DNA of 64,000 nt from an uncultured archaeon. Its GTDB lineage: Archaea > Altiarchaeota > Altiarchaeia > IMC4 > SCGC-AAA252-I15. A program made the position numbers and the translations under genes. Shown here one piece after another: positions 1 through 64,000 of the stretch (position 1 is the first letter of the stretch; each line of letters opens with the position of its first letter). The stretch is from assembly GCA_902384455.1 (NCBI GenBank), contig CABMCB010000094.1, positions 1 to 64,000 on the forward strand, given 5' to 3'. A model generated the notes under the pieces. That model searched no databases and had not been told where the DNA came from. It was given only the letters and a program-made list of their open reading frames with translations.

Positions 1-146
1 AAACACTCGCCAAAGCCCAACTAACCGGACGCGTCCACAACCAAATAGACGGACCCCCAGACTACAAAAACACGGGAAACTTCAGAGACAGACTCACAAG
101 CGCAGTAATACAAGAACTCGTTGACATAGGCCGCCTAACAGCGTAA
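1..146 (+). CDS. 3' end of a hypothetical protein, paralogue of 226..870 (truncated by window edge)
   Basis: Frame from nt 3 reads TLAKAQLTGRVHNQIDGPP...ELVDIGRLTA*, matching TLEKALLKGRVHAQIYGPP...IKEIGRLTA* of the next gene. Confidence 0.75.
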   Translation, partial: TLAKAQLTGRVHNQIDGPPDYKNTGNFRDRLTSAVIQELVDIGRLTA

Positions 147-225
147 ATTCCCCTGAAAACGAAGCGACGATCTGCCGCAAACGAGGCCTCACTCAACTCA
201 ACGTTTTTTTCCTTACGTTGCGCGT

Positions 226-870
226 ATGTATGTGATGATTGAAGGAAGGCCGGTTTCACGGGCTCCTGCCGCGTTGGGGGAGCAACCGGATTTAAGGAGC
301 GCTCCCTCTGAAATGAACGTCATCGTCTTCGGGGAAAACCTAGGTGTCGTGGAAACTGTAAAAGACGTATTCACGCGAATCTCAGGCGAAACTGGATTGA
401 AATTCAAGGTTACAGACGAAGTGAGAGAAAGCATGGCGTATATGGCCCAGCAAATAGACCATCAAGACCTCCTCGTGTGGGTAGGCTACGGCGTCCCCGG
501 AACACAAGGCAACCAACACAAAGAGAAAAACATCGGAAGCCTTGTAGAATGCCTCGCGGGAACGGCTCCTGACGGGAGGAGGCCCGCATTAACGAATCAG
601 TCTCCGCTAAACCCTGGAATCAGGGTAATAGCGGTTACGCCGGTTGACGAAGTGGAGGCTGCGAGCAACCCTTACTTCGACGAGCAAACTCTTGAGAAGG
701 CGCTTCTAAAAGGGCGCGTCCACGCGCAGATATATGGACCGCCAAGGGGAACAAACGTAATAGCGGCATTGAGACAGCCTGCGGACGGTTGGGTTAGGGA
801 GGAGTTTATGGCGAAGCTGAGTGAAACTGTCAGAAACCAGATTAAGGAGATTGGCCGCCTCACCGCATAG
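226..870 (+). CDS. Hypothetical protein, possible degenerate receiver (REC)-like domain
   Basis: 214-aa ORF; VIVFGEN / LLVWVGYGVPG / IRVIAVT resemble REC beta1, beta3 and beta4 without the acidic residues. Confidence 0.6.
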   Translation: MYVMIEGRPVSRAPAALGEQPDLRSAPSEMNVIVFGENLGVVETVKDVFTRISGETGLKFKVTDEVRESMAYMAQQIDHQDLLVWVGYGVPGTQGNQHKEKNIGSLVECLAGTAPDGRRPALTNQSPLNPGIRVIAVTPVDEVEAASNPYFDEQTLEKALLKGRVHAQIYGPPRGTNVIAALRQPADGWVREEFMAKLSETVRNQIKEIGRLTA

Positions 871-899
871 CATTTAAGCTGCACCGCATATTTCAAACC

Positions 900-1502
900 A
901 TGAAGAAGATTTTTGCCGTTATGTTCGTGTTCATATTCTTTGCAGCGTGTGCGGCTGCGGAGTCTAACAAAGATGTGGGATTGATTGCGTCCATGATAAA
1001 CGCGATCAAATCGTTTATTGAGTCGTTGACGGGGGGCAACAAGACTGTTTCCTGCGACTCCTGGGAAATCCGCGACGGCGCCGGCTGCTGCCCGGACGTC
1101 AACAAAAACGGCGTCTGCGACACGAGAGAAACTACGACCACCACAACCACCACAGTGAAAGAGATCACTACGACCACAACAACTACTACGACAACGACTA
1201 CGACTACAACGACGACTACATCAACCACGACCACCACAGTCGCACAGCCGCCAAAGCCGACTGTAGCATGCCAGACCAACAAGGACTGCGGGGTAGACCG
1301 CGAGTACTACAAATGCTACGAAGGCAACGTCCACCAGATAACGTCATACTGGGTTTGCACAAACCCCGGAACAATAGCAAGCGCATGCAGACTCAAAGAA
1401 GCAGGGTTCTTCGACAGGCAAGGCAACCCCACGCCGTACACAATCTGCGGAAGAAGCGAAAAGTGCGTTGACGGACAATCCGAATGCGTGCTCGCAAGTT
1501 AG
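900..1502 (+). CDS. Secreted Cys-rich protein with poly-Thr linker (surface glycoprotein-like)
   Basis: Signal peptide MKKIFAVMFVFIFFAACAAA, long Thr run, Cys-rich flanking domains. Confidence 0.8.
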   Translation: MKKIFAVMFVFIFFAACAAAESNKDVGLIASMINAIKSFIESLTGGNKTVSCDSWEIRDGAGCCPDVNKNGVCDTRETTTTTTTTVKEITTTTTTTTTTTTTTTTTTSTTTTTVAQPPKPTVACQTNKDCGVDREYYKCYEGNVHQITSYWVCTNPGTIASACRLKEAGFFDRQGNPTPYTICGRSEKCVDGQSECVLAS

Positions 1503-1525
1503 GTTAATCAAAAGAGGAATTTCAA

Positions 1526-2770
1526 ATGAGCAGAGTAAAAGACAAGAATCTTGCGCCCCAAGGGCGCCTTAAGATAGAATGGGCAGTAGACCACATGCCG
1601 GTCCTTTCCGCGATAGAGGCGGAATTCTCAAAAGACAAGCCGCTTAAAGGAATCCGCGTGGGATTCGCGCTACACGTCACCAAAGAGACCGCGGTGCTGG
1701 TCAATACGCTCAAGGCGGCAGGCGCCGAAGTGGCGATAGCAAGCTGCAATCCGCTGTCAACACAAGACGACGTCGCAGCTTCTCTCGCCAAAGACGGCGT
1801 GGAAGTGTTCGCGTGGAGAGGCGAAAACACAAAGGAATACTACGAGAACATCGCAAGCGTCCTCGACTCCAAACCGCACATCACGGTGGACGACGGAGGA
1901 GACCTAGTGTTCATGGTCCACAAGGAAAGAACAGACCTAATCAAGGGGATAAAAGGAGGCTGCGAAGAAACAACGACAGGCGTCATACGGCTTCGCGCAA
2001 TGGAAAAAGACGGCGTACTCAAATACCCCGTATTCGCCACAAACGACGCAGACACAAAACACATGTTCGACAACCACTACGGCACAGGCCAAAGCAGCCT
2101 CGACGGAGTGCTAAGGGCCACCAACATCCTTTTCGCAGGAAAAACAGTGGTCGTCGCAGGATACGGCTGGTGCGGAAGAGGAATAGCCGCCCGAGCCCGA
2201 GGAATGGGCTCCCACGTCATAGTCACAGAAGTCGACCCAATACTAGCACTACGCGCCGCAATGGACGGGTTCACAGTCAAAAGCATGGACGACGCAGCGC
2301 CACTTGGCGACGCATTCATAACCGCCACAGGAAACGTCGACGTAATAACGGAACGCCACTTCAAGAAGATGAAGGCGGGCGCTGTGCTCGCAAACGCAGG
2401 CCACTTCAACAACGAAGTCAGCATCCCAGACTTGGAGAAGCTCGCAAAAAGCAAGAAGGAAATGCGCCCAAACGTAGAAAGATACGAACTACAAGGCGGA
2501 CGCCACATTTACCTTCTGGCTGAAGGCCGCCTTGTGAATCTTGCGGCTGCGGAGGGTCATCCTAGCGAGGTTATGGATATGAGTTTCGCCAATCAGGCTC
2601 TTGCCGTCAGGTACATCGCGGAGCATAAGATGAAACCGGGGGTGCATGAGATTCCTCGTGATATTGATGAGCGTGTTGCGCGGATGAAGATTGCGTCCAT
2701 GGGGATTACAATTGACGGGCTTTCGGACAGGCAGAAGAAGTATCTTTCCTCTTGGGATGAGGGAACATAG
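1526..2770 (+). CDS. ahcY: Adenosylhomocysteinase
   Basis: Motifs SCNPLSTQD, EETTTG, KHMFDNHYGTGQS, GYGWCGRG, EGRLVNLAAAEGHP. Confidence 0.98.
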   Translation: MSRVKDKNLAPQGRLKIEWAVDHMPVLSAIEAEFSKDKPLKGIRVGFALHVTKETAVLVNTLKAAGAEVAIASCNPLSTQDDVAASLAKDGVEVFAWRGENTKEYYENIASVLDSKPHITVDDGGDLVFMVHKERTDLIKGIKGGCEETTTGVIRLRAMEKDGVLKYPVFATNDADTKHMFDNHYGTGQSSLDGVLRATNILFAGKTVVVAGYGWCGRGIAARARGMGSHVIVTEVDPILALRAAMDGFTVKSMDDAAPLGDAFITATGNVDVITERHFKKMKAGAVLANAGHFNNEVSIPDLEKLAKSKKEMRPNVERYELQGGRHIYLLAEGRLVNLAAAEGHPSEVMDMSFANQALAVRYIAEHKMKPGVHEIPRDIDERVARMKIASMGITIDGLSDRQKKYLSSWDEGT

Positions 2771-2837
2771 CTTTTAAATTAAGAGGAGTAGATAGATAGG
2801 CGAAAATAACTAACAAGCACGATACATAGGTTCGAAA

Positions 2838-3398
2838 ATGAGCAATGAAGTTACATTATGCGGTGACTACCTGGGGACGATAGAAGAATACGTCCCAGGC
2901 AAAGGCACCTACGTGGAAGACGGAAAAATATACGCAGCCATCATAGGCAAACCAAATCTCGACAAAGAAAAACACATCGCAAGCGTCGAAGGCAAACAAC
3001 CAGCAGACCTCAAAATAGGCGACGTAATCTACGGCGAAGTAGTAGCGATGCGAAAAAACATAGTCACAGTAATCGCCTACCTAATACAAGGAAACAAAAC
3101 CAAAGTAGACATAAAAACAGGCCTATTCGTCTCAAACATAGCCGACAAATACATAGAACGCCCAGAAGACATGTTCAGCCTAGGCGACCTAGTCAAAGGC
3201 AAAGTAGTCAAAATAGAACCCGGCCTAATAGACATCTCAACCAAAGGAGGACTCGGCGTCGTAAGAGCATACTGCAACAGATGCCGCCACATACTACCAA
3301 AAGGAAACCCAGGCCCCACAACAATCGAATGCACAAGATGCGGCCTAAGGCAGACACGCCACGTAGCCGAAGACTACGGAAGAGTAGAGGACATGTAA
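2838..3398 (+). CDS. csl4: Exosome RNA-binding protein Csl4
   Basis: N-terminal EEYVPGKGTY, S1 domain, C-terminal Zn ribbon (CNRC...CTRC); sits upstream of rpoL as in other archaea. Confidence 0.92.
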   Translation: MSNEVTLCGDYLGTIEEYVPGKGTYVEDGKIYAAIIGKPNLDKEKHIASVEGKQPADLKIGDVIYGEVVAMRKNIVTVIAYLIQGNKTKVDIKTGLFVSNIADKYIERPEDMFSLGDLVKGKVVKIEPGLIDISTKGGLGVVRAYCNRCRHILPKGNPGPTTIECTRCGLRQTRHVAEDYGRVEDM

Positions 3399-3408
3399 GG
3401 AGGAAAAA

Positions 3409-3672
3409 ATGAACATACGAATTGTCACCAAGAAGAAGGACGAAATAGAGATTGAATGCGACGACAAAGGAATAGCAAACGCAGTGCTAAACGCACTCAT
3501 AGACCAAGGAGCCGACGCATACACATACGAACCGCACCCGCTCACAGCCGGATACCGCCTTAACGTCAAAGCCGACGACCCGCAGAAAGAAATGAAAAAA
3601 GCAATCGACAAAGTAAAAGGCGAAATCCAGCAACTACAAAAACAAGTCGAAAAGGAACTCAAATCCAAATGA
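3409..3672 (+). CDS. rpoL: RNA polymerase subunit L (Rpo11)
   Basis: 87 aa, Y..PHPL motif, csl4-rpoL synteny. Confidence 0.85.
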   Translation: MNIRIVTKKKDEIEIECDDKGIANAVLNALIDQGADAYTYEPHPLTAGYRLNVKADDPQKEMKKAIDKVKGEIQQLQKQVEKELKSK

Positions 3673-4079
3673 GCGAACCGGAAAAAAAAGAAGAAACACC
3701 GGAAGCCCGACCAGGCGTCCGCCACATGCTTGAGAGAACAGTCGCCACAGGATTCTTCAGCCGACACAAAAGCCACCTGCCAGCCACACTCAAACTCAAA
3801 GCAGACATCACCGAAAAACCCGACAAAATAATACTCACAACATCAGTCGCAGGATACGCAGAAGCAAACGTCAAAGTATCAGCAAGCGAAAACACAATAG
3901 ACGTCGCACTAATAACCGACGAACCAAAAGAACAAAAAGAAAATAAAGGCCACGAAGACGACCCAACATTCCACTCCGCATACACAACACCCAAACCCAT
4001 AGACCCAAAAAACCTGACAATAGAAATCAAAGGCGGCATCCTAACTGTAACGGCACCCAAAAGGAATCCCAAAAAATGA
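3669..4079 (+). CDS. Hsp20/alpha-crystallin family protein
   Basis: ADITE...VAGY...PIDP...GGILTVTAPK alpha-crystallin pattern. Confidence 0.8.
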   Translation: MSEPEKKEETPEARPGVRHMLERTVATGFFSRHKSHLPATLKLKADITEKPDKIILTTSVAGYAEANVKVSASENTIDVALITDEPKEQKENKGHEDDPTFHSAYTTPKPIDPKNLTIEIKGGILTVTAPKRNPKK

Positions 4080-4414
4080 ACCCCACAGAAGAAGACAAAA
4101 CGCTCGCAGGACTACTGCTACACCAAAAGCCCGCCAAAATGCTTCTTGCCCTCAAAAGCACCACAAAATACGCCACACAACTAGCCAAAGAAAGCGACTG
4201 CACATACACCCACACACTCAAAATACTAGACGAATTCCAAAAATACGGCCTAGTCCAATTCAACAAAGAAGGCCGAATCAAAGAAGTCACATTAACCGAC
4301 CGCGGCGTGGACATAGCCCACGAACTCGAAGGCCTCGTACGACTTCTGTCGCGGATGGGGCCGGCCGAGAAAGCAGGAGACAAAAACGAGACGACAGAAG
4401 CCGCAGTAGAATAA
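4076..4414 (+). CDS. Winged-helix transcription regulator (MarR-like)
   Basis: YATQLAK..DCTYTHTLKIL..F..GLV...KEGRIKEVTLT. Confidence 0.85.
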   Translation: MNPTEEDKTLAGLLLHQKPAKMLLALKSTTKYATQLAKESDCTYTHTLKILDEFQKYGLVQFNKEGRIKEVTLTDRGVDIAHELEGLVRLLSRMGPAEKAGDKNETTEAAVE

Positions 4415-4470
4415 TATATAGGATATGAGGGCGGATCGGAGGATTGGGGGGATTTTTTGTTAGAGGGTAT

Positions 4471-5319
4471 ATGGCAAACTCAATTCAAAAAAATGTTCGG
4501 ACTATTCTCTCGGTTCTTTATAACGAGCCGACAGATCATTTAGGTCATGCAACGGTAAATGGGAAAAGGTTACAGGAACTAACTCAGTTGACACCACCAG
4601 AGATAAATCATGCAGTTACCGTTCTGGAGGATATGGGTTATGTGGATTGGATGCGCTTTTTAGGGACTGCACCTTTCACTTTCGGTTTCGTCGAGATTAA
4701 CCCTCGCGGCAGATACGAGTTTGAACGTATGAAAAAAGAAGAGACTGTTCAAGCAACATCAACACCTCAGATGATACTCCCGAGAAGCCCGGTTGGATCA
4801 CCATATGGCTTTAGAGATGAAGACTGGGAAATCGTCTCAGAACGAAAGAGAGAGCAACGGTTATATGTCGTTTTCGGATTCAAATTTGAGTCGACGTATT
4901 ATGATACAGAAAAGTTGAAACTAAATGTTGAAAATATGTTTAAGGTGGCTTTAGAGGAGTATAAAAAACTGCCTACTGCCATTTCGGTTGACCTTGTTTT
5001 TGAACCACTTAGTGCGGGTTATGGTGAACATCTCTTTAACAAAATCGCTCGTGATATAATCTCGGCAGATATTGCCGTGTTTGACACATCTGATCAAAAC
5101 CCTAACGTCATGCTTGAAATGGGGGTCGCCCTAACGTGGGGTATCAGGGTGCTACCTATAAGAGAAAAAGATAGCCCGGCAGTACCATCAGATATTTCTG
5201 GCCAAACATGGGCACGATATGAAGGTAGTGGTAGAGTATTTGTTGAACCCCCAGATCATATAAAAAAATTAAGCACAATGATTGAGGGAGCAGTTCGGAA
5301 AAAAGGAGTTAGTCAATAA
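4471..5319 (+). CDS. wHTH fused to nucleoside 2-deoxyribosyltransferase/TIR-like domain
   Basis: C-terminal ADIAVFDTSDQNPNVMLEMGVA...PSDISG; N-terminal helix-turn-helix; composition differs from neighbours. Confidence 0.7.
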   Translation: MANSIQKNVRTILSVLYNEPTDHLGHATVNGKRLQELTQLTPPEINHAVTVLEDMGYVDWMRFLGTAPFTFGFVEINPRGRYEFERMKKEETVQATSTPQMILPRSPVGSPYGFRDEDWEIVSERKREQRLYVVFGFKFESTYYDTEKLKLNVENMFKVALEEYKKLPTAISVDLVFEPLSAGYGEHLFNKIARDIISADIAVFDTSDQNPNVMLEMGVALTWGIRVLPIREKDSPAVPSDISGQTWARYEGSGRVFVEPPDHIKKLSTMIEGAVRKKGVSQ

Positions 5320-5324
5320 ATCTG

Positions 5325-5828
5325 TTAAAACCCATCATCCGCTTCTACGCCTTTCTTTTTGCGCGCCGTGACCACATTAACGTTCCACGCGCCCGCAATC
5401 CGACTTAGGTAATTGCTGAATGTAAGCGACTCAGACACCACAAGAGGCCTTCCTCTGCCCATTGTTCCCATGGCGAGCCGTTCGCGTTTTATGAGGCCGA
5501 ATCGGGCGAGTTTGGGTACGACTTTGTTTTCCAGCGTGCTTTTGCTGTGGCCGGTTGTCTGCAGGAATTCGCTTATTTCCTTTTTGCCCACCCTTTTTGA
5601 AGCCAAAACTAGGTTTAGGAAGTCGCACGCCACAATGTGGTATGTGGGCTGGTAGCGGCGGGGAAAAATAAAGTCCACCACGTCCTCCACCGCCCAATGA
5701 ACGTTGGGGTCTAAGCCTCCTTTTCTTTTTATTTCTTTTCCTTGGTGCGGCGGAAGCCATAGGGAGTCGGCTGACGGTATGCCTGAGGAGGAGGGAGGTT
5801 TAGGCGACGGGTTTCCTTTTGGCGGCAT
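5325..5828 (-). CDS. Uncharacterised winged-helix protein (chromosomal member of the family at 30.7-32.1 kb)
   Basis: TLENKVVPKLARFGLIKRER...ESLTFSNYLSRIAGAW aligns by eye with 30708..31265. Confidence 0.8.
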   Translation of the reverse strand: MPPKGNPSPKPPSSSGIPSADSLWLPPHQGKEIKRKGGLDPNVHWAVEDVVDFIFPRRYQPTYHIVACDFLNLVLASKRVGKKEISEFLQTTGHSKSTLENKVVPKLARFGLIKRERLAMGTMGRGRPLVVSESLTFSNYLSRIAGAWNVNVVTARKKKGVEADDGF

Positions 5829-5894
5829 TGCGTTAGGAGAAGGGAAACGCGTAATAAAATATGTTTTAAGGGCGTAGGAGTAAGGATAGGTAGT

Positions 5895-7094
5895 ATGAAG
5901 AAGTCCGATGAGGAGCCGGCCGGAAAATCTCCTTACTCCGCCATTAGGAGGGAATTCTTTTTGTGCCTTGCCGAAGAGGACGCAGTCAAGGCGGTGACGC
6001 GCGGGTTGCTTACTGCTTTTGACGCTGACGTGGTTTATGTCGCATTAATTGACGGGGATGTTTTCCGCATAACTTCCGCTTCTCGCGTGGGCGTGCTGCA
6101 TGAAGGCAGTTCCTGGGTTGTTTCAAGCGGCAAGACGCCTGTGCTTAAGGGGGTTTTAGGCAAGCGCGGAAGCGTTTTCTTCGATGCTTTGGCCGCAGAC
6201 GACGCTTTGTTTTCCAAGATGAAGGACTCTTTAATCCGTTCGGTCTGGAGTGCGCCGTTGGAGGCGAGGGAGAGTACATTAGGCGTTGTCGCCGTTGGGT
6301 ACAGGAAAGCAAAGACTGAGAAGAATCCTTATTTTGATGAGGCGGTTTTAGATGCCGGCGCTGCTTTGGACAACGCCAGGCGCTTTGAGGATTTGCGTCG
6401 CTTAAACGAGGCGAAAGACAACTTTATCGCCTCTATTTCAGGCGAACTAAACTCGTCTCTTACCGATATGCTGCGTTACGTTAATCTTCTGGTTCAACCG
6501 CATATGCCGCAGAACAAGAGGAGAGCGTACGTTGACGTCGTATCCAGAAGCGGCTCCCAGATTCGCCGCATAGTCCAGGACCTCGTCGACTTAAGCGGCC
6601 GCCGGGGGGAGAAGATTGAGCTTGCTCTTAAGCCGATTGACGTGGGAGGGGTTTTGTATGAGGTTCAGAGGGAGACGGAGGTTGTTGCGGCGGAGAAGAA
6701 CATTCCCGTCTGCTTCATCATGGCGGACAATCTTCCGCGCGTCGTTGCTGACAGGGACCGGCTTAAGCAGATTCTTCATACGCTCATAGGGAACGCAATA
6801 AAGCATACGCCAAACGGCGGCAGCGTTACGGTTTCCGCGAAGAAGGACCTCAAGTTCATACTCTTTAGGGTAGAAGACACGGGGAAGGTCGTTCCGTTGC
6901 AGCTTCGTCCGCTGATATTCAAGAAGTTCATGAATGCAGGCGTCTTATCGGGAGACTACAGGCTGGAGATGAGCCTGCCTGTCGCCAAGGAGCTTGCCGA
7001 ATACCACGGAGGAAACGTCTGGTATGAGGAAGGAAAGAAGGGCGAGTCGATGTTTATACTGAGGATTCCGGCCGAACCAGCCCCGCTGAAATAA
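5895..7094 (+). CDS. GAF + HisKA/HATPase sensor kinase-like protein, catalytic motifs degenerate
   Basis: H-box SGELNSS (no His), N-box LIGNAIKHT intact, G1 DTGKVV, G2 box absent. Confidence 0.85.
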   Translation: MKKSDEEPAGKSPYSAIRREFFLCLAEEDAVKAVTRGLLTAFDADVVYVALIDGDVFRITSASRVGVLHEGSSWVVSSGKTPVLKGVLGKRGSVFFDALAADDALFSKMKDSLIRSVWSAPLEARESTLGVVAVGYRKAKTEKNPYFDEAVLDAGAALDNARRFEDLRRLNEAKDNFIASISGELNSSLTDMLRYVNLLVQPHMPQNKRRAYVDVVSRSGSQIRRIVQDLVDLSGRRGEKIELALKPIDVGGVLYEVQRETEVVAAEKNIPVCFIMADNLPRVVADRDRLKQILHTLIGNAIKHTPNGGSVTVSAKKDLKFILFRVEDTGKVVPLQLRPLIFKKFMNAGVLSGDYRLEMSLPVAKELAEYHGGNVWYEEGKKGESMFILRIPAEPAPLK

Positions 7095-7101
7095 GCGCCT
7101 C

Positions 7102-8175
7102 TTACTTGCTTGTTTTACGCTGCTTCTTCAGGCGCGCATACGTCTTAGACACGTCCGTCTGCTTCAAGGGGACAAGCTCGTCCATGTCCAAAGTTATCTT
7201 ATACTTGCTCCCCTGCCTGCTGCCACGGTTTTTCAACTCGCGCTCAACGCGCGGAGTCACGATGTTGCGGTACGTATCCCACGTGGGCGCAAGCTTAGTC
7301 TCCAACCCGCAGTCCTTGCTCAAACGCTGAATAAGGACATACGGCGACAAATGCTCCAAAAAGTCAGCCACAAGATTAACGTACTCCATGAAACCAAGCG
7401 GCCGATACTCGCCTTTCATGTACTGTTGGGCTAGACGCGTGTCTTTCATGATGATTAGAGGGTAAAGCTTTATTGCGTCAACTCCGAGAGCCGAAATTAT
7501 GCGCGCAGTCTCCATCATCTCAGTCGGAGTCTCGCCGGGCAGGCCCAGTATTATGAAGGACAGCGCCTTTATTTTCCGGCTGTGACATTCATCGACCACG
7601 CGGATTAATTCCGCAAACCCGTGGCACCTGTTTATCGCCTCAAGCGTGTGGTAGTGGACTGTCTGCTGGCCTGCCTCAACCCATACGTCGTATCCGCTTT
7701 GGACATATTCTTCAAGGAGGTCGAATACTTCGTCGGGGAGGCAGTCTGGCCTTGTGCCGACTGTGAATCCTATGACGTCTTCGTGGGCTACGCAGTCGTC
7801 GAAAATCTTGCGTAACGTGGGAAGTGGCGCGTAAGTGTTGGTGCCGAACGCCACGTAAACAAGCGCTTTTTCTCCCGCGCCCATCGACTTGTAATGCTCA
7901 ATCTGATGCGCAATCTGCGCCCTAAAACCCTTGTCTATGACCTGCCTGAAACTGTCGTACGTAAACTGCCGCGCCAAAGCAGGACAAAAAGTGCACCCCC
8001 CATTAGAGAGGCGGCCGTCCCACACGGGGCAGGTGAACTCCGCGTTCAAGGGCACCTTAAACACCTTGCAGCCGTGAACCTTCCTCTCGTAAGACCCGTA
8101 CTTGGAGTATATGAGGCCGTCTTTAGCGTAGAGGTCATCCACTACCTTTTGGTCTATGATTTGTAGGTGGCGCAT
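7102..8175 (-). CDS. Radical SAM protein, TIGR01212/YhcC family
   Basis: FTCPVWDG...GGCTFC, GTRPDC, IILGLPGE, IKLYPL. Confidence 0.9.
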   Translation of the reverse strand: MRHLQIIDQKVVDDLYAKDGLIYSKYGSYERKVHGCKVFKVPLNAEFTCPVWDGRLSNGGCTFCPALARQFTYDSFRQVIDKGFRAQIAHQIEHYKSMGAGEKALVYVAFGTNTYAPLPTLRKIFDDCVAHEDVIGFTVGTRPDCLPDEVFDLLEEYVQSGYDVWVEAGQQTVHYHTLEAINRCHGFAELIRVVDECHSRKIKALSFIILGLPGETPTEMMETARIISALGVDAIKLYPLIIMKDTRLAQQYMKGEYRPLGFMEYVNLVADFLEHLSPYVLIQRLSKDCGLETKLAPTWDTYRNIVTPRVERELKNRGSRQGSKYKITLDMDELVPLKQTDVSKTYARLKKQRKTSK

Positions 8176-8248
8176 GAGGGTAGTGATACGGAAAAACGGG
8201 GTTAAAAACCGCCTTAAACCTCTTTACTTTCGCCTCAAAGATGTTACC

Positions 8249-8689
8249 ATGGAATACGGAGTCGCACTTGTTGCGTTGGCGTTCCTTGTTGCGGGCGCGC
8301 TATTAGGTTGGCTTATCGGGGCTTATTCGACGGCCCGACGGCTGGAGAAGGAAATACCGGCTCTGAGGGAGGACGCTGTCAAGAAGAGCAGGCAGGTTCT
8401 TGCGGGGCAATTTAGCGAGCAGCTTGCGCCTTATCTGCCCGATTTCCCCTTCAATCCCACCGAAGTCCGCTTCTTAGGGAAACCCGTGGACTTCGTCGTG
8501 TTTAGGGGGCTGGATGAACGCGAGCCGACTGAGATTGTTTTCGTTGAAGTGAAAAGCGGAAACGCTCAGCTGTCGCCCACCGAAAGAAAGATAAAGCAGA
8601 TAATAGCCGAAAAGAAAATCAGCTTCATCGAATACAGGATACCTAAAGACCTCACTGACGACAGAAAGAACTCACACCAACCTAACTAG
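8249..8689 (+). CDS. Membrane-anchored Holliday-junction-resolvase-like endonuclease
   Basis: N-terminal TM helix; REDAVKKSR.VL.GQFSEQLAP, FLGKPVDFVVF, FVEVKSG. Confidence 0.85.
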   Translation: MEYGVALVALAFLVAGALLGWLIGAYSTARRLEKEIPALREDAVKKSRQVLAGQFSEQLAPYLPDFPFNPTEVRFLGKPVDFVVFRGLDEREPTEIVFVEVKSGNAQLSPTERKIKQIIAEKKISFIEYRIPKDLTDDRKNSHQPN

Positions 8690-10274
8690 AGGGAGTACTC
8701 GGACGGCAGTACACTACGATGTTTCCCATAACGTTCTTCGAAGTGAAGTTCATCTGGTTTAATGCCCCGGTGATTTCAATCACCATCTCTTCATACCGCT
8801 TGGTGTAAGACGCAGGGAAAGACGAAGGGACAACAGAGGACACCTGATAATTAGTGTCAATAAAGCAGGCTACGCCCTTAGTTACGTTGCTGAAATACCC
8901 CACAGAAACATTGTCCGCATAAAACCTGTTCTCAAAAAACTCTATCCCATCAGGAGGTATAATGCGGCCGGATAGTATTGCGGCAACTCCCGTCACCGCG
9001 GGAGAGCCAAATATCAGGTCTCCTGAGTTCGTCTTGTTTTGTACGTATGAAACGGCGGTAATTACCTGCTGGTTCTGCGAATACACGTCGATTAAAGAGT
9101 CCGAGCACGCGGAAATAGACAGAGACACCGCCATTACGACGAGGAGTATGAATCTGACGGGAATACGGGCGATGAACCACCCGCCGAAAACGCAAAGAGG
9201 AAAAAGAAGAATGACGGAATGCATGTAAACGTGGGAGAAAAAACAAGGGCGCTTAACGAACACGACAGCAAGAAACGCCAGCGCCAGATAAAACAAAATT
9301 AAGTAGGACCCGTTAGAATCCTTCTTTTTAGCAGGTCGCCTAAACAGATAGGCAAGAACTCCGGCAACACCAAAAACCCAAACAAGCAGCTCCTTAAACG
9401 CAGACCCCAGAAGGTGGATTAATTTGCCCTCAACGTAGCAGTCTGGGAATTTAGAGTGATGAAGGAACACCTGATAGACGAAATTAGGAGAATAGAAAAA
9501 CAGCAGGACTACGGCCGAGAACGCAATGAAACCTCCCGCGATATGTAGAACCGGTCGAATTGAACGTTGCCTTTGCGACCAGGCGAGAAACAGAATCTCG
9601 CATGCTAAAGGCAGGATTCCGAAAAGCCGCGACCAAAAAGCCATTGAAGCCGCGATTCCTGCAAAAAAAAGTAGTGTGGGACGCTCTTTCTTTACTCCGT
9701 CAAGAAACAGCCAAAGTGAAAGCATAGACATGAAGGTCATAGTGGAATAAAGGTTATTGGTTGCCGTCAGACTCCCCAAAAGCAAAGAGGTGGAAAAAAG
9801 CAGAGTCGAAAAAACAGCGCCTGCCCCGTCTCCAAGCACGCGCCTAGACAGCAAGTACATTAAAGGCAGCGACGCAACAGACAACAAAAAAGGCATAAGA
9901 TGAAACTGGACAACGCCCACCCCAAACAAACGGAAAACAAGCGCAGTCAAAATCAAATCCAAAGGCGGCTGAGAAAAGAAGAAGTCGACATAAGGCTGAT
10001 GGCCCAGGAAAACCTGGTATGCCGCATAAATGTAAAACGGCTCGTCGTTGAAGGAAAAAGTAAGCAGATAAAACAGCCGCAAAACAACCCCGAAAGCAAA
10101 AACCAGGACAAGAATCCGCCCCTCATTACCCCTCAAAGCACCGCCGATGCTTAGGCGCTTAAACCGCCTTAAAGCCCCCCCGTAAGAAAACGCAAGCCAC
10201 AGAAGGCACGATAAGATGGCAGCCAAGAAAAAGAAGTCCCTGGACGCCGCCAGAAATTCGTTTAACTGAACCAT
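8682..10274 (-). CDS. ArnT/PMT-family (GT-C) membrane glycosyltransferase
   Basis: Multi-TM protein; NDEPFY and QPPL loop motifs; start placed at MVQLNEF. Confidence 0.75.
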   Translation of the reverse strand: MVQLNEFLAASRDFFFLAAILSCLLWLAFSYGGALRRFKRLSIGGALRGNEGRILVLVFAFGVVLRLFYLLTFSFNDEPFYIYAAYQVFLGHQPYVDFFFSQPPLDLILTALVFRLFGVGVVQFHLMPFLLSVASLPLMYLLSRRVLGDGAGAVFSTLLFSTSLLLGSLTATNNLYSTMTFMSMLSLWLFLDGVKKERPTLLFFAGIAASMAFWSRLFGILPLACEILFLAWSQRQRSIRPVLHIAGGFIAFSAVVLLFFYSPNFVYQVFLHHSKFPDCYVEGKLIHLLGSAFKELLVWVFGVAGVLAYLFRRPAKKKDSNGSYLILFYLALAFLAVVFVKRPCFFSHVYMHSVILLFPLCVFGGWFIARIPVRFILLVVMAVSLSISACSDSLIDVYSQNQQVITAVSYVQNKTNSGDLIFGSPAVTGVAAILSGRIIPPDGIEFFENRFYADNVSVGYFSNVTKGVACFIDTNYQVSSVVPSSFPASYTKRYEEMVIEITGALNQMNFTSKNVMGNIVVYCRPSTPSS

Positions 10275-10359
10275 CGAACACCACCGGCAAAGTGATTTAA
10301 TCCTTTTGACATATGAATTAAGATTTATCCGCCTACACACAGAATAAAACCGAACAAAC

Positions 10360-10575
10360 ATGTGCGACGCGCCAATAGGAAAAGTCATCTCAGTGAAAGG
10401 AGACGAAGCCGTAGTGGAAACTCCCCGCAAAAACAAAACGACGGTGAACACCAAAATGGTCGGCGGCGCAAAAAAAGGGGACTACCTTTACTACAGCATC
10501 AACCTGGCCGTGGAAAAACCAGACCGCGCAGACGGCCGTATTCAGTGGGAGGCACGTAGGGATGCGCATCGTTGA
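10360..10575 (+). CDS. hypC: Hydrogenase chaperone HypC/HupF
   Basis: MCDAPIGKVISV N-terminus, KKGDYL; located in hydrogenase cluster. Confidence 0.8.
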   Translation: MCDAPIGKVISVKGDEAVVETPRKNKTTVNTKMVGGAKKGDYLYYSINLAVEKPDRADGRIQWEARRDAHR

Positions 10576-11089
10576 GCGGGGTCTTTTTTTCAGGTATGCG
10601 CTTCCTTGCGCTGGAACGCTTGTTAGAAGGGGGAATATTTCGGGGGAGGAGTTGGATGAGGTTGTGGCTCTTGTCGCTGCGGGTAAGGATGCGCCGAATG
10701 GTTGGGAGAAGCATTTTAAGGTTGCTTTGACTTGGCTTACGTTCATAGCGGAAAACAACGGGAAGAACGTGATTGACGCCGACGTAATGCACCGCTACTA
10801 CTGGTTTATGCACGATAGGGTTATAGCCGACAGGTACGCTTTGATGGGAGACTTCGACCCGCAGTCATGCCGCATACACGTTGGGAAAGTGATGAATGTG
10901 CGCGGGAAAAAAGCAATTCTCTACTCAACAAAAGGCAAAGTCGCGGTATCAACGCTTCTGTCCGGCCCGCTTAAGGAGGGGGACTACGTAGCATTCCACT
11001 ACGGCTACGTGGTGGAAAAAATAAGCGAAGACGAATACCTGGCATTAAAGACGCTTAGGGAAAAGCCTCTGCCAAAACCCAGAAACTAG
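10562..11089 (+). CDS. Hydrogenase-associated protein (DUF6390-like) with C-terminal HypC-like OB fold
   Basis: LFFRYALPC N-terminus; SCRIHVGKV...GDYVAFHYGYVVEKI. Confidence 0.65.
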   Translation: MRIVERGLFFRYALPCAGTLVRRGNISGEELDEVVALVAAGKDAPNGWEKHFKVALTWLTFIAENNGKNVIDADVMHRYYWFMHDRVIADRYALMGDFDPQSCRIHVGKVMNVRGKKAILYSTKGKVAVSTLLSGPLKEGDYVAFHYGYVVEKISEDEYLALKTLREKPLPKPRN

Positions 11090-12012
11090 GATTTTACGCC
11101 AGACGGCGCCCTACCTAACGTCGTCCTGAATTCTGCCTCGAAAACCCAGAACAAAAGCCCCGCAGGAACAAGAACAAGGCCTGCCGCTTGCGTGAACGTC
11201 AACGATGAGCCGGCGAACAAAAAGGACAGTAGCGCCGTAATTGGAGCGCCCAAAAGCAGTATCGCAGTTGCAACGCCGGCGGGAAGCCGCGACAAAGAGA
11301 CATACCAGCAGCCGACATAAAGGAACAAAAGCACACCAGTAACAAAAGACCACTCCCACGCAGCAGCAGACAAAGACAACAAACCGCCTAATTGACCTGT
11401 CAACGCTAGATAGACGAGGAGGAAGACCGAACCGAACACCATGCGCGCGCAAGCAAGAACGCCCGAAGGCACGGACGAAAGCAACCTTCTGCTTAAGAGG
11501 TTTTCTGCCGCCCAAAACAACGTCGCAGCAGCCACAAGAACGTCTCCAAACTCGACGCCGGACGGGGAGAAACCAGCCAAAAATGCGCTGCCCAAAAGCA
11601 ACAATACACCTGCGAAAACAACGCCAAAAGTCAAACGCTCACCAAGCAAAAAAACCGCGCCAACCGCAACGAAAACAAACATAGTCTTGTGTATGAAGGC
11701 GGCATGAGCCGCAGACGTCAACGCAAGACCCTTGAAGTATAGGATGAAAGGCACGCATCCGCCCACCAGACCAACCGCCAAAAGACCCGCCCACTGCCAA
11801 CGCGTCACCCTGCCGACCTTAGAGTAATCCCTGCCGACAAGAAGCACCCCGGCAAGAAGAGCCGCCGCAACCATGTTTTTTGCCGTAGTGTACACGGAGG
11901 GGTCTGCTATTGATACGCCGTATTTGTTGATGAAAACTGAGAACCCGGACATGAATGCCGTTGCAAGCGCCAGCTTAAGTCCGAGTTTGTCGTATTTGAG
12001 GTTCATTTTCAC
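11086..12012 (-). CDS. EamA/DMT family transporter
   Basis: About 10 TM helices in two repeats, FLLGERL motif. Confidence 0.85.
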   Translation of the reverse strand: MKMNLKYDKLGLKLALATAFMSGFSVFINKYGVSIADPSVYTTAKNMVAAALLAGVLLVGRDYSKVGRVTRWQWAGLLAVGLVGGCVPFILYFKGLALTSAAHAAFIHKTMFVFVAVGAVFLLGERLTFGVVFAGVLLLLGSAFLAGFSPSGVEFGDVLVAAATLFWAAENLLSRRLLSSVPSGVLACARMVFGSVFLLVYLALTGQLGGLLSLSAAAWEWSFVTGVLLFLYVGCWYVSLSRLPAGVATAILLLGAPITALLSFLFAGSSLTFTQAAGLVLVPAGLLFWVFEAEFRTTLGRAPSGVKS

Positions 12013-12053
12013 TGAATAGCCACTAATTAGTTGAGCGTCCTGAATAATAAAAT

Positions 12054-12464
12054 ATGGTAGGTAAAAAGGCGCACAACAATAAACCCTGCGTTCTGGTTGT
12101 CGGAAACCTTCTTCTACCAGACGACAACCTGCCGCTCAGACTGCTTCCTCGACTGAAAAAATCCCTGCCGCACGTACAGTTCATAGAAGCCGACCCCGCA
12201 GAAGACATACACAGGTTCGGCAGAAACCCCATCTTCCTTGACGCCGCAGAAGGAGTAGAAAAAGTAACAGTCGTCTCAGACGTAGACCAAATCGAGTCTG
12301 CCCCAACGCTATCGCTGCACGGCCACGACCTCGCCTGGGAAGTAAAACTCATGAGGAAGGCGGGGATGCTTGATTCAGTCAGGATAATAGCTGTACCCAG
12401 AAACGCCCGCGCCGATGACGTCGTCGAAGACGTGGTTTCGGCAGTAAAATCCCTGACAAGCTAA
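12054..12464 (+). CDS. Hydrogenase maturation protease-like protein
   Basis: VGNLLLPDD, IFLDA, LSLHGHD motifs (HyaD/HycI-like). Confidence 0.8.
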   Translation: MVGKKAHNNKPCVLVVGNLLLPDDNLPLRLLPRLKKSLPHVQFIEADPAEDIHRFGRNPIFLDAAEGVEKVTVVSDVDQIESAPTLSLHGHDLAWEVKLMRKAGMLDSVRIIAVPRNARADDVVEDVVSAVKSLTS

Positions 12465-13768
12465 TGCCGGTGAATGTGCGGCTTGCCGTCGCCTTTCCAC
12501 TTTAGCTTAAGGAAGTGGCTTGCGCAACTCATGCAAGGATCATAAGCGCGCACCATCTTCTCCAACTCAAACCTTATTTTGTCGTCAGGCAAATCCATGA
12601 CGGAAGGCAAAAACAAGCGGATGTCGTTGGCCAGTTTAATCTGGTTTTGAGCGGAGGGAATCACAAGGTTGCCCCAACGGACAGTTCCGTCCGCGTTGAT
12701 GGAAAGCATGTAATAAAGAGTCCCCCGCGGCGCCTCAATTACGCCAACCCCCTCGCCCGCCTTAGGCTCAAGGGAAGGCGGCTTCTCCTGCTTGAAATCA
12801 GTAGACTCCAAAAGCTCCACTGCCGCATCTATGCTGTGCAAAGTCTCTATCGCCTGAGCGAGGTTGTTGTCGAATATGTTCATGCTGGGGAACCGCTTGA
12901 GGTACTCGCCGACGTCCCTTCTTGTATCCTTGTGCAGGCTATCGCGGTTTAGGTTCATCCGGGCAAGAGCGCCCACCATGTACTCCCGGCCCTCAAACTC
13001 AAATGCGGTCGCCTGACTGTAGGGGATGACGACGCGGTTCAGGTGCTCCCAATAGTGCGTCTCGTCAAAGCAAACGCCGGCGGTGCTGTGAATGTGCCCG
13101 GTAAGGAAATTGTAGTCGTCGTTAACAATCCCCACGAAATTGGATTTCCGTTCAAAACGGAAATCGCATGCGCCCAGCACCCCGATAAGATCGAGAACGC
13201 GCTCTCTTACAGCCTTCAGCTCCTGCGCAGAATTCTTGCATTCTTCGGCAGTAGGCTGCTTCATGTAACCTCCGGGTTGGGCTATGGTGCCGTGAACCGC
13301 CCGACCGACGGTTATCCGGGAAAGAAGGTTTCCCGCCGCCTTCACTGCGAAAGAATCGTGGACGAAACGCTCCAATTTGCCGTCAAACTCCAAAATGCTA
13401 TCTTTGCCGTACAAGTCGGGGAGAGTGAAAATGTACAAATGCATCGCATGGTCGCGCACCATAAGACCGTACATGCCCAAATTACGCTGAATCAACGACT
13501 GCTCGCTAAGCTGTATCCCCCACGCATGCTCCACCGCCTCAGCGCAAGCAGTCAAATGCGCCACACTGCACGTCCCGCAAATTCGAGATACCATCTGAGG
13601 CAAAAGGGCAGCAGACTTACCGCGAATAGCCTGATGGAAAAACCTCTTGTTCTCGCTAATCGCCAGCTTAACGTCCTCTACTTTGCCGTCGCGCACAGTG
13701 ACATTCAAGTCGACGTGCCCCTCAATCTTGCTTACCCCGTCAATATGTATGTCCAAATCGCGGTGCAT
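12461..13768 (-). CDS. Group 3 (3b-like) NiFe hydrogenase large subunit
   Basis: SKIEGH, RICGTC, EAPRGTL, YDPCMSCASH followed by a cleavable C-terminal extension. Confidence 0.93.
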   Translation of the reverse strand: MHRDLDIHIDGVSKIEGHVDLNVTVRDGKVEDVKLAISENKRFFHQAIRGKSAALLPQMVSRICGTCSVAHLTACAEAVEHAWGIQLSEQSLIQRNLGMYGLMVRDHAMHLYIFTLPDLYGKDSILEFDGKLERFVHDSFAVKAAGNLLSRITVGRAVHGTIAQPGGYMKQPTAEECKNSAQELKAVRERVLDLIGVLGACDFRFERKSNFVGIVNDDYNFLTGHIHSTAGVCFDETHYWEHLNRVVIPYSQATAFEFEGREYMVGALARMNLNRDSLHKDTRRDVGEYLKRFPSMNIFDNNLAQAIETLHSIDAAVELLESTDFKQEKPPSLEPKAGEGVGVIEAPRGTLYYMLSINADGTVRWGNLVIPSAQNQIKLANDIRLFLPSVMDLPDDKIRFELEKMVRAYDPCMSCASHFLKLKWKGDGKPHIHRH

Positions 13769-14259
13769 CAGGACATCACCCCGAACTCCTTAAGGTAAGA
13801 ATCCATGACTTCCACGAATTTCCCTTCAATCATGGGGCAACCAGGCACCTCCGCATCCACCTGAATAAACTCCTTCAAAGGAACGACCTTAGGCAGATGA
13901 TGGAAACGCGTAACCACCGAATTAATCTCAGCCAGCCGCTCCTCATCGAAAAAGTTCCTGTGATTGCTGGGAGTACCGTTGATTGCGCAACTGCCAACTG
14001 CCACGACCTTCTTCGACAAATCGCGGATTAGCTTAATCCGCTCCCTTTCCCGCTCGTTGGCTATAGCCCCCTCCACGAAAGCCACGTCCATCGGCTCCAT
14101 CCTGTTGTCGCTCTTCAACGCGCGGGCGTTGATGAAATCCAGATGAGGAAGCCAATCCCTGTATTTGTAGTTAAGTATCTCTATGAAGGTGATTATGCAC
14201 CCTTCATCGCTGGTGAACGAAAAAACGCCCACCCGCAGTTTCTTTCCGCCATCCGTCAT
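13768..14259 (-). CDS. Short NiFe hydrogenase small subunit (proximal-cluster domain only)
   Basis: TSDEGC, VEGAI, GSCAING, VPGCP; 163 aa with no distal cluster domain. Confidence 0.85.
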   Translation of the reverse strand: MTDGGKKLRVGVFSFTSDEGCIITFIEILNYKYRDWLPHLDFINARALKSDNRMEPMDVAFVEGAIANERERERIKLIRDLSKKVVAVGSCAINGTPSNHRNFFDEERLAEINSVVTRFHHLPKVVPLKEFIQVDAEVPGCPMIEGKFVEVMDSYLKEFGVMS

Positions 14260-14301
14260 CGCATGAAGCCAGACTGTGTTTGATACGAATTACGACTCAA
14301 A

Positions 14302-14949
14302 CTACTTCTTCTTGGGCCTTCGCCCAACATGCTTTTTCTTCTTCCACTCAGGCTGCACTGGCTTGCTCTCAACAACTTTCTTGACTTTTGACTCGCCGGA
14401 CTTCTCCGTTTCCGCCTTATCCTCAACCGACAGCATCCTCGACGTCGTCTTCTTCACCTTAGACTCAATCTTGTCGGACAAAAGCATACCAGCACTATAA
14501 AGCGTACCAACAGCCCAAAAGAACATGACAATCAACACTATACCCGACAAAGCAGGGTGTATCTCATTCAGGAGGCTGCTGAAAAACAGGAACGCAATGG
14601 CCGCGACAAGAACATACGCTAGACTGCGCACAGCCCTCTGGTACACCTGGGATTCTAGTGTTGCCGTGTTTCTGTCTATGGAGTAAGCTATGATACCAGC
14701 TATGGCGTCGCATATGTCGCGGATTTCCTTGAGTATTTTCAGGATTATCACTAGGATTGTGAGTATTGCGACCGCTACTATGACCGATGAGGCTCGGACG
14801 TCACTGTATAGCGTAATGTTGCCCAGCGGCACGAAAAGGAATTTTGTGAACAGCCAAATCACGAATGCTGTCATCGAATAAACCAATGCTTTGGGTATGC
14901 TGTCTACAAGCTCAAACTTGAATTTCTTTACTGCTTCATTTTCTGCCAT
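14302..14949 (-). CDS. Hypothetical membrane protein (4 TM, basic tail)
   Basis: Hydrophobic helices; start placed at MAENEAV after a GGTGA Shine-Dalgarno-like site. Confidence 0.7.
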   Translation of the reverse strand: MAENEAVKKFKFELVDSIPKALVYSMTAFVIWLFTKFLFVPLGNITLYSDVRASSVIVAVAILTILVIILKILKEIRDICDAIAGIIAYSIDRNTATLESQVYQRAVRSLAYVLVAAIAFLFFSSLLNEIHPALSGIVLIVMFFWAVGTLYSAGMLLSDKIESKVKKTTSRMLSVEDKAETEKSGESKVKKVVESKPVQPEWKKKKHVGRRPKKK

Positions 14950-15098
14950 GAAAATCACCTGTAAGTTTATGAAACAGTAGGAGCGAGCCAATAAAAAGGC
15001 GCTTTTGATGAGCATACGATGTGAAATTCCCGACACGCGGCACATGGATGGGATAGGCGGAATATGCCCCCGCCCCCAAGCGGACAAAAATTCCCTGT

Positions 15099-15146
15099 AC
15101 ACAATATGTCGTATATTCGACAACTGTATTACACAATATATTGTGT
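15099..15146. promoter_or_regulatory. Tandem NrdR-box-like operators upstream of nrdD
   Basis: ACACAATATGTCGTAT (15099-15114) and perfect palindrome ACACAATATATTGTGT (15131-15146), 32 bp apart; matches consensus acaCwAtATaTwGtgt. Confidence 0.75.
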
Positions 15147-15255
15147 TTCCAGAGAACAAGCTTTTTAAGGCGAACGCTAACAAGTATAAACCCAAAGAGA
15201 CGAGAGGAGATCTACCCAACTCTGACGGAAAAAAAGAGAAAAAGAGGAACTGGCA

Positions 15256-17361
15256 ATGAACGCACCATTCGCAAAAATAAGGAAAAGGGACGGACGCATA
15301 GACGACTTCAACTCGGAAAAAATAACAGAAGCTATAAGAAAAGCCGGCGAAGCAACAGGAGAATTCGATAAGCAGACAGCTGAAGCCCTCACGCTCCTTG
15401 TGTTAGACCTTGTGAAAAGGCGGATTGACGGCGAAATTCCTTCCGTCGAAGGGGTGCAGGATTGCGTCGAAGACATATTGCTTGCGTCCCCGTACAAGGA
15501 AACGGCGAAGGCGTACATCATCTACCGTGACCAGCATGCGAGGATAAGGGAGATTGTTTCTTCCGCCGACGTAGAACTGGTAGACAAGTACCTTGAGAAG
15601 CTCGACTGGCAGGTGAACGAGAACAGCAACATGTCGTACTCGCTTCAGGGGCTCAACAACTACATCTCAACAGAAATAAGCAAGATATACTGGCTTAACA
15701 AGATTTACCCGCCCGAGATAAGGAAAGCCCACTCTGAAGGCGACTTCCACATGCACGACCTCGGAGTACTATCAGTGTACTGCGTAGGCTGGGACTTGCC
15801 TACGCTGCTTATGGAAGGATTCAGGGGAGCGGAAGGCAAAGTAGAAAGCCGCCCCGCCAAGCACTTCAGAAGCGCTCTGGGGCAGATAGTCAACTTCTTC
15901 TACACACTACAAGGAGAATCTGCCGGCGCACAGGCGTTCTCAAACTTCGACACACTGCTCGCACCATACATCCGATACGACAAACTCACATACACCGAAG
16001 TAAAGCAAGCGCTTCAGGAATTCGTATTCAACATCAACGTACCCACAAGAGTAGGATTCCAGACGCCGTTCACCAACATAACAATGGACTGGACGGTGCC
16101 ATCCATCTACGCCAACGCGCCAGTCGTCATAGGGGGCGAATTCAAGAAGGAAACATACGGCGACTTCCAGGAGGAAATGAACATACTAAACAGAGCATTC
16201 CTCGAAGTAATGATAGAAGGAGACGCCAAAGGACGCGCATTCACATTCCCAATACCCACATACAACATAACCAAAGACTTCGACTGGAACAACCCCAACC
16301 TCGACGTCCTATGGACAGTCACAGGAAAATACGGCATACCCTACTTCAGCAACTTCGTCAACTCCAGCATGAACCCCGAAGACGCACGAAGCATGTGCTG
16401 CCGCCTAAGACTCGACACCCGTAAACTGGAAAGCCGCGGCGGAGGACTATTCGGAGCCAACCCCATGACCGGCTCAATAGGAGTAGTCACAATAAACATG
16501 CCCCGCATAGGATACCTCTCCAAAAACGAAGACGACTTCATAGCGCGCCTAGACCAAATAATGAACCTAGCCCGCGAAAGCCTCGAAATAAAACGCAAAG
16601 TCCTAGAACGATTCACAGAACGCGGACTATACCCCTACACCAAATTCTACCTAAACGACGTCAAAAAACGCTTCAACGAATACTGGAAAAACCACTTCTC
16701 CACAATAGGACTAGTCGGCATGAACGAAGCATGCATCAACCTACTAGGGAAATCAATAGCAACCCCAGAAGGCCACGACTTCAGCGTACGCGTACTGGAC
16801 CACATGAGAAACAAGATGGTAGAATTCCAGGAGCAAACAGGAAACAACTACAACCTAGAAGCCACACCCGCAGAAAGCACCTCATACCGCCTCGCCCGAC
16901 TAGACAAAGCACGCCACCCGGCAATCATCACGGCAAACGGCGCGGAAACCAAAAAAGGAGCAGAACCATTCTACACCAACTCCACGCACCTCCCAGTCAA
17001 CTACACAGACGACATATTCGAGACCCTCGACCTGCAGGACGACATACAAATCCGCTACACAGGCGGCACAGTCATCCACATATTCGCAGGAGAACAAATC
17101 AACGACAACGAAAGCGTCAAAAGCCTAGTCCACAAAATATGCCACCAATACCACCTACCATACTTCACACTAACGCCCACATTCAGCGTCTGCCCAACAC
17201 ACGGATACATCAAAGGCGAAGAACACACATGCCCCAAATGCAGCGCCTCATGCGAAGTATACTCAAGAATCGTAGGATACCTCAGACCCGTAAAACACTG
17301 GAACCCAGGCAAAAAAGAGGAATTCACAATGAGAAAATCCTACAAACTCAGCCCAACATGA
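15256..17361 (+). CDS. nrdD: Anaerobic (class III) ribonucleoside-triphosphate reductase with ATP cone
   Basis: KRDG ATP cone, RSMCCRL, TGSIGVVTIN, CPTHG/CPKC, YSRIVGY glycyl-radical loop. Confidence 0.97.
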   Translation: MNAPFAKIRKRDGRIDDFNSEKITEAIRKAGEATGEFDKQTAEALTLLVLDLVKRRIDGEIPSVEGVQDCVEDILLASPYKETAKAYIIYRDQHARIREIVSSADVELVDKYLEKLDWQVNENSNMSYSLQGLNNYISTEISKIYWLNKIYPPEIRKAHSEGDFHMHDLGVLSVYCVGWDLPTLLMEGFRGAEGKVESRPAKHFRSALGQIVNFFYTLQGESAGAQAFSNFDTLLAPYIRYDKLTYTEVKQALQEFVFNINVPTRVGFQTPFTNITMDWTVPSIYANAPVVIGGEFKKETYGDFQEEMNILNRAFLEVMIEGDAKGRAFTFPIPTYNITKDFDWNNPNLDVLWTVTGKYGIPYFSNFVNSSMNPEDARSMCCRLRLDTRKLESRGGGLFGANPMTGSIGVVTINMPRIGYLSKNEDDFIARLDQIMNLARESLEIKRKVLERFTERGLYPYTKFYLNDVKKRFNEYWKNHFSTIGLVGMNEACINLLGKSIATPEGHDFSVRVLDHMRNKMVEFQEQTGNNYNLEATPAESTSYRLARLDKARHPAIITANGAETKKGAEPFYTNSTHLPVNYTDDIFETLDLQDDIQIRYTGGTVIHIFAGEQINDNESVKSLVHKICHQYHLPYFTLTPTFSVCPTHGYIKGEEHTCPKCSASCEVYSRIVGYLRPVKHWNPGKKEEFTMRKSYKLSPT

Positions 17362-18050
17362 GGATAGGAGGCCTACAGAAGGTTTCGCTCATAGACTACC
17401 CTGGAAAGATCAGCGCCATCGTTTTCACGCAGGGCTGCAACTACAGGTGCCCATTCTGCCACAACAAAGAACTTGTCTATCCCGAGTTCTACGAGGAGCC
17501 CATCCCCGAGGAAGACGTGCTTTCTTTCCTGGAAAAAAGAAAGGGGAAACTGGACGCAGTAGTGATAACCGGCGGAGAACCCACAATACAAAAAGACCTC
17601 CCGCAGTTCATCAAAAAAATCAAGTCAATGGGCTACCTCATAAAACTTGACACAAACGGAAGCAACCCCGAAACCCTCGCAGAACTGCTGAAAAAAAGCC
17701 AAATAGACTACGTAGCCATGGATGTAAAAGCCCCGCCAAGCAAATACGACACCCTCACAGGCGTAGAAACAGACACCAAAAAAACCCAAAAAAGCATAAA
17801 AACAATCATCGCCTCAGGAATCCCACACGAATTCAGAACCACCGTAATGCGGCCGCTGCTGAAGCCAGCTGACGTGTTGTCTATTGCTAAGGAGATTAAG
17901 GGCGCTAGGCTTTATGCTCTGCAGAAATACGCTTCGCCCAAGGACAAGGCAGGTAGTCATTCTTCTTACACTTCTTTCACTGACGAGGAGCTCGCCCGCC
18001 TCAAGGACGAGGTGAAAAACCGATACGATGTGGACTGTCTGATACGCTGA
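17358..18050 (+). CDS. nrdG: Anaerobic RNR activating radical SAM protein
   Basis: SLIDYPG, GCNYRCPFCHN, TGGEPT; ATGA overlap with nrdD. Confidence 0.95.
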   Translation: MRIGGLQKVSLIDYPGKISAIVFTQGCNYRCPFCHNKELVYPEFYEEPIPEEDVLSFLEKRKGKLDAVVITGGEPTIQKDLPQFIKKIKSMGYLIKLDTNGSNPETLAELLKKSQIDYVAMDVKAPPSKYDTLTGVETDTKKTQKSIKTIIASGIPHEFRTTVMRPLLKPADVLSIAKEIKGARLYALQKYASPKDKAGSHSSYTSFTDEELARLKDEVKNRYDVDCLIR

Positions 18051-18101
18051 CTCTGGTTTGTGGTGCCGGTTTTTATGGTTCTGGATAAATAAGATACCGT
18101 C

Positions 18102-18932
18102 ATGGTTTACGTCACCAAACATTCAGGCGAACGCGAAGAATTCGACCCTCAGAAAGTGGAGTATGCGCTTCTTAGGTCGGGAGCGGACAAAACCCTGGCC
18201 CAGTACATAACCGAGGAAGTCAAACGTAGGCTGTATGACGGCATAAAAACAGGCGAAATATACGCAATCGCATTCGAACTGCTGAGCAAAAGCGACACGC
18301 ACACCGCCGCCCGATTCGGACTCAAGCAGGCGATAATGCGCTTAGGCCCAAGCGGATACACTTTTGAAAAATTCATGTCCCGCGTCCTTGCGGAATACGG
18401 CTACAAGACGAAAATCAACCAGACTATTCCGGGGCGCTGCGCCCTGCATGAAGTAGACATCGTAGCGGAAAACGGGAAAATGAAGTACATGATAGAATGC
18501 AAGTACCACAACACCCAAGGCATGGACACAGGCCTCAAGGAGGCGTTGTACAGTTTCGCGCGCTTTGAGGATCTTCGGGACGCAGGGAACGATTTCACTG
18601 CGCCTTGGATAATCTGCAATACTAAGGTGACAACTGAGGCCGTGAAGTATGCGGAATGCAAGGGTATGCGGGTTACTAGTTGGGGTTATCCGCCGCAGGG
18701 TAGCCTGCAGGAGCTCATTGACGGAAAAAGCTTGTACCCCCTCACGATGCTCGCCACGCTCACTGAAGATGAGAAGAATAAGCTGGCTAATTCAGGGGAA
18801 GTGTTGCTTCAGGATTTGATTAGTATGGATGCCCGCAAGCTTGCGGAGATTACTGGCGTCCCGGAAGGCAAGCTTAAGCCGCTTGAGGAGGAGATACGGG
18901 GTATAGCCACCAACCTGCCTAAGGGGCTTTAA
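18102..18932 (+). CDS. ATP-cone + Mrr-like restriction-endonuclease-fold protein
   Basis: VTKHSGERE.FD ATP cone; LGPSGYTFEK, HEVDIVA...MIECKYH. Confidence 0.85.
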   Translation: MVYVTKHSGEREEFDPQKVEYALLRSGADKTLAQYITEEVKRRLYDGIKTGEIYAIAFELLSKSDTHTAARFGLKQAIMRLGPSGYTFEKFMSRVLAEYGYKTKINQTIPGRCALHEVDIVAENGKMKYMIECKYHNTQGMDTGLKEALYSFARFEDLRDAGNDFTAPWIICNTKVTTEAVKYAECKGMRVTSWGYPPQGSLQELIDGKSLYPLTMLATLTEDEKNKLANSGEVLLQDLISMDARKLAEITGVPEGKLKPLEEEIRGIATNLPKGL

Positions 18933-18947
18933 GGAAGAGAGACTAGT

Positions 18948-19493
18948 TTAGAATATTGGCACTTCCCCTTTGAATCTTGCAGGAACCGTAATGCCGCGAT
19001 ACTGCAGTTGAAGAATCCGGTTTTCCGGGTGGTCTCTTAAAGCGGCCACGCATTGTTCGCGGTCGGCTTTTCGTTCTGCGCCACCAAGATTCTCCGGAGC
19101 CTCCACTATTTTTGTCATCAAGGAGAGTTCTATTTCACCATAAGCAGACCAAAGAGGCGGGCTTGCCCCCGCAACTGAATCAACGGGCAGTAACTGAGGC
19201 CGGTAAGGAGCTGCGGCGACGGGCGCCCCAACTATTGGGTCGCCTCCCGTTCTGCATAATGCGTCTCTGAAAGAATTGTATGCGGCAGGGACCTGTATCC
19301 CAAATTCTATGGCAGAAGCAACTTCTGGCACAAGCCGCCGTAATGCCGTACTCTTAGCATCATCTGCGCGGGCTTCCGTATAAGCAACAAGATGCTCCCT
19401 AGCACTAGCGCCTAAAACACCGCTAATAGCCGTCCATTCCTCTGCGCGCACTGTCTTTTGCCTAAGACCATCATCGCCTTGCGCTATCGCCAT
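18948..19493 (-). CDS. Hypothetical protein
   Basis: About 180-aa ORF filling the gap, no recognised motif. Confidence 0.55.
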   Translation of the reverse strand: MAIAQGDDGLRQKTVRAEEWTAISGVLGASAREHLVAYTEARADDAKSTALRRLVPEVASAIEFGIQVPAAYNSFRDALCRTGGDPIVGAPVAAAPYRPQLLPVDSVAGASPPLWSAYGEIELSLMTKIVEAPENLGGAERKADREQCVAALRDHPENRILQLQYRGITVPARFKGEVPIF

Positions 19494-19574
19494 AGTAAAT
19501 ACCGTGCAGAACAAACATAAAAGAGGGGGTTAGGCGCAAAGTCGCATTTAATTTTGCTTTCACATCCATATTCC

Positions 19575-20288
19575 ATGCATTCTCAAAAGGGAGATAACCG
19601 ATTGGCCACCAAGGCGAGAAGCAAAATTACTTCATTCGTAAGCCAGAACCCCGCCGTATTATTGCTAAACATCACAGCCCTGCTGACTTTCGCCAAGCTG
19701 CTTGACGACGTCGTGGAAAAAGAACTCGTATACGACATCGACACATGGATAAACCACATGACAGCGGCGATAAGAACACCGTTCACCAACGCGATAATCC
19801 TCAAAATCAACGAACTAATGACACCCATATTCATACTTCTAACGCTCACTACACTCGCATACCTAATAAACAGAAAAAAACTACGCGAAACAACCATCCT
19901 AACGCTAAGCCTAAGCTGCGGATACGCCTCAGAATACGCCATCAAACCCCTAATACACCGAGTGCGGCCGGAAAACGCCCTTCTTCCTAACGCAGACTAC
20001 AGTTTCCCAAGCGGACACGCAACGCTCTCGATAATCATCTTCGCCTTCATCGTCTACGCATTCAAAGACGAAATCAAAAGCGAACTAAAAAGATACGCGT
20101 TCATACTCGCCAACATCGCTGGCATAACCGCGGTCGGATTCGAACGAGTATACTTGAGCGTACACTGGACAAGCGACGTAGCAGCAGGATACGCACTAGG
20201 AATATTTTGGCTGACAACTATGGTACTAGCCCTAAACTATACGACCGCCAAAAAAAAGCGGCACCGCTTTTTAACGGAGGCGACATAA
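19575..20288 (+). CDS. PAP2 family phosphatase
   Basis: K...HRVRP, SFPSGH, RVYLSVHW.SDV. Confidence 0.92.
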   Translation: MHSQKGDNRLATKARSKITSFVSQNPAVLLLNITALLTFAKLLDDVVEKELVYDIDTWINHMTAAIRTPFTNAIILKINELMTPIFILLTLTTLAYLINRKKLRETTILTLSLSCGYASEYAIKPLIHRVRPENALLPNADYSFPSGHATLSIIIFAFIVYAFKDEIKSELKRYAFILANIAGITAVGFERVYLSVHWTSDVAAGYALGIFWLTTMVLALNYTTAKKKRHRFLTEAT

Positions 20289-20309
20289 AGACAGTACACG
20301 GTGGTAAAC

Positions 20310-20783
20310 ATGGCAAATGAAACTGCACGGACGGAAATCATCCAGCTCTTGAACAAAGCACTTGAACTCGAACATCAAGCTAACATCCAATACCTGTCGC
20401 ACGCGGAAGTAATAGACGGATTAAACTGCGAACCAATCATAGAGCGCCTTAAAGAAATCGCCTCGGACGAAGCAAAGCACGCGGAAAAATTCAGAACCCT
20501 GATAGGAGACTTCCTAGACGGGACGCCTTCCGTGAACATGGCGAAAGCCGTAAACGCCAAAACCATAAAAGACATCCTCGAAGTCAACCTGAAAGGCGAA
20601 AAAGAAGCCGTCGACTACTACAAAACAATCCTCAAGAAAATCTCAGACAACAAAGACAACCTCCCCTACACCTTCCTTACATTAGAACACGACATACGCC
20701 ACGTAATCATGGACGAACAAGAACACATAGCCGAACTAAGACGACTACTATCTAAGACAATCACAGACGTAGAGAAAAAATAA
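20310..20783 (+). CDS. Ferritin-like/bacterioferritin family protein
   Basis: ALELE...QY..H, DEAKHA, EKEAVDYY, DEQEH di-iron motifs. Confidence 0.9.
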   Translation: MANETARTEIIQLLNKALELEHQANIQYLSHAEVIDGLNCEPIIERLKEIASDEAKHAEKFRTLIGDFLDGTPSVNMAKAVNAKTIKDILEVNLKGEKEAVDYYKTILKKISDNKDNLPYTFLTLEHDIRHVIMDEQEHIAELRRLLSKTITDVEKK

Positions 20784-20891
20784 GCCGCCCGAAAGAAGCA
20801 GGCCGCTGAACCTGCCCCGCTTAATGCCGCATTAAACCCCCTTAAAGAGGGCATACACACAGGAATTATATTTTAGATACCAAAAGGTAGT

Positions 20892-22673
20892 GTGGAATTA
20901 CAGATTTTCTGGGCTACCGGCTTCACCCTACTAGTGTGGGCGACCTTTTTTTCCGTGTTTTCAGGCGTCGGGCTTTTAGTGTCCGCGCCGTTCAGGAAAA
21001 AATCGTTTAACGCAGAAAACTGGCTTATGTCGTTCTGGGTTGGGTGGGCGTCCACGATATTTCTTTTGCAGATAGGGCAGATTTTCCTGAAAGTAGACTA
21101 TAGGCTACTCACAATAGTTTCGTTGATAGGCGCGGTCGGCCTAACTCTCGGGCGGGCGGATTTGGCGCAGTTTATGAAAAAACTGCCTAAGCATTACTTT
21201 GTTTTATTTGTCTTCTTGGCGGCGTCTTTGTTGACCGCGAACCGCGCATTGCAGGCGGAGAGGTTGTCCGATAGCGGCTTGTATTACCTTAATTACGTAC
21301 GTTGGGTGGCTGAGTATCCTGTTGTCCCGGGACTTGGCAACCTGCACATCAGACTTGCTTTAAATAGCCCTTATTTTCTTTATGTCGCGCTTTTGGGGAC
21401 GTTGCCTTACAGTCCGGGCCATTTTGCTAACGGGCTTTTGATTCTGGTTTTTTTTGCGCAGGTTCTTTTGAGCATCCGTAGGGTTTTGGCGAAACAGGGT
21501 GCTGGTAGGGCTGATGTTTTTTGCGGCTTTTGCCTTTTCCCGGCGGTTACGCTGTTTTTTAGCGACGCAGTTCCGTCTTTATCGCCGGATTTGCCTGTTT
21601 TTATTTTGGGTTTTGTGGTTTCTGCCCAACTGCTGAGGTTGATTGAAGCCCACCGTTTCGACCAATCAAACGAGCATGTCCTTTTCTCAATAGTTGTTGT
21701 CGCTCTCGCGGGGGTTTTGGTAAGGTACGGCTTTTTTGTGTTTGGAGCAGCGAGCTTATATTGGGGGGTTTACGCGTACCGCCAAAAAAGTGAGGTAGGA
21801 CGCATACGCATCCGCTGGATGCCTAAGTGGTTGACTGCGATTGCGGCGATTGCCATCCTACCGGCCGTGTATAGGAACATTGTACTTACAGGTTACCCGT
21901 TTTTTCCCGTAACATACGGCGCTTTACCTGTGATATGGCAGGTGCCTCAAAGCGTAGTTTCTGACTATACGAACTGGGTGATGTCGTGGGCGCGCACGCC
22001 CGGACCCCACTGGTCAACGGTCCTGGGGAACTGGGACTGGATTAAGCCTTGGATAATCAGGACATCCGGCAATAGCGACGTCGTTTACCCCATGATCCTG
22101 ACTTTCGCAGCCTTAATTTTAATTGCCATGCAGCACTTCAAGAAGCGTATTTTAGGAAAAACCGTTGAAAGCGCAATTGTCTTCATACCGCCCCTGCTCA
22201 GTCTGATATGTTGGTTTTTTGTCGCCCCAGACCCCCGATTCGCAGGCGCGTCTTTTTGGGTAATAGGGTTGCTGGCACTAACGCTAGCAGTTTACTTAAG
22301 CAGACACCTGAAAAAAATATTCGCCGTGTACATAACCATATGCCTGCTTTACGCAGCCTCTCAAATATTCGTCGACGACGGAGGCCTTATTCCCGCGTTA
22401 AACGATAAAGGTTTGGAGGGAGCGTTAAAACAGCTGCGTTGGAACCTCGTTCCTGCAGGTTACGACTCGGGATTCCATCGAACAGAGCCCGTCGGCTTAA
22501 AGCATTATGTGACGAATTCAGGGTTGGCCGTTTATGTGCCGGCTGAGGGTGATGGTTGCTTTGATTCTCCGCTTCCTTGCACCCCGGAACCTAACCCTGC
22601 TTTGAATCTGCTTAACGGAAACGATTTGGGAGGCGGCTTTTACGTTCAAACAAAAAACGCATCAGGAAGCTGA
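20892..22673 (+). CDS. Polytopic membrane protein (GT-C/LIC_10190-like)
   Basis: DSGLYY, PGLGNLH.RLA.NS, TGYPFFP, APDPRF, C.DSPLPCTP. Confidence 0.7.
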   Translation: MELQIFWATGFTLLVWATFFSVFSGVGLLVSAPFRKKSFNAENWLMSFWVGWASTIFLLQIGQIFLKVDYRLLTIVSLIGAVGLTLGRADLAQFMKKLPKHYFVLFVFLAASLLTANRALQAERLSDSGLYYLNYVRWVAEYPVVPGLGNLHIRLALNSPYFLYVALLGTLPYSPGHFANGLLILVFFAQVLLSIRRVLAKQGAGRADVFCGFCLFPAVTLFFSDAVPSLSPDLPVFILGFVVSAQLLRLIEAHRFDQSNEHVLFSIVVVALAGVLVRYGFFVFGAASLYWGVYAYRQKSEVGRIRIRWMPKWLTAIAAIAILPAVYRNIVLTGYPFFPVTYGALPVIWQVPQSVVSDYTNWVMSWARTPGPHWSTVLGNWDWIKPWIIRTSGNSDVVYPMILTFAALILIAMQHFKKRILGKTVESAIVFIPPLLSLICWFFVAPDPRFAGASFWVIGLLALTLAVYLSRHLKKIFAVYITICLLYAASQIFVDDGGLIPALNDKGLEGALKQLRWNLVPAGYDSGFHRTEPVGLKHYVTNSGLAVYVPAEGDGCFDSPLPCTPEPNPALNLLNGNDLGGGFYVQTKNASGS

Positions 22674-22749
22674 GCAAGACCCATTGAACGCAAACCCCCC
22701 GCAGGGAGCCATCTAGACGTTTTATGCCCCCCATCAGTACTATCATATA

Positions 22750-23283
22750 ATGCAACCCCCGTCAACCGTACCCGCCGAAAAACTTAGGAGAATTATCGCG
22801 AGCAAGACGGTGTCTGACGCTGATTTGGAACTCCTGGGAACATTAATGCTTAAAGGAGACTTAAGCAGCGAAGCTGCCGAACGGATTCTCCAAGGAAAAA
22901 CCACCGTACGCGGCGGCTCACGCAGGCAAACTCCCAAAAAAGATTACCGCATCGAGGAGGATGAAGGAGCAGTAAGAATCGAAATGCAAGACGGCGAGAA
23001 AATAGGGGATTTCCAATGGAGCACACGCAAGTTTTCAGGAAAGCCTGTGATGTTCATACACGAGATTTACGTCGAACCCGAATACAGAGAGAAAGGATAC
23101 TGATCCCATCTAATGGAATACGCCAGTGGAATAGCAAAAAGAGACGGATTGAACGGCATCATGCTTGAAGTGGACCAGCACAACACCCGCGCAATAGACT
23201 TCTTCTCACGACAAGGCTTCTTCGAAATCGACGCAACAAGCCGAGGAAACCAAGACACACTAACAATGCTGAAAGAAACATAA
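22750..23283 (+). pseudogene. GNAT acetyltransferase interrupted by an in-frame TGA (23101-23103)
   Basis: Reads ..VEPEYREKGY*SHLMEY..LEVDQHNTRAIDFFSRQGF..; the stop falls at the second Gly of motif A. Confidence 0.8.
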
Positions 23284-23368
23284 TACGGCCCTCAGTTGCG
23301 ACTTTTTACAACCCATACGCCCAGTACCCCAACATACCCACTCACATGAACGAAACGCCGAAACACAT

Positions 23369-24175
23369 TCACACCCCAGACAGCTTCTGGCCAAAATAAA
23401 TCCTCCGGTGATTAGTCGCCAAAGGATGCTTGGAGGGCTTCAACGGAGCCAGAACCCACTTCACCACATCTTCCACCGGAAAGTCCCCGGCATCGACGAC
23501 GTCCACCCTGAAACCCGCCGCCTCCATCCTACCGCGGAAGTCGAGGCCATAAATCCTAAGGTGATCATACTGCCCAAACAACCTCTCGCGCATCTTCGGC
23601 GAAGTAGCCGACGAATCCTCAAAAGTCGTCTCCAACCCATCCTTCTGAGGAACCGAAAAAACCGCGGTTCCCCCTGGAGCCAACACACGATAAACTTCCC
23701 TCAACGCCTTCAAATCGTCCGCGACGTGCTCCAGCACGTCGAAAGCAACCACCGCACCTAAGGACCCGTCCGCAAAACACCTCAAATCCGAGATGTCCGC
23801 CCGAAAATCCAAGCCACCATAAGAGTACCCGCCACCACCGAAGTCCGCGCTAAGGTACTCCCCCGCAACCTCCATCAGCCGCTTACTCAAGGAACCCTCA
23901 GGAGCGAAATGCAAAACCCGCCTACCCCCAAACAACCGACCGACCCCAAAACGGTCTATACAGGAGACTGCAGCCCAAAAAAGCCGATGCCTAACCTGCG
24001 ACCCGCAACGGGGACAGACTGTCCCAGGATGCCACCTGTCGCCTGAAAACCTGAAGCCAACCCAACCGCAGAGATTGCACTCCAACCTCCGCCCGCCAAA
24101 AAACACGGGGAGGCCGTACAGAAAACTCTCAAAACGCCTAACCCAACGGCGAACCCAAACCCGCAGACCCGCCAT
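23369..24175 (-). CDS. Class I SAM methyltransferase with N-terminal Zn ribbon
   Basis: CNLC..CPRCGS..RHR, VLHFAPE, DVLEHV, FGQYDHLRIYG. Confidence 0.85.
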   Translation of the reverse strand: MAGLRVWVRRWVRRFESFLYGLPVFFGGRRLECNLCGWVGFRFSGDRWHPGTVCPRCGSQVRHRLFWAAVSCIDRFGVGRLFGGRRVLHFAPEGSLSKRLMEVAGEYLSADFGGGGYSYGGLDFRADISDLRCFADGSLGAVVAFDVLEHVADDLKALREVYRVLAPGGTAVFSVPQKDGLETTFEDSSATSPKMRERLFGQYDHLRIYGLDFRGRMEAAGFRVDVVDAGDFPVEDVVKWVLAPLKPSKHPLATNHRRIYFGQKLSGV

Positions 24176-24205
24176 ACATCACCTATCTGAAAAACAAGAT
24201 AAAAA

Positions 24206-24320
24206 TGGGCCGCCCCGAAGCAGGCGCGAATCCGGCGGCGTCCTGATCAAACGCCTGAGGCAGACCAAGCAACCCAGCAGGAGGCGAACTTGCCGACATA
24301 GCGCCCTACTTAGGCAGCAT
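24206..24320 (-). ncRNA. Candidate unclassified structured ncRNA (~115 nt)
   Basis: 5' GCUGCCU-AAGUAGG pairs with 3' CCUGCUU-GGGCGGC; internal GGCGUUU/GGACGCC hairpin; G-U pairs favour the minus strand; TTAAAAA about 26 nt upstream and a U5 tract downstream. Confidence 0.55.
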
Positions 24321-24467
24321 AGTCCGCCTCTTAAGGCGCTTTTTAATGCCCACAATCCTAGTACATAGACACCGAAAACACCGGAATTTTCCCTTACCTG
24401 TGGCGTACTCTCTTTCTACCACGGCTAGGCATACCGCCAAAGACTAGTTTACTGCATTCTGTCAGTC

Positions 24468-24482
24468 CACACAGTGTATAAT
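24468..24482. repeat. Left copy of CACACAGTGTATAAT motif
   Basis: Identical 15-mer occurs twice within 47297-47344. Confidence 0.8.
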
Positions 24483-24809
24483 GACGACTTTTTAGAGGCG
24501 ACTTTTTCGCTGTTTGTATAATAGTCGGCTTTTAGGTCTTCTCTGCCGATACGAACTGGAGGGACCTGTTAGCAGGAGCGTGAAAAACGTTGTATTTCCA
24601 GCAACTTTGCGTTCCATAAATTCAAGGGTGTAACGTTTCTTTAATTTGGTGAAGAGGGGTTGAAGAAACCTGCTTTGAACGCGTTAAGGCTGGATTAGCC
24701 GCTTTTTCTACCTCTTTCTAAGCTTCTTTAAAACCACCTTCTCATTGTCGTGCCCTGTTTAATGCTAATAATCCGCTAATCCATTAGGTTGACTGGTGGT
24801 GGCAAAATT

Positions 24810-25505
24810 ATGAGAAACTTAGGTAAAAGAAAATCGCGTAGTTTAGTGGTTGATCAGTTAGAGAATTTATCCAAGAGATGGTTTACTACTCACTATAATC
24901 TTATTACTGAAGCCATCGGAGATTCCCCCGGCATCTATGCTCTCTATGATGGTGATGAGTTGTATTATGTGGGTAAATCGATAGAGCTCAGGAAGCGAGT
25001 AAAAGAGCATCTTCGGGATAGGCACTTAGCTAGTTGGACTCGTTTTAGCTTATTTCTTGTACGGAAAGAGGAACATATCCCTGAAATTGAATCTTTGATA
25101 GTTAGAATCGCTAATCCAAAGGGGAATAGGCAAGTACCAACGGGAAGAGCAAGCAGTTCTATGTTGAAGACTCTTGTAGCTAAGCTCAACGAGGAGTTTA
25201 ATCAGGAAAAGGAGGAATTAATCGGCGGCTTAAAATCGAAAGGTGCAGGAAGAGTTAAGATGTCTATTGGAAGAGAACTGCAAGGCTTAGTTTCTAAGAA
25301 AACGCCGCTATATAAAACGTATAAAAACAGGGAGTATCAAGCAATTTTGACGCCATCTGGGGTTATCCGGTACAAAAATAAGGATTACACTAACCCAACC
25401 GCAGCAGCGAAAGCAGTTGTGGGGCGATCATCAGTAAACGGTTGGATCTTTTGGTACATCCAAGACCCAAAAGGCGACTGGATAAGACTTTCAGAATATA
25501 ATTGA
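24810..25505 (+). CDS. GIY-YIG nuclease fused to RAMA-like domain
   Basis: GIYALY..YYVGKS..LRKRV.EH; C-terminal Y.NPTAAAKAV..SVNGWIFW. Confidence 0.8.
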   Translation: MRNLGKRKSRSLVVDQLENLSKRWFTTHYNLITEAIGDSPGIYALYDGDELYYVGKSIELRKRVKEHLRDRHLASWTRFSLFLVRKEEHIPEIESLIVRIANPKGNRQVPTGRASSSMLKTLVAKLNEEFNQEKEELIGGLKSKGAGRVKMSIGRELQGLVSKKTPLYKTYKNREYQAILTPSGVIRYKNKDYTNPTAAAKAVVGRSSVNGWIFWYIQDPKGDWIRLSEYN

Positions 25506-25567
25506 TTCTAGAGATTTTTGTATCCCTATTAGAATCATGTCTTGACAGGGGTTGACTAAGACTAACG

Positions 25568-27349
25568 TTATTTTGGTTGGAGCATATTTAGGACAATTTC
25601 TTTAAGGTTCTGGTGTCGTTCTGTTAGTTTTTGCATATCCCATCGATCTAAGCCTTCTAATTCTTTAGTAATAAGGAACTCTGTGCTCTTCTTTTTTTTG
25701 TAGAAGTATGTATCTTTCTTCTTCTTGAATTCAAAATTTTGTGCTGATGAATTTCTCATTCCGCTAAGTAGCACAAGGTTTCCTAATTTGTTGGTCCATT
25801 CGAGTCTTTGTTCTTCAGAAAACAGCCGCTGCCATTCACTATCTTTTGGCGGATTTCTTGGCAGAATATGTTCAACAGTAATAAGCCCAGTATATTCTTT
25901 ACTAATATTAGCTAGTTCTGATTTTTCAACGTCAATCCGTAGGAGGAAATATCTTGCTAATCGGCCACCGTATATGCTATACAATTGCGGGTGGTCTAGG
26001 ACGTCAGTTAGTATTTTTTTGACTTCTAACTGGTTACGATAGTCGATAAATCTTGCTTTTTTACCGCGAGAATCATCTTCGCGATAATATAACATCTTTT
26101 GGATAACCTCACTTGGGTCATCTGTAATATCAATTAATTTTATTATTCTATTGAAGCTTGTTGTCCTTTCGCTAAATGTAAATCCAGAGGATAACTCAAC
26201 AATCACCTTTTTCTCTAAAGTTAGGAGGAAATCGAGGAGAAGGTCTTCTCTTTTATACTTATGACAGAAGTGGATTAGGGGGGGTATCCAGTCCGCGAAG
26301 GGGATGTATTGCCCCATCAAATTTACGATTATTTTATATCTGTTCTTTGTTACTGAGTCGGTAGTGTTGATCTCGCCCTCAATTATCTTTTCCTTGTAAA
26401 TGTCTGCAATTTCCTTAACCAATTTAATGAATGCAGGGCCTTGAGGAAGGAGTTTCTTTTTAAAAATGGTCTGGTATTCTTCGTATATGCTTACTTTGGC
26501 TTTTTCCTGAAGTATTATAGTCCTTAAGAACCCCATTACATCTTCAAGTTCTTCTCTTCCGATGCTTTCTTCTATATCCACCCAGATTTTAGCGTATTTC
26601 CTTCTTTCGTTAGAATCTGATATCTCTCCAAGGCTTTCGTTCTTTAGTAAATCTGATGTTGTGAGTGGGAGTCCTCTAGCGTTTAGCACACTAAAGAGCC
26701 TAAATGCAGATATAAGATCTGTTGTTTTGATGTAAACGATATATACTCTATTCAGAAGATATTTCACAAAAGATTCTCTATCGGTTATTTCTTCTAATTT
26801 CGTCTTGAAGGTGGAAATAGCTTCGTATAAATGGTAGCGTGGAGTTTCTTCATCAATAAACTTTATCCGCTTATTTTCAAAATCTTTTAAGAATAGTGCA
26901 GTCCCTCCTATGGAGTACACATATTTTCTAAAATCATCTTTTAGTTCGTCCCAAGGCGTTACTTTCATAGCCTCTGGAATTTCTTTTAACGTATCCTCTT
27001 CAAGGTAGATGTATTTTTGTATTTGAGCCTTTTGCTTTTCATCCGAAGTGTTATCTCTTATGACTGCTAAAAGAACGGAGAGGGATACAATTCGTTGCTG
27101 ACCATCAATAATCTCAAATAGATTTTTACCTTTTCCTTGAAGGATTATCGAACCAATAAAATACTGTTCCTCCCCGCTTGTTTGAGCATCATAAATGTCT
27201 TCTATTAATTTCTGAAAATTTTCGCTTGTCCAGCTCAATGGTCTTTGGTATTCCGGTACTTCGAAAAGGAATTCATCACTAAAAATACGGGATAATAGTA
27301 CTTCTCTGGCCTCTATCTTTCGTTCTACTTCCATTCGTTCTACTTCCAT
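25568..27349 (-). CDS. DUF262 + DUF1524 (GmrSD/SspE-like) nuclease
   Basis: VPEYQRPLSW, IIDGQQR, LNARGLPL, VEHILP, LGNLVLL..RNS. Confidence 0.92.
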   Translation of the reverse strand: MEVERMEVERKIEAREVLLSRIFSDEFLFEVPEYQRPLSWTSENFQKLIEDIYDAQTSGEEQYFIGSIILQGKGKNLFEIIDGQQRIVSLSVLLAVIRDNTSDEKQKAQIQKYIYLEEDTLKEIPEAMKVTPWDELKDDFRKYVYSIGGTALFLKDFENKRIKFIDEETPRYHLYEAISTFKTKLEEITDRESFVKYLLNRVYIVYIKTTDLISAFRLFSVLNARGLPLTTSDLLKNESLGEISDSNERRKYAKIWVDIEESIGREELEDVMGFLRTIILQEKAKVSIYEEYQTIFKKKLLPQGPAFIKLVKEIADIYKEKIIEGEINTTDSVTKNRYKIIVNLMGQYIPFADWIPPLIHFCHKYKREDLLLDFLLTLEKKVIVELSSGFTFSERTTSFNRIIKLIDITDDPSEVIQKMLYYREDDSRGKKARFIDYRNQLEVKKILTDVLDHPQLYSIYGGRLARYFLLRIDVEKSELANISKEYTGLITVEHILPRNPPKDSEWQRLFSEEQRLEWTNKLGNLVLLSGMRNSSAQNFEFKKKKDTYFYKKKKSTEFLITKELEGLDRWDMQKLTERHQNLKEIVLNMLQPK

Positions 27350-27488
27350 TGTATCTACTCTAATAAAGAAGCTATATTAAGTGTATCTATTCCGAGCGAT
27401 AACAGTAAACACCCCTTTTTTCGCACAATCATTTTGGAAGGATTAATGAGGTCTGGCTCTTTAAGTCATTATTCTATCCTTTATTGTT

Positions 27489-28703
27489 ATGAAGTATTCG
27501 TATTCTCGTCTTCAGTGTTTTGAGAATTGTCCTTTGTCATTCAGATTCCGGTATATCGATAAGCTAGAGGTTGAGGCTTTTGAGACTATTGAGGCGTTCA
27601 TGGGTTCAAGAGTCCATGAGGCTTTAGAGAAGTTCTACATCGATAGAAATCATGGAAAAATAGCCTCGATTGAGGAGCTTATCGTCGGCTACAATGACTT
27701 GTGGAAGCGCTATCTTACTCCGGATATCGTAGTGAATAAAGAGGGTTTGACGCCGGAGCATTACCGGATCGTCGGGGAGAAATGCCTAATCGACTACTAT
27801 AACCGCTATAAGCCCTTTGCAATCGGCAAGACGCTTAGTACCGAGGTGATGGTCAACATTGACCTCCTAGGCGACGGGGAACACCAGTTCATAGGCTATA
27901 TCGACCGCCTAGATGCCGTCAACGATGGCGTATACGAGATCCACGATTATAAGACTAGCCAGCACCTACCGACCCAAGACCAGAAGGACCGGGACCAGCA
28001 GCTTGCCCTCTACGAAATAGGGATACGACAGATGTGGGACGACATCAAGGAAGTAGATCTAATCTGGCATTACCTCGTGTTCGACAAGGAAATCAGATCA
28101 AAAAGGACAAGCCAACACCTAGAAGACCTAAAGCAAGAGTTTCTAAACGTCATAAAGCGGATCGAGGAAGCCGAAGCCAAAGACGACTACCCTGCCATCG
28201 AATCCGGCTTATGCTCCTGGTGCGCCTACCAAGAACACTGTAAACTCAAGAAACACCAGGTGAAAACGAAGCAGCTACCGCTGAACAAATACATGACAGA
28301 GGAGGGCGTAGTCCTAGCCAACAAGTACTCCGAATTGAAAGCAAAAGAGAAGGAGTTCACGGATTGGTTCGAGGGCGAATACAATCAGCTCGCCGAAGCA
28401 CTCATAGCCTACGCCAAAAAAGAAGGCGTAGAATTCATCTATGGAACAGACAAACGAGTACGCGTAGCCATAAAAGAAGCACTCAAATTCCCCGCCGCTG
28501 AAACCCCAGAACGCCAAAAACTAGAGGAAATCCTCAAAAAAGACGGTTTCTGGGAAGACGTAAGCACCCTAAACATCCGGGGACTAGAGAAGAAAATACA
28601 GGAACACGAATTTCCATCCCAACTAGAAAAAATACTTAAAAAATACGCCACAACAGAAGAAACCACGCGACTAACACTAAGCAAAATCAAAGAAAACGAC
28701 TAA
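27489..28703 (+). CDS. RecB/AddB/Cas4-like PD-(D/E)xK nuclease with Fe-S Cys motif
   Basis: SYSRL..F..CP, GSRVHEALE, GYIDRL..IHDYKT, QLALY, CSWCAY..HC. Confidence 0.9.
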   Translation: MKYSYSRLQCFENCPLSFRFRYIDKLEVEAFETIEAFMGSRVHEALEKFYIDRNHGKIASIEELIVGYNDLWKRYLTPDIVVNKEGLTPEHYRIVGEKCLIDYYNRYKPFAIGKTLSTEVMVNIDLLGDGEHQFIGYIDRLDAVNDGVYEIHDYKTSQHLPTQDQKDRDQQLALYEIGIRQMWDDIKEVDLIWHYLVFDKEIRSKRTSQHLEDLKQEFLNVIKRIEEAEAKDDYPAIESGLCSWCAYQEHCKLKKHQVKTKQLPLNKYMTEEGVVLANKYSELKAKEKEFTDWFEGEYNQLAEALIAYAKKEGVEFIYGTDKRVRVAIKEALKFPAAETPERQKLEEILKKDGFWEDVSTLNIRGLEKKIQEHEFPSQLEKILKKYATTEETTRLTLSKIKEND

Positions 28704-28738
28704 TAATCTCTAAATTAATACATAATAGGTCGAGGTCT

Positions 28739-29854
28739 ATGGCAGGGTTACAGGAACATGATATGCGATCAATGAAAGAATCATTGCAAGCCTATCTATC
28801 AAAAACACCTGCTGAAGAGGATGATGAAGAGGAAGAAAAAGGTAATGACAATAAAGTTAAGACGTATATAGTTGAATCAAATATTGACGATCCTAGGCGA
28901 ATTGAATATTGGCCTTTGGAATCTAAATTAAATGGGACCACTGACTCAAACTTATGGACGGTAAATATTCCCACGAATAGTAGTGATGACTTGTTTCTTT
29001 TTTTGGATACCACAGATCCGCGTTTCTGGCTATTTCACACATATGGAAAATCTAAGCCAGTACAAGATTTTATAGATAAACTTATAACTCAGGATAGGAG
29101 CAAGTTAGATTATTCTTGGTTTGCGTCTAACTTCCTCGAAAATAGATGTAATATAGGCGTTGGGACTGGTTTTGGATTGAAATATTTTAATTCTTTTTTG
29201 GAGAACACAGAAGAGATTGAGGAAAAAGGACTCCATCGATTTTCTATGCTCTTTTGGGGACAACAGCCTAGTCAAGTTCTAGCGGGGTTAAAAGGAAATC
29301 AAGTATTAGTTTCGGGTGTAGCGTTATCGCGAATAAAAAGGATATTTAAAACGCAGGATGGTTATGTTAAAGAAAATATTCATTCGAACGGGCAGTTTAC
29401 CCTAACAAAAGGCGATTCAATAGATAGTCATTTTTTAGCAGTGGATAAAGTCAAAAATCAATACTCGCAATTGATAGAAAAAATTGAAAATAATTATAGA
29501 ATACAATACCAAAGTACTGATTCTGGTTTTAGAATTAAGGGAACTTATGTGGTTATTGAATTCACAAAAAAGATAGAGAATATGGGGTTATTCATTAAGA
29601 ATTTTCTTTCTTGCACTCAACCATTTAGGCTTTTTGGCATACCCCGAATAGAGAGTGAGACTTTTGTTAAAGTTGCAGCTGTTGATCTCCACACCTATGA
29701 TAAATTCAATATGGAAATAACTCCTGAAAGCATCCGACTATTTTTAGATCAAGAAAGTTGTGGAAATGTGATTACGCGATTGATGACAAATCTTCAACAC
29801 TACTATGATTCACAAATAGTAATTAAGGGGTGCAATGATGAGCAAATCCTCTAA
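28739..29854 (+). CDS. Hypothetical protein (first of an AT-rich gene pair)
   Basis: 371-aa ORF with motif-like DPRFWLFHT, PFRLFG, AVDLH, CGNVITRL.TNLQH. Confidence 0.8.
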   Translation: MAGLQEHDMRSMKESLQAYLSKTPAEEDDEEEEKGNDNKVKTYIVESNIDDPRRIEYWPLESKLNGTTDSNLWTVNIPTNSSDDLFLFLDTTDPRFWLFHTYGKSKPVQDFIDKLITQDRSKLDYSWFASNFLENRCNIGVGTGFGLKYFNSFLENTEEIEEKGLHRFSMLFWGQQPSQVLAGLKGNQVLVSGVALSRIKRIFKTQDGYVKENIHSNGQFTLTKGDSIDSHFLAVDKVKNQYSQLIEKIENNYRIQYQSTDSGFRIKGTYVVIEFTKKIENMGLFIKNFLSCTQPFRLFGIPRIESETFVKVAAVDLHTYDKFNMEITPESIRLFLDQESCGNVITRLMTNLQHYYDSQIVIKGCNDEQIL

Positions 29855-30698
29855 AAGTACGAAATTATTGAATTGTATTATTGCTCTCACAACTAAAACT
29901 CCGGATTTTCCTAGCCCATTATACGACAATGGGTATCAAATAGAAGTTATAGAACCAAGAATTTTATTGTCGGATGGTTCTCAATCAAATCCAGATATTC
30001 AATTAAAGAAAAACGATGATTACCTATTGTTCTTTGAGTGTAAGGATGGGTTTTGTGAAAAAGATCAATTAGATAGGTATAAACGGATGACTTGTGATGA
30101 CATCAAGCGAACAAAAACATCATCTCTCTCCTCTTCTAAGTTATATTATGACCTAAGTTATTTTTGCACAAAGGAAAGCGAGGATAAGTTAATACCAAGC
30201 ATTGACAAGGACGGAAATATTTTTCCGATTATCGTTCTCGATTCGGATAAAATTTTTCATCATGTACAATCCAAAGGTTTTAACAATAAACAAACAGAAG
30301 CGATCTTAAAAGAGATCAAATTTGATAAACCTGTGCCCGAAAGCTTTATACCCTTTACAGTGGACGATAGTAATGAAACAATCACGATATTTCTATTACA
30401 GCATTTTATGTCTCGTTCAGGATATGAGTTTACATTAGATACTCTATTACAGGAACTCTTTTCGCATTTAATATTCAATTACTCCAGAAAAAGTAAAGAC
30501 GAACTAAAGGCTAGAATTGGACAGATAATAACTGGTTTAAAAAAGCGACCGGATATAGATGGTGCGATAACCCAAAAAGGGGATAAATACAAAGTTGAGC
30601 CTTCTGGCCCTAAAAAATTTAGGAGTTCTTGCATGAAAATTATTACTCAATATGAAGAACAACAGAACAAAATAACTCTTCAAAATTGGATGGACTGA
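29835..30698 (+). CDS. Hypothetical protein with PD-(D/E)xK-like N-terminus
   Basis: NPDIQL...LFFECKDG...QL.RY; overlaps the upstream gene. Confidence 0.75.
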   Translation: MMSKSSKSTKLLNCIIALTTKTPDFPSPLYDNGYQIEVIEPRILLSDGSQSNPDIQLKKNDDYLLFFECKDGFCEKDQLDRYKRMTCDDIKRTKTSSLSSSKLYYDLSYFCTKESEDKLIPSIDKDGNIFPIIVLDSDKIFHHVQSKGFNNKQTEAILKEIKFDKPVPESFIPFTVDDSNETITIFLLQHFMSRSGYEFTLDTLLQELFSHLIFNYSRKSKDELKARIGQIITGLKKRPDIDGAITQKGDKYKVEPSGPKKFRSSCMKIITQYEEQQNKITLQNWMD

Positions 30699-30707
30699 TT
30701 GGATATA

Positions 30708-31265
30708 CTAAGTCCTCTCTTTTTCCCATTGTTCCCATTCTTGTTTTTCTTGTTTTTGTATCTCGTTGAGGCGTTCCTTCTCCTTCTGATCGTCGTGTTT
30801 TCTTCGTGTTCGGGCGGTGGTGGTTATTGCGTCCCATTCATCGGCTATTTTCCTTAGGAAGGTGCTGAATTGCAGGCTTTCGTGTTCGTAACTTCGTCTT
30901 TTGCTTTTGATTGTCCAACGTGTGTTTTTTGGTATTTCTCTTGTTCGGTGGATTAAACCGAATCGGTATAGTTTGGGTATGATGTGTTTGTTGAGGGTGT
31001 TTATGCTGTATTTATTTTTCAGGCAGAATTCGACCTTGTCTTGGTAGGTTACTTCGCCTTTTTCGACGAGAAATTCGACGTATTTTGCCGCTATCTTATG
31101 GCATATCGGACTGTATTCCGTTGGGAAGAGGAATTCCAGAAGGTCGTCTGTGTTCCAGCGGAAGGAGTAGTCCCATATTTTGGCGCCGTATTTTCGTCCG
31201 CCTTTCTCCGGGAAATATAGGGCGTGCCTTGAGGGTATTCCTTTTCCGTTGTGGTTACCCACCAT
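30708..31265 (-). CDS. Uncharacterised winged-helix protein, paralogue 3 (closest to 5325..5828)
   Basis: IPSRHALYFP, FLFP.EY.P, IPKLYRFGLI, ESLQFSTFLRKIADEW. Confidence 0.8.
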   Translation of the reverse strand: MVGNHNGKGIPSRHALYFPEKGGRKYGAKIWDYSFRWNTDDLLEFLFPTEYSPICHKIAAKYVEFLVEKGEVTYQDKVEFCLKNKYSINTLNKHIIPKLYRFGLIHRTREIPKNTRWTIKSKRRSYEHESLQFSTFLRKIADEWDAITTTARTRRKHDDQKEKERLNEIQKQEKQEWEQWEKERT

Positions 31266-31268
31266 AGG
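31237..31268. repeat. 32-bp direct repeat, copy 1 (spans the start of wHTH paralogue 3)
   Basis: ATTCCTTTTCCGTTGTGGTTACCCACCATAGG; 31/32 identical to 47472-47503. Confidence 0.9.
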
Positions 31269-31665
31269 TATCACCGTATCTAGCGTATATCCTGAACCAT
31301 TCTAAGCCGATGAAACGTATCCTGTCTGAGAAAGCCTTTTCCAGATGAACCGTGTATTTCTTGCCTTTACCTCGTTCTCCCTCAACCCGGACTAGCCCGA
31401 ACTTCTCGAGTTTGGGCAATACGACGCTTATCAGCGTGTGGTAGTCAGATCCTACAACCTGCTTGATGTTGTTGCTCTCAATGGACTTGAGCTCAAGCAT
31501 CTGTTTCATGAACTTGAAGGCACAGTCAAACTGCTTCTTGTTGGTTTCTTCCGGGAAGAACAGCTGCATGAACTCCCAGACGCCCATATGCTGCCTCCCG
31601 TCAACCCTCCGTAACAGGTCGTCCTTGATGAATACGCTATCGTTAGCCCTTCGGTTCATTTTCAC
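31255..31665 (-). CDS. Uncharacterised winged-helix protein, paralogue 2
   Basis: LFFPEE, VLPKLEKFGLV, AFSDRIRFIGLEW. Confidence 0.8.
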   Translation of the reverse strand: MKMNRRANDSVFIKDDLLRRVDGRQHMGVWEFMQLFFPEETNKKQFDCAFKFMKQMLELKSIESNNIKQVVGSDYHTLISVVLPKLEKFGLVRVEGERGKGKKYTVHLEKAFSDRIRFIGLEWFRIYARYGDTYGG

Positions 31666-32074
31666 AGATCAATACCCAACTTTGAGCCAGATACTCTAGG
31701 TACTCAAGGAACTTGTCACTTAACCTAATCTCATACTGCATCTTGCTCTTACCCACCTTCTCTACCAAACCAAGGTACATGAGCTTATACAACATGACAT
31801 CCCTACTGCTCCTGCTATGGCTCACCTTACTGGAAAACCTAGCCCAATCATCCTGCGTAAAAGACTTACCCGCCCGCCGATAAGCCACCAGCTCCCTCAA
31901 AAACATCAAACAGATATCAGAAACATAGCTAGGATGATCATGCCACAAAAAAGACACAAAACCACCCAAATCTACGAGCTCCCCGGAATCGAACTTCTCA
32001 GTCAAACCCTTACGAAAAAATAACTTCTCAACCCTCAACTCATTATCCCGGTTACTAGGCGCGTGCTTACCCAT
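31643..32074 (-). CDS. Uncharacterised winged-helix protein, paralogue 1
   Basis: YKLMYLGLVEK, KFLEYLEYLAQSW; TATA-like TTTTATAT about 25 nt upstream of the ATG. Confidence 0.75.
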   Translation of the reverse strand: MGKHAPSNRDNELRVEKLFFRKGLTEKFDSGELVDLGGFVSFLWHDHPSYVSDICLMFLRELVAYRRAGKSFTQDDWARFSSKVSHSRSSRDVMLYKLMYLGLVEKVGKSKMQYEIRLSDKFLEYLEYLAQSWVLICENEPKG

Positions 32075-32159
32075 CCTCCACACACGTGAGGAACACGCAT
32101 ATAAAAACCCAGATCCTAGCAAAATTGACTAATTTTAACTGTCCAGCAAATAACATACC

Positions 32160-35100
32160 ATGACCGAGGATTTTGATTTTAGCACTTTCCTAAACCAGGG
32201 GGCTATAATTGATAACCGCCGGTCATTTAATGAAAAGACAGTAACTCTAAAAAGGGTTTTAGAGAGCCTTGCTAAGGGTTCTGAGGCGTTCAAATGTGCT
32301 GTTGGATACTTTTACATTGAGGGTCTTTCTGAGATAATCAACTCCTTAGATAACTTCAAAGAAATAAAGATTTTGATGGGCAGTGAGACAACGCCAAAAA
32401 CAAAGACAGAACTGATTAATGCATTCAAGAACGGCTTCGATAAAATAGAAAAAAATGAAACGACTATTCCCGCTATCCTACTTTTTCATAAGCTTGTTAA
32501 AGAGGCAAAAACTCTAAAAGTAAAAGTCTACTTGGGTGAAGATGGTAACTTCCAAAGACTACACTCAAAACTATATTTGTTCATAAAAGATAACGAATCA
32601 AAAGAAGCCTTAGATAAGTACAAGGCCGCGGTTGTCGGATCATCCAATTTAACCCCGAGCGGTTTAATCGGCAATACTGAACTTGATGTAATAATTGAAA
32701 GAAGGCCGGATTTACAGTATCTTGAGAAGTGGTTTGACGGTCTGTGGACAATTGGGACTGAGGAATTCGAGAAACTCAGGGTATCTGATGCAATAATTGA
32801 AGCTATCGAAAAGTCGAAGTTTGGGGAGCATCTAAATGAATCGTATACTTACCTAGAACCGGTTGAGTTCTTTACCGTATTAATAAAATTCCTAAAAGCA
32901 GATTATCTCTTTGAAGACTGGAAGAAATCAGGACTGTTCAAATTCCAAGTTATTGACACTATACGGTGTTTACGGCTCTTTAGGGAAAAGGACTATCGGG
33001 GCGTATTCTTAACCTCCTCAGTAGGTTTAGGTAAATCCTATGTGGCCTGCCAAATATCTGAAATACATTTACGCGAAAAAAAGGACGTACTCATAATAGG
33101 TCCAGCAAACCTTGTGCAAAGCGAAGACCAATGGCCGAGGTATCTAAAGGAGTTTAATCTTATTGGGAAAGTCCACCTTGTCTCTATGGGGGCTCTTCAG
33201 GACGATCCAGGCATAGTTTTCAACAAGAGATTTGTCAATTATTCCACCGGTGGAAAAGTTAAACTTGATAGCGAAAACAAATATGACCTCATTATTGTTG
33301 ACGAAGCCCACAACTATCGTAACCCCGATGCTTACCGCACACGCAACCTAAAGAGGATAATAGATTTAAACGGTAAAGCAAAGATACTTTTCTTAACTGC
33401 CACGCCGATTAATACACGCCTAGAAGACTTGATAAACCTGATTAACTTATTCCACCGACCCGGCGCGAATCTTTACTTTGATAAGATAATCCGTGACTTT
33501 AAGGCCATCCTAGGACATTTAGCGACTACTGAATTTGAGGATTTAACCGAATACGAAAGGGGTGAACTGGTTAAATTGCAGGAAGAAGTTGAAAAAGAAT
33601 TGTTTGTCAAATCAACAAGAGAAACAATAAAATCAGATGAAACATACATCCAAGAACTCAAGTATTTTACTGGTGTAGACATAACCAACATACCAGACCC
33701 CACTGTTGAGGGGGAGGTATATGTCCTTCATGAGCGTTACAGGCCCATTGTGAATGGAATTGTAGATTTCATAAATAGCCTAAGTGCAGCACACCTACGG
33801 ATAGTAGACCCCGAGAAGGGTATTAGGTTAGGTGGATTCTTCAAATGGGTGCTTTACAAGAGATTTGAAAGCAGTATCTACGCATATTACCTAACTCTGA
33901 CAAGATTAGCCAAGAAAAACATAAGCATTGAATCTGCAATACAAAACCGAGATATTAAATACCTTGAACCTGAAGACGAAGATGATATCCCGATCACTTT
34001 TGAGCTTGACTTCAAAGAAAATCTTCAAAAAGTTATCGACAAAATAAAACAGGGGAAAGGCGCAGAACACCTAGCAATCTTATCTGAACTCACAAAGGAT
34101 AGGGAACTGATTCAGGAAGAACTGAAAAAATTGACGCCCTTACTCAACAAAAAACAAATATTCGAGGACGACAAAAAACTAGAGAAATTAGAGCAAACAC
34201 TCAGAGAACAAAAAAATAAGAAGATACTTGTCTTTACCGAATACAAAGACACACTAAAAGCAATAAAGCAAGTAATAAGCGAAAATTTCGACCAGGAAAC
34301 AATAAGATTCGTCTCCTCAGACACAAAAAACAAAGAAGGGATAATAGAAAAATTCAACAACAAAAACTCCAACCTTAGAATACTAATAACTACCGACACC
34401 CTATCTGAAGGAGTTAACATAAGCGGGGCGGATATCGTAATAAACTACGACATACCCTACAATCCCGTAAGAATCATCCAAAGAATCGGTCGTGCAACTA
34501 GACTAGACAATCCCAAAGAGGTCCTAGTTATAAACTATAAACCTGATTCGGACATAGACAAAGAGCTTGAATTAGTCTCTAAGATGGATCTCCGAATCAA
34601 GGACATAATCAAATTCGTAGGAGTAGACTACAGAGTATGGATTGACAAAGAAAATGAGGTAAAAAAACTCTTAGAAGAAAGACGAGCAAGAGATAGGGTA
34701 AACTATGCCAAAGTACTAGAAAACATAAGAAACGACGTATGGTCCGGAGACTTCTCAGACCTCGAATCCAAGATACAATACACAAAACCGTCGCTAATCC
34801 TATTACAAAAAGCAATAAACAAATACCACCTGAAAAGAGAGGATATAGAAAAAACACAAGAAATACCACAAAAAGCGTACACCTGCCTGCAAGGACAACA
34901 TAACCTATCTGTATTCTACGGTAATGGAGAAACATTCAACGAAGAGCATCTCTCAAAAATCGACATAAAAGAGACGCGAAAAGAGATAATACTCGAAAGA
35001 GAATTCAAGAACGAATTAGATGACTTTTCAGAGCAACTAAAGAAGGAAAAACAAGAGGAGTTAAGCCTTAGGTATTATAACGACCGGATTGATAGAAAAA

Positions 35101-35375
35101 TCTACGATGTACTAGACATACTCAAAGCCGAGGGGTATACTGAGATATATCCAAAATCTAAGGGGTTTATTGATGTATTATTATCCGTTAAAGACAATTG
35201 TGGGGGTACTACAGAACAAGTTGTAAATAGAATACATAACGATATACGCAAAATATCAAATCAGAATTTAGATGAATGGATAGAGCGTATAACTATGAGT
35301 TTCACAAGAAAACACGTGCAAGAAAAACTAGTCAAAGAATCAGAGCACCGGCTAGCATTAGCACTCATTGAATAA
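32160..35375 (+). CDS. PLD (HKD) nuclease fused to SNF2/SF2 helicase
   Basis: LHSKLY...VGSSNLT; VGLGKS, DEAH, TATP, SEGVN, QRIGR. Confidence 0.92.
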   Translation: MTEDFDFSTFLNQGAIIDNRRSFNEKTVTLKRVLESLAKGSEAFKCAVGYFYIEGLSEIINSLDNFKEIKILMGSETTPKTKTELINAFKNGFDKIEKNETTIPAILLFHKLVKEAKTLKVKVYLGEDGNFQRLHSKLYLFIKDNESKEALDKYKAAVVGSSNLTPSGLIGNTELDVIIERRPDLQYLEKWFDGLWTIGTEEFEKLRVSDAIIEAIEKSKFGEHLNESYTYLEPVEFFTVLIKFLKADYLFEDWKKSGLFKFQVIDTIRCLRLFREKDYRGVFLTSSVGLGKSYVACQISEIHLREKKDVLIIGPANLVQSEDQWPRYLKEFNLIGKVHLVSMGALQDDPGIVFNKRFVNYSTGGKVKLDSENKYDLIIVDEAHNYRNPDAYRTRNLKRIIDLNGKAKILFLTATPINTRLEDLINLINLFHRPGANLYFDKIIRDFKAILGHLATTEFEDLTEYERGELVKLQEEVEKELFVKSTRETIKSDETYIQELKYFTGVDITNIPDPTVEGEVYVLHERYRPIVNGIVDFINSLSAAHLRIVDPEKGIRLGGFFKWVLYKRFESSIYAYYLTLTRLAKKNISIESAIQNRDIKYLEPEDEDDIPITFELDFKENLQKVIDKIKQGKGAEHLAILSELTKDRELIQEELKKLTPLLNKKQIFEDDKKLEKLEQTLREQKNKKILVFTEYKDTLKAIKQVISENFDQETIRFVSSDTKNKEGIIEKFNNKNSNLRILITTDTLSEGVNISGADIVINYDIPYNPVRIIQRIGRATRLDNPKEVLVINYKPDSDIDKELELVSKMDLRIKDIIKFVGVDYRVWIDKENEVKKLLEERRARDRVNYAKVLENIRNDVWSGDFSDLESKIQYTKPSLILLQKAINKYHLKREDIEKTQEIPQKAYTCLQGQHNLSVFYGNGETFNEEHLSKIDIKETRKEIILEREFKNELDDFSEQLKKEKQEELSLRYYNDRIDRKIYDVLDILKAEGYTEIYPKSKGFIDVLLSVKDNCGGTTEQVVNRIHNDIRKISNQNLDEWIERITMSFTRKHVQEKLVKESEHRLALALIE

Positions 35376-35381
35376 TCAAAG

Positions 35382-38300
35382 ATGAGGATACAGGACATCT
35401 TAGGGGGGGGACAAAAACTTGAGGAATTTTTAATAGAAAAAGGCTATAAAGTTGAAACTGAGTATATTGACAAAGAATATCCCTCAGCACTTTTTATTAA
35501 GTTAGATAAAAGACGATTACTAGCAATTATTGAATTATCTAATGAAGAATCTATTAAGGAAATAAAAAATTATTTTCTTATTGATAAAGGATTAACCCAT
35601 TGTTGTTTGATTCTTCCTCAAAAACTGTTATTCTTTAGGAACTTCGGTGAACGAAGATATTTCCTATACTCTCAAAGGACTAGTGATTCAATTTCAAAAA
35701 TCGACAAACTAGATAAAATAAATGATGATTTTGATTTGTTATTCCAAACTCGAGATGTCTCTGGCGACTTTTACGAAAAATTTAGACTTAAACGAGATTT
35801 TCTTGTCAGGCATATACAGAATGATTTTGAGTCTCCAGAAAAATATCTCATTGCTCAAAAAATATTTGATAGAATCTTCTTTATCTATTTTTTGTGTCAT
35901 AAGGGTATAATAAAATTTTCAGATGGTCGTGCTATAGGGGGGAAATCTCTATTTAAAATACTGCTTGAAAATGGCGAATTCACAAAAAATTTAAAAAATT
36001 TATTCCATCTATTCAATGACGTTGAAGGAAAGTCCATTAAGATTGGTGATAATGTTATCTTAGTACCATATCTTAATGGTGGCCTTTTTCGCCCAGATGT
36101 TTTAGAGCTAGATTTAGATATTTCTCTCACAAATAAAGATTGGAATTCTATCCTAGATTTTCTTAATGACTATCATTGGATTATAGAGGACGATATTACC
36201 GTAGCTGTCCACGACGAAGAAAAAGTATTAACTCCCGAGATATTGGGGCATGTTTATGAACGGGGTGTAGTTGAATGGGAGAATATTGGTTATAATAATG
36301 CTGCAGATGAATCTACAGGTAAAAAGTCGATAAGTGAAAGGAAGAAGAAGGGAGTATATTATACTCCCGAAGAGATTACTGACTATATATCTAGAAACAC
36401 AATTTTCCCATATATCCTTGAAAAATTTGGGGGAAAGTATTCGAGTATAGAAGATATCTTGGATATTGGGGATAAATCAGATTTAGAAGAATTAAAAAAT
36501 ATTTCATTAAATCTGAAGATATTAGACCCTGCATGCGGTAGTGGGGCTTTTTTAATAAATGCGGCCGAAATTTTGTTCTATCTTAATGCAAGAATAAATT
36601 CAAAGCTGGGTATAAAACAGAGATATTATGACATTAAACTTGATATTGTAACAGAAAACATATATGGTGTTGATATACTGCAAGGATCTTCAGAAATATC
36701 AAAGTTACGACTATGGTTATGGTTGATAGCTGATTATGTTGACGTAGTAGATATCAAAGCATTACCCAACATCGAGTATAACATCCGTGTAGGGAATAGT
36801 CTCGTTGGATGGATAGATGAAAAATTGGCCCAGATACCATTAAGGAGCCCACTAACAGATGAGATAGTGGGAATATTCAAAGGACTTAGGGTATACTCAA
36901 ATAATCAAGATACGCAAAAAATTGAAAAAGCTAGAGCATTATTAGGGGATAATGAATGGACCTCAAATAACCCTACCCATCCATTAGAGCGGTATATAGA
37001 AGCATATTCACTTCTCTACTCGATATATAGGAAATCTCATGGGATTAAGGCTGAAAATTTAAAGGGCATAATCGAAACTATTCGAAAAGCAATTTACTCG
37101 AGTATAAGTCCCGGATATTACGAGTATGTTAATGACCGCTTAAAAAAAGACCATATTCGCCCTATTCCGTATACTGAATTTTACCAATTAAAACCATTCC
37201 ATTGGAGAGTAGATTTTGGGGATATTATCAAGAGGGGGGGATTTGATATAGTAATTGGAAATCCACCTTATGTCGATGCACAAACCCAATCATCTAAATA
37301 TGAAAAAACAACGATTAAGGCGCTGTATTTGTCATACACAAATAATTGTGATTATTATGTTCCGTTCATTGAGCTAGGTGCAATAAAACTATGCAGTAAA
37401 GACGGTAGGTTCTCATATATCTGCCCAAATAATTTTTTAAAGCTAGAGTATGGTAAAAACATAAGGAAGCTATTAGAAGGGAGAGTGTATGAGATAGATG
37501 ATTTTGGAGCAAACCAAGTATTTTATGGGTCAGATATCACTAACTATTCCCTTTTGATATTTTCTAGAGGCAAATGTAAGATTCTGGATTATCGATATTT
37601 TAAGTATAAAAAAGATTTTGAACCTATCCTTAAGTCGGGTAGATTAAACTTTTCTTATCCAGCTGATGAATTTGAAGATAATATTTCATATCATTCATTA
37701 TATCAAGATTATAAGGGATTTGTACTTTTTAATGAAAGTCCCTGGATTTTTTTAACAAAGCTTGAGGAGAAATATCTCCCAAATATAATAACAGATAATA
37801 TTCCATTAACTGAAGTTATTGGTGCAAAAATCCATGAAGGAAGTAGTACCGGAGATGATGATTTCTATCTCTTAGAGGATTGTAAAAACAAGAAGGGTTT
37901 GATTGAGGGTTTTTCTAAACTGAAAGAGGAGAGGATTACTATTGAAAAAGAGTTATGTAAAAAATATGTTAAAAGAATATCTGAAGACTTCAGGATAGTT
38001 GATGAAAATATGTTCTTGGTATTTCCATATAAAAAACAGGGCGACGGATACATTTCCCTCTCCGAAAAAGAACTAAAAAAATACTCGATTGGTTATCCAT
38101 ATTTCAAGGAATTTAGGGGTAGACTGGAAAAACGAGAAGACATTAAGAAGAAATCAAATTTTGAAGACACGTGGTTTCTATTCTCTGCAGCGAGAAGTTT
38201 AGAGTATTACGATAAAAACAAGATTATTATGAAATTTACCTCTAAAGACAAACCAAAATTTGCTATCGATAAAGAGGGATACTTTCATAATGCTTCGATT

Positions 38301-38591
38301 AATAACATCACGATAGAGGCATCTATTGATATCCCGGTAGAAGTGTTATTCAATATTCTAGTTTCAGATTTTACAAAATATTTTATTGCAAGGTTTGGTA
38401 CTTTTCTCAGGGGGGGGTATATTAGATATGAAGAACGTTTTTTGAAAAATTTACCAATACCAAAAAAGATAAAGACGAAAAGATGTACGGATATGAAAAC
38501 TAGTTATGGATATGATTCCTTATTTGATAAATTTATTGAAAAATTTTTAGAAGAATGGATTTCAGATAACGGTAATTCAGAACTGCAATAG
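35382..38591 (+). CDS. Eco57I/type IIG-like N6-adenine DNA methyltransferase with TRD
   Basis: YLNGGLF, GVYYTP, LDPACGSGAF, GNPPY. Confidence 0.92.
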   Translation: MRIQDILGGGQKLEEFLIEKGYKVETEYIDKEYPSALFIKLDKRRLLAIIELSNEESIKEIKNYFLIDKGLTHCCLILPQKLLFFRNFGERRYFLYSQRTSDSISKIDKLDKINDDFDLLFQTRDVSGDFYEKFRLKRDFLVRHIQNDFESPEKYLIAQKIFDRIFFIYFLCHKGIIKFSDGRAIGGKSLFKILLENGEFTKNLKNLFHLFNDVEGKSIKIGDNVILVPYLNGGLFRPDVLELDLDISLTNKDWNSILDFLNDYHWIIEDDITVAVHDEEKVLTPEILGHVYERGVVEWENIGYNNAADESTGKKSISERKKKGVYYTPEEITDYISRNTIFPYILEKFGGKYSSIEDILDIGDKSDLEELKNISLNLKILDPACGSGAFLINAAEILFYLNARINSKLGIKQRYYDIKLDIVTENIYGVDILQGSSEISKLRLWLWLIADYVDVVDIKALPNIEYNIRVGNSLVGWIDEKLAQIPLRSPLTDEIVGIFKGLRVYSNNQDTQKIEKARALLGDNEWTSNNPTHPLERYIEAYSLLYSIYRKSHGIKAENLKGIIETIRKAIYSSISPGYYEYVNDRLKKDHIRPIPYTEFYQLKPFHWRVDFGDIIKRGGFDIVIGNPPYVDAQTQSSKYEKTTIKALYLSYTNNCDYYVPFIELGAIKLCSKDGRFSYICPNNFLKLEYGKNIRKLLEGRVYEIDDFGANQVFYGSDITNYSLLIFSRGKCKILDYRYFKYKKDFEPILKSGRLNFSYPADEFEDNISYHSLYQDYKGFVLFNESPWIFLTKLEEKYLPNIITDNIPLTEVIGAKIHEGSSTGDDDFYLLEDCKNKKGLIEGFSKLKEERITIEKELCKKYVKRISEDFRIVDENMFLVFPYKKQGDGYISLSEKELKKYSIGYPYFKEFRGRLEKREDIKKKSNFEDTWFLFSAARSLEYYDKNKIIMKFTSKDKPKFAIDKEGYFHNASINNITIEASIDIPVEVLFNILVSDFTKYFIARFGTFLRGGYIRYEERFLKNLPIPKKIKTKRCTDMKTSYGYDSLFDKFIEKFLEEWISDNGNSELQ

Positions 38592-38626
38592 TCTGTCACA
38601 AGTTAACTCGAGTATATTATTTGTTC

Positions 38627-39712
38627 ATGCAAGTACATGAACAAAAGATACGTCTTGAGCATAAGCGGGCTGTTATCCATTCTTTTTCGCCTTATCTGGC
38701 AACTTTTCCGGATGAGATTCCGAAGTACGTTATCGACAGGTTTCTGCCTCCTGCGGCGTTGAGGAAGAATTGCGGCGGCAAGAAGCTGATTCTAGACCCA
38801 TTTTGCGGCTCTGGGACCACGCTCGTCGTGGCGGCCGAGAACAATGTGAAGGCTATTGGGGTGGATTTTAATCCTATGGCGGTTTTGATTTCGAACGTCA
38901 AGTGTCGTCCTTTCTGTGAGCGGGATTTTGCGGATGCCGAGGCGCTGCTTGAGGAGATCAGCGGGTGTTTGCCTTTCTCCGGCGGCAGAAACATCGATTT
39001 GTCGGTGGATTTGGATAAGGTGAAGTACTGGTTTCACTCCAAGGTCGCGGATGACCTATTTACGTTGAGGGACGTTATCATAGGATGCAGGAACGAGAAG
39101 GTCAGGAACCTGGCGCTGGTAGTCTATGCCGTCACTTTGAGGGCCTGCAGCTATGCAAAGAATGACACTCTTTCGAGGGCGAGGAAGACGTACGCGATAA
39201 TCGAGGCCTCTCGCGCCAATGCCTTCAGGGATTTCGCCGGGCGGTTCGAGAAGGCGTTGACGTTGAAGCGGGATCAGAAGTTGCTGGTCGCGGATAATAT
39301 GGCTGTGGAGGGGGATTCTAGGCGTCTTTTCTTCGATGACTGCTTGTTTGATTGCATTGTGACGTCGCCGCCTTACATAGCGAGCATCAGCTATTCGACT
39401 CCTTTCGATTTGTTCTACGTCTTCATGAACCAGCGGATTGAGAAGAAGGGGTTCATCAACGGCGAAGACAAGGAGAAGTTCTTCGACGGCATGAAGCAGG
39501 CGTATAACGAGATGTTCAGGGTCTTGAAGAAAGACGCTCCGTGCGTGATGGTCGTCGGCGAGCGGGAGGTGAAAGGCACGATAGAACACATGGTTGAGGC
39601 CGGATTCGTCCTTGAGGAGAAGTTGTTTTACGACATCAAAGGCGGATGCCGCGGCTTTTTCCACGGAATAAAGAGGCTGAAGGAATACGTGCTGGTGTTC
39701 CGTAAGCCTTAG
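38627..39712 (+). CDS. Amino (probably N4-cytosine) DNA methyltransferase
   Basis: H...PY.A.F, DPFCGSGTT, TSPPY. Confidence 0.88.
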   Translation: MQVHEQKIRLEHKRAVIHSFSPYLATFPDEIPKYVIDRFLPPAALRKNCGGKKLILDPFCGSGTTLVVAAENNVKAIGVDFNPMAVLISNVKCRPFCERDFADAEALLEEISGCLPFSGGRNIDLSVDLDKVKYWFHSKVADDLFTLRDVIIGCRNEKVRNLALVVYAVTLRACSYAKNDTLSRARKTYAIIEASRANAFRDFAGRFEKALTLKRDQKLLVADNMAVEGDSRRLFFDDCLFDCIVTSPPYIASISYSTPFDLFYVFMNQRIEKKGFINGEDKEKFFDGMKQAYNEMFRVLKKDAPCVMVVGEREVKGTIEHMVEAGFVLEEKLFYDIKGGCRGFFHGIKRLKEYVLVFRKP

Positions 39713-40005
39713 AATTCAGCCGAGAAGTCGGGGTTGATGAGGCCTATTATTTTGTTGGCCTCGTTTATCGTTTCTTCCTTCTTGCAGGGGTCTTTGAGGT
39801 AGATTTGTATCGTGCCGGAGGTGAAGAACAACACCGAGGCGTCGGGTAGGTGGACTATAACCCTGTTGGTTATGTCCGGGTTGTATTCGGCTGAATACTT
39901 CTCGTTCAGCAACTGATAGAGCTTGTCAAGGTTGATCCGATTCTTTATCCTGCCCTTCAGCATCATACCGCATACTTTGTAGTCCACTTCGACACCCCCA
40001 CTCAT
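39709..40005 (-). CDS. Single-repeat TATA-binding-protein-like protein (half-TBP)
   Basis: INLDKL...AEYNPD...VIVHL...VLFFTSGTIQI matches one TBP repeat (LDL..IA..EY.PE.FPGL.YR..LIF.SGK.V). Confidence 0.75.
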   Translation of the reverse strand: MSGGVEVDYKVCGMMLKGRIKNRINLDKLYQLLNEKYSAEYNPDITNRVIVHLPDASVLFFTSGTIQIYLKDPCKKEETINEANKIIGLINPDFSAEF

Positions 40006-40050
40006 AGTCTAAGTTCTTGGTTATCCCGTGACTTGTCGTTTTAGCTAGTC

Positions 40051-40485
40051 CTATCGGTAGGCATCTATGTTCTTCTCCACCGTCCCTAGGAATTCCTTAA
40101 CCTCCCTTATCTTGTCTTTGGTTATCATGACGTCGCCGAAGTTCTCCCAATGGCCTCCCTTCTTCTTGGCTTCTTTGATTCGTATGAAGGGTTTTCCGTA
40201 CTGGGATATGAAAGTGTCCAGGAACAGGATGTGGTCTTGGTCGAGCCTGACCCTCTTCTGCCATTTCCCGTTTCCGTTGAAGAAGTAGATTATGGAGTTG
40301 CCTAGGCGTTCGCTGTTGACCCTGCCGATGGACTCCAAGTAGTCCATGTGTTTTTGCACTGTCGCCCAGGCAAGGTTAGTTCCTTCTGATACTTGGTTTG
40401 TGGATGCCTTCTTGTTCTTCGCAAGGAAGCACTCTATCCGCTTTCTCGCCTCGTCCTCGACTTCGTTGTGAGTCGGCTCTTTCAT
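40051..40485 (-). CDS. wHTH regulator fused to PUR/PC4-like (DUF3276-like) domain
   Basis: STNQVS..TNLAWATVQKHM..LE..GRV; LFLD...GKPFIRIKEAK...VMI....IREV; start placed at MKEPT with a TATA-like box upstream. Confidence 0.7.
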   Translation of the reverse strand: MKEPTHNEVEDEARKRIECFLAKNKKASTNQVSEGTNLAWATVQKHMDYLESIGRVNSERLGNSIIYFFNGNGKWQKRVRLDQDHILFLDTFISQYGKPFIRIKEAKKKGGHWENFGDVMITKDKIREVKEFLGTVEKNIDAYR

Positions 40486-40608
40486 GAGATAGATTGCGCT
40501 CTCGCGATATAAAGAACTTCTCTCAGAGAGCATGGGAAAAGTTTCATTTTTCCTGTGGACATCGACGAAACCCACAAGTGAACCAACTGCATCATATGTT
40601 ACCTCAAA

Positions 40609-41022
40609 ATGGACAACAAACTTTTCACCAGAACCGTATGGAAGCCCGAGAAGGGCGAATACATCGTGGAGATAGAGGAAATGGGGAAGATGCTCGTGGA
40701 CACGCCCTACGGGAAACGCAAGGCCGTTTTCATCAAAGTGGGCGGGGAGCCGTACGTCTGGTTCATAAACCACTACGGCAAGGTGGTGGAGAAGGCCATA
40801 GAAACGCGGCTTGACGGCATACTCTCTAAGAGGAAATCGGGCAAGGCGCTTGTCAAGGTCACTGTGGATGAGGCGGACGGGAGGAAGCTCTATGACATTG
40901 AGGAAGTCAAAGCTACGCCTGAGTCCATCGTCGTTTCCGTCGGTATATACGTGAGCGACGGCGAAGGCGAGGACTACCACCTCATCCACTCTGACACGAT
41001 ACCCGTTGGAGGTAAGAAATGA
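40609..41022 (+). CDS. Hypothetical protein, possible OB-fold ssDNA-binding protein
   Basis: WKPEKGE...TPYG...beta-rich pattern reminiscent of phage/plasmid SSB-like proteins; first gene of the T4SS-like operon. Confidence 0.6.
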   Translation: MDNKLFTRTVWKPEKGEYIVEIEEMGKMLVDTPYGKRKAVFIKVGGEPYVWFINHYGKVVEKAIETRLDGILSKRKSGKALVKVTVDEADGRKLYDIEEVKATPESIVVSVGIYVSDGEGEDYHLIHSDTIPVGGKK

Positions 41023-41345
41023 AGGAAAAACTTTGGATCACGATGTTTGCGGTGATGGTGATGACGCAGATTGCGGTCGCGGGTCTGGGGGACATAAACG
41101 ACCCCAGCCAGGGGATAGCGATAAACGAGTTCCTCTGGAACGTCATAAACCTCATACGGTTCATAGCCGCCGCAGTCTGCGTACTCGCCCTAAGCTGGGC
41201 TGGCCTAGTCATGATATTCGGCCTCTTCGGAGGTACGGAGAACCACGCCAGAGCCAAGGAAATAGCAGGAGCCGCGATACTAGGCCTCATCCTGGTTGTG
41301 CTGGCTCCGAGCATAGTGAATTGGATAGTCAACGGGATTCACTGA
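41019..41345 (+). CDS. TrbC/VirB2-like pilin
   Basis: Signal peptide, then two hydrophobic helices linked by ENHARAKE..AILGLILV. Confidence 0.75.
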   Translation: MKEKLWITMFAVMVMTQIAVAGLGDINDPSQGIAINEFLWNVINLIRFIAAAVCVLALSWAGLVMIFGLFGGTENHARAKEIAGAAILGLILVVLAPSIVNWIVNGIH

Positions 41346-41365
41346 AATCCCGTCTTTCCCCATCA

Positions 41366-42784
41366 ATGAACTTTCGAGCCCTCGTAGTCTTGGTCTTTCT
41401 GTCCCAGGCGGCGGCAGCACTCGGCTATACGAACCTGCCTCAGATGAACCTGACAATAGCCACGCCGCCCTACCAAGTAGTCTGGGGCTACAACCTGGTT
41501 CGCGGCAATTCCACGAGCGGGCCGCCCAACGGGACCGTCCTCTCCCAGGGTTCGGGGTTCACGGACGCGTGGGTGAAGATACTGGCGTTGGACAAGGCCG
41601 TATTCGACAGCGAGATCAACTCCTCGTACGCGTCAAGGCAGGGGCAAGTGCTCTCCAAGTACGGCTACACGCCAGTCTGTCCGCCCTCGGACTACTGCTG
41701 GCCAAGCTGCATAGGCACGCGATACGAGTACGCAGGCTCGACAGGAAGATTCACCCTCTTCGCCAACGGGCAGTTGCAGGGCAGCAACGCGATACAGGGC
41801 TACAGCATTCCTGACACGGCAACTCAATTGAATCTTAACGCGCAACTAAACGTGGACACGCGGTGCAGGAAATACAAGCTCAGGTTGCGCGTAGATCCGA
41901 ACACCGGGCTGAGGTACTGCAATGAACGCTACTTCGGCGTGGTGACGTTCAGCGGGGTCGTAAGCGATAAGGCAGCCTACGGTCTCTTCGACCTTAAGCC
42001 GCAGGCTAACGTTTCCTTTCAGCGCATCGCCCAAGACGTTTCCGAAATCAGCCGAGGAAGGCTGACTGTCAGAACGGCAGCGCCCTACTCCAATCTCACG
42101 TTCATTCTGGGAAACAACTCCCTGTCCTACTCCGGGAACGCCTACGACGTCGGCTACTACCTACCCGACTACAACCTCCTGAGGGTAAGCACATACGGCC
42201 TCTCGAGGATAACGCAGTACGGCCTATTCTCAAACGTTTCAAGAGCCAGAGAAAACGGGAGCGGGGTCGTGGTTACAGACGTGGATTTCACTTTGACGTA
42301 TGGCGAAACCAAGGCCCTACTTCAAAGGAGGATATGTAGGCTCATCGTCGAAGACTTGTTCAAGCGGCAGTACGTGCTCGAAAATCTCTGTCCAACGGAC
42401 TGGAAGCAGCCTGTAATCGACGCCTCGACCAACGGCAGGATATTCGCCGACAACGGCGAAGTAAACATATCCGTATCTTTGGCTTACAACGGAACCCAGA
42501 TTCCGGGCAGACGGGTGTTTGTTCGCTACGCGAATAGACAATACGCTAAGACTACGGACTCTAATGGCAAGGCGGACTTCGTCTTCAACGCGGAGTATCC
42601 AAACAATAGGGTAGAGGTCGAGTTTCCCGGCGACGGCGTTTACCTAGGTTGCTCCAAGACGGTCTTGATAGCCGTTTCAGACTCCGAGGTGAAAGATCTG
42701 TTGGCTCAGATACTGCCTGCCTTTCTGGTATTCGTAATATCGGTCTACGGGGCGTATCGGATGCTCAAGTTCTGGGGGTTATAA
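41366..42784 (+). CDS. Secreted, C-terminally anchored surface protein with Ig-like domain
   Basis: Signal peptide MNFRALVVLVF, Cys pairs, TTDSNGKA..FPGDGVY Ig-like motif, C-terminal TM. Confidence 0.75.
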   Translation: MNFRALVVLVFLSQAAAALGYTNLPQMNLTIATPPYQVVWGYNLVRGNSTSGPPNGTVLSQGSGFTDAWVKILALDKAVFDSEINSSYASRQGQVLSKYGYTPVCPPSDYCWPSCIGTRYEYAGSTGRFTLFANGQLQGSNAIQGYSIPDTATQLNLNAQLNVDTRCRKYKLRLRVDPNTGLRYCNERYFGVVTFSGVVSDKAAYGLFDLKPQANVSFQRIAQDVSEISRGRLTVRTAAPYSNLTFILGNNSLSYSGNAYDVGYYLPDYNLLRVSTYGLSRITQYGLFSNVSRARENGSGVVVTDVDFTLTYGETKALLQRRICRLIVEDLFKRQYVLENLCPTDWKQPVIDASTNGRIFADNGEVNISVSLAYNGTQIPGRRVFVRYANRQYAKTTDSNGKADFVFNAEYPNNRVEVEFPGDGVYLGCSKTVLIAVSDSEVKDLLAQILPAFLVFVISVYGAYRMLKFWGL

Positions 42785-43690
42785 ATGAGGAAACTAGTTC
42801 TAGCTGTCCTGAGTATAGCGTTCGCCACCTCCACAGCCTCAGCGGACTTGATAGGGGACTTGGGAAAGACTCTTGTCGAGGCGGTGTATACGCCAGCCTA
42901 CAACGCAGTATACGCCCTGCTCACGGCGTTCATGCAGCTTGTTTTGGATATCCTAGTCTGGAACCCTCCGCTCGACTCCGCATATGACGCCTGGAGCATA
43001 GTGCGGACCGTCATAACGTCGATGTACCTCGTGGTGTTGACGTATGCAGGCCTCAAGTTGATGGCGGGAACGATGGTCGGGGAGAATGAGCGGTCTACGC
43101 TGAAGAAGTGGGTCGGCGGCTCGATACTCTCCCTACTCCTCGTGAACATGTCCTATGTCTTGTACGAGTCGGTCATCCAGCTTAACGTGGGCCTGTCTGC
43201 GCTCGTCTACAAGCAGCCAAACATCCAGGGGTTCATAGCGGCATCCGCCGCCTTCATCATACTCCTCTCCTTGCAGACCTCAATCGTGATGCTGGTCATC
43301 CTCCTATTGATAGTGAGGACGCTATTAGTTTTGGTCGGCGTGGTACTGTTCCCTATAGGCATCTTCCTCTACTATCTCCCGCCGACGAGAAGGTTCGGGA
43401 AGCTGATAATCACCGTCATATTCGCCAACATATTCATCCAGTTCTTCGAGGTCCTATGCCTCAGGGTCTGCCTGGACATGTTCGGCGCCATCGGCGGAAG
43501 CTTCACTAGCTCAGTCTTTAACACCATGTTCGGCATGGCGATGATGCTCCTGATGCTCTTCGTGCCTCTAGTGTCCTACGGCTTCGCTACTCTGACAGGG
43601 ATGATACTACAAAAGGCCACGGAAGTCGTAACAAACGTCGTCCCCATGCCCGTACACCTTGACACGTTCAGGACGAGGGGGAAGCAGTAG
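42785..43690 (+). CDS. VirB6/TrbL-like polytopic membrane protein
   Basis: Multi-TM, LLIVR.LLV.VGVVLFPIGI..Y.LP.T pattern; T4SS context. Confidence 0.75.
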   Translation: MRKLVLAVLSIAFATSTASADLIGDLGKTLVEAVYTPAYNAVYALLTAFMQLVLDILVWNPPLDSAYDAWSIVRTVITSMYLVVLTYAGLKLMAGTMVGENERSTLKKWVGGSILSLLLVNMSYVLYESVIQLNVGLSALVYKQPNIQGFIAASAAFIILLSLQTSIVMLVILLLIVRTLLVLVGVVLFPIGIFLYYLPPTRRFGKLIITVIFANIFIQFFEVLCLRVCLDMFGAIGGSFTSSVFNTMFGMAMMLLMLFVPLVSYGFATLTGMILQKATEVVTNVVPMPVHLDTFRTRGKQ

Positions 43691-44551
43691 ATGGCGTACG
43701 ACATACCGCAGGAATTGAAGTACAAGGAGATATTCGCCTACGGCATGACCTTAAAGCAGTTCATCTACGGGGCGATATTCGGCATGGCGGCGGTCCTGAT
43801 ACTGTCGCAAGACAAGATTCCGTGGGAAATAGGGGCGGTCGCCGGAATCGTCCTCATGGGCATTGCGGTGCTCCTCGGATTCTTCGACTTCGACAAGAAG
43901 ATAATCGAGTTCATATCCTACCTGCGAACCCCGAAGAACATAACGTTCCTGACGAAGGAGGCCTCCCAGTTCCTCGGCGTAAAGTACCTCAAGGACTCGG
44001 CGATAGTGCTCAAAGACGGCACCCTCGTTGGCGTACTCAAAGTAGAGGCCATAAACTTCTCCATCCTCTCCAAGGAGCAGAAGGACGCGGTGATACACAA
44101 CTTCATGAACTTCCTGAACTCTCTGGGCTTCAGGATACAGATCATAATGCGGACGGTGACATTGGACATGACCCCGTACCTTAGGAACATGGAATCCAAG
44201 ACGTCCGCCAACGCAGAAGGCGGCCTCGCCGAGTCCTACAGCCTAAAGGAGTTTCTCCAAAACTACGTCCAAACGAACAAGGTGACAGACAGGGTATTCT
44301 ACATAGCAGTGCCCCTGAGAAACGCAGGCCCTTCCGTCAAAACGATCAGGGGATCGGGTAAAGAGTCGCTTGCGTTCAGGGAGCTTGAGGAGAGGATGGA
44401 AGTCGTCCGCGAGTGGCTCTCAAAGTCGATGCTCAACTCAAAGAGACTGGACAACACAGGCCTTCTGGCGTTCTTGGCCTCGTTCTTCGACGACGGCGTT
44501 AAGCTGGATGCGGGATGCACAAGTCCCTACACGGACTATAAAGGTGACTAG
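43691..44551 (+). CDS. PrgI/VirB3-like protein with soluble VirB4-associated domain
   Basis: YDIPQEL.YKE.FAYGMTLKQF, 2 TM, VEAINF.ILS.EQ...FLNSL.F.IQI. Confidence 0.8.
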   Translation: MAYDIPQELKYKEIFAYGMTLKQFIYGAIFGMAAVLILSQDKIPWEIGAVAGIVLMGIAVLLGFFDFDKKIIEFISYLRTPKNITFLTKEASQFLGVKYLKDSAIVLKDGTLVGVLKVEAINFSILSKEQKDAVIHNFMNFLNSLGFRIQIIMRTVTLDMTPYLRNMESKTSANAEGGLAESYSLKEFLQNYVQTNKVTDRVFYIAVPLRNAGPSVKTIRGSGKESLAFRELEERMEVVREWLSKSMLNSKRLDNTGLLAFLASFFDDGVKLDAGCTSPYTDYKGD

Positions 44552-44552
44552 G

Positions 44553-46874
44553 ATGGTCTGGAAGAAGACGCCTAAGGAAAAGACTGACGAGGAGCTCGCG
44601 GAGGAGGCGAGGATAGAGGAAGGCCAACGTATGAACAGGATAATATTCCCCAACCTCATCCAGAACCGGATGAGCGAGGTCAAGATAAACGACAGATGGA
44701 ACAGGCTGATTTCTGCGGACGGCTACCCAAGAAGCGTCAGCGACGGCTGGCTTGACAAGCTGGTTTCCATGTCCGGCAACTTCGACATGGCGATACACAT
44801 AGAGCCTCTCGAGCTGAACAACGTAATGAACCAACTCAACAGGGAACTTAGAAAGCAGGCAAGCGACATAAACACCCTATCCAAGAAGGGCGAGATAATC
44901 CCGACGTCCCTCCAAATCCAGCACGAGGACACCAAAAGCGTCCTACGCGTCATCCAGAAGGGCGAGGAAAAGATGTTCAACGTATCGATATACGTCAGCC
45001 CCAAGGCCGAAAGCCTGGAAGAACTCGAACTGCTGACTAAAAGAGTCAATGCGACGTTGAACAGCGTGATGATAGTACCTAAGATACCGACGATGCGAAT
45101 GCTCGACGGCCTGAAAAGCATCCTGCCTTTCGCGCAAGACAAACTCAAGATAACGAGAAACATCACTTCCTCGGCGTTGGCCGCCTGCTTCCCCTTCACC
45201 ACGTCGGGCCTCAAGATAGAGGATAATGGCGTGATGTTCGGCGTAAACTCGAACAACAAAATCCCCGTGATAATAGACCCGTTCGAACTCAACAATCCCA
45301 ACGGGCTAATCCTGGCTACGTCAGGCGCGGGCAAGAGCTTCTTCGTCAAGATATTCGAGATACGGGAGCTATTGCAGGGCGTAAACGTCATAAACCTAGA
45401 CCCACAGGGCGAGTACACCAAACTCACCGAAGCCTACCACGGGCAGTCAATCAAGATATCCAAGGACTCGGACACCGTCATAAACCCCTTTGACATGATG
45501 GGCATGGACTACGCGGACAAGATAGCTTCGCTGCATTCGCTGATGCACACGATAGTTGAGGACATAACCTCGCCGCAGCAGGCCCTCCTCGACGACGCAT
45601 TCAGGAGAATCTATCTCGAGGCGGGGATAACCGAGGAGAAACACACGTGGAACAACACGCCGCCCACGTTCAGCGACCTCTATTCCGTGATCAAGGGGAA
45701 GGAGTCGGACGAAAACCACTTTACTCGGGCCTCGGCCATGGCGTTGACTAACCGCCTCAGGATGTTCACCGAAGGGTCGCTCAAGTTTCTGAACCAGCAG
45801 ACGGACTTGGACTTCGACAACCGCATGGTGACGTTCGACATAAGCCAGGTGCCTAAACTCGCCAAACCCGCGATGATGTACACAATCCTGGAGTACATAA
45901 TGCACAAGATGAAGCATGACATGAAGCGGAAGATATTCGTCATAGACGAAACTTGGCTGCTCCTACAGCATCCGCAGGCCGCAGAACGGATATTTGAGAT
46001 AGTCAAGACTAGCAGGAAATACAACATGAGCTTCATCCTCATAACTCAGGAGGTGAATGACCTCCTGAGTTCACAGGCCGGAAACTCCGTTCTCGCCAAC
46101 ACAGCCTGGAAGCTGCTCCTAAGACAAGACCCCTCGGTAATCGACTCCGTATCCAAGACGTTCAAGCTCAACTACGGCGAAACCATGCTGTTGATGAACG
46201 CCCAACCCGGCGAAGGGATACTCATGGCGTACAACAACCACATACCGTTGAAGGTCATCGCCTCCAAGAGGGAGTACGACATAGTGACGACTAAGCCAGA
46301 AGACCTACTCAAGCTGGAGCCTAAGACGCAGCCGCAAAAGCTGGAAACTTTGGAAGAGCCCAAGAAACGGTTCGACATAACAAGAAAACTCCACTTGAAA
46401 AGCGAGTTGACGCCAGGGCAGATAGACATACTCAAACGGAGCGGCTTCAAGGAAATACGGGACCCCAGTTTTGTCAAAGGACGCGGGCCGGTGTATCTTG
46501 TGAATAACACCACCGTAGAATCGGACGAACACTTCATCCTACGGCAGCTCGTCTACGACGAAATCAGGAAATACACCGGGGACTTGACGCACAACTTCAC
46601 CAAGGAACCGGACATAGTATTCAAGACCCCAGAAGGTAAAGCCATCGCAGTCGAGATAGAGACGGACAAGTCCCCCAAGTCCAAGGAGCAACTGGAGCTG
46701 AAACTGAGCATACTACAGAAATACGACGGATGGTTCTTCATACTCACAAACTACGAGTCCTTCCCCCACTACGGAACCTACGGGGAAACGATAACCCGGA
46801 CAAAAGTCCCGGAGAAGATCAAGTCATACTTCAGGACTCCCGGAAACGAACCAAACCCGGAAACGGCAACCTAA
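44553..46874 (+). CDS. virB4: VirB4-family ATPase with C-terminal PD-(D/E)xK-like domain
   Basis: ATSGAGKS, LDPQGEY, INPFD, VIDETW, SRKYN, ITQ; tail EH..L...EPDIVF...AVEIET. Confidence 0.9.
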   Translation: MVWKKTPKEKTDEELAEEARIEEGQRMNRIIFPNLIQNRMSEVKINDRWNRLISADGYPRSVSDGWLDKLVSMSGNFDMAIHIEPLELNNVMNQLNRELRKQASDINTLSKKGEIIPTSLQIQHEDTKSVLRVIQKGEEKMFNVSIYVSPKAESLEELELLTKRVNATLNSVMIVPKIPTMRMLDGLKSILPFAQDKLKITRNITSSALAACFPFTTSGLKIEDNGVMFGVNSNNKIPVIIDPFELNNPNGLILATSGAGKSFFVKIFEIRELLQGVNVINLDPQGEYTKLTEAYHGQSIKISKDSDTVINPFDMMGMDYADKIASLHSLMHTIVEDITSPQQALLDDAFRRIYLEAGITEEKHTWNNTPPTFSDLYSVIKGKESDENHFTRASAMALTNRLRMFTEGSLKFLNQQTDLDFDNRMVTFDISQVPKLAKPAMMYTILEYIMHKMKHDMKRKIFVIDETWLLLQHPQAAERIFEIVKTSRKYNMSFILITQEVNDLLSSQAGNSVLANTAWKLLLRQDPSVIDSVSKTFKLNYGETMLLMNAQPGEGILMAYNNHIPLKVIASKREYDIVTTKPEDLLKLEPKTQPQKLETLEEPKKRFDITRKLHLKSELTPGQIDILKRSGFKEIRDPSFVKGRGPVYLVNNTTVESDEHFILRQLVYDEIRKYTGDLTHNFTKEPDIVFKTPEGKAIAVEIETDKSPKSKEQLELKLSILQKYDGWFFILTNYESFPHYGTYGETITRTKVPEKIKSYFRTPGNEPNPETAT

Positions 46875-47296
46875 AACCAAAAACAATTAGAACGCCAATC
46901 AAAGCCAAACCGCTGTTCAATCTACAACCAACTACAACAGAAACGCCCAAAACAACAAACAAAGCCCAACCAAAGACTTTCAGAAAATGTATATTCCTCC
47001 TCTAATATCCTGGCTCGCCTACAGCCGCCTAGGACAGAAGCGGCTCAGAACCTATTGAAACACCAATAGCCCGGGGGGAAATACGCATTAAAACACGTCT
47101 TACACGGTGCAACATCAGGCCGACACTTTGTTGTGGTGGAGCGTCTGTTTGCTCTGGTGCGACTTAGGTTGTTGGTTGAAACACATGGTTTACCGGATAT
47201 AGTCTGGGCGCACCCGTTTATGACTTGTTCGTTTTGGGCTCCACCGCTTTTTATTTTAATGTGTTTTAATAGGTATGGTAGTTTAGGAAAGAGAGA

Positions 47297-47344
47297 ATTA
47301 CACACAGTGTATAATACTCGCCAGTATTACACACAGTGTATAAT
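47297..47344. repeat. Two tandem 19-bp near-palindromes ATTACACACAGTGTATAAT (29-bp period)
   Basis: Copies at 47297-47315 and 47326-47344; the whole block is itself an inverted repeat. Confidence 0.9.
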
Positions 47345-47471
47345 TCTTCCTACTTCCAGAAAAGCCGGAAAAACGCGTTATGCAAGGCGCAGTAAGCGTT
47401 TTTACTGCTTTTAGAGCCTAAACATCCATACATGACATTTGCCTCAAAAAGGCAAATCGAAACCAATTTCC

Positions 47472-47503
47472 ATTCCTTTGCCGTTGTGGTTACCCACCAT
47501 AGG
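47472..47503. repeat. 32-bp direct repeat, copy 2
   Basis: ATTCCTTTGCCGTTGTGGTTACCCACCATAGG, one mismatch to 31237-31268. Confidence 0.9.
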
Positions 47504-47589
47504 CGTGCCTTGGCACAAGCAGTTCTGTATTCGCTAGTTGTGGAGGCCTGCAACACGAGGTTCCTTGTGATGGAACCTCATCCCCCGCA
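47502..47589 (+). pseudogene. Degenerate tRNA-Leu-like sequence
   Basis: GAACCTCATCCCCCGCA (47573-47589) is 16/17 to the tRNA 3' end; TGTGG..AGGCCT and GTGCC..TGG also echo the tRNA. Confidence 0.5.
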
Positions 47590-47667
47590 GCTCCGAACAA
47601 TTTTTAATACGCTAAATCCTTATAATTAGACACTCAAACGCCCAAAAAGGCCAAAAACCTTCATCAC

Positions 47668-47750
47668 GCGGGGGTGCCGGAGTGGTCAAACGGGCAGGGC
47701 TTAGGACCCTGTGGCGAAGGCCTACGCGAGTTCGAACCTCGTCCCCCGCA
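47668..47750 (+). tRNA. tRNA-Leu(TAG)
   Basis: GCGGGGG/CCCCCGC acceptor stem, CAGGG-CT-TAG-GA-CCCTG anticodon arm, long variable arm, GTTCGAAC T-loop; CCA not encoded. Confidence 0.97.
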
Positions 47751-47952
47751 AACCTTTTTCTTTAGAAAAGAAAAAGCGCAACGAAGACGTCGGTCTTCGT
47801 GCGCACCGAGACGAATGTCTCGGTTGCGTTGATGGAAAAAGAAACTGTTTGTTTGAATGCTCGAACGGGGTGGGGTCAGGATTAACCTAAAACTGGGGGA
47901 GGGGTGTCCCCTCCCGCGGTTTGGTACTCGTCCCCCGCAAACCTTTTTCTTT
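47738..47952. mobile_element. Miniature structured insert bounded by a 26-bp duplication of the tRNA-Leu 3' end
   Basis: CTCGTCCCCCGCAAACCTTTTTCTTT at 47738-47763 and 47927-47952, with several internal hairpins. Confidence 0.7.
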
Positions 47953-47964
47953 CAGGTAGAGTGT

Positions 47965-49572
47965 TTACGTTAGGGGGTATGTTTCGTTGAACTGCGTTAG
48001 TATGCCGTATATCCGGTAGAAGCGTATTTTGTACTGCGGACCCCACGAGGCCTCAACTATTAGGGTGTTGTTGAATGTGTTCCTGTATTTTTCCTGAAAC
48101 ACGGTGTATTTCGGCAGGCTTGTGTCGGGTTGATAGTAATATAAGCATATTTTATCCAAAATCAGGTTTAGGTTTTCAGGTGTCGCCATCGTTTGGTCTA
48201 TCACACGCATTTTGAGGCCGGACAGGATGTAGGGGCTTATGCCCGGCGCTAGCACGTAGCATTCGCGGTTTATTGTGCCGTTTACCGTTAGGTTATGGAT
48301 TATCTCCGAGAACTGGTCGTTAGGGTGCTTGTTTACGGGAGGACTAAGCGTCAAATAATCGGTTGAGACAGCTAACGGATTTTGAAGGTTTAGGCCTCCT
48401 GTTAATGCGGATGCTGTAATTAGGAGTATGCATCCTGCGGCTGCTCTTTTTTGTTTTTCGTATTGCGTGGGTAGTATTTTGTTGAGGGCGTATCCTGCTG
48501 TGATGGCGAGTGAGGGGTATAGGACGATTAGGCGGCGTATGCTGTATCGTGTGTTGTAGTCTATCCACCATGCAGGGTAAAGCAGGAAAGGTAGTGTGAG
48601 CATTAGCAGTAGGATGAGTAGTTCGCGTTTTTTCCCTTTCTGCGCAAGTGTTATGAATCCTGCCGCCGAAAGCAGAAGCAGCAGCGGGCTGTGGTTGTTT
48701 GTGCCGGTTAAGTATCCTATGAAGCCCGTGAAGTTGGTGATGTACCGTTCTACGGTGAAGCCTATGTTGGAGTTTACGTCGCTGTGCAAAAGGGCTTGAA
48801 ACGCAAGCGGCACGATGAGTAGTGGGGGAATAATTCCCGGCAGAACATTCTTTAATTCGCTGCGTTTTGGAGCGAGAATTGCTATTAGAGGTATGAATGC
48901 CAGGCCGTTTTCCACCCTGAGGAATACGGCGTACGTCATGTATGAGACAGACGCGAACAGAAGGGCGTAGGAGGGTTTTCTTTTCCACGCTAAGGCCAAT
49001 GCGAACGAGGAGGTGATGAAGAACAATGCGGGAACCTCCGAGTTCGTGGATGAACCGTACGTTAGGTACAACGGCAAAACAGCGATGAAAACTCCGGAAA
49101 ACACTGCTCCAACTAAGCTGCCAAGCAGCAGATAAGCCAAAAACGCCACTGCGAGAGGAGTTAGTATTGCGGTTAACTTGGGGATTATGAAGACTGCGTT
49201 AGGGAATTCTCCCCAAAGCATATAGGAGGGGGATAAAAGCATCGCCTGCCCGGGAGGGTGATAAGGGAGATTGAACGCCGGACATACGTGCACGTCGCCC
49301 ATTTGACAGGTGCCGTATATGTGGCGGACAATCATCGTTTCAGCCGCCGCCATATCCTCCCACTCATCGTAACTCACTTGATGCCTAAGAGGAACAGAAA
49401 GATTAGTCCAACAAGAAACAACAAGAAGAAACAACACCGCATAAACGACTTTTTTCTGCCTTATTCGGCCGCCGAAAACTTCCAGCAAATCTGAAAAAGC
49501 GAACGGAGTGGCTGCGAGGACCATCAGCAGGCTTAAAGCTGCCGTTTGGAAGAGTATGACTTCTAGCATCAC
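47965..49572 (-). CDS. GT-C/ArnT-like membrane glycosyltransferase
   Basis: YDEW loop, HPPG, SEVP, multi-TM. Confidence 0.75.
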   Translation of the reverse strand: MMLEVILFQTAALSLLMVLAATPFAFSDLLEVFGGRIRQKKVVYAVLFLLVVSCWTNLSVPLRHQVSYDEWEDMAAAETMIVRHIYGTCQMGDVHVCPAFNLPYHPPGQAMLLSPSYMLWGEFPNAVFIIPKLTAILTPLAVAFLAYLLLGSLVGAVFSGVFIAVLPLYLTYGSSTNSEVPALFFITSSFALALAWKRKPSYALLFASVSYMTYAVFLRVENGLAFIPLIAILAPKRSELKNVLPGIIPPLLIVPLAFQALLHSDVNSNIGFTVERYITNFTGFIGYLTGTNNHSPLLLLLSAAGFITLAQKGKKRELLILLLMLTLPFLLYPAWWIDYNTRYSIRRLIVLYPSLAITAGYALNKILPTQYEKQKRAAAGCILLITASALTGGLNLQNPLAVSTDYLTLSPPVNKHPNDQFSEIIHNLTVNGTINRECYVLAPGISPYILSGLKMRVIDQTMATPENLNLILDKICLYYYQPDTSLPKYTVFQEKYRNTFNNTLIVEASWGPQYKIRFYRIYGILTQFNETYPLT

Positions 49573-49632
49573 GGGAAAGGGATTAAGCGTACGCTAACTA
49601 GAAATAGGAGAGATAATAGAAAAATGGGGGAA

Positions 49633-49658
49633 GAAGGCCCCTGAAAAGCGGGGCCTTC
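49633..49658. terminator. Stem-loop downstream of the DsbA gene
   Basis: GAAGGCCCC-8 nt-GGGGCCTTC with flanking T/A tracts. Confidence 0.55.
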
Positions 49659-49680
49659 CTTCTTTTTATTGCGTTTGCCT

Positions 49681-51504
49681 TTATGTTGCCTTCGCAAGTT
49701 GTTCGTCTATGACTTGCTTGAAGTTTGCGTAGGGTTGGGCTCCGCTTAGTGCCGTGTCTCCGACGAAGAATGACGGTGTGCCGGATACTCCTACTGCTTC
49801 GGCGTCGGCTGTGTCTTTCTGTACTGTGCTTGCGTATTTTGCTGTGTCTAGGCAGTCGTTGAATTTGGCTGCGTCAAGTCCCAGGTCTGTTGCGTACTTC
49901 TTTAGTGACGCTATGTCTAGTGCGTTCTGGTTGGCGAATAGTTTGTCGTGGTATTCCCAGAACTTGCCTTGCTCGTTGGCGCATTCCGATGCTTCGGCTG
50001 CTTTTTCAGCGTTTGCGTGTAGGCTTGTTAAGGGCAGGTTTTTGAACGCTATTTTTACTTTGCCTGTGTCTACGTAGTCTTTCTTGATTGACGGGTATGT
50101 GTCTGTGAAGAACTTGCCGCAGTAGGGGCACTGGAAGTCGCTGAATTCTATTATGGTCACTTTTGCGGTTGGGCTGCCAAGTACTGGGCTGTTTCCGGCT
50201 GTTGGCGGGTGAAGGTATCTCCCTGCGCCTCCTGCTGCGCCGGCTTTAATCAGGTAGGATCCTGCGATTTGGTCTAACGCGGATGCTACTTGGGCGTAGT
50301 TGGCTGCTTTGGTTACGTTGGGGCCGAATATGTATGTGGGTATGGCGTTTATGTTGTATTTTTGTATTAGGGCTTGGCCTTCTGCGCTGTTCCATTCTAC
50401 TTGTCGGACGTTTATTGTTGGGAATATTTGTTGTCTGGTGACTGATATTACTTGGCTTGGGTCGCATGTTGTGCAGTTGCTGTCTGTGACTATTATGAAG
50501 TCGATTGGGGGGTCGTTGGTGGTGGTTGTTGTTCCGTTGTCTTGTACGCCGAGTTTTTTGTTTATTACAGTCTGGAATGCGGTGTAGGGTTGTGCTCCGA
50601 CGACTAGTTCGCCGTTGACGAGGAAGCTTGGTGTTCCTGAGACGCCTGCTTGTGTGCCTGCGGCTACGTCTGCTTGTACGGCGGATGCGTATTTGCCTGT
50701 GTCGAGGCAGCTGTTGAATTTAGCGGTGTCGAGGCCGACGTCTGCTGCGTATTTTTTGAGTGAGGTGGTGTCGAGTGCGTTTTGGTTGGTGAATAGTTTG
50801 TCGTGGTATTCCCAGAATTTGCCTTGTTCTTTGGCGCATTCAGCGGCTTCTGCCGCTTTTTGTGCGTATTGGTGGAAGCTTAGTGGGAAGTTGTGGAATT
50901 CTAGTTTTACTTTTCCTGTGTCTATGTAGTTGGTTTTGATTGATGGGAATGTTTGTGTTTCGAAGGCGCCGCAGTATGGGCATTGGAAGTCGGTGAATAT
51001 TACGATGGTCACGGGTGCGTTTGCGTTGCCTAGCACTGGTGCGCTTCCTGCGGTTGATGTTCCTGTTGAGGGTGTTGGGGTCGTTGCTGGGACTGCAGGT
51101 ATGGTTGTTGTGGGTATTATTGTGTTTGCGGGAGATGTTCCTTGGCGCATGTAAACGATGGCTCCTGCGACAAGTACGAGGACTAGGAATATTGCGACTG
51201 CTTTCCATGGGTCGGATTCCTCCTCTTTTTTCTTGGCTTTGGGGGCTTCATCGTCTTCTGACGGTTCTGCCGCGTGTTTTTTCGCCTTGGCGGCGCTTTT
51301 GTGAGCTGGGCGTTGGACTGCTTTTTCCTCAACTGGAGTTGATTCTTTGGCAGCCGTTTCCTCTGGCTCGGCGGTGTATTTTCTTTTTCGACCCCGCTTG
51401 CCTTTGGCTGGAGCCGCAGATGCGGTGTTTTCCATTTGCGTTTCTGTTTCCGTCTCAACGGAATCTGGTAGTATTTCCATTTTAGTTGGTACCTTTTCAG
51501 CCAT
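49681..51504 (-). CDS. Membrane-anchored protein with two DsbA domains and a central thioredoxin-like domain
   Basis: Two DFQCPYC...SGTPSF repeats, central CTTC, one TM after a charged N-terminus. Confidence 0.92.
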   Translation of the reverse strand: MAEKVPTKMEILPDSVETETETQMENTASAAPAKGKRGRKRKYTAEPEETAAKESTPVEEKAVQRPAHKSAAKAKKHAAEPSEDDEAPKAKKKEEESDPWKAVAIFLVLVLVAGAIVYMRQGTSPANTIIPTTTIPAVPATTPTPSTGTSTAGSAPVLGNANAPVTIVIFTDFQCPYCGAFETQTFPSIKTNYIDTGKVKLEFHNFPLSFHQYAQKAAEAAECAKEQGKFWEYHDKLFTNQNALDTTSLKKYAADVGLDTAKFNSCLDTGKYASAVQADVAAGTQAGVSGTPSFLVNGELVVGAQPYTAFQTVINKKLGVQDNGTTTTTNDPPIDFIIVTDSNCTTCDPSQVISVTRQQIFPTINVRQVEWNSAEGQALIQKYNINAIPTYIFGPNVTKAANYAQVASALDQIAGSYLIKAGAAGGAGRYLHPPTAGNSPVLGSPTAKVTIIEFSDFQCPYCGKFFTDTYPSIKKDYVDTGKVKIAFKNLPLTSLHANAEKAAEASECANEQGKFWEYHDKLFANQNALDIASLKKYATDLGLDAAKFNDCLDTAKYASTVQKDTADAEAVGVSGTPSFFVGDTALSGAQPYANFKQVIDEQLAKAT

Positions 51505-52043
51505 TCTTTCGTTAGCTTGATTTTTGATGGTTAAATTGAGATGAATTGAGCACTGGTAATTAAAAATAGATGCTTTACCGTCTCACAACATAAAACTAAT
51601 TTTTTATGGCACACACATTCGATTTTTGTATTATCACGCTGTTTTGCTGGGGGATTGGAATCCCCCTGAATTTGAAAAATATAAAAAAATAGGGAACTAA
51701 TTTTTTGCCTTATCCTCCTCGCGTTTATCTGCGTGGGGGGCGGTGCTTGGCGAAACATTCGCGGCAGTACACCGGTCGTCCAGCTGTTGGCTGGAATGGG
51801 ACCTGAGTCTGAATGCCGCAGTCGCTACATACGACGTCGAACATCTTTCTCGGTCCTCGGTCATCTCGGAAACCCATTGCTCTCACCTCTTTCTTTTTTA
51901 CTGGCGCGAGAACGGACGACTTATACTATTCTCTAGAAAGAGAAACGCTCCGTCAAACCTATTCCTTTTGCCAACACACTCCCATATGGAGTGCGCATAG
52001 TAGTTTACTGATGGGGAGCTTAAATAGGCGTTTTTCCCCGGCT

Positions 52044-52976
52044 TTAGAGAAAATCGTTAAGCGTCGGGTTGCTTCTGCGCTTCCTGCAGATAACGTTGAA
52101 CCCGCAGTAACGTTGTTTTGCCTGCGGGCACCTTAGGCATCGACCGTCTATTTTTCCGTTGGAAAGAAGCGCCTCGCATGTTTTGTCGAATCTTTGCGAG
52201 ACGGAGTCTGCGTCTACGTCAGCGTACACTGTGAGGACGTTTTCGACAGAATTGCCAAAGCGGATTGTTGCTGTGGATTCGCCGCCGTAATTGTCGGTTA
52301 ACCCTATTTCAGATTCCTGCATTTCCTTTACGGGTTGGGGGGAGTTGTTTTCCGGGTTTTCCCCCCTTAACCGTATCTCTACGGCGGTCGTGATGTATGA
52401 TGGGTCTACGACGTCTATTTGCGTGTAGGATGCGGCGGCCGCAAGTATGTCTGATATGAGCTTTTTTTGTATGTGGAGTTGGTATATGTCGTCGGTGAAG
52501 ACGTGGGGTAGGCCTTCTTCTCCGTATAGTCTGGTTCTTGTTTTGCGTTCTGTGATTTGGATTTTTCCGTTGTTTATTGTGATTAGGTCTGGTATGCCCC
52601 ATATGGGGCGGGTGGGGCTGAAGTAGGGTAGTTCGGTGAGTGTTGGCGTTTCTTTTGTTAGTGCTGCGTTTATGAGGTTTAGGGAGTTGATTAGTGCTGC
52701 TTCTTCTGGGGGTGCTTCTTCTTTTGGCGTGGTGTCTAGTGTTTGGTGTATGCGTGTTCCTTCTTGGCTTTCTGGTGTTTCTATGCGGGCTGGTCGGTGT
52801 CCTTCTAGGATGTATCTTGCGTAGTTTGGGCAGTACATTGAGTTTTTGAGGCGGCTTACGCTTAGGTAGTTGTGGGGGTTTAGGTTTAGGTAGGCTTTTT
52901 TGAGTTCTTTTTCTATTTCGGTGAGGGTTTGGTTGTAGGGCGGGTTTTTTGTCTGTGCCTGCATGTATTGCCTCAT
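52044..52976 (-). CDS. Solo Cas4-like PD-(D/E)xK nuclease
   Basis: SVSRL...YCP, EGTRIH, GIPDL..ITERKT, YQL, CLRC...YC. Confidence 0.75.
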   Translation of the reverse strand: MRQYMQAQTKNPPYNQTLTEIEKELKKAYLNLNPHNYLSVSRLKNSMYCPNYARYILEGHRPARIETPESQEGTRIHQTLDTTPKEEAPPEEAALINSLNLINAALTKETPTLTELPYFSPTRPIWGIPDLITINNGKIQITERKTRTRLYGEEGLPHVFTDDIYQLHIQKKLISDILAAAASYTQIDVVDPSYITTAVEIRLRGENPENNSPQPVKEMQESEIGLTDNYGGESTATIRFGNSVENVLTVYADVDADSVSQRFDKTCEALLSNGKIDGRCLRCPQAKQRYCGFNVICRKRRSNPTLNDFL

Positions 52977-53083
52977 GGTTGCCCTCCTTGTGCGTATTTT
53001 TTTAGTATTATGAATGCGAGTGCGGCTAGGAATGCGAATCCGACTAGTATTCGGACTAGGCGTTGTTGTTCTTCGTCGCTCAT
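52973..53083 (-). CDS. Small single-TM protein (36 aa), not in ORF track
   Basis: MSDEEQQRLVRILVGFAFLAALAFIILKKYAQGGQP*; ATGA overlap with the Cas4-like gene. Confidence 0.55.
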   Translation of the reverse strand: MSDEEQQRLVRILVGFAFLAALAFIILKKYAQGGQP

Positions 53084-53132
53084 CGTTAATGAATTTTGCG
53101 GCTGGGCTAAAATGCGGTCGGTTGCTTGCAGG

Positions 53133-53498
53133 CTACAGTTTTTCAGGGTCTTGTCCTGCTGCGAGTATGCTGCATGCGTTGATTAGGCGTAGTTTTAGGG
53201 TTTTTCCTTTCGCGGATAGTTCGGGGCTTTCTACGCCGGGGTTCACGTACACTAGGCCTACTTTTTTTTCCGCTATCTGGTCGAGCGCTAATACGGCGGC
53301 GGATGGCGGCAGGTATAGTGTGGCAACGTCTACGTTTACGGGGATTTCGGATATGCTTTTGTAGCAGCGTATGCCTTCTATTTCGTTTTCTTTGGGGTTT
53401 ACGGGGTATACAGAATGGCCGGCCGCAATCCAGGCGCGTACTGCTTTGTTTCCGTATTTTTTCCTGTCTGCGCTTGCGCCTATGACCGCGACGTTCAT
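53133..53498 (-). CDS. CoA-binding protein (YccU-like)
   Basis: VAVIGAS.D..KYGN, VYPVNP, NPG.ES. Confidence 0.9.
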   Translation of the reverse strand: MNVAVIGASADRKKYGNKAVRAWIAAGHSVYPVNPKENEIEGIRCYKSISEIPVNVDVATLYLPPSAAVLALDQIAEKKVGLVYVNPGVESPELSAKGKTLKLRLINACSILAAGQDPEKL

Positions 53499-53737
53499 TC
53501 GGCTAGTTCTTCTTCTATTGCTTGCCGGTCGAATCCTACTATTATTTTCCCGTTTATGTCCAGTACGGGGACGCCCATTTGACCGCTTTTCTCGAACATT
53601 TCGGTCGCCCCTTTTTCGTCGGACGAGACGTCCACTTCCTTGTAGGCGACTTTCTTCTGTTTCAGAAGATCACGTGCTTTATGACACCACGGGCACGAAG
53701 GCGTCGCATAAATAGTTATTTGAATGTTTTTTGCCAT
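53495..53737 (-). CDS. Glutaredoxin-like protein (NrdH/YruB)
   Basis: TPSCPWC, SGQMGVPV, IVGFD. Confidence 0.92.
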   Translation of the reverse strand: MAKNIQITIYATPSCPWCHKARDLLKQKKVAYKEVDVSSDEKGATEMFEKSGQMGVPVLDINGKIIVGFDRQAIEEELAE

Positions 53738-53786
53738 TTCACCACCCTTGCTTAGGGATTGGAACGAGGGGATTTAAATGGCGGGA

Positions 53787-54305
53787 CTATTTTTTCTTCT
53801 TTATCGTTTCCGTAAGCGCCAAAAGGCCTTTGAGTATTTCCGTCGGAGTCGGGGGGTTGCCGGGTATTTTAGCGTCCACGGGGAGTATTTTGTCGGCTCC
53901 GCCGAGGACGGCGTATGAGTCTTTGAATATGCCTCCGTCGCATGCGTCGTCTCCGACTGCGATTACGAATTTGGGGTTTGGCATCGCATCGTAAGTTTTT
54001 TTGGCGGCAATAGCCATGTTATGGGTGATGGGGCCTGTGACAACCAGGACGTCGGCGTGCCGCGGGGAGGCGACGAATGTTATGCCGAACCGTTCGACGT
54101 CGTAGTAGGGTGTTGTAAGGTTTACGAGCTCTATTTCAGGGGAGTTGTCGCTTCCTGTGTCCAGTTCGCGGAGGGCTAGGCTTCTCCCGAAGATGGCGTC
54201 TACTTCCTTTCGCAGCTTGATTCCGACGGCATCAAATTCTTCGTCTGTGAACGTGAAGTTTTTTGTCGACTTTGGTGTAACTATGTTTTTGAGTGGGTTC
54301 GCCAT
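53787..54305 (-). CDS. Ehr/HyfI (NuoB-like) small subunit lacking canonical Fe-S cysteines
   Basis: YDVERFGI.FVASPRHAD fold motif, but GSDNSPE, GDDA and PGNPP replace the Cys motifs. Confidence 0.88.
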   Translation of the reverse strand: MANPLKNIVTPKSTKNFTFTDEEFDAVGIKLRKEVDAIFGRSLALRELDTGSDNSPEIELVNLTTPYYDVERFGITFVASPRHADVLVVTGPITHNMAIAAKKTYDAMPNPKFVIAVGDDACDGGIFKDSYAVLGGADKILPVDAKIPGNPPTPTEILKGLLALTETIKKKK

Positions 54306-54315
54306 TGTTTTTTCC

Positions 54316-55893
54316 TCACAGGTCCGTTCCCGCGTACGACAGGTTCAGGCTTTTATTGATTAAGGGGAAATCGGGCACGATGTTGCCCAAAACCGCATGC
54401 TCTATGGCCTGCCAGTTGCAAAACGACGCCGTCCGCACTTTGTAGCGGTCGATGCGACCGTCTTTTATTCGCACCCAATGCAGGTTTTGGCCTCTTGGCG
54501 CTTCTATTAGGGATAGTGCGCTGCCGTCTGCGGGCTTGAGCGTAGTGTGGATGGCTTTGTTTTCGGGTATCCTGCAGATTAGTTTTTGTATTATGGCGGA
54601 GGAGTCATGTATTTCCGCCGCTTTGACTTCGAACCTAGACAGGACGTCGCCTTCTTCCCTCGTCCGCTTTTGCAGGTGCAGCTTGGGGTAGAGGCCGTAG
54701 GGGTGGTCTATTCGGGTGTCTACTTGTGCGCCTGATGCGCGGGCGGCTGGTCCGGTTATGTTAAGGGGTTCGATAAGCTCTTTTTTGATTACGCCCGTGC
54801 GCTCCAGGCGGTCTATGACTGATGTGGATGAGCGGATTGCGTTTACCGCTTCAGTGAATTTGCCGGAGAATTCCTCGAGGTAGTCTGAGAATTCGGTGAG
54901 CGATTCGTCGGGGATGTTTTTTGTGAGGCCGCCTGTTGTGATTATGTCGCGTAGGAAGCGGGAGCCGGTTAGTTTTTGGTTTTGTTGTAGTGTTTGTTCG
55001 CGTAGGATGAAGAAGGGGCTTGCGCCTGCTGGGTATGCGACGTCTATTATCATTCCGGCCATGTCGCCAAGGTGGGAGTAGATGCGTTCTGTTTCCAGCA
55101 GTATTGTTCGTATGTGCCATGCTCTTTCGGGTGCGTTTGTGTCGGTTATTTTTTCTATGGCGTTGCAGTAGGCGGTTGTGTTTGCGGCGGTTTCGTCGCC
55201 GCTTATGGCTTGGGCTATTTTGACGGATTCTTGTGGTGTTTTTCCTTCGGCTAGTTTTTCTATGCCTCGGTGTTTGTAGAACATCCGGATTTCGAGGTTG
55301 AATATTGTTTCGCCTATTACGCTGAATCTGAAGTGGCCTGGTTCTATTATGCCTGCGTGTACTGGGCCGACGGGTATTTGGTATACTCCTTCTCCGTGTA
55401 CTTGTTTGAAGGGGTATTCGTCGGCTGCGTTGTTTTTTGTGTTTGTTGTTATTGGTCCGTTTTTGATTGTTTTTAGTAGGGGGTGGAAGTCGTTGGGGTA
55501 TGTTTCGTGTAGGAATAGGCGGCGGATGTCGAATGCGTTTTTGAATTTGATGCCGAATCCGTCTGTGATTTCTCGTTCGTACCAGCAGGCGGCGGGGAAT
55601 GTTTCGGCTATTGATTGGGCTGTTGTGTTTTTTAGTGGTATTTGGATTGTGAGGGTGTGTGGTTGGTGGCGTCGTTCGAAGACGTAGTGTAATGTGAATC
55701 CTTTTTTTGTGTCGGTTTCTTGTGTGCAGAATAGGGCTATTAGGATGAAGCCTTTTTGAGCGATGGCTGGAAGCGTCTCTTCCATCTCTTCTTCGCTGAG
55801 GGTTATGGCGATTTCTTGGCTGCGTCCGTCGGTGGCCAATTCGGCTTTTTTGTTGCCGAATATGCCGTTCAGTTCTGCTCGTAGTTCGTCCAT
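54316..55893 (-). CDS. Ehr/HyfG (NuoC-D-like) large subunit without Ni-binding motifs
   Basis: VGPVHAGIIEPGHFRF, ISGDE, EAPRG, INKSLNLSYAG.DL. Confidence 0.9.
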   Translation of the reverse strand: MDELRAELNGIFGNKKAELATDGRSQEIAITLSEEEMEETLPAIAQKGFILIALFCTQETDTKKGFTLHYVFERRHQPHTLTIQIPLKNTTAQSIAETFPAACWYEREITDGFGIKFKNAFDIRRLFLHETYPNDFHPLLKTIKNGPITTNTKNNAADEYPFKQVHGEGVYQIPVGPVHAGIIEPGHFRFSVIGETIFNLEIRMFYKHRGIEKLAEGKTPQESVKIAQAISGDETAANTTAYCNAIEKITDTNAPERAWHIRTILLETERIYSHLGDMAGMIIDVAYPAGASPFFILREQTLQQNQKLTGSRFLRDIITTGGLTKNIPDESLTEFSDYLEEFSGKFTEAVNAIRSSTSVIDRLERTGVIKKELIEPLNITGPAARASGAQVDTRIDHPYGLYPKLHLQKRTREEGDVLSRFEVKAAEIHDSSAIIQKLICRIPENKAIHTTLKPADGSALSLIEAPRGQNLHWVRIKDGRIDRYKVRTASFCNWQAIEHAVLGNIVPDFPLINKSLNLSYAGTDL

Positions 55894-55897
55894 TTGT

Positions 55898-57355
55898 TTA
55901 CACCCCCACGTCGGCGACGATGCGCGTTAGTAACGAAGTAAGCCATGCGGGGAAGTATATTCCCAGCACGAATATGAGTATGAGCAATGCTACAATAGGC
56001 ATTTCCATGCCTATGTGCACCTGGTATTTCTTTGATGAAGCGACGTTTTTCTCCTCTATCTGAGAGAACATTTTGGTGAGCACAAGGGCGAATGATGACG
56101 CTGCCGCAACCAGCAGTATGAGTAGGATAAGCAGGAGTCCTGTGGATGCGTTCCCCGCCTGCAGCAGGATGGACAGCTTGGACATGAATATCATGAATGG
56201 CGGCATTCCAGCTATTGCGGCGCTGCCAAGCATCATGCCCAATGATGCGAGGGGTTGCAGCTTAAGCGCATTCTCCATTTTTTCCACGCGGTTGCTTTGG
56301 TACTGCTGGTGGAGTATTCCCGCTGAGAAGAATAGCAGCGCCTTTGTGAGCGCGTGAGCTAGGACGTGGTAGAGGACCCAGAATAGGGCTATTGGAGTGC
56401 CTATGCCTATGCCCACCAGCATTATGCCCATATGTTCTATGCTGGAGAAAGCGATGAGTTTCTTGAGGTTTCTCTGCGTTAGCATGCTGAATGCCGCAAT
56501 GAAAATGCTGAGCATGCCGAAAAATAGGAGTATCTTGGTGAAGGGGATTATTGCTGGCGTTTGCCTTACTATGGCCGTAAGCCGCAGTATCCCGTAGACG
56601 CCTATGTTGAGTAGTACCGCAGAGAGCACGGCGCTTATCGCAGATGGGGCTCGTGAGTGGGCGTGCGGAAGCCAGGTGTGGAATGGGGCTATCCCGGATT
56701 TGGCGGCAAACCCTATGAAAACAAAGACGGCGGCGGCCGCAAGTAGTGTGGGAGGGAACTCTTTGGCGTGCGCTGTGATGTCGCTTAGGTTTAGTGTTCC
56801 TGCGGCAAGCGTGTGCTGCGTAAGCGCGAAAAAGAGTATGATGCCGATGAACGAGAAGAGCATTGCAATCGACGTTACAAATATGTATTTGAGGGAGGCG
56901 TCGATGTTCTTGGTGGAGTTGAGGATGGCGATAAGCAGCGCGGAAACGAATGTAGTCAGCTCCGCGAAAATCCAAAAGAGCGCCAGATTGTTTGAGGAAA
57001 ACACAAGAACAGTCAGCAGCATCAGTATGTTGTATGCGATGTAGAACACCTGCATGTCCCTTTTGTCGAGCTCCTGATGCTGTATCATCCCCTTTATGTA
57101 CCCCTTCAGGTACACGGCCGCAAGTAGGAACACCGTTCCCGCAATCAGTATTTCGTAAGCGGCTAGGTGGTCTATTAGGAGGTCTTTGTTTTCTAGGTAA
57201 GTGAGGGGTAGGTTTCCTTGGAAGGCGATAATCGCCGTTATCATCGCTCCCGCGGCGTTCATAACGGTCAGGATGTTCATTATCCGGTGCGACCTCGCAA
57301 CGGACACTACCGAGGAGACCAGCAGACTGAAAACCACGTAGTATATGAGTATCAT
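55898..57355 (-). CDS. hyfF: HyfF-like antiporter-like subunit
   Basis: AELTT, KSGIAPFHTWLP.AH..AP, KKLIAFSSIEHMG, AGMPPF. Confidence 0.85.
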   Translation of the reverse strand: MILIYYVVFSLLVSSVVSVARSHRIMNILTVMNAAGAMITAIIAFQGNLPLTYLENKDLLIDHLAAYEILIAGTVFLLAAVYLKGYIKGMIQHQELDKRDMQVFYIAYNILMLLTVLVFSSNNLALFWIFAELTTFVSALLIAILNSTKNIDASLKYIFVTSIAMLFSFIGIILFFALTQHTLAAGTLNLSDITAHAKEFPPTLLAAAAVFVFIGFAAKSGIAPFHTWLPHAHSRAPSAISAVLSAVLLNIGVYGILRLTAIVRQTPAIIPFTKILLFFGMLSIFIAAFSMLTQRNLKKLIAFSSIEHMGIMLVGIGIGTPIALFWVLYHVLAHALTKALLFFSAGILHQQYQSNRVEKMENALKLQPLASLGMMLGSAAIAGMPPFMIFMSKLSILLQAGNASTGLLLILLILLVAAASSFALVLTKMFSQIEEKNVASSKKYQVHIGMEMPIVALLILIFVLGIYFPAWLTSLLTRIVADVGV

Positions 57356-57356
57356 C

Positions 57357-58040
57357 TTAATCCTCCTCCTTAGACCACCCGTGGAAAGGGTGAAGCCGCA
57401 TATGGAATTCCTCGATGCTCGAGTCTATGCCTATAGTGAGTATCAACGCAAGCAGCACAAGGATGAACAGGTCAATCATAATCAAAACCTCCACGATGAA
57501 AGGAAGCTCGGCCAAAAATAAACTGAAAAGTAGGACGCCGTTCTCCATCACCAAGTACCCGATGATTTTGGTGACAAGCTTCTTGCGGCTGACAGCCACC
57601 ATCATGCCCATTAACGTAAGCGAGACGCCGAATACTGCGCCAAGGTAAAATAGGTTGCTTAAGGCCAGTTCACGGATGATCTCGGAAAAAGCCGTATAGA
57701 CCAGCAGGATGAGTATTATGGTGGCAACCAAAGAGCGCGCAGGAGTGAAATAATGAAACTCAAGGTCCCGTTTTATGCGCATCTCCCTCTGAATGCTGCG
57801 CATTACGTACGGAATCAGTATGACCTTGCTTATGAGAGTTAGAGCGGCAAGGTACAGAAGAACCGAACTTCCATCCAACAGGTAAAGGAATACGGCCGCA
57901 AGCACCAGAAGGAATGACTGTGCGGCATATGTGGAGACTAGCGAGAATAGGTCTCGTCTGGTGACGACTAATGCGCCTGTGATGAACGTGAGTGCTAGAA
58001 GTACTTTAATCCATTCTGTTAGTAGCAGCGGGTCGATCAT
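57357..58040 (-). CDS. hyfE: HyfE-like membrane subunit
   Basis: QS.LL, SK..LIP, IGYLVMENG; operon position. Confidence 0.8.
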   Translation of the reverse strand: MIDPLLLTEWIKVLLALTFITGALVVTRRDLFSLVSTYAAQSFLLVLAAVFLYLLDGSSVLLYLAALTLISKVILIPYVMRSIQREMRIKRDLEFHYFTPARSLVATIILILLVYTAFSEIIRELALSNLFYLGAVFGVSLTLMGMMVAVSRKKLVTKIIGYLVMENGVLLFSLFLAELPFIVEVLIMIDLFILVLLALILTIGIDSSIEEFHMRLHPFHGWSKEED

Positions 58041-58978
58041 TTGAAGACCTCCAGGAATAGTGTGAGGACTGAAAAGAAGAATGCGGTCATGAACACGTTA
58101 GGCAGGTTGAATAGGCGCAATTTGGCTATTGACGACTCGACGACTCCTATGGCGAACGCAAGCACAGCGCCCTTAACAAGGAAGCTTAATGCGCCGACTG
58201 CTATTCCCACGAGCGTCGCATCTGAGGATAGGCCCCATGGTACGAGGAGGTTTATGAATATACCCATTAGTAGGGTCTGTTTTACTGCGTGGGAAAGTTC
58301 CATGAGAGCAAGGTCGCTGCCGGATAGTTCCAGAATCATGGCTTCATGTATCATGGTGAGCTCAAGGTGTGTTTCGGGGTTGTCTACAGGTATCCGCGCA
58401 GTTTCCGTGATTAGGACGATAAACAGTGGAATAGAGATTAGGATAAATGCGGGGTCCATGAAGAAGCCGGTTCCTGCCGTCGCCCTAAACATCTCATGGA
58501 AGTTGGTGGTATGCAGTATGAACGCAAGCGCGGTGAAAACCATGACGGTAATCGGCTCTATTACCGCGGAGATGCTCATCTCCCGTGAGCTTCCCATCCC
58601 CCCGAATGTGCTTCCTGCGTCCAAACCCGCAAGAGCCATGAAAAACCGCGCGAGCGCCAGCAGGTACAGGAACAGTATGACGTTTCCTATGCCGTCGACA
58701 GGCGAAGGAACGAAAGCGAGGGGCACGAAAAGTGCGGCAACTACCATCGCTATTATGCTAACGTAAGGTGTTGCCCGCATAATCCACGACGCGTTTGAGG
58801 AGTACACCCGCTCTTTCCTCATCAATTTCGCAATGCTATAGTACTGCTGAAGAAGCGGCGGACCCCTGCGCCTTTGGGCGTACGCCTTGACCTTCTTTAT
58901 GAGCCCCATGAACAGCGGAGAAACCAATAAAGCCACCGCCACGTTCACTATACAGTATAGTACGAAGGAGCCGGTCAC
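58037..58978 (-). CDS. hyfC: HyfC/NuoH-like membrane subunit
   Basis: QRRRGPP, FGGMGSSRE, RIPVDNPETHLELTMIHEAM; GTG start overlaps the hyfB stop. Confidence 0.9.
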   Translation of the reverse strand: MTGSFVLYCIVNVAVALLVSPLFMGLIKKVKAYAQRRRGPPLLQQYYSIAKLMRKERVYSSNASWIMRATPYVSIIAMVVAALFVPLAFVPSPVDGIGNVILFLYLLALARFFMALAGLDAGSTFGGMGSSREMSISAVIEPITVMVFTALAFILHTTNFHEMFRATAGTGFFMDPAFILISIPLFIVLITETARIPVDNPETHLELTMIHEAMILELSGSDLALMELSHAVKQTLLMGIFINLLVPWGLSSDATLVGIAVGALSFLVKGAVLAFAIGVVESSIAKLRLFNLPNVFMTAFFFSVLTLFLEVFK

Positions 58979-60921
58979 AGGTACCACCCCAAAAGAACCA
59001 GTAACGCCACGACCGCTATGAAGCCGTAGTTAATGTACGAATCGAGGTTGCCGTTCTGCAGCGCCGAAACCGAACGCGAAATGCCGCCCGCCATCTTAGC
59101 AACAGGCATGTAAAGGTACTCCTCAAAAAACTTCATCAGGTGAATCTCTGCATATCCCCCCTTGAAAATAACCTGCTTATTATCGAAGAACGTCCTATCA
59201 CTGACTTTCTTAGTCTGGTAAACAGGCTTGAATATGGTGACAATAGGCTCGGAAAACCCTGACGCCGTATACTCCATCTTACTGTTCTGCGAAAGCAGCC
59301 CGCACCCCCACGTCTCGCTAACACGACTTCTGCGAACGGACAACGTAAAGACCGCAATATACACTGCCGCATAAACCAAAAGCAAAAGCAAACCAACCAA
59401 AAGAAGATTCGGGATAAGAAGCGGATAACCTAACCACGACAAAAGCGGCGCGGAAAAGACACCGAGAAAAACGCACAAAAAGGCAAGAAAACCAGGACCA
59501 ACCAACATCAGAAACGGCACCTCCTTCGACTTCTGCGCCTCCTCAGACCTCGGAACCGCAAGGAACATGACACCGAACGCCTTAACGAAACACGCGGCAG
59601 CAAGCGCGCTGGTTAATGCGAAAACGGAGAGGCACATCATCAGCGACAACTGAAGCATCGGGTGGTTCTGCAGCGCGTAAGACTGAAGAAGCACCTGGAA
59701 TATCATCAATTCGCTTACAAATCCATTGAAAGGAGGCAACGCCGATATGGACACCGCACCCACAAGGAAGAATAACGCAGTATACGGCATACGCTTAATC
59801 AAGCCTCCCATTTCCTCTATGTTCTGCGTCTTTACTGCGCTTACGACCGAACCCGCAGTGAGGAACAGGAGGCTCTTGAACAGCGCGTGATTGAGGGTGT
59901 GGAATAGGGCGCCTATGAGGCTGAGGAACGCCAGGTCCGCAAGCCCGTAATGCAGGAAGATAGGATACAAACCAAATCCTATAAGAATTATGCCGACGTT
60001 CTCTATGCTGTGGTACGCAAGAAGCCGCTTGATATCATGCTCCTTGAGGGCGTATATCACGCCCAAAATGGCGGACGTAGTACCTACGACTAAGATGATG
60101 ATGCCCCACCAGGGGTTGGGCGGCAGGACATATAGGACGAACCGCATCAGACCGTATATCGCCACCTTTATCATTACGCCGGACATTAAGGCGGATATGT
60201 TTGAGGGGCTGGCGGGGTGCGCGTAAGGCAACCACTTGTGGAAAGGTATGACTCCCGCTTTAATCCCGAATCCCACAAGCAACGCCAAGAATACGGCGGC
60301 CGCAGACCCAGTCGCGATTTCAACGGCCGTTATGCTAAGTGATCCGCTTGCGCGGTATAGCAGGGAGAATGCGATTATTAGGAAGACTGTGCTTAACTGC
60401 GTCATTGCGAAGTAGAATATTCCTGCTTTTCTTGTTTCCGGCTTCTCGTACTCGAACATCACAAGGAAGAAGGATGAAAGCGACATGAGCTCCCAGAAGA
60501 ATAGGAATGAAAAGGTGTTTTCTGACGCCACTACGAGGACCATGGAGAGTATGAAAACGTTCATTAGGGAGGCCAGCACGTTTTTGCGGCGCACGTGCCT
60601 GCCGTGTTCCACATACTGGATGGAGTATACCGCCACCGCCAGCGAGACTACGGATATTACGAGGATGAAGAATGAGGCAAGCCGGTCTACTGCGAATGAC
60701 AACGCCAGCGACGGCGCAAGGGAATAAGCGGCGAAATAAGTCTCCTGATTCGCATATATTGTTGCCGAAGAGAAGGATAGAAACAGAAGGGACGATACTA
60801 CAGTAAGCAGAAAAGAAATCCGCCTAACAGACCTGCCCAGACGCAAAGAAAAAAGAAGCGGCAACAGAGAGCCGACGAGGGAGAACGCCACACCACCGCA
60901 GAACAATGAAGACGTAAGCAT
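58975..60921 (-). CDS. hyfB: HyfB-like antiporter-like subunit
   Basis: FWELMS, PFHKWLPYAHP, KRLLAYHSIEN, ALPPFNGFVSE, TWGCG. Confidence 0.9.
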   Translation of the reverse strand: MLTSSLFCGGVAFSLVGSLLPLLFSLRLGRSVRRISFLLTVVSSLLFLSFSSATIYANQETYFAAYSLAPSLALSFAVDRLASFFILVISVVSLAVAVYSIQYVEHGRHVRRKNVLASLMNVFILSMVLVVASENTFSFLFFWELMSLSSFFLVMFEYEKPETRKAGIFYFAMTQLSTVFLIIAFSLLYRASGSLSITAVEIATGSAAAVFLALLVGFGIKAGVIPFHKWLPYAHPASPSNISALMSGVMIKVAIYGLMRFVLYVLPPNPWWGIIILVVGTTSAILGVIYALKEHDIKRLLAYHSIENVGIILIGFGLYPIFLHYGLADLAFLSLIGALFHTLNHALFKSLLFLTAGSVVSAVKTQNIEEMGGLIKRMPYTALFFLVGAVSISALPPFNGFVSELMIFQVLLQSYALQNHPMLQLSLMMCLSVFALTSALAAACFVKAFGVMFLAVPRSEEAQKSKEVPFLMLVGPGFLAFLCVFLGVFSAPLLSWLGYPLLIPNLLLVGLLLLLVYAAVYIAVFTLSVRRSRVSETWGCGLLSQNSKMEYTASGFSEPIVTIFKPVYQTKKVSDRTFFDNKQVIFKGGYAEIHLMKFFEEYLYMPVAKMAGGISRSVSALQNGNLDSYINYGFIAVVALLVLLGWYL

Positions 60922-61012
60922 CTTAGTCGCCTTTGGATTTCATAACGCAATTTCTAGCGTTCTTATTCATCCCCCCTCTTTAAGAACATTCATTCAATGA
61001 CCAAAAAAAGCG

Positions 61013-62224
61013 TCATCCGCCAAACATCAGAATGCCCGGCTTGAATATTAGTATGAGGCCGAGAAGCAGCATTAGTGTGCCGCCGATTAGTTTTCCTATT
61101 TTTCCTTCTTTCGCATCTAGTTTGCGGCTGCGCAACGTATATACCGCTATGCTAAAGACGAGAAGGTCATCCAGCATGTAGAAGAAGATGTATAGGCTCA
61201 AGTAAGCGTAGTACATTGGAGCGGAGAGGTTGTTTAAAGTCAATACTCTAGTGTAAATGGCGGGAAACCCGGCCGTGCACGCAAGCTCCACTAGGTTGAC
61301 GGCGAACGCCAAAACTATTGTGCCGGCGATTGTCGCAGGCAACGCTCCCTCGTGGACTATACTGCGCATCCGCTTGAATATGCCTGGTTTGACGCTTTCA
61401 GGTATCGTAAGCGACGGACCCTTCTTGAACCAAAACACGTCCTTAAGGTTTATGAGGCCTGCTGCCACCGCGAACGCTCCTATTGCAACGCGGGTCGGGG
61501 TTGCGTAGCCCACAAACAGGAATAAATTAAGCCACGCGGCCATAAACAGGAAGTAGCTTATGCCGGAAGCCAAAATGAATATCCCGCCTACGAGGAACAT
61601 CTTTCTTCGGCTTCTTGTGTACACTAAAAGCGCAAGAAGGAAAGTCAACACCCACATAGCGCAGGGGTTAAATCCGTCCAAAAGGCCGACGGCCATTGTG
61701 AAGGCGGGCAAGCTGACTGTGAGAGGGTCTACTTCGCCAAGGCCAGGAACCAGCATGATGTTTGAAACGTTTTCCGGCTGAACCAACTCCAGTTTCATGG
61801 AGGAATTAGTAAGTTTGAGGTATGGGCTGAGGCAGCCGTATTTTATGCAGAATTTTACTTTGTTTTCAATTCTCTGCCCTGAAACAAACGTGTTGCCGTA
61901 GCCGGCAAAGTATGTGTCGCCTATGAAGTTTGCCGGCACTCCGCCGGGTTTCTCGCCGTATGCGTCCGTGAAATTCAGAAGCAGAGGCACAAATTCAGGA
62001 TTCGTCTCTAAGTCGTAATAATCAAACGTGACCTGAGGATAACGGACTAAAAGTTCAGACATGAACTCTTTCTCCGCCTGACAGTGAGGGCAACTTGTGC
62101 GCCCGAAAACAACCAACGTGACGTTGTACTCCGGCTGCCCCACATCATCCGCTGAAACAGGCAGAAGAAGGAGAAAGACGGAGAATAGTATGATTGCCGC
62201 CTTGAAACTCAAATATGACGCCAT
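61013..62224 (-). CDS. Thioredoxin-like domain + CcdA/DsbD-like membrane domain protein
   Basis: CPHC; LDGFNPCAMWVL; ELACTAGFP. Confidence 0.85.
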   Translation of the reverse strand: MASYLSFKAAIILFSVFLLLLPVSADDVGQPEYNVTLVVFGRTSCPHCQAEKEFMSELLVRYPQVTFDYYDLETNPEFVPLLLNFTDAYGEKPGGVPANFIGDTYFAGYGNTFVSGQRIENKVKFCIKYGCLSPYLKLTNSSMKLELVQPENVSNIMLVPGLGEVDPLTVSLPAFTMAVGLLDGFNPCAMWVLTFLLALLVYTRSRRKMFLVGGIFILASGISYFLFMAAWLNLFLFVGYATPTRVAIGAFAVAAGLINLKDVFWFKKGPSLTIPESVKPGIFKRMRSIVHEGALPATIAGTIVLAFAVNLVELACTAGFPAIYTRVLTLNNLSAPMYYAYLSLYIFFYMLDDLLVFSIAVYTLRSRKLDAKEGKIGKLIGGTLMLLLGLILIFKPGILMFGG

Positions 62225-62234
62225 ATCAGCGGTC

Positions 62235-63197
62235 CTAAACTTCGTAACCTAATTCCCGCGTAAGCTCCTCATACCTATTGCGGATAGTAATCTCGGTCAC
62301 ACCCGACAGCTTCTCAGCAATCTCCTTCTGAGTGTAACGCTCACGAGTAAGCTTCCCAGCCAAATAAATAGCAGCAGCCGCAACACCAGTAGGACCGCGG
62401 CCCGACGTAATACCCTTCTCGCGGGCCCGCTGAATTATTTCCATAGCCTTCGCCTCAGTCTCCCCGCTTATTCCCAACTCGCTAGCGAACTTAGGAACAT
62501 AATCCATGGGAGTCGCAACAGGCATCTTAAGGCCGAGTTTGCGGCAGCAGAAGCGGTAACTTTTTCCGATGTCCTTCTTGCTTTTGCCGGTCGCCTCGGA
62601 AAGCTCGTCCAGCGTCTTAGGCTGCCCGTGCTTCCGGGTTACGAAATATACGATTGCGGCAACAACACTCTCTATGCTGCGCCCCCGCGTCAGCCCCTGA
62701 TTGACGGCTTTGCGGTAAATCATGGCGCACTCCTCCTTTATGTTGTTGTTTATGGAAAGGAAACTGCAGACTCGGTCCAACTCCGGAAGCGCAATAGAAA
62801 GGTTCCTGTGGACGCTGTCGCTCATGCGGCTGCGCCGCTGCCACTTACGCAGACGATACAACTGAGCCTTCCTCTCCGGCTGAATGTTACCCCCGCGAAT
62901 GTCGCGATCATAACGGTCGATTTCAGTGGTAAGACCTTTGTTAAGCTTAGCGAACTTGACTGGGCCGCCGGTGCGGCTTCTTTTGGCGGTCTGCTCCTGA
63001 TCGAACGCCCGCCACTCCGGACCGCTGTCGATAAGATTTTCCTCAATAACGGTGCCGCATGCTTTGCAGACTATTTCAGCGTGCTTGCGGTCCGTGAACA
63101 AGTTTCCGCTGCCGCATTCAGGGCAGACCTTTATTTCTTCTCCGGGGGTAGACTCAGGTTTTTCCCCCTTCACCATTTGCATTGATTTAACTGTCAT
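62235..63197 (-). CDS. tfb: Transcription initiation factor IIB
   Basis: CPECGS...C..CG Zn ribbon, GPEWRAF, two cyclin repeats (RGRSIE, SGRGP, TEITIRNRY); exact start uncertain. Confidence 0.97.
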   Translation of the reverse strand: MTVKSMQMVKGEKPESTPGEEIKVCPECGSGNLFTDRKHAEIVCKACGTVIEENLIDSGPEWRAFDQEQTAKRSRTGGPVKFAKLNKGLTTEIDRYDRDIRGGNIQPERKAQLYRLRKWQRRSRMSDSVHRNLSIALPELDRVCSFLSINNNIKEECAMIYRKAVNQGLTRGRSIESVVAAIVYFVTRKHGQPKTLDELSEATGKSKKDIGKSYRFCCRKLGLKMPVATPMDYVPKFASELGISGETEAKAMEIIQRAREKGITSGRGPTGVAAAAIYLAGKLTRERYTQKEIAEKLSGVTEITIRNRYEELTRELGYEV

Positions 63198-63360
63198 CTT
63201 AGAACCGTGTAAAAGGCAGAATGAAGAGTATATTGCTTCTTTACCGCTTAAAAAAGAGGCAGTATTCAAAAAGTTACCTGATTTCGGCCGGATTCTTATT
63301 CTTTAGCATTTTTTAAGGGGGGAACATAAAGAGTGGATGACAGTTTTTGTAGGCACTCAC

Positions 63361-64000
63361 ATGAAAAAAATCTATTTAGGATTAATGGTTTTCACCTTGG
63401 CCCTGTTTGCTTTCAACGCATCCGGAGCAGGACAGAACGGGCAAGACAACCGCCCTGACGCTCAAGTCGTCCCATACAAAGGGAACGAGATTAAGAACTA
63501 CAGCCTGTTTGACTGCGGCAACACCACAGACAAGAAGGAGGAATTAAAGTGCAAAACATCTGCACGGATAAGAGAGGATGAAGGAAACAAAAGCAGATTT
63601 ACCGGAATCAACTGCTCAAACATAACTGGAGTAGGAGACCGAATAAGATGCCGCATCAAAACGCAAGTAAACGAAAAAACAAACAAAAGCGAATGCGCCG
63701 AGCAAACAGGAGAAAACCAGACTCAATGCGAACAAAAATACCAGAAAACCAAAGACTGCTGGAAGAAAAACCTAACTGACGACCGCATATCATGCATAAA
63801 AGAAAAACTAAACGCCACAGACTTCCAAGAGCGCAAACAAGAATGCATGAACAAAACAGAACAAGAACGCGGACAATGCATAGCAGACCTAAAACGCGCG
63901 GCCTACGACGCAGTGCTACTTAGGTTTGAAAACATCGAAGACCGCATACAAACCCTCCAAAACAAAAGCCTGCTCACAACGGCAGAAGCCGATGAATACA
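63361..64000 (+). CDS. Secreted Cys-rich helical protein (runs off window end)
   Basis: Signal peptide MKKIYLGLMVFTLALFAFNASG, repeated Cys pairs, frame open to the edge. Confidence 0.75.
   Translation, partial: MKKIYLGLMVFTLALFAFNASGAGQNGQDNRPDAQVVPYKGNEIKNYSLFDCGNTTDKKEELKCKTSARIREDEGNKSRFTGINCSNITGVGDRIRCRIKTQVNEKTNKSECAEQTGENQTQCEQKYQKTKDCWKKNLTDDRISCIKEKLNATDFQERKQECMNKTEQERGQCIADLKRAAYDAVLLRFENIEDRIQTLQNKSLLTTAEADEY

Follow-up and report, generated by a model that had tools for sequence, protein, structure and literature searches.

The window, that is the whole stretch analysed here, comprises 64,000 nucleotides from an uncultured archaeon of the Altiarchaeota (GenBank assembly GCA_902384455.1, contig CABMCB010000094.1, positions 1 to 64,000 of the forward strand). 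It carries a small minus-strand gene for a stand-alone protein with a single TBP repeat, designated here half-TBP, which lies between a convergent DNA methyltransferase gene and a co-oriented wHTH gene, and opposite a divergent operon running from orf137 and a type IV secretion system (T4SS) pilin gene to a gene for a VirB4-type ATPase (Table 1). A DNA methylase, half-TBP, usually with a wHTH gene before it, and the divergent pilin-to-VirB4 operon form a module whose arrangement is conserved in the window and in seven other loci. Orf137 and the pilin operon adjoin half-TBP in all eight loci and the methyltransferase does so in seven, the contig of the eighth ending before the methylase position, and the wHTH gene is found in six, being absent at L009 and L010; the contigs of these two loci are about 1.7 kb long, so a wHTH gene may be present elsewhere in those genomes. 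The first-pass annotation of this DNA had placed half-TBP after a wHTH gene and divergent from a transfer-type operon and had asked about its conservation beside VirB4 loci: the pilin, PrgI-like and VirB4 genes are indeed there, and the single-domain arrangement recurs in the seven other loci. A fold prediction for the wHTH protein (5-row alignment) gave a pLDDT of 49.1, too low for use. A paralogous VirB4 system is far commoner (45 of the 61 genomes of the phylum), and in the two of its loci examined no half-TBP was found within about 10 kb.

Table 1 Genes and sequence elements of the half-TBP module and its surroundings (window positions)
Feature	Position	Strand	Remarks
32-nt direct repeat, left copy	31237..31268	+	31/32 identical to right copy; candidate attachment site
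N6/N4 DNA methyltransferase	38621..39712	+	convergent with half-TBP, 4-nt overlap
Stand-alone single-repeat TBP-domain gene (half-TBP)	39709..40005	-	ORF, Pfam, predicted fold and alignments
Conserved element site 2, CGACAAGTCA	40029..40038	-	core ACAAGT 40036-40031, 43 nt before GTG 39987
wHTH (ArsR/MarR-like), 144 aa	40051..40485	-	45 nt upstream of half-TBP ORF, same strand
TATA-like box CTTTATAT	40507..40514	-	centred ~26 nt before wHTH ATG 40485; putative promoter
Palindrome TCTCT-N-AGAGA	40519..40529	.	adjoins wHTH TATA-like box
Inverted repeat GGAAAA-N7-TTTTCC	40535..40553	.	divergent intergenic region
Conserved element site 1, core ACAAGT	40574..40579	+	reads towards orf137, 29 nt before ATG 40609
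orf137, first gene of divergent operon	40609..41022	+	no family found; ATG 40609
VirB2/TrbC-type T4SS pilin	41019..41345	+	PF18895, 1.5e-10
472-aa protein	41366..42784	+	N-terminal hydrophobic leader (by eye); no family found
301-aa protein	42785..43690	+	many hydrophobic stretches; possible VirB6-like role, from position only
PrgI-like protein	43691..44551	+	below Pfam cut-off
VirB4/TraG-type ATPase, 774 aa	44550..46874	+	C-terminal extension ~150 aa
32-nt direct repeat, right copy	47472..47503	+	165 nt before tRNA-Leu; candidate attachment site
tRNA-Leu (anticodon TAG)	47668..47750	+	downstream of VirB4

The description of half-TBP as an intact open reading frame of 98 aa matching one TBP repeat, made at first from the letters alone, has been borne out. 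The frame encodes 98 aa from ATG 40005 without an internal stop, and PF00352 (TBP) is the only Pfam family matching it at E<=1, with 30.1 bits against a curated gathering cut-off of 22.9; residues 8-85 correspond to profile positions 1-76 of 85. At the same threshold there was no match to Rep_trans (PF02486), DUF7845 or DUF3378. A sequence search of the PDB with half-TBP retrieved archaeal TBPs only (E ~8e-4), both TBP repeats being matched, the family profile run on the same database found archaeal TBPs alone at E<1e-3, and hhalign aligned half-TBP with the C-terminal repeat of the TBP alignment (96.6%). The core is only mildly basic (median charge +2, pI 8.6), a point against the DNA-binding role proposed below. 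An alternative start, GTG 39987, has an SD-like GGGGGTG in front of it and would give a protein of 92 aa; the residue at this position is M in 15 and V in 7 of 23 relatives, and residues upstream of it are present in only 6-8. GTG 39987, rather than ATG 40005, is probably the conserved start of half-TBP.

The AF2 model of half-TBP (pLDDT 87.6) has the element order S1-H1-S2-S3-S4-S5-H2, which is the topology of a TBP lobe. A Foldseek search with this model, which had been proposed as a check of the TBP fold, placed TBP chains on top: all 9 matches at E<=0.001 were TBP chains or TBP-containing complexes, the same held for ranks 1-43 of the matches listed, with the first non-TBP structure at rank 44, and the best TBP matches reached a TMq of up to 0.72 at an rmsd of about 2.1. 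None of the matches listed was Rep_trans, DUF7845, DUF3378 or RNase HIII. The comparison with the RNase HIII N-domain and DUF3378, also proposed beforehand, leaves half-TBP as a stand-alone domain, with no DUF3378 at E<=1 and no RNase HIII among the listed fold and PDB-profile matches.

Nothing but its short length might suggest that half-TBP is a chance ORF or a pseudogene left by truncation of a two-repeat tbp, and the probability of either is close to negligible. The 27 relatives are each 67-165 aa long, those at 51-78% identity are all short, longer relatives were searched for and none was found, and both flanks of half-TBP are occupied by abutting genes which leave no space for a second repeat; at the level of sequence, these findings refute the truncated-pseudogene possibility raised by the first-pass annotation. 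The confident predicted fold and the selection acting on the gene speak against a remnant as well. Of 15 half-TBP locus pairs used for the dN/dS analysis (the 6 pairs with L005 were left out), 5 had a computable dS and gave dN/dS values of 0.06-0.22, and in the other 10 dS was saturated, with dN of 0.09-0.31; selection on half-TBP is purifying. By sequence and predicted fold, half-TBP has been confirmed as a genuine single-repeat TBP-domain protein and not a truncated tbp.

Canonical TBP recognises the TATA box, and its C-terminal stirrup recruits TFB; the DNA-contact residues of canonical TBP are the Asn of QNIV, the Phe of FPG, the Phe of [LI]F.SG and the Thr of TGA. The residues of half-TBP were aligned with the four repeats of the two canonical TBPs of the host (contigs C71 and C32), with which it shares 14-16 of about 81 positions, and conservation was counted over 23 members of the half-TBP family. 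Only one of the four contact classes is kept, the Phe of [LI]F.SG (F61; 22/23 members), the other positions being S/G13, T46 and Y69. The QNIV Asn position is Gly13 in the window protein and Ser in 21/23 members, F-P-G is replaced by T46-N47-R48, with N47 and R48 in 23/23, and T-G-A-K/R by Y69-L70-K71. This alignment upholds what had been read from the motifs alone, that the Phe of IF.SG is kept and the Asn of NIVA, the Phe of QFPG and TGAK are changed. Since three of the four TATA-contact residue classes are replaced, TBP-like minor-groove binding by half-TBP cannot be assumed.

The sheet face of the family is thus rewritten, yet strongly conserved. Polar residues of the strands are fixed (R48, S57, T65 and Q67 in 23/23; H52 and Y69 in 21/23), and they occupy alternating positions aligning with the DNA-facing positions of TBP, which suggests that they may lie on the same face. 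Y69, a Phe in the 2 remaining members, is the only conserved Tyr aligned to a DNA-facing position. A K/R-rich stretch is present at residues 17-23 of the family. Compared with the host TBPs, the stirrup loop S3-S4 has lost 2 residues in length, and the EYNP[ED] segment before the stirrup, which in canonical TBP contacts TFB/TFIIB, is kept (Y41 in 23/23, P43 in 22/23, E/D44 in 23/23).

Upstream of both the half-TBP gene (site 2) and the transfer operon (site 1) there is a short DNA element whose 6-bp core ACWAGT is invariant at both sites in all seven aligned loci and constitutes the sole invariant 6-nt block in each intergenic alignment. At site 2 the core GAC.AGT is invariant in the seven loci. 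The orientation of ACWAGT relative to the downstream gene is the same at both sites, which argues against a purely symmetric recognition, and the description of the element as a perfect 8-bp palindrome, GACWWGTC, was dropped, as only the 6-bp core is invariant. Across the window neither CSACAAGTYR (2 matches vs 0.71 expected; 15 of 100 shuffles reach 2) nor GACWWGTC (3 matches vs 2.66 expected) is significantly enriched, so that the support for the element consists in its positional conservation in seven related, non-independent loci. Both sites are also present in L009 and L010, the loci with no wHTH gene at this place. The palindrome next to the wHTH TATA-like box behaves otherwise: TCTCTGAGA is exact in 4 of the 5 loci that have the wHTH gene, and both loci that lack it carry a degenerate form.

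The half-TBP family occurs in 3 of the 61 genomes of the phylum. The two copies of the 32-nt direct repeat are the only ones in the genome and flank 16.2 kb; a tRNA-Leu gene adjoins the module in two genomes (here and in L005, where it likewise follows VirB4), and the restriction cargo next to the module is variable. All this fits the island setting assumed in the first-pass annotation. The island borders are candidates only, because the other half-TBP loci lack the 32-nt repeat and no comparable flanking pair was found in L005. An integrative conjugative element would be expected to have an integrase, a relaxase, a T4SS and flanking attachment sites: the module has T4SS-type genes, the candidate repeat pair and the nearby tRNA-Leu, and neither the 16.2-kb segment nor the related loci yielded a recognisable integrase, relaxase or replication protein. 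A tblastn search of plasmids and phages gave no match to half-TBP relatives, none was found in IMG/VR viral contigs, and PHROGs and PADLOC searches returned no result for half-TBP. On the best reading, half-TBP belongs to a small family that has no name as yet and that moves laterally with its module.

Among known proteins, the canonical archaeal TBPs (PDB 1AIS/1PCZ, 2Z8U; the host TBPs) belong to the same Pfam family, share the lobe topology and are the best sequence, profile and fold match to half-TBP, with EYNP[ED] and the Phe of [LI]F.SG in common. Half-TBP differs from them in being a single lobe, where canonical TBP forms its saddle from two tandem repeats of the same chain, in the replacement of the QNIV Asn, Phe-Pro-Gly and Thr-Gly-Ala by S/G, T-N-R and Y-L-K, and in its location on a patchy module, canonical TBP being a core gene. 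Monopartite TBP-domain proteins have been described in Thermococcales (82-136 aa) and, as TbpA, in Halobacteria (Brindefalk et al. 2013, PMC3597702), and thus the premise of the first-pass annotation that such a protein was unheard of was too strong. Half-TBP resembles those proteins, in a comparison by description only, in its size of ~90-100 aa, its occurrence in a euryarchaeal-type archaeon and its predicted TBP-lobe fold, and shares the features by which they are recognised: a single TBP domain, fewer than 150 aa, no adjacent second domain and distance from the host TBP (PMC3597702). They are proteins of no known function, and in the sections of that paper drawn upon no link to a gene neighbourhood, cis-element or mobile element was found, the word 'plasmid' being absent from its main text (PMC3597702). 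In a literature search of main texts, no publication turned up that connects a stand-alone TBP domain with a module of T4SS type.

Other systems offer partial likenesses. TFB3 is a shortened TFB. In Sulfolobales it co-regulates the Ced and Ups DNA-transfer genes (PMC9905601), which sets a precedent: half-TBP would resemble it, in logic only, in that a general initiation factor has a paralogue set aside for T4SS-derived DNA transfer. TFB3, however, derives from TFB and not from TBP, and is chromosomal, without a demonstrated mobile module. The large subunit of poxvirus VITF-3 and VETF-l likewise represent an element-encoded and much diverged TBP fold, in their case with non-TATA targets, but these are eukaryotic-virus factors with two lobes within larger proteins, compared by description (PMC12917281). 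VITF-3 is also the nearest non-PF00352 cluster to half-TBP in the Atlas (0.82), which is a lead only. Among the short TBP-domain clusters of the Atlas there are some that it gives as half viral. Proteins with non-transcriptional roles use the TBP-like fold too, namely RNase HIII in its N-domain and the Rep_trans nickases (PMC3597702, PMC13107129), which counts against a transcriptional reading of half-TBP. In RNase HIII, the TBP-like domain is fused to RNase H, whereas half-TBP stands alone. The Rep_trans/Rep-Arvir rolling-circle initiators share with half-TBP a TBP-like fold on archaeal mobile elements and the company of a wHTH, as a domain there and as a neighbour gene here, but they are big enzymes of two lobes whose catalysis uses a Tyr (PMC13107129). 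Half-TBP has no PF02486 or DUF7845 match at E<=1.

Half-TBP is a functional gene in its own right, coding for a lone TBP lobe in a mobile module. We propose that its product would bind DNA through the concave face of its beta-sheet, and most likely would do so as a symmetric dimer rebuilding a TBP-like saddle. Its target would be not a TATA box but the ACWAGT element before its own gene and the transfer operon, through which it would switch transcription of the module. In loci that have it, the wHTH protein would work through another site, the palindrome by its own TATA-like promoter; the retention of TCTCTGAGA only where the wHTH gene is present was counted in favour of this arrangement. We favour such a DNA-binding factor, probably a dimer, controlling the module through ACWAGT, but tentatively, putting it at a little less than an even chance; its DNA binding, its dimerisation, the pairing of element and protein and whatever contact it may make with TFB or RNA polymerase are what we infer from the comparisons above. 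The element could instead be bound by the wHTH protein or by a host factor. A complex prediction with two copies of half-TBP, run without controls, scored 0.25 against a mark of 0.42, and so does not weigh on either side. A more far-reaching version, in which half-TBP is a natural homodimeric TBP whose symmetric saddle reads the non-TATA and nearly two-fold symmetric ACWAGT as the private promoter-recognition factor of the module, seems unlikely to us.

In bacteria, relaxosome accessory proteins help to process DNA for transfer or to hand it over. Half-TBP might similarly bind or bend DNA (possibly a single-stranded or hybrid nucleic acid) where the divergent intergenic region would hold an origin of transfer, and so help the VirB4 machine, with no role in transcription. 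The lack of a recognised relaxase, replication protein or integrase in the 16.2-kb segment and related loci is in keeping with this role, as are the inverted repeats in the divergent intergenic region; the element, however, lies upstream of two genes and is gene-oriented like promoter or operator elements. TBP-like folds do handle DNA ends in Rep_trans/Rep-Arvir, some with a wHTH domain (PMC13107129), and RNase HIII has a single TBP domain as its N-domain (PMC3597702), yet neither Rep_trans nor DUF7845 or DUF3378 appears at E<=1 or among the Foldseek ranks listed, the TBPs themselves are the nearest relatives of half-TBP by every measure, and Y69, the lone conserved Tyr that aligns with a DNA-facing position, is Phe in 2/23 members. 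We consider a purely accessory role in transfer improbable.

Half-TBP may also be a protein-binding adaptor, in which case the wHTH protein or a host factor would recognise the DNA and half-TBP would bind the wHTH protein, TFB or a transfer component as a co-regulator that makes no contact with DNA. Its co-oriented position 45 nt downstream of the wHTH gene in 6/8 loci would suit such a partnership, but half-TBP stays in place without that gene in the other 2/8; similarly, the replaced TATA-contact residues and the kept EYNP[ED] segment would be expected of an adaptor, but the most conserved polar residues are on the sheet strands and not on the helices, and we rate this role as distinctly unlikely. 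Lower still stands the view of half-TBP as a decoy which titrates TFB or competes with the host TBP, re-routing or damping host transcription for the element. It would draw on the clear TBP-family origin, the loss of TATA-contact residues and the mobile module which carries the gene; against it, there is no link to TFB, the stirrup loop is shortened, and the tight conserved placement by its own cis-element and operon suggests local rather than global action. A decoy is therefore a poor prospect.

TBP is thought to come from a single lobe acting as a dimer, and to our knowledge no partner, site or role is known for the stand-alone TBP lobes reported to date. If the homodimeric reading were true, half-TBP would stand today for the TBP supposed to have existed before the duplication, and its DNA site would already be in hand. 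Few regulators of archaeal DNA-transfer machines are known, and as a controlling factor of the module half-TBP would join them as a general-factor derivative encoded by the element itself. It offers a natural test case for the capabilities of a lone TBP lobe: its fixed neighbourhood, its conserved rewritten sheet face and the invariant DNA element before two plausible target units together bring a conjecture about evolution within reach of simple bench tests. Proteins consisting of a stand-alone TBP domain have been known from the literature since 2013 (PMC3597702), and the new point here is the conservation of the ACWAGT element.

Several candidates were rejected as family members: L015 is an unrelated 309-aa ORF which merely contains the word FFTSGTIQ, and P0019, P0020 and P0025 are long repetitive proteins with unrelated Pfam matches. 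The distant relatives P0021 and P0022 consist of one TBP-like domain and a tail, and that of P0021 is similar to the DNA-binding ribbon-helix-helix domain found in NikR (E 0.014), which gives weak support for the proposed DNA binding.

The half-TBP gene is an intact ORF whose 98-aa translation spans, with residues 8-85, positions 1-76 of the 85 in the Pfam TBP profile (PF00352; 30.1 bits against a cut-off of 22.9), and no other Pfam family was matched at E ≤ 1. A PDB sequence search returned archaeal TBPs only, with both repeats matched, and the profile of the half-TBP family likewise retrieved archaeal TBPs alone at E < 1e-3; compared profile to profile with aligned two-repeat TBPs, the protein fell on the C-terminal repeat (96.6% probability, E 5e-10). 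The AlphaFold2 model built from 16 family sequences (mean pLDDT 87.6) has the predicted element order of one TBP lobe, S1-H1-S2-S3-S4-S5-H2. All nine Foldseek hits in the PDB at E ≤ 0.001 are TBP chains or TBP-containing complexes, and the ranking as listed holds nothing else down to rank 43 (rmsd about 2.1 Å, TMq at most 0.72), the first non-TBP standing at rank 44; among viral models the best matches were TBP-like proteins of giant viruses. The claim of the first-pass annotation that an intact 98-aa ORF matches one TBP repeat is thus borne out, and the modelled fold agrees with it. The product is more likely to be 92 aa long, starting at GTG 39987, since the position of Val7 is occupied by Met in 15 and by Val in 7 of 23 relatives, most aligned loci have a GGGGGTG-like stretch ahead of this codon and the genome-wide profile match (39712-39987) starts at the same codon; residues before this position are present in only 6-8 of the 23 relatives.

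Truncation of a two-repeat tbp into a pseudogene is contradicted by relatives, flanking genes and substitution rates alike. Among 5.8 billion proteins a word-indexed search yielded 16 relatives (58-100% identity, 67-144 aa); a profile search gave 27 (67-165 aa), at most named 'hypothetical protein'; none among 79 candidates was a longer relative. Of 1.84 billion representatives searched exhaustively with HMMER, only 3 clusters passed E < 1e-10 and 12 passed E < 1e-3, the latter including four of ordinary two-repeat TBP-like proteins (E > 6e-5) and three of long repetitive proteins, regarded as spurious. No second repeat can hide beside the gene, because it shares 4 nt with the end of the convergent methylase gene and starts 45 nt behind the wHTH gene. 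Two canonical two-repeat TBPs are encoded elsewhere in the same genome, and half-TBP is identical to any of their four repeats at no more than 14-16 of about 81 aligned positions. The dN/dS of the half-TBP gene is 0.06-0.22 in the 5 of 15 locus pairs (pairs with L005 excluded) for which dS was computable, dS being saturated in the other 10.

The Asn of QNIV, the F-P-G motif, the Phe of [LI]F.SG and the T-G-A motif are DNA contacts of TBP. Alignment of half-TBP with the four host repeats and across 23 family members showed that the Phe is kept (F61), that the Asn is replaced by S/G (position 13), F-P-G by T46-N47-R48 (N47 and R48 invariant) and T-G-A-K/R by Y69-L70-K71; the first-pass annotation was thus right that the Phe is kept and the other three are changed. 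The S3-S4 loop is two residues shorter than in the host repeats. Polar residues inside the strands are strongly conserved (R48, S57, T65 and Q67 in 23/23 members, H52 and Y69 in 21/23). These positions alternate along the strands and align with the DNA-facing positions of TBP, and the helices must cover the opposite face; for these reasons the concave face appears to be the functional surface of half-TBP, rewritten rather than lost. Residues 17-23 form a K/R-rich stretch, and the core as a whole is slightly basic, with a median pI of 8.6 and a net charge of +2.

The first-pass annotation placed the gene behind a wHTH regulator and divergent from the transfer operon, and this order recurs in seven further distinct loci (L005 and L009 to L014, with duplicates counted once, L008 being a copy of L005 and L009 of L006). 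Adjacency of orf137 and the pilin gene holds in 8/8 loci and that of the methylase gene in 7/8 (the L012 contig ends before it); the wHTH gene is found in 6/8. In L009 and L010 half-TBP is directly divergent from orf137 across a non-coding spacer of 280-350 nt without a wHTH gene, in which the two loci share a TATA-like CGATTTATAT stretch. The cargo beyond the methylase varies between loci, and the DNA next to this conserved gene is a hot spot for differing restriction and defence genes.

Features of the half-TBP module and of related loci (window positions unless a locus or contig is named)
Feature	Position	Remarks
half-TBP ORF	39709-40005	minus strand
wHTH protein		144 aa; upstream, half-TBP strand; ArsR/MarR-like matches below curated cut-offs
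orf137		first gene of divergent operon; no family found
VirB2/TrbC-type pilin		divergent operon; PF18895, 1.5e-10
472-aa protein		divergent operon; hydrophobic leader
301-aa membrane protein		divergent operon
PrgI-like protein		divergent operon
VirB4/TraG-type ATPase	44550-46874	divergent operon
VirB4 C-terminal extension	46400-46874	about 150 aa
Site 1	40574-40579	ACAAGT, orf137 strand; ends 29 nt before ATG
Site 2	40029-40038	CGACAAGTCA containing GAC.AGT, half-TBP gene strand
Second element	40519-40529	TCTCTGAGA(GA); abuts TATA-like box centred about 26 nt before wHTH ATG
wHTH-less spacers	L009 558-908; L010 313-591	half-TBP to orf137
Cargo, window	24000-38600	type IIG (Eco57I-type) enzyme, PLD-helicase, GmrSD, Cas4-like nuclease
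Cargo, L005	11400-17250	type I R-M (ORF translations read by eye)
Cargo, L013	5800-12500	NERD, type III R-M
Cargo, L014	4080-10350	type I R-M, KwaB-like gene
32-nt direct repeat	31237-31268; 47472-47503	31/32 identical, sharp borders
26-nt direct repeat	47738-47763; 47927-47952	exact
25-nt tandem units	47294-47347; also 46974-46998	palindrome TACACACAGTGTA
Paralogous VirB4, same genome	C92:22172-24373 (L031)	with PrgI-like gene
Island-type VirB4, G050	C3:200190-201746 (L030)	79% identical; lacks first 254 residues or so

Upstream regions were aligned for seven loci, L014 being left out as nearly identical to L005. Between orf137 and the wHTH or half-TBP gene the sole invariant run is ACTTGT.G.T, which on the orf137 strand gives the ACAAGT of site 1; just upstream of the half-TBP gene the one block without variation, leaving aside the start region, is GAC.AGT (site 2). 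An ACWAGT core, oriented alike, thus stands before each of the two transcription units in all seven loci, those without a wHTH gene included; no enrichment of this type of motif was found across the window at large. The second element, a palindrome, is exact in four of the five loci that have a wHTH gene and degenerate in the two that lack one. As the palindrome tracks the wHTH gene and half-TBP is the factor always present, these few related loci suggest two regulators with two operators, the palindrome going with the wHTH protein and ACWAGT with half-TBP.

Our leading proposal, put forward tentatively and at a little below an even chance, is that half-TBP is a DNA-binding factor whose sheet face would meet the ACWAGT elements, probably as a dimer, and which would thereby set the expression of its own gene and of the transfer operon. 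Two distant metagenomic relatives at 27-31% identity, P0021 (142 aa) and P0022 (165 aa), combine a single TBP-like domain, whose Pfam TBP score falls just short of the cut-off, with a tail, which in P0021 is similar to the NikR ribbon-helix-helix domain (E 0.014). Ribbon-helix-helix domains are dimeric DNA binders; P0021 is a possible natural fusion of half-TBP to such a domain, and the two proteins lend weak side support to the leading proposal.

A bolder form of this proposal, in which half-TBP is a naturally homodimeric TBP that reads a non-TATA site, seems unlikely, and the same holds for a rival reading, an accessory protein handling DNA in transfer. Rather more doubtful is an adaptor that binds the wHTH protein or TFB; half-TBP stands behind the wHTH gene in most loci and occurs without it in two. 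A decoy of host TFB/TBP is improbable. That the gene is a mere remnant of a tbp, as its half size might suggest, deserves hardly any credence given its short relatives and low dN/dS.

For control of transfer by half-TBP, the Sulfolobales offer a precedent in logic: their Ced and Ups DNA-exchange genes are jointly regulated by TFB3, which is paralogous to a general factor (PMC9905601). A TBP-like fold with a wHTH is also described on archaeal elements in Rep_trans (PMC13107129); half-TBP differs in having no Pfam match to it at E ≤ 1, none among the listed fold hits and a candidate Tyr that is not invariant, and was not assigned to that family, the analogy being kept as a lead. The stand-alone TBP domain as a kind is already in print, Brindefalk et al. 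(2013) having described 82-136-aa 'monopartite' TBP-domain proteins of Thermococcales that differ from halobacterial TbpA, are predicted to fold as a TBP lobe and have no function assigned to them (PMC3597702). The half-TBP family, its fixed place by a pilin/VirB4 operon and a methylase on a patchily distributed module, the rewritten face and ACWAGT were not found in the literature searched. ESM Atlas clusters of 76-104 aa carry PF00352 in 51-92% of members, and in two of them about 50-71% of placed members are viral (Uroviricota). Short TBP-domain proteins may be common on archaeal viruses; as a lead only, the clusters point to more half-TBPs on mobile elements than have been published.

The half-TBP family profile matched 3/61 genomes of the phylum, G000 (the source of the window) included and all in one family, and 1/13 genomes of at least 90% completeness. 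Island-type VirB4 (77-79% identity) was found only in G000, G043 and G050 among the 61; in G050 no other module gene lies within the 16 kb examined, and this N-terminally truncated copy is a decayed module remnant in a third genome. A VirB4 paralogue with about 40-44% identity to the island copy occurs in 45/61 genomes and 12/13 high-quality ones, in G000 on another contig as well as at L032 and in 43 other genomes. With its PrgI-like gene this system is nearly universal in one order and absent from all 13 genomes of families f7-f9; it looks domesticated, Ced/Ted-like and core, the island copy being a rare second version. At the two loci examined, the common paralogue has no half-TBP within roughly 10 kb.

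From 24 to 40 kb the GC content of the window drops to 0.33-0.45. The 32-nt repeat has only two copies in the genome and encloses 16.2 kb (31237-47503) with the whole module; it was not found in related loci, nor a comparable pair in L005. No integrase or relaxase was recognised in the window segment or related loci, and tRNA-Leu(TAG) lies 3' of VirB4 in both the window and L005. We conclude that the module is probably laterally mobile, with the repeats as candidate borders only.

The VirB4 extension, conserved in L005 and without a Pfam match, carries by eye a D...E.E..K pattern resembling PD-(D/E)XK nucleases and could be the DNA-cutting activity otherwise missing from the module. The first 26-nt repeat overlaps the tRNA-Leu 3' end and the second lies 189 nt downstream, which looks like the scar of another integration at this tRNA. 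The 25-nt units occupy non-coding DNA between VirB4 and the right repeat.
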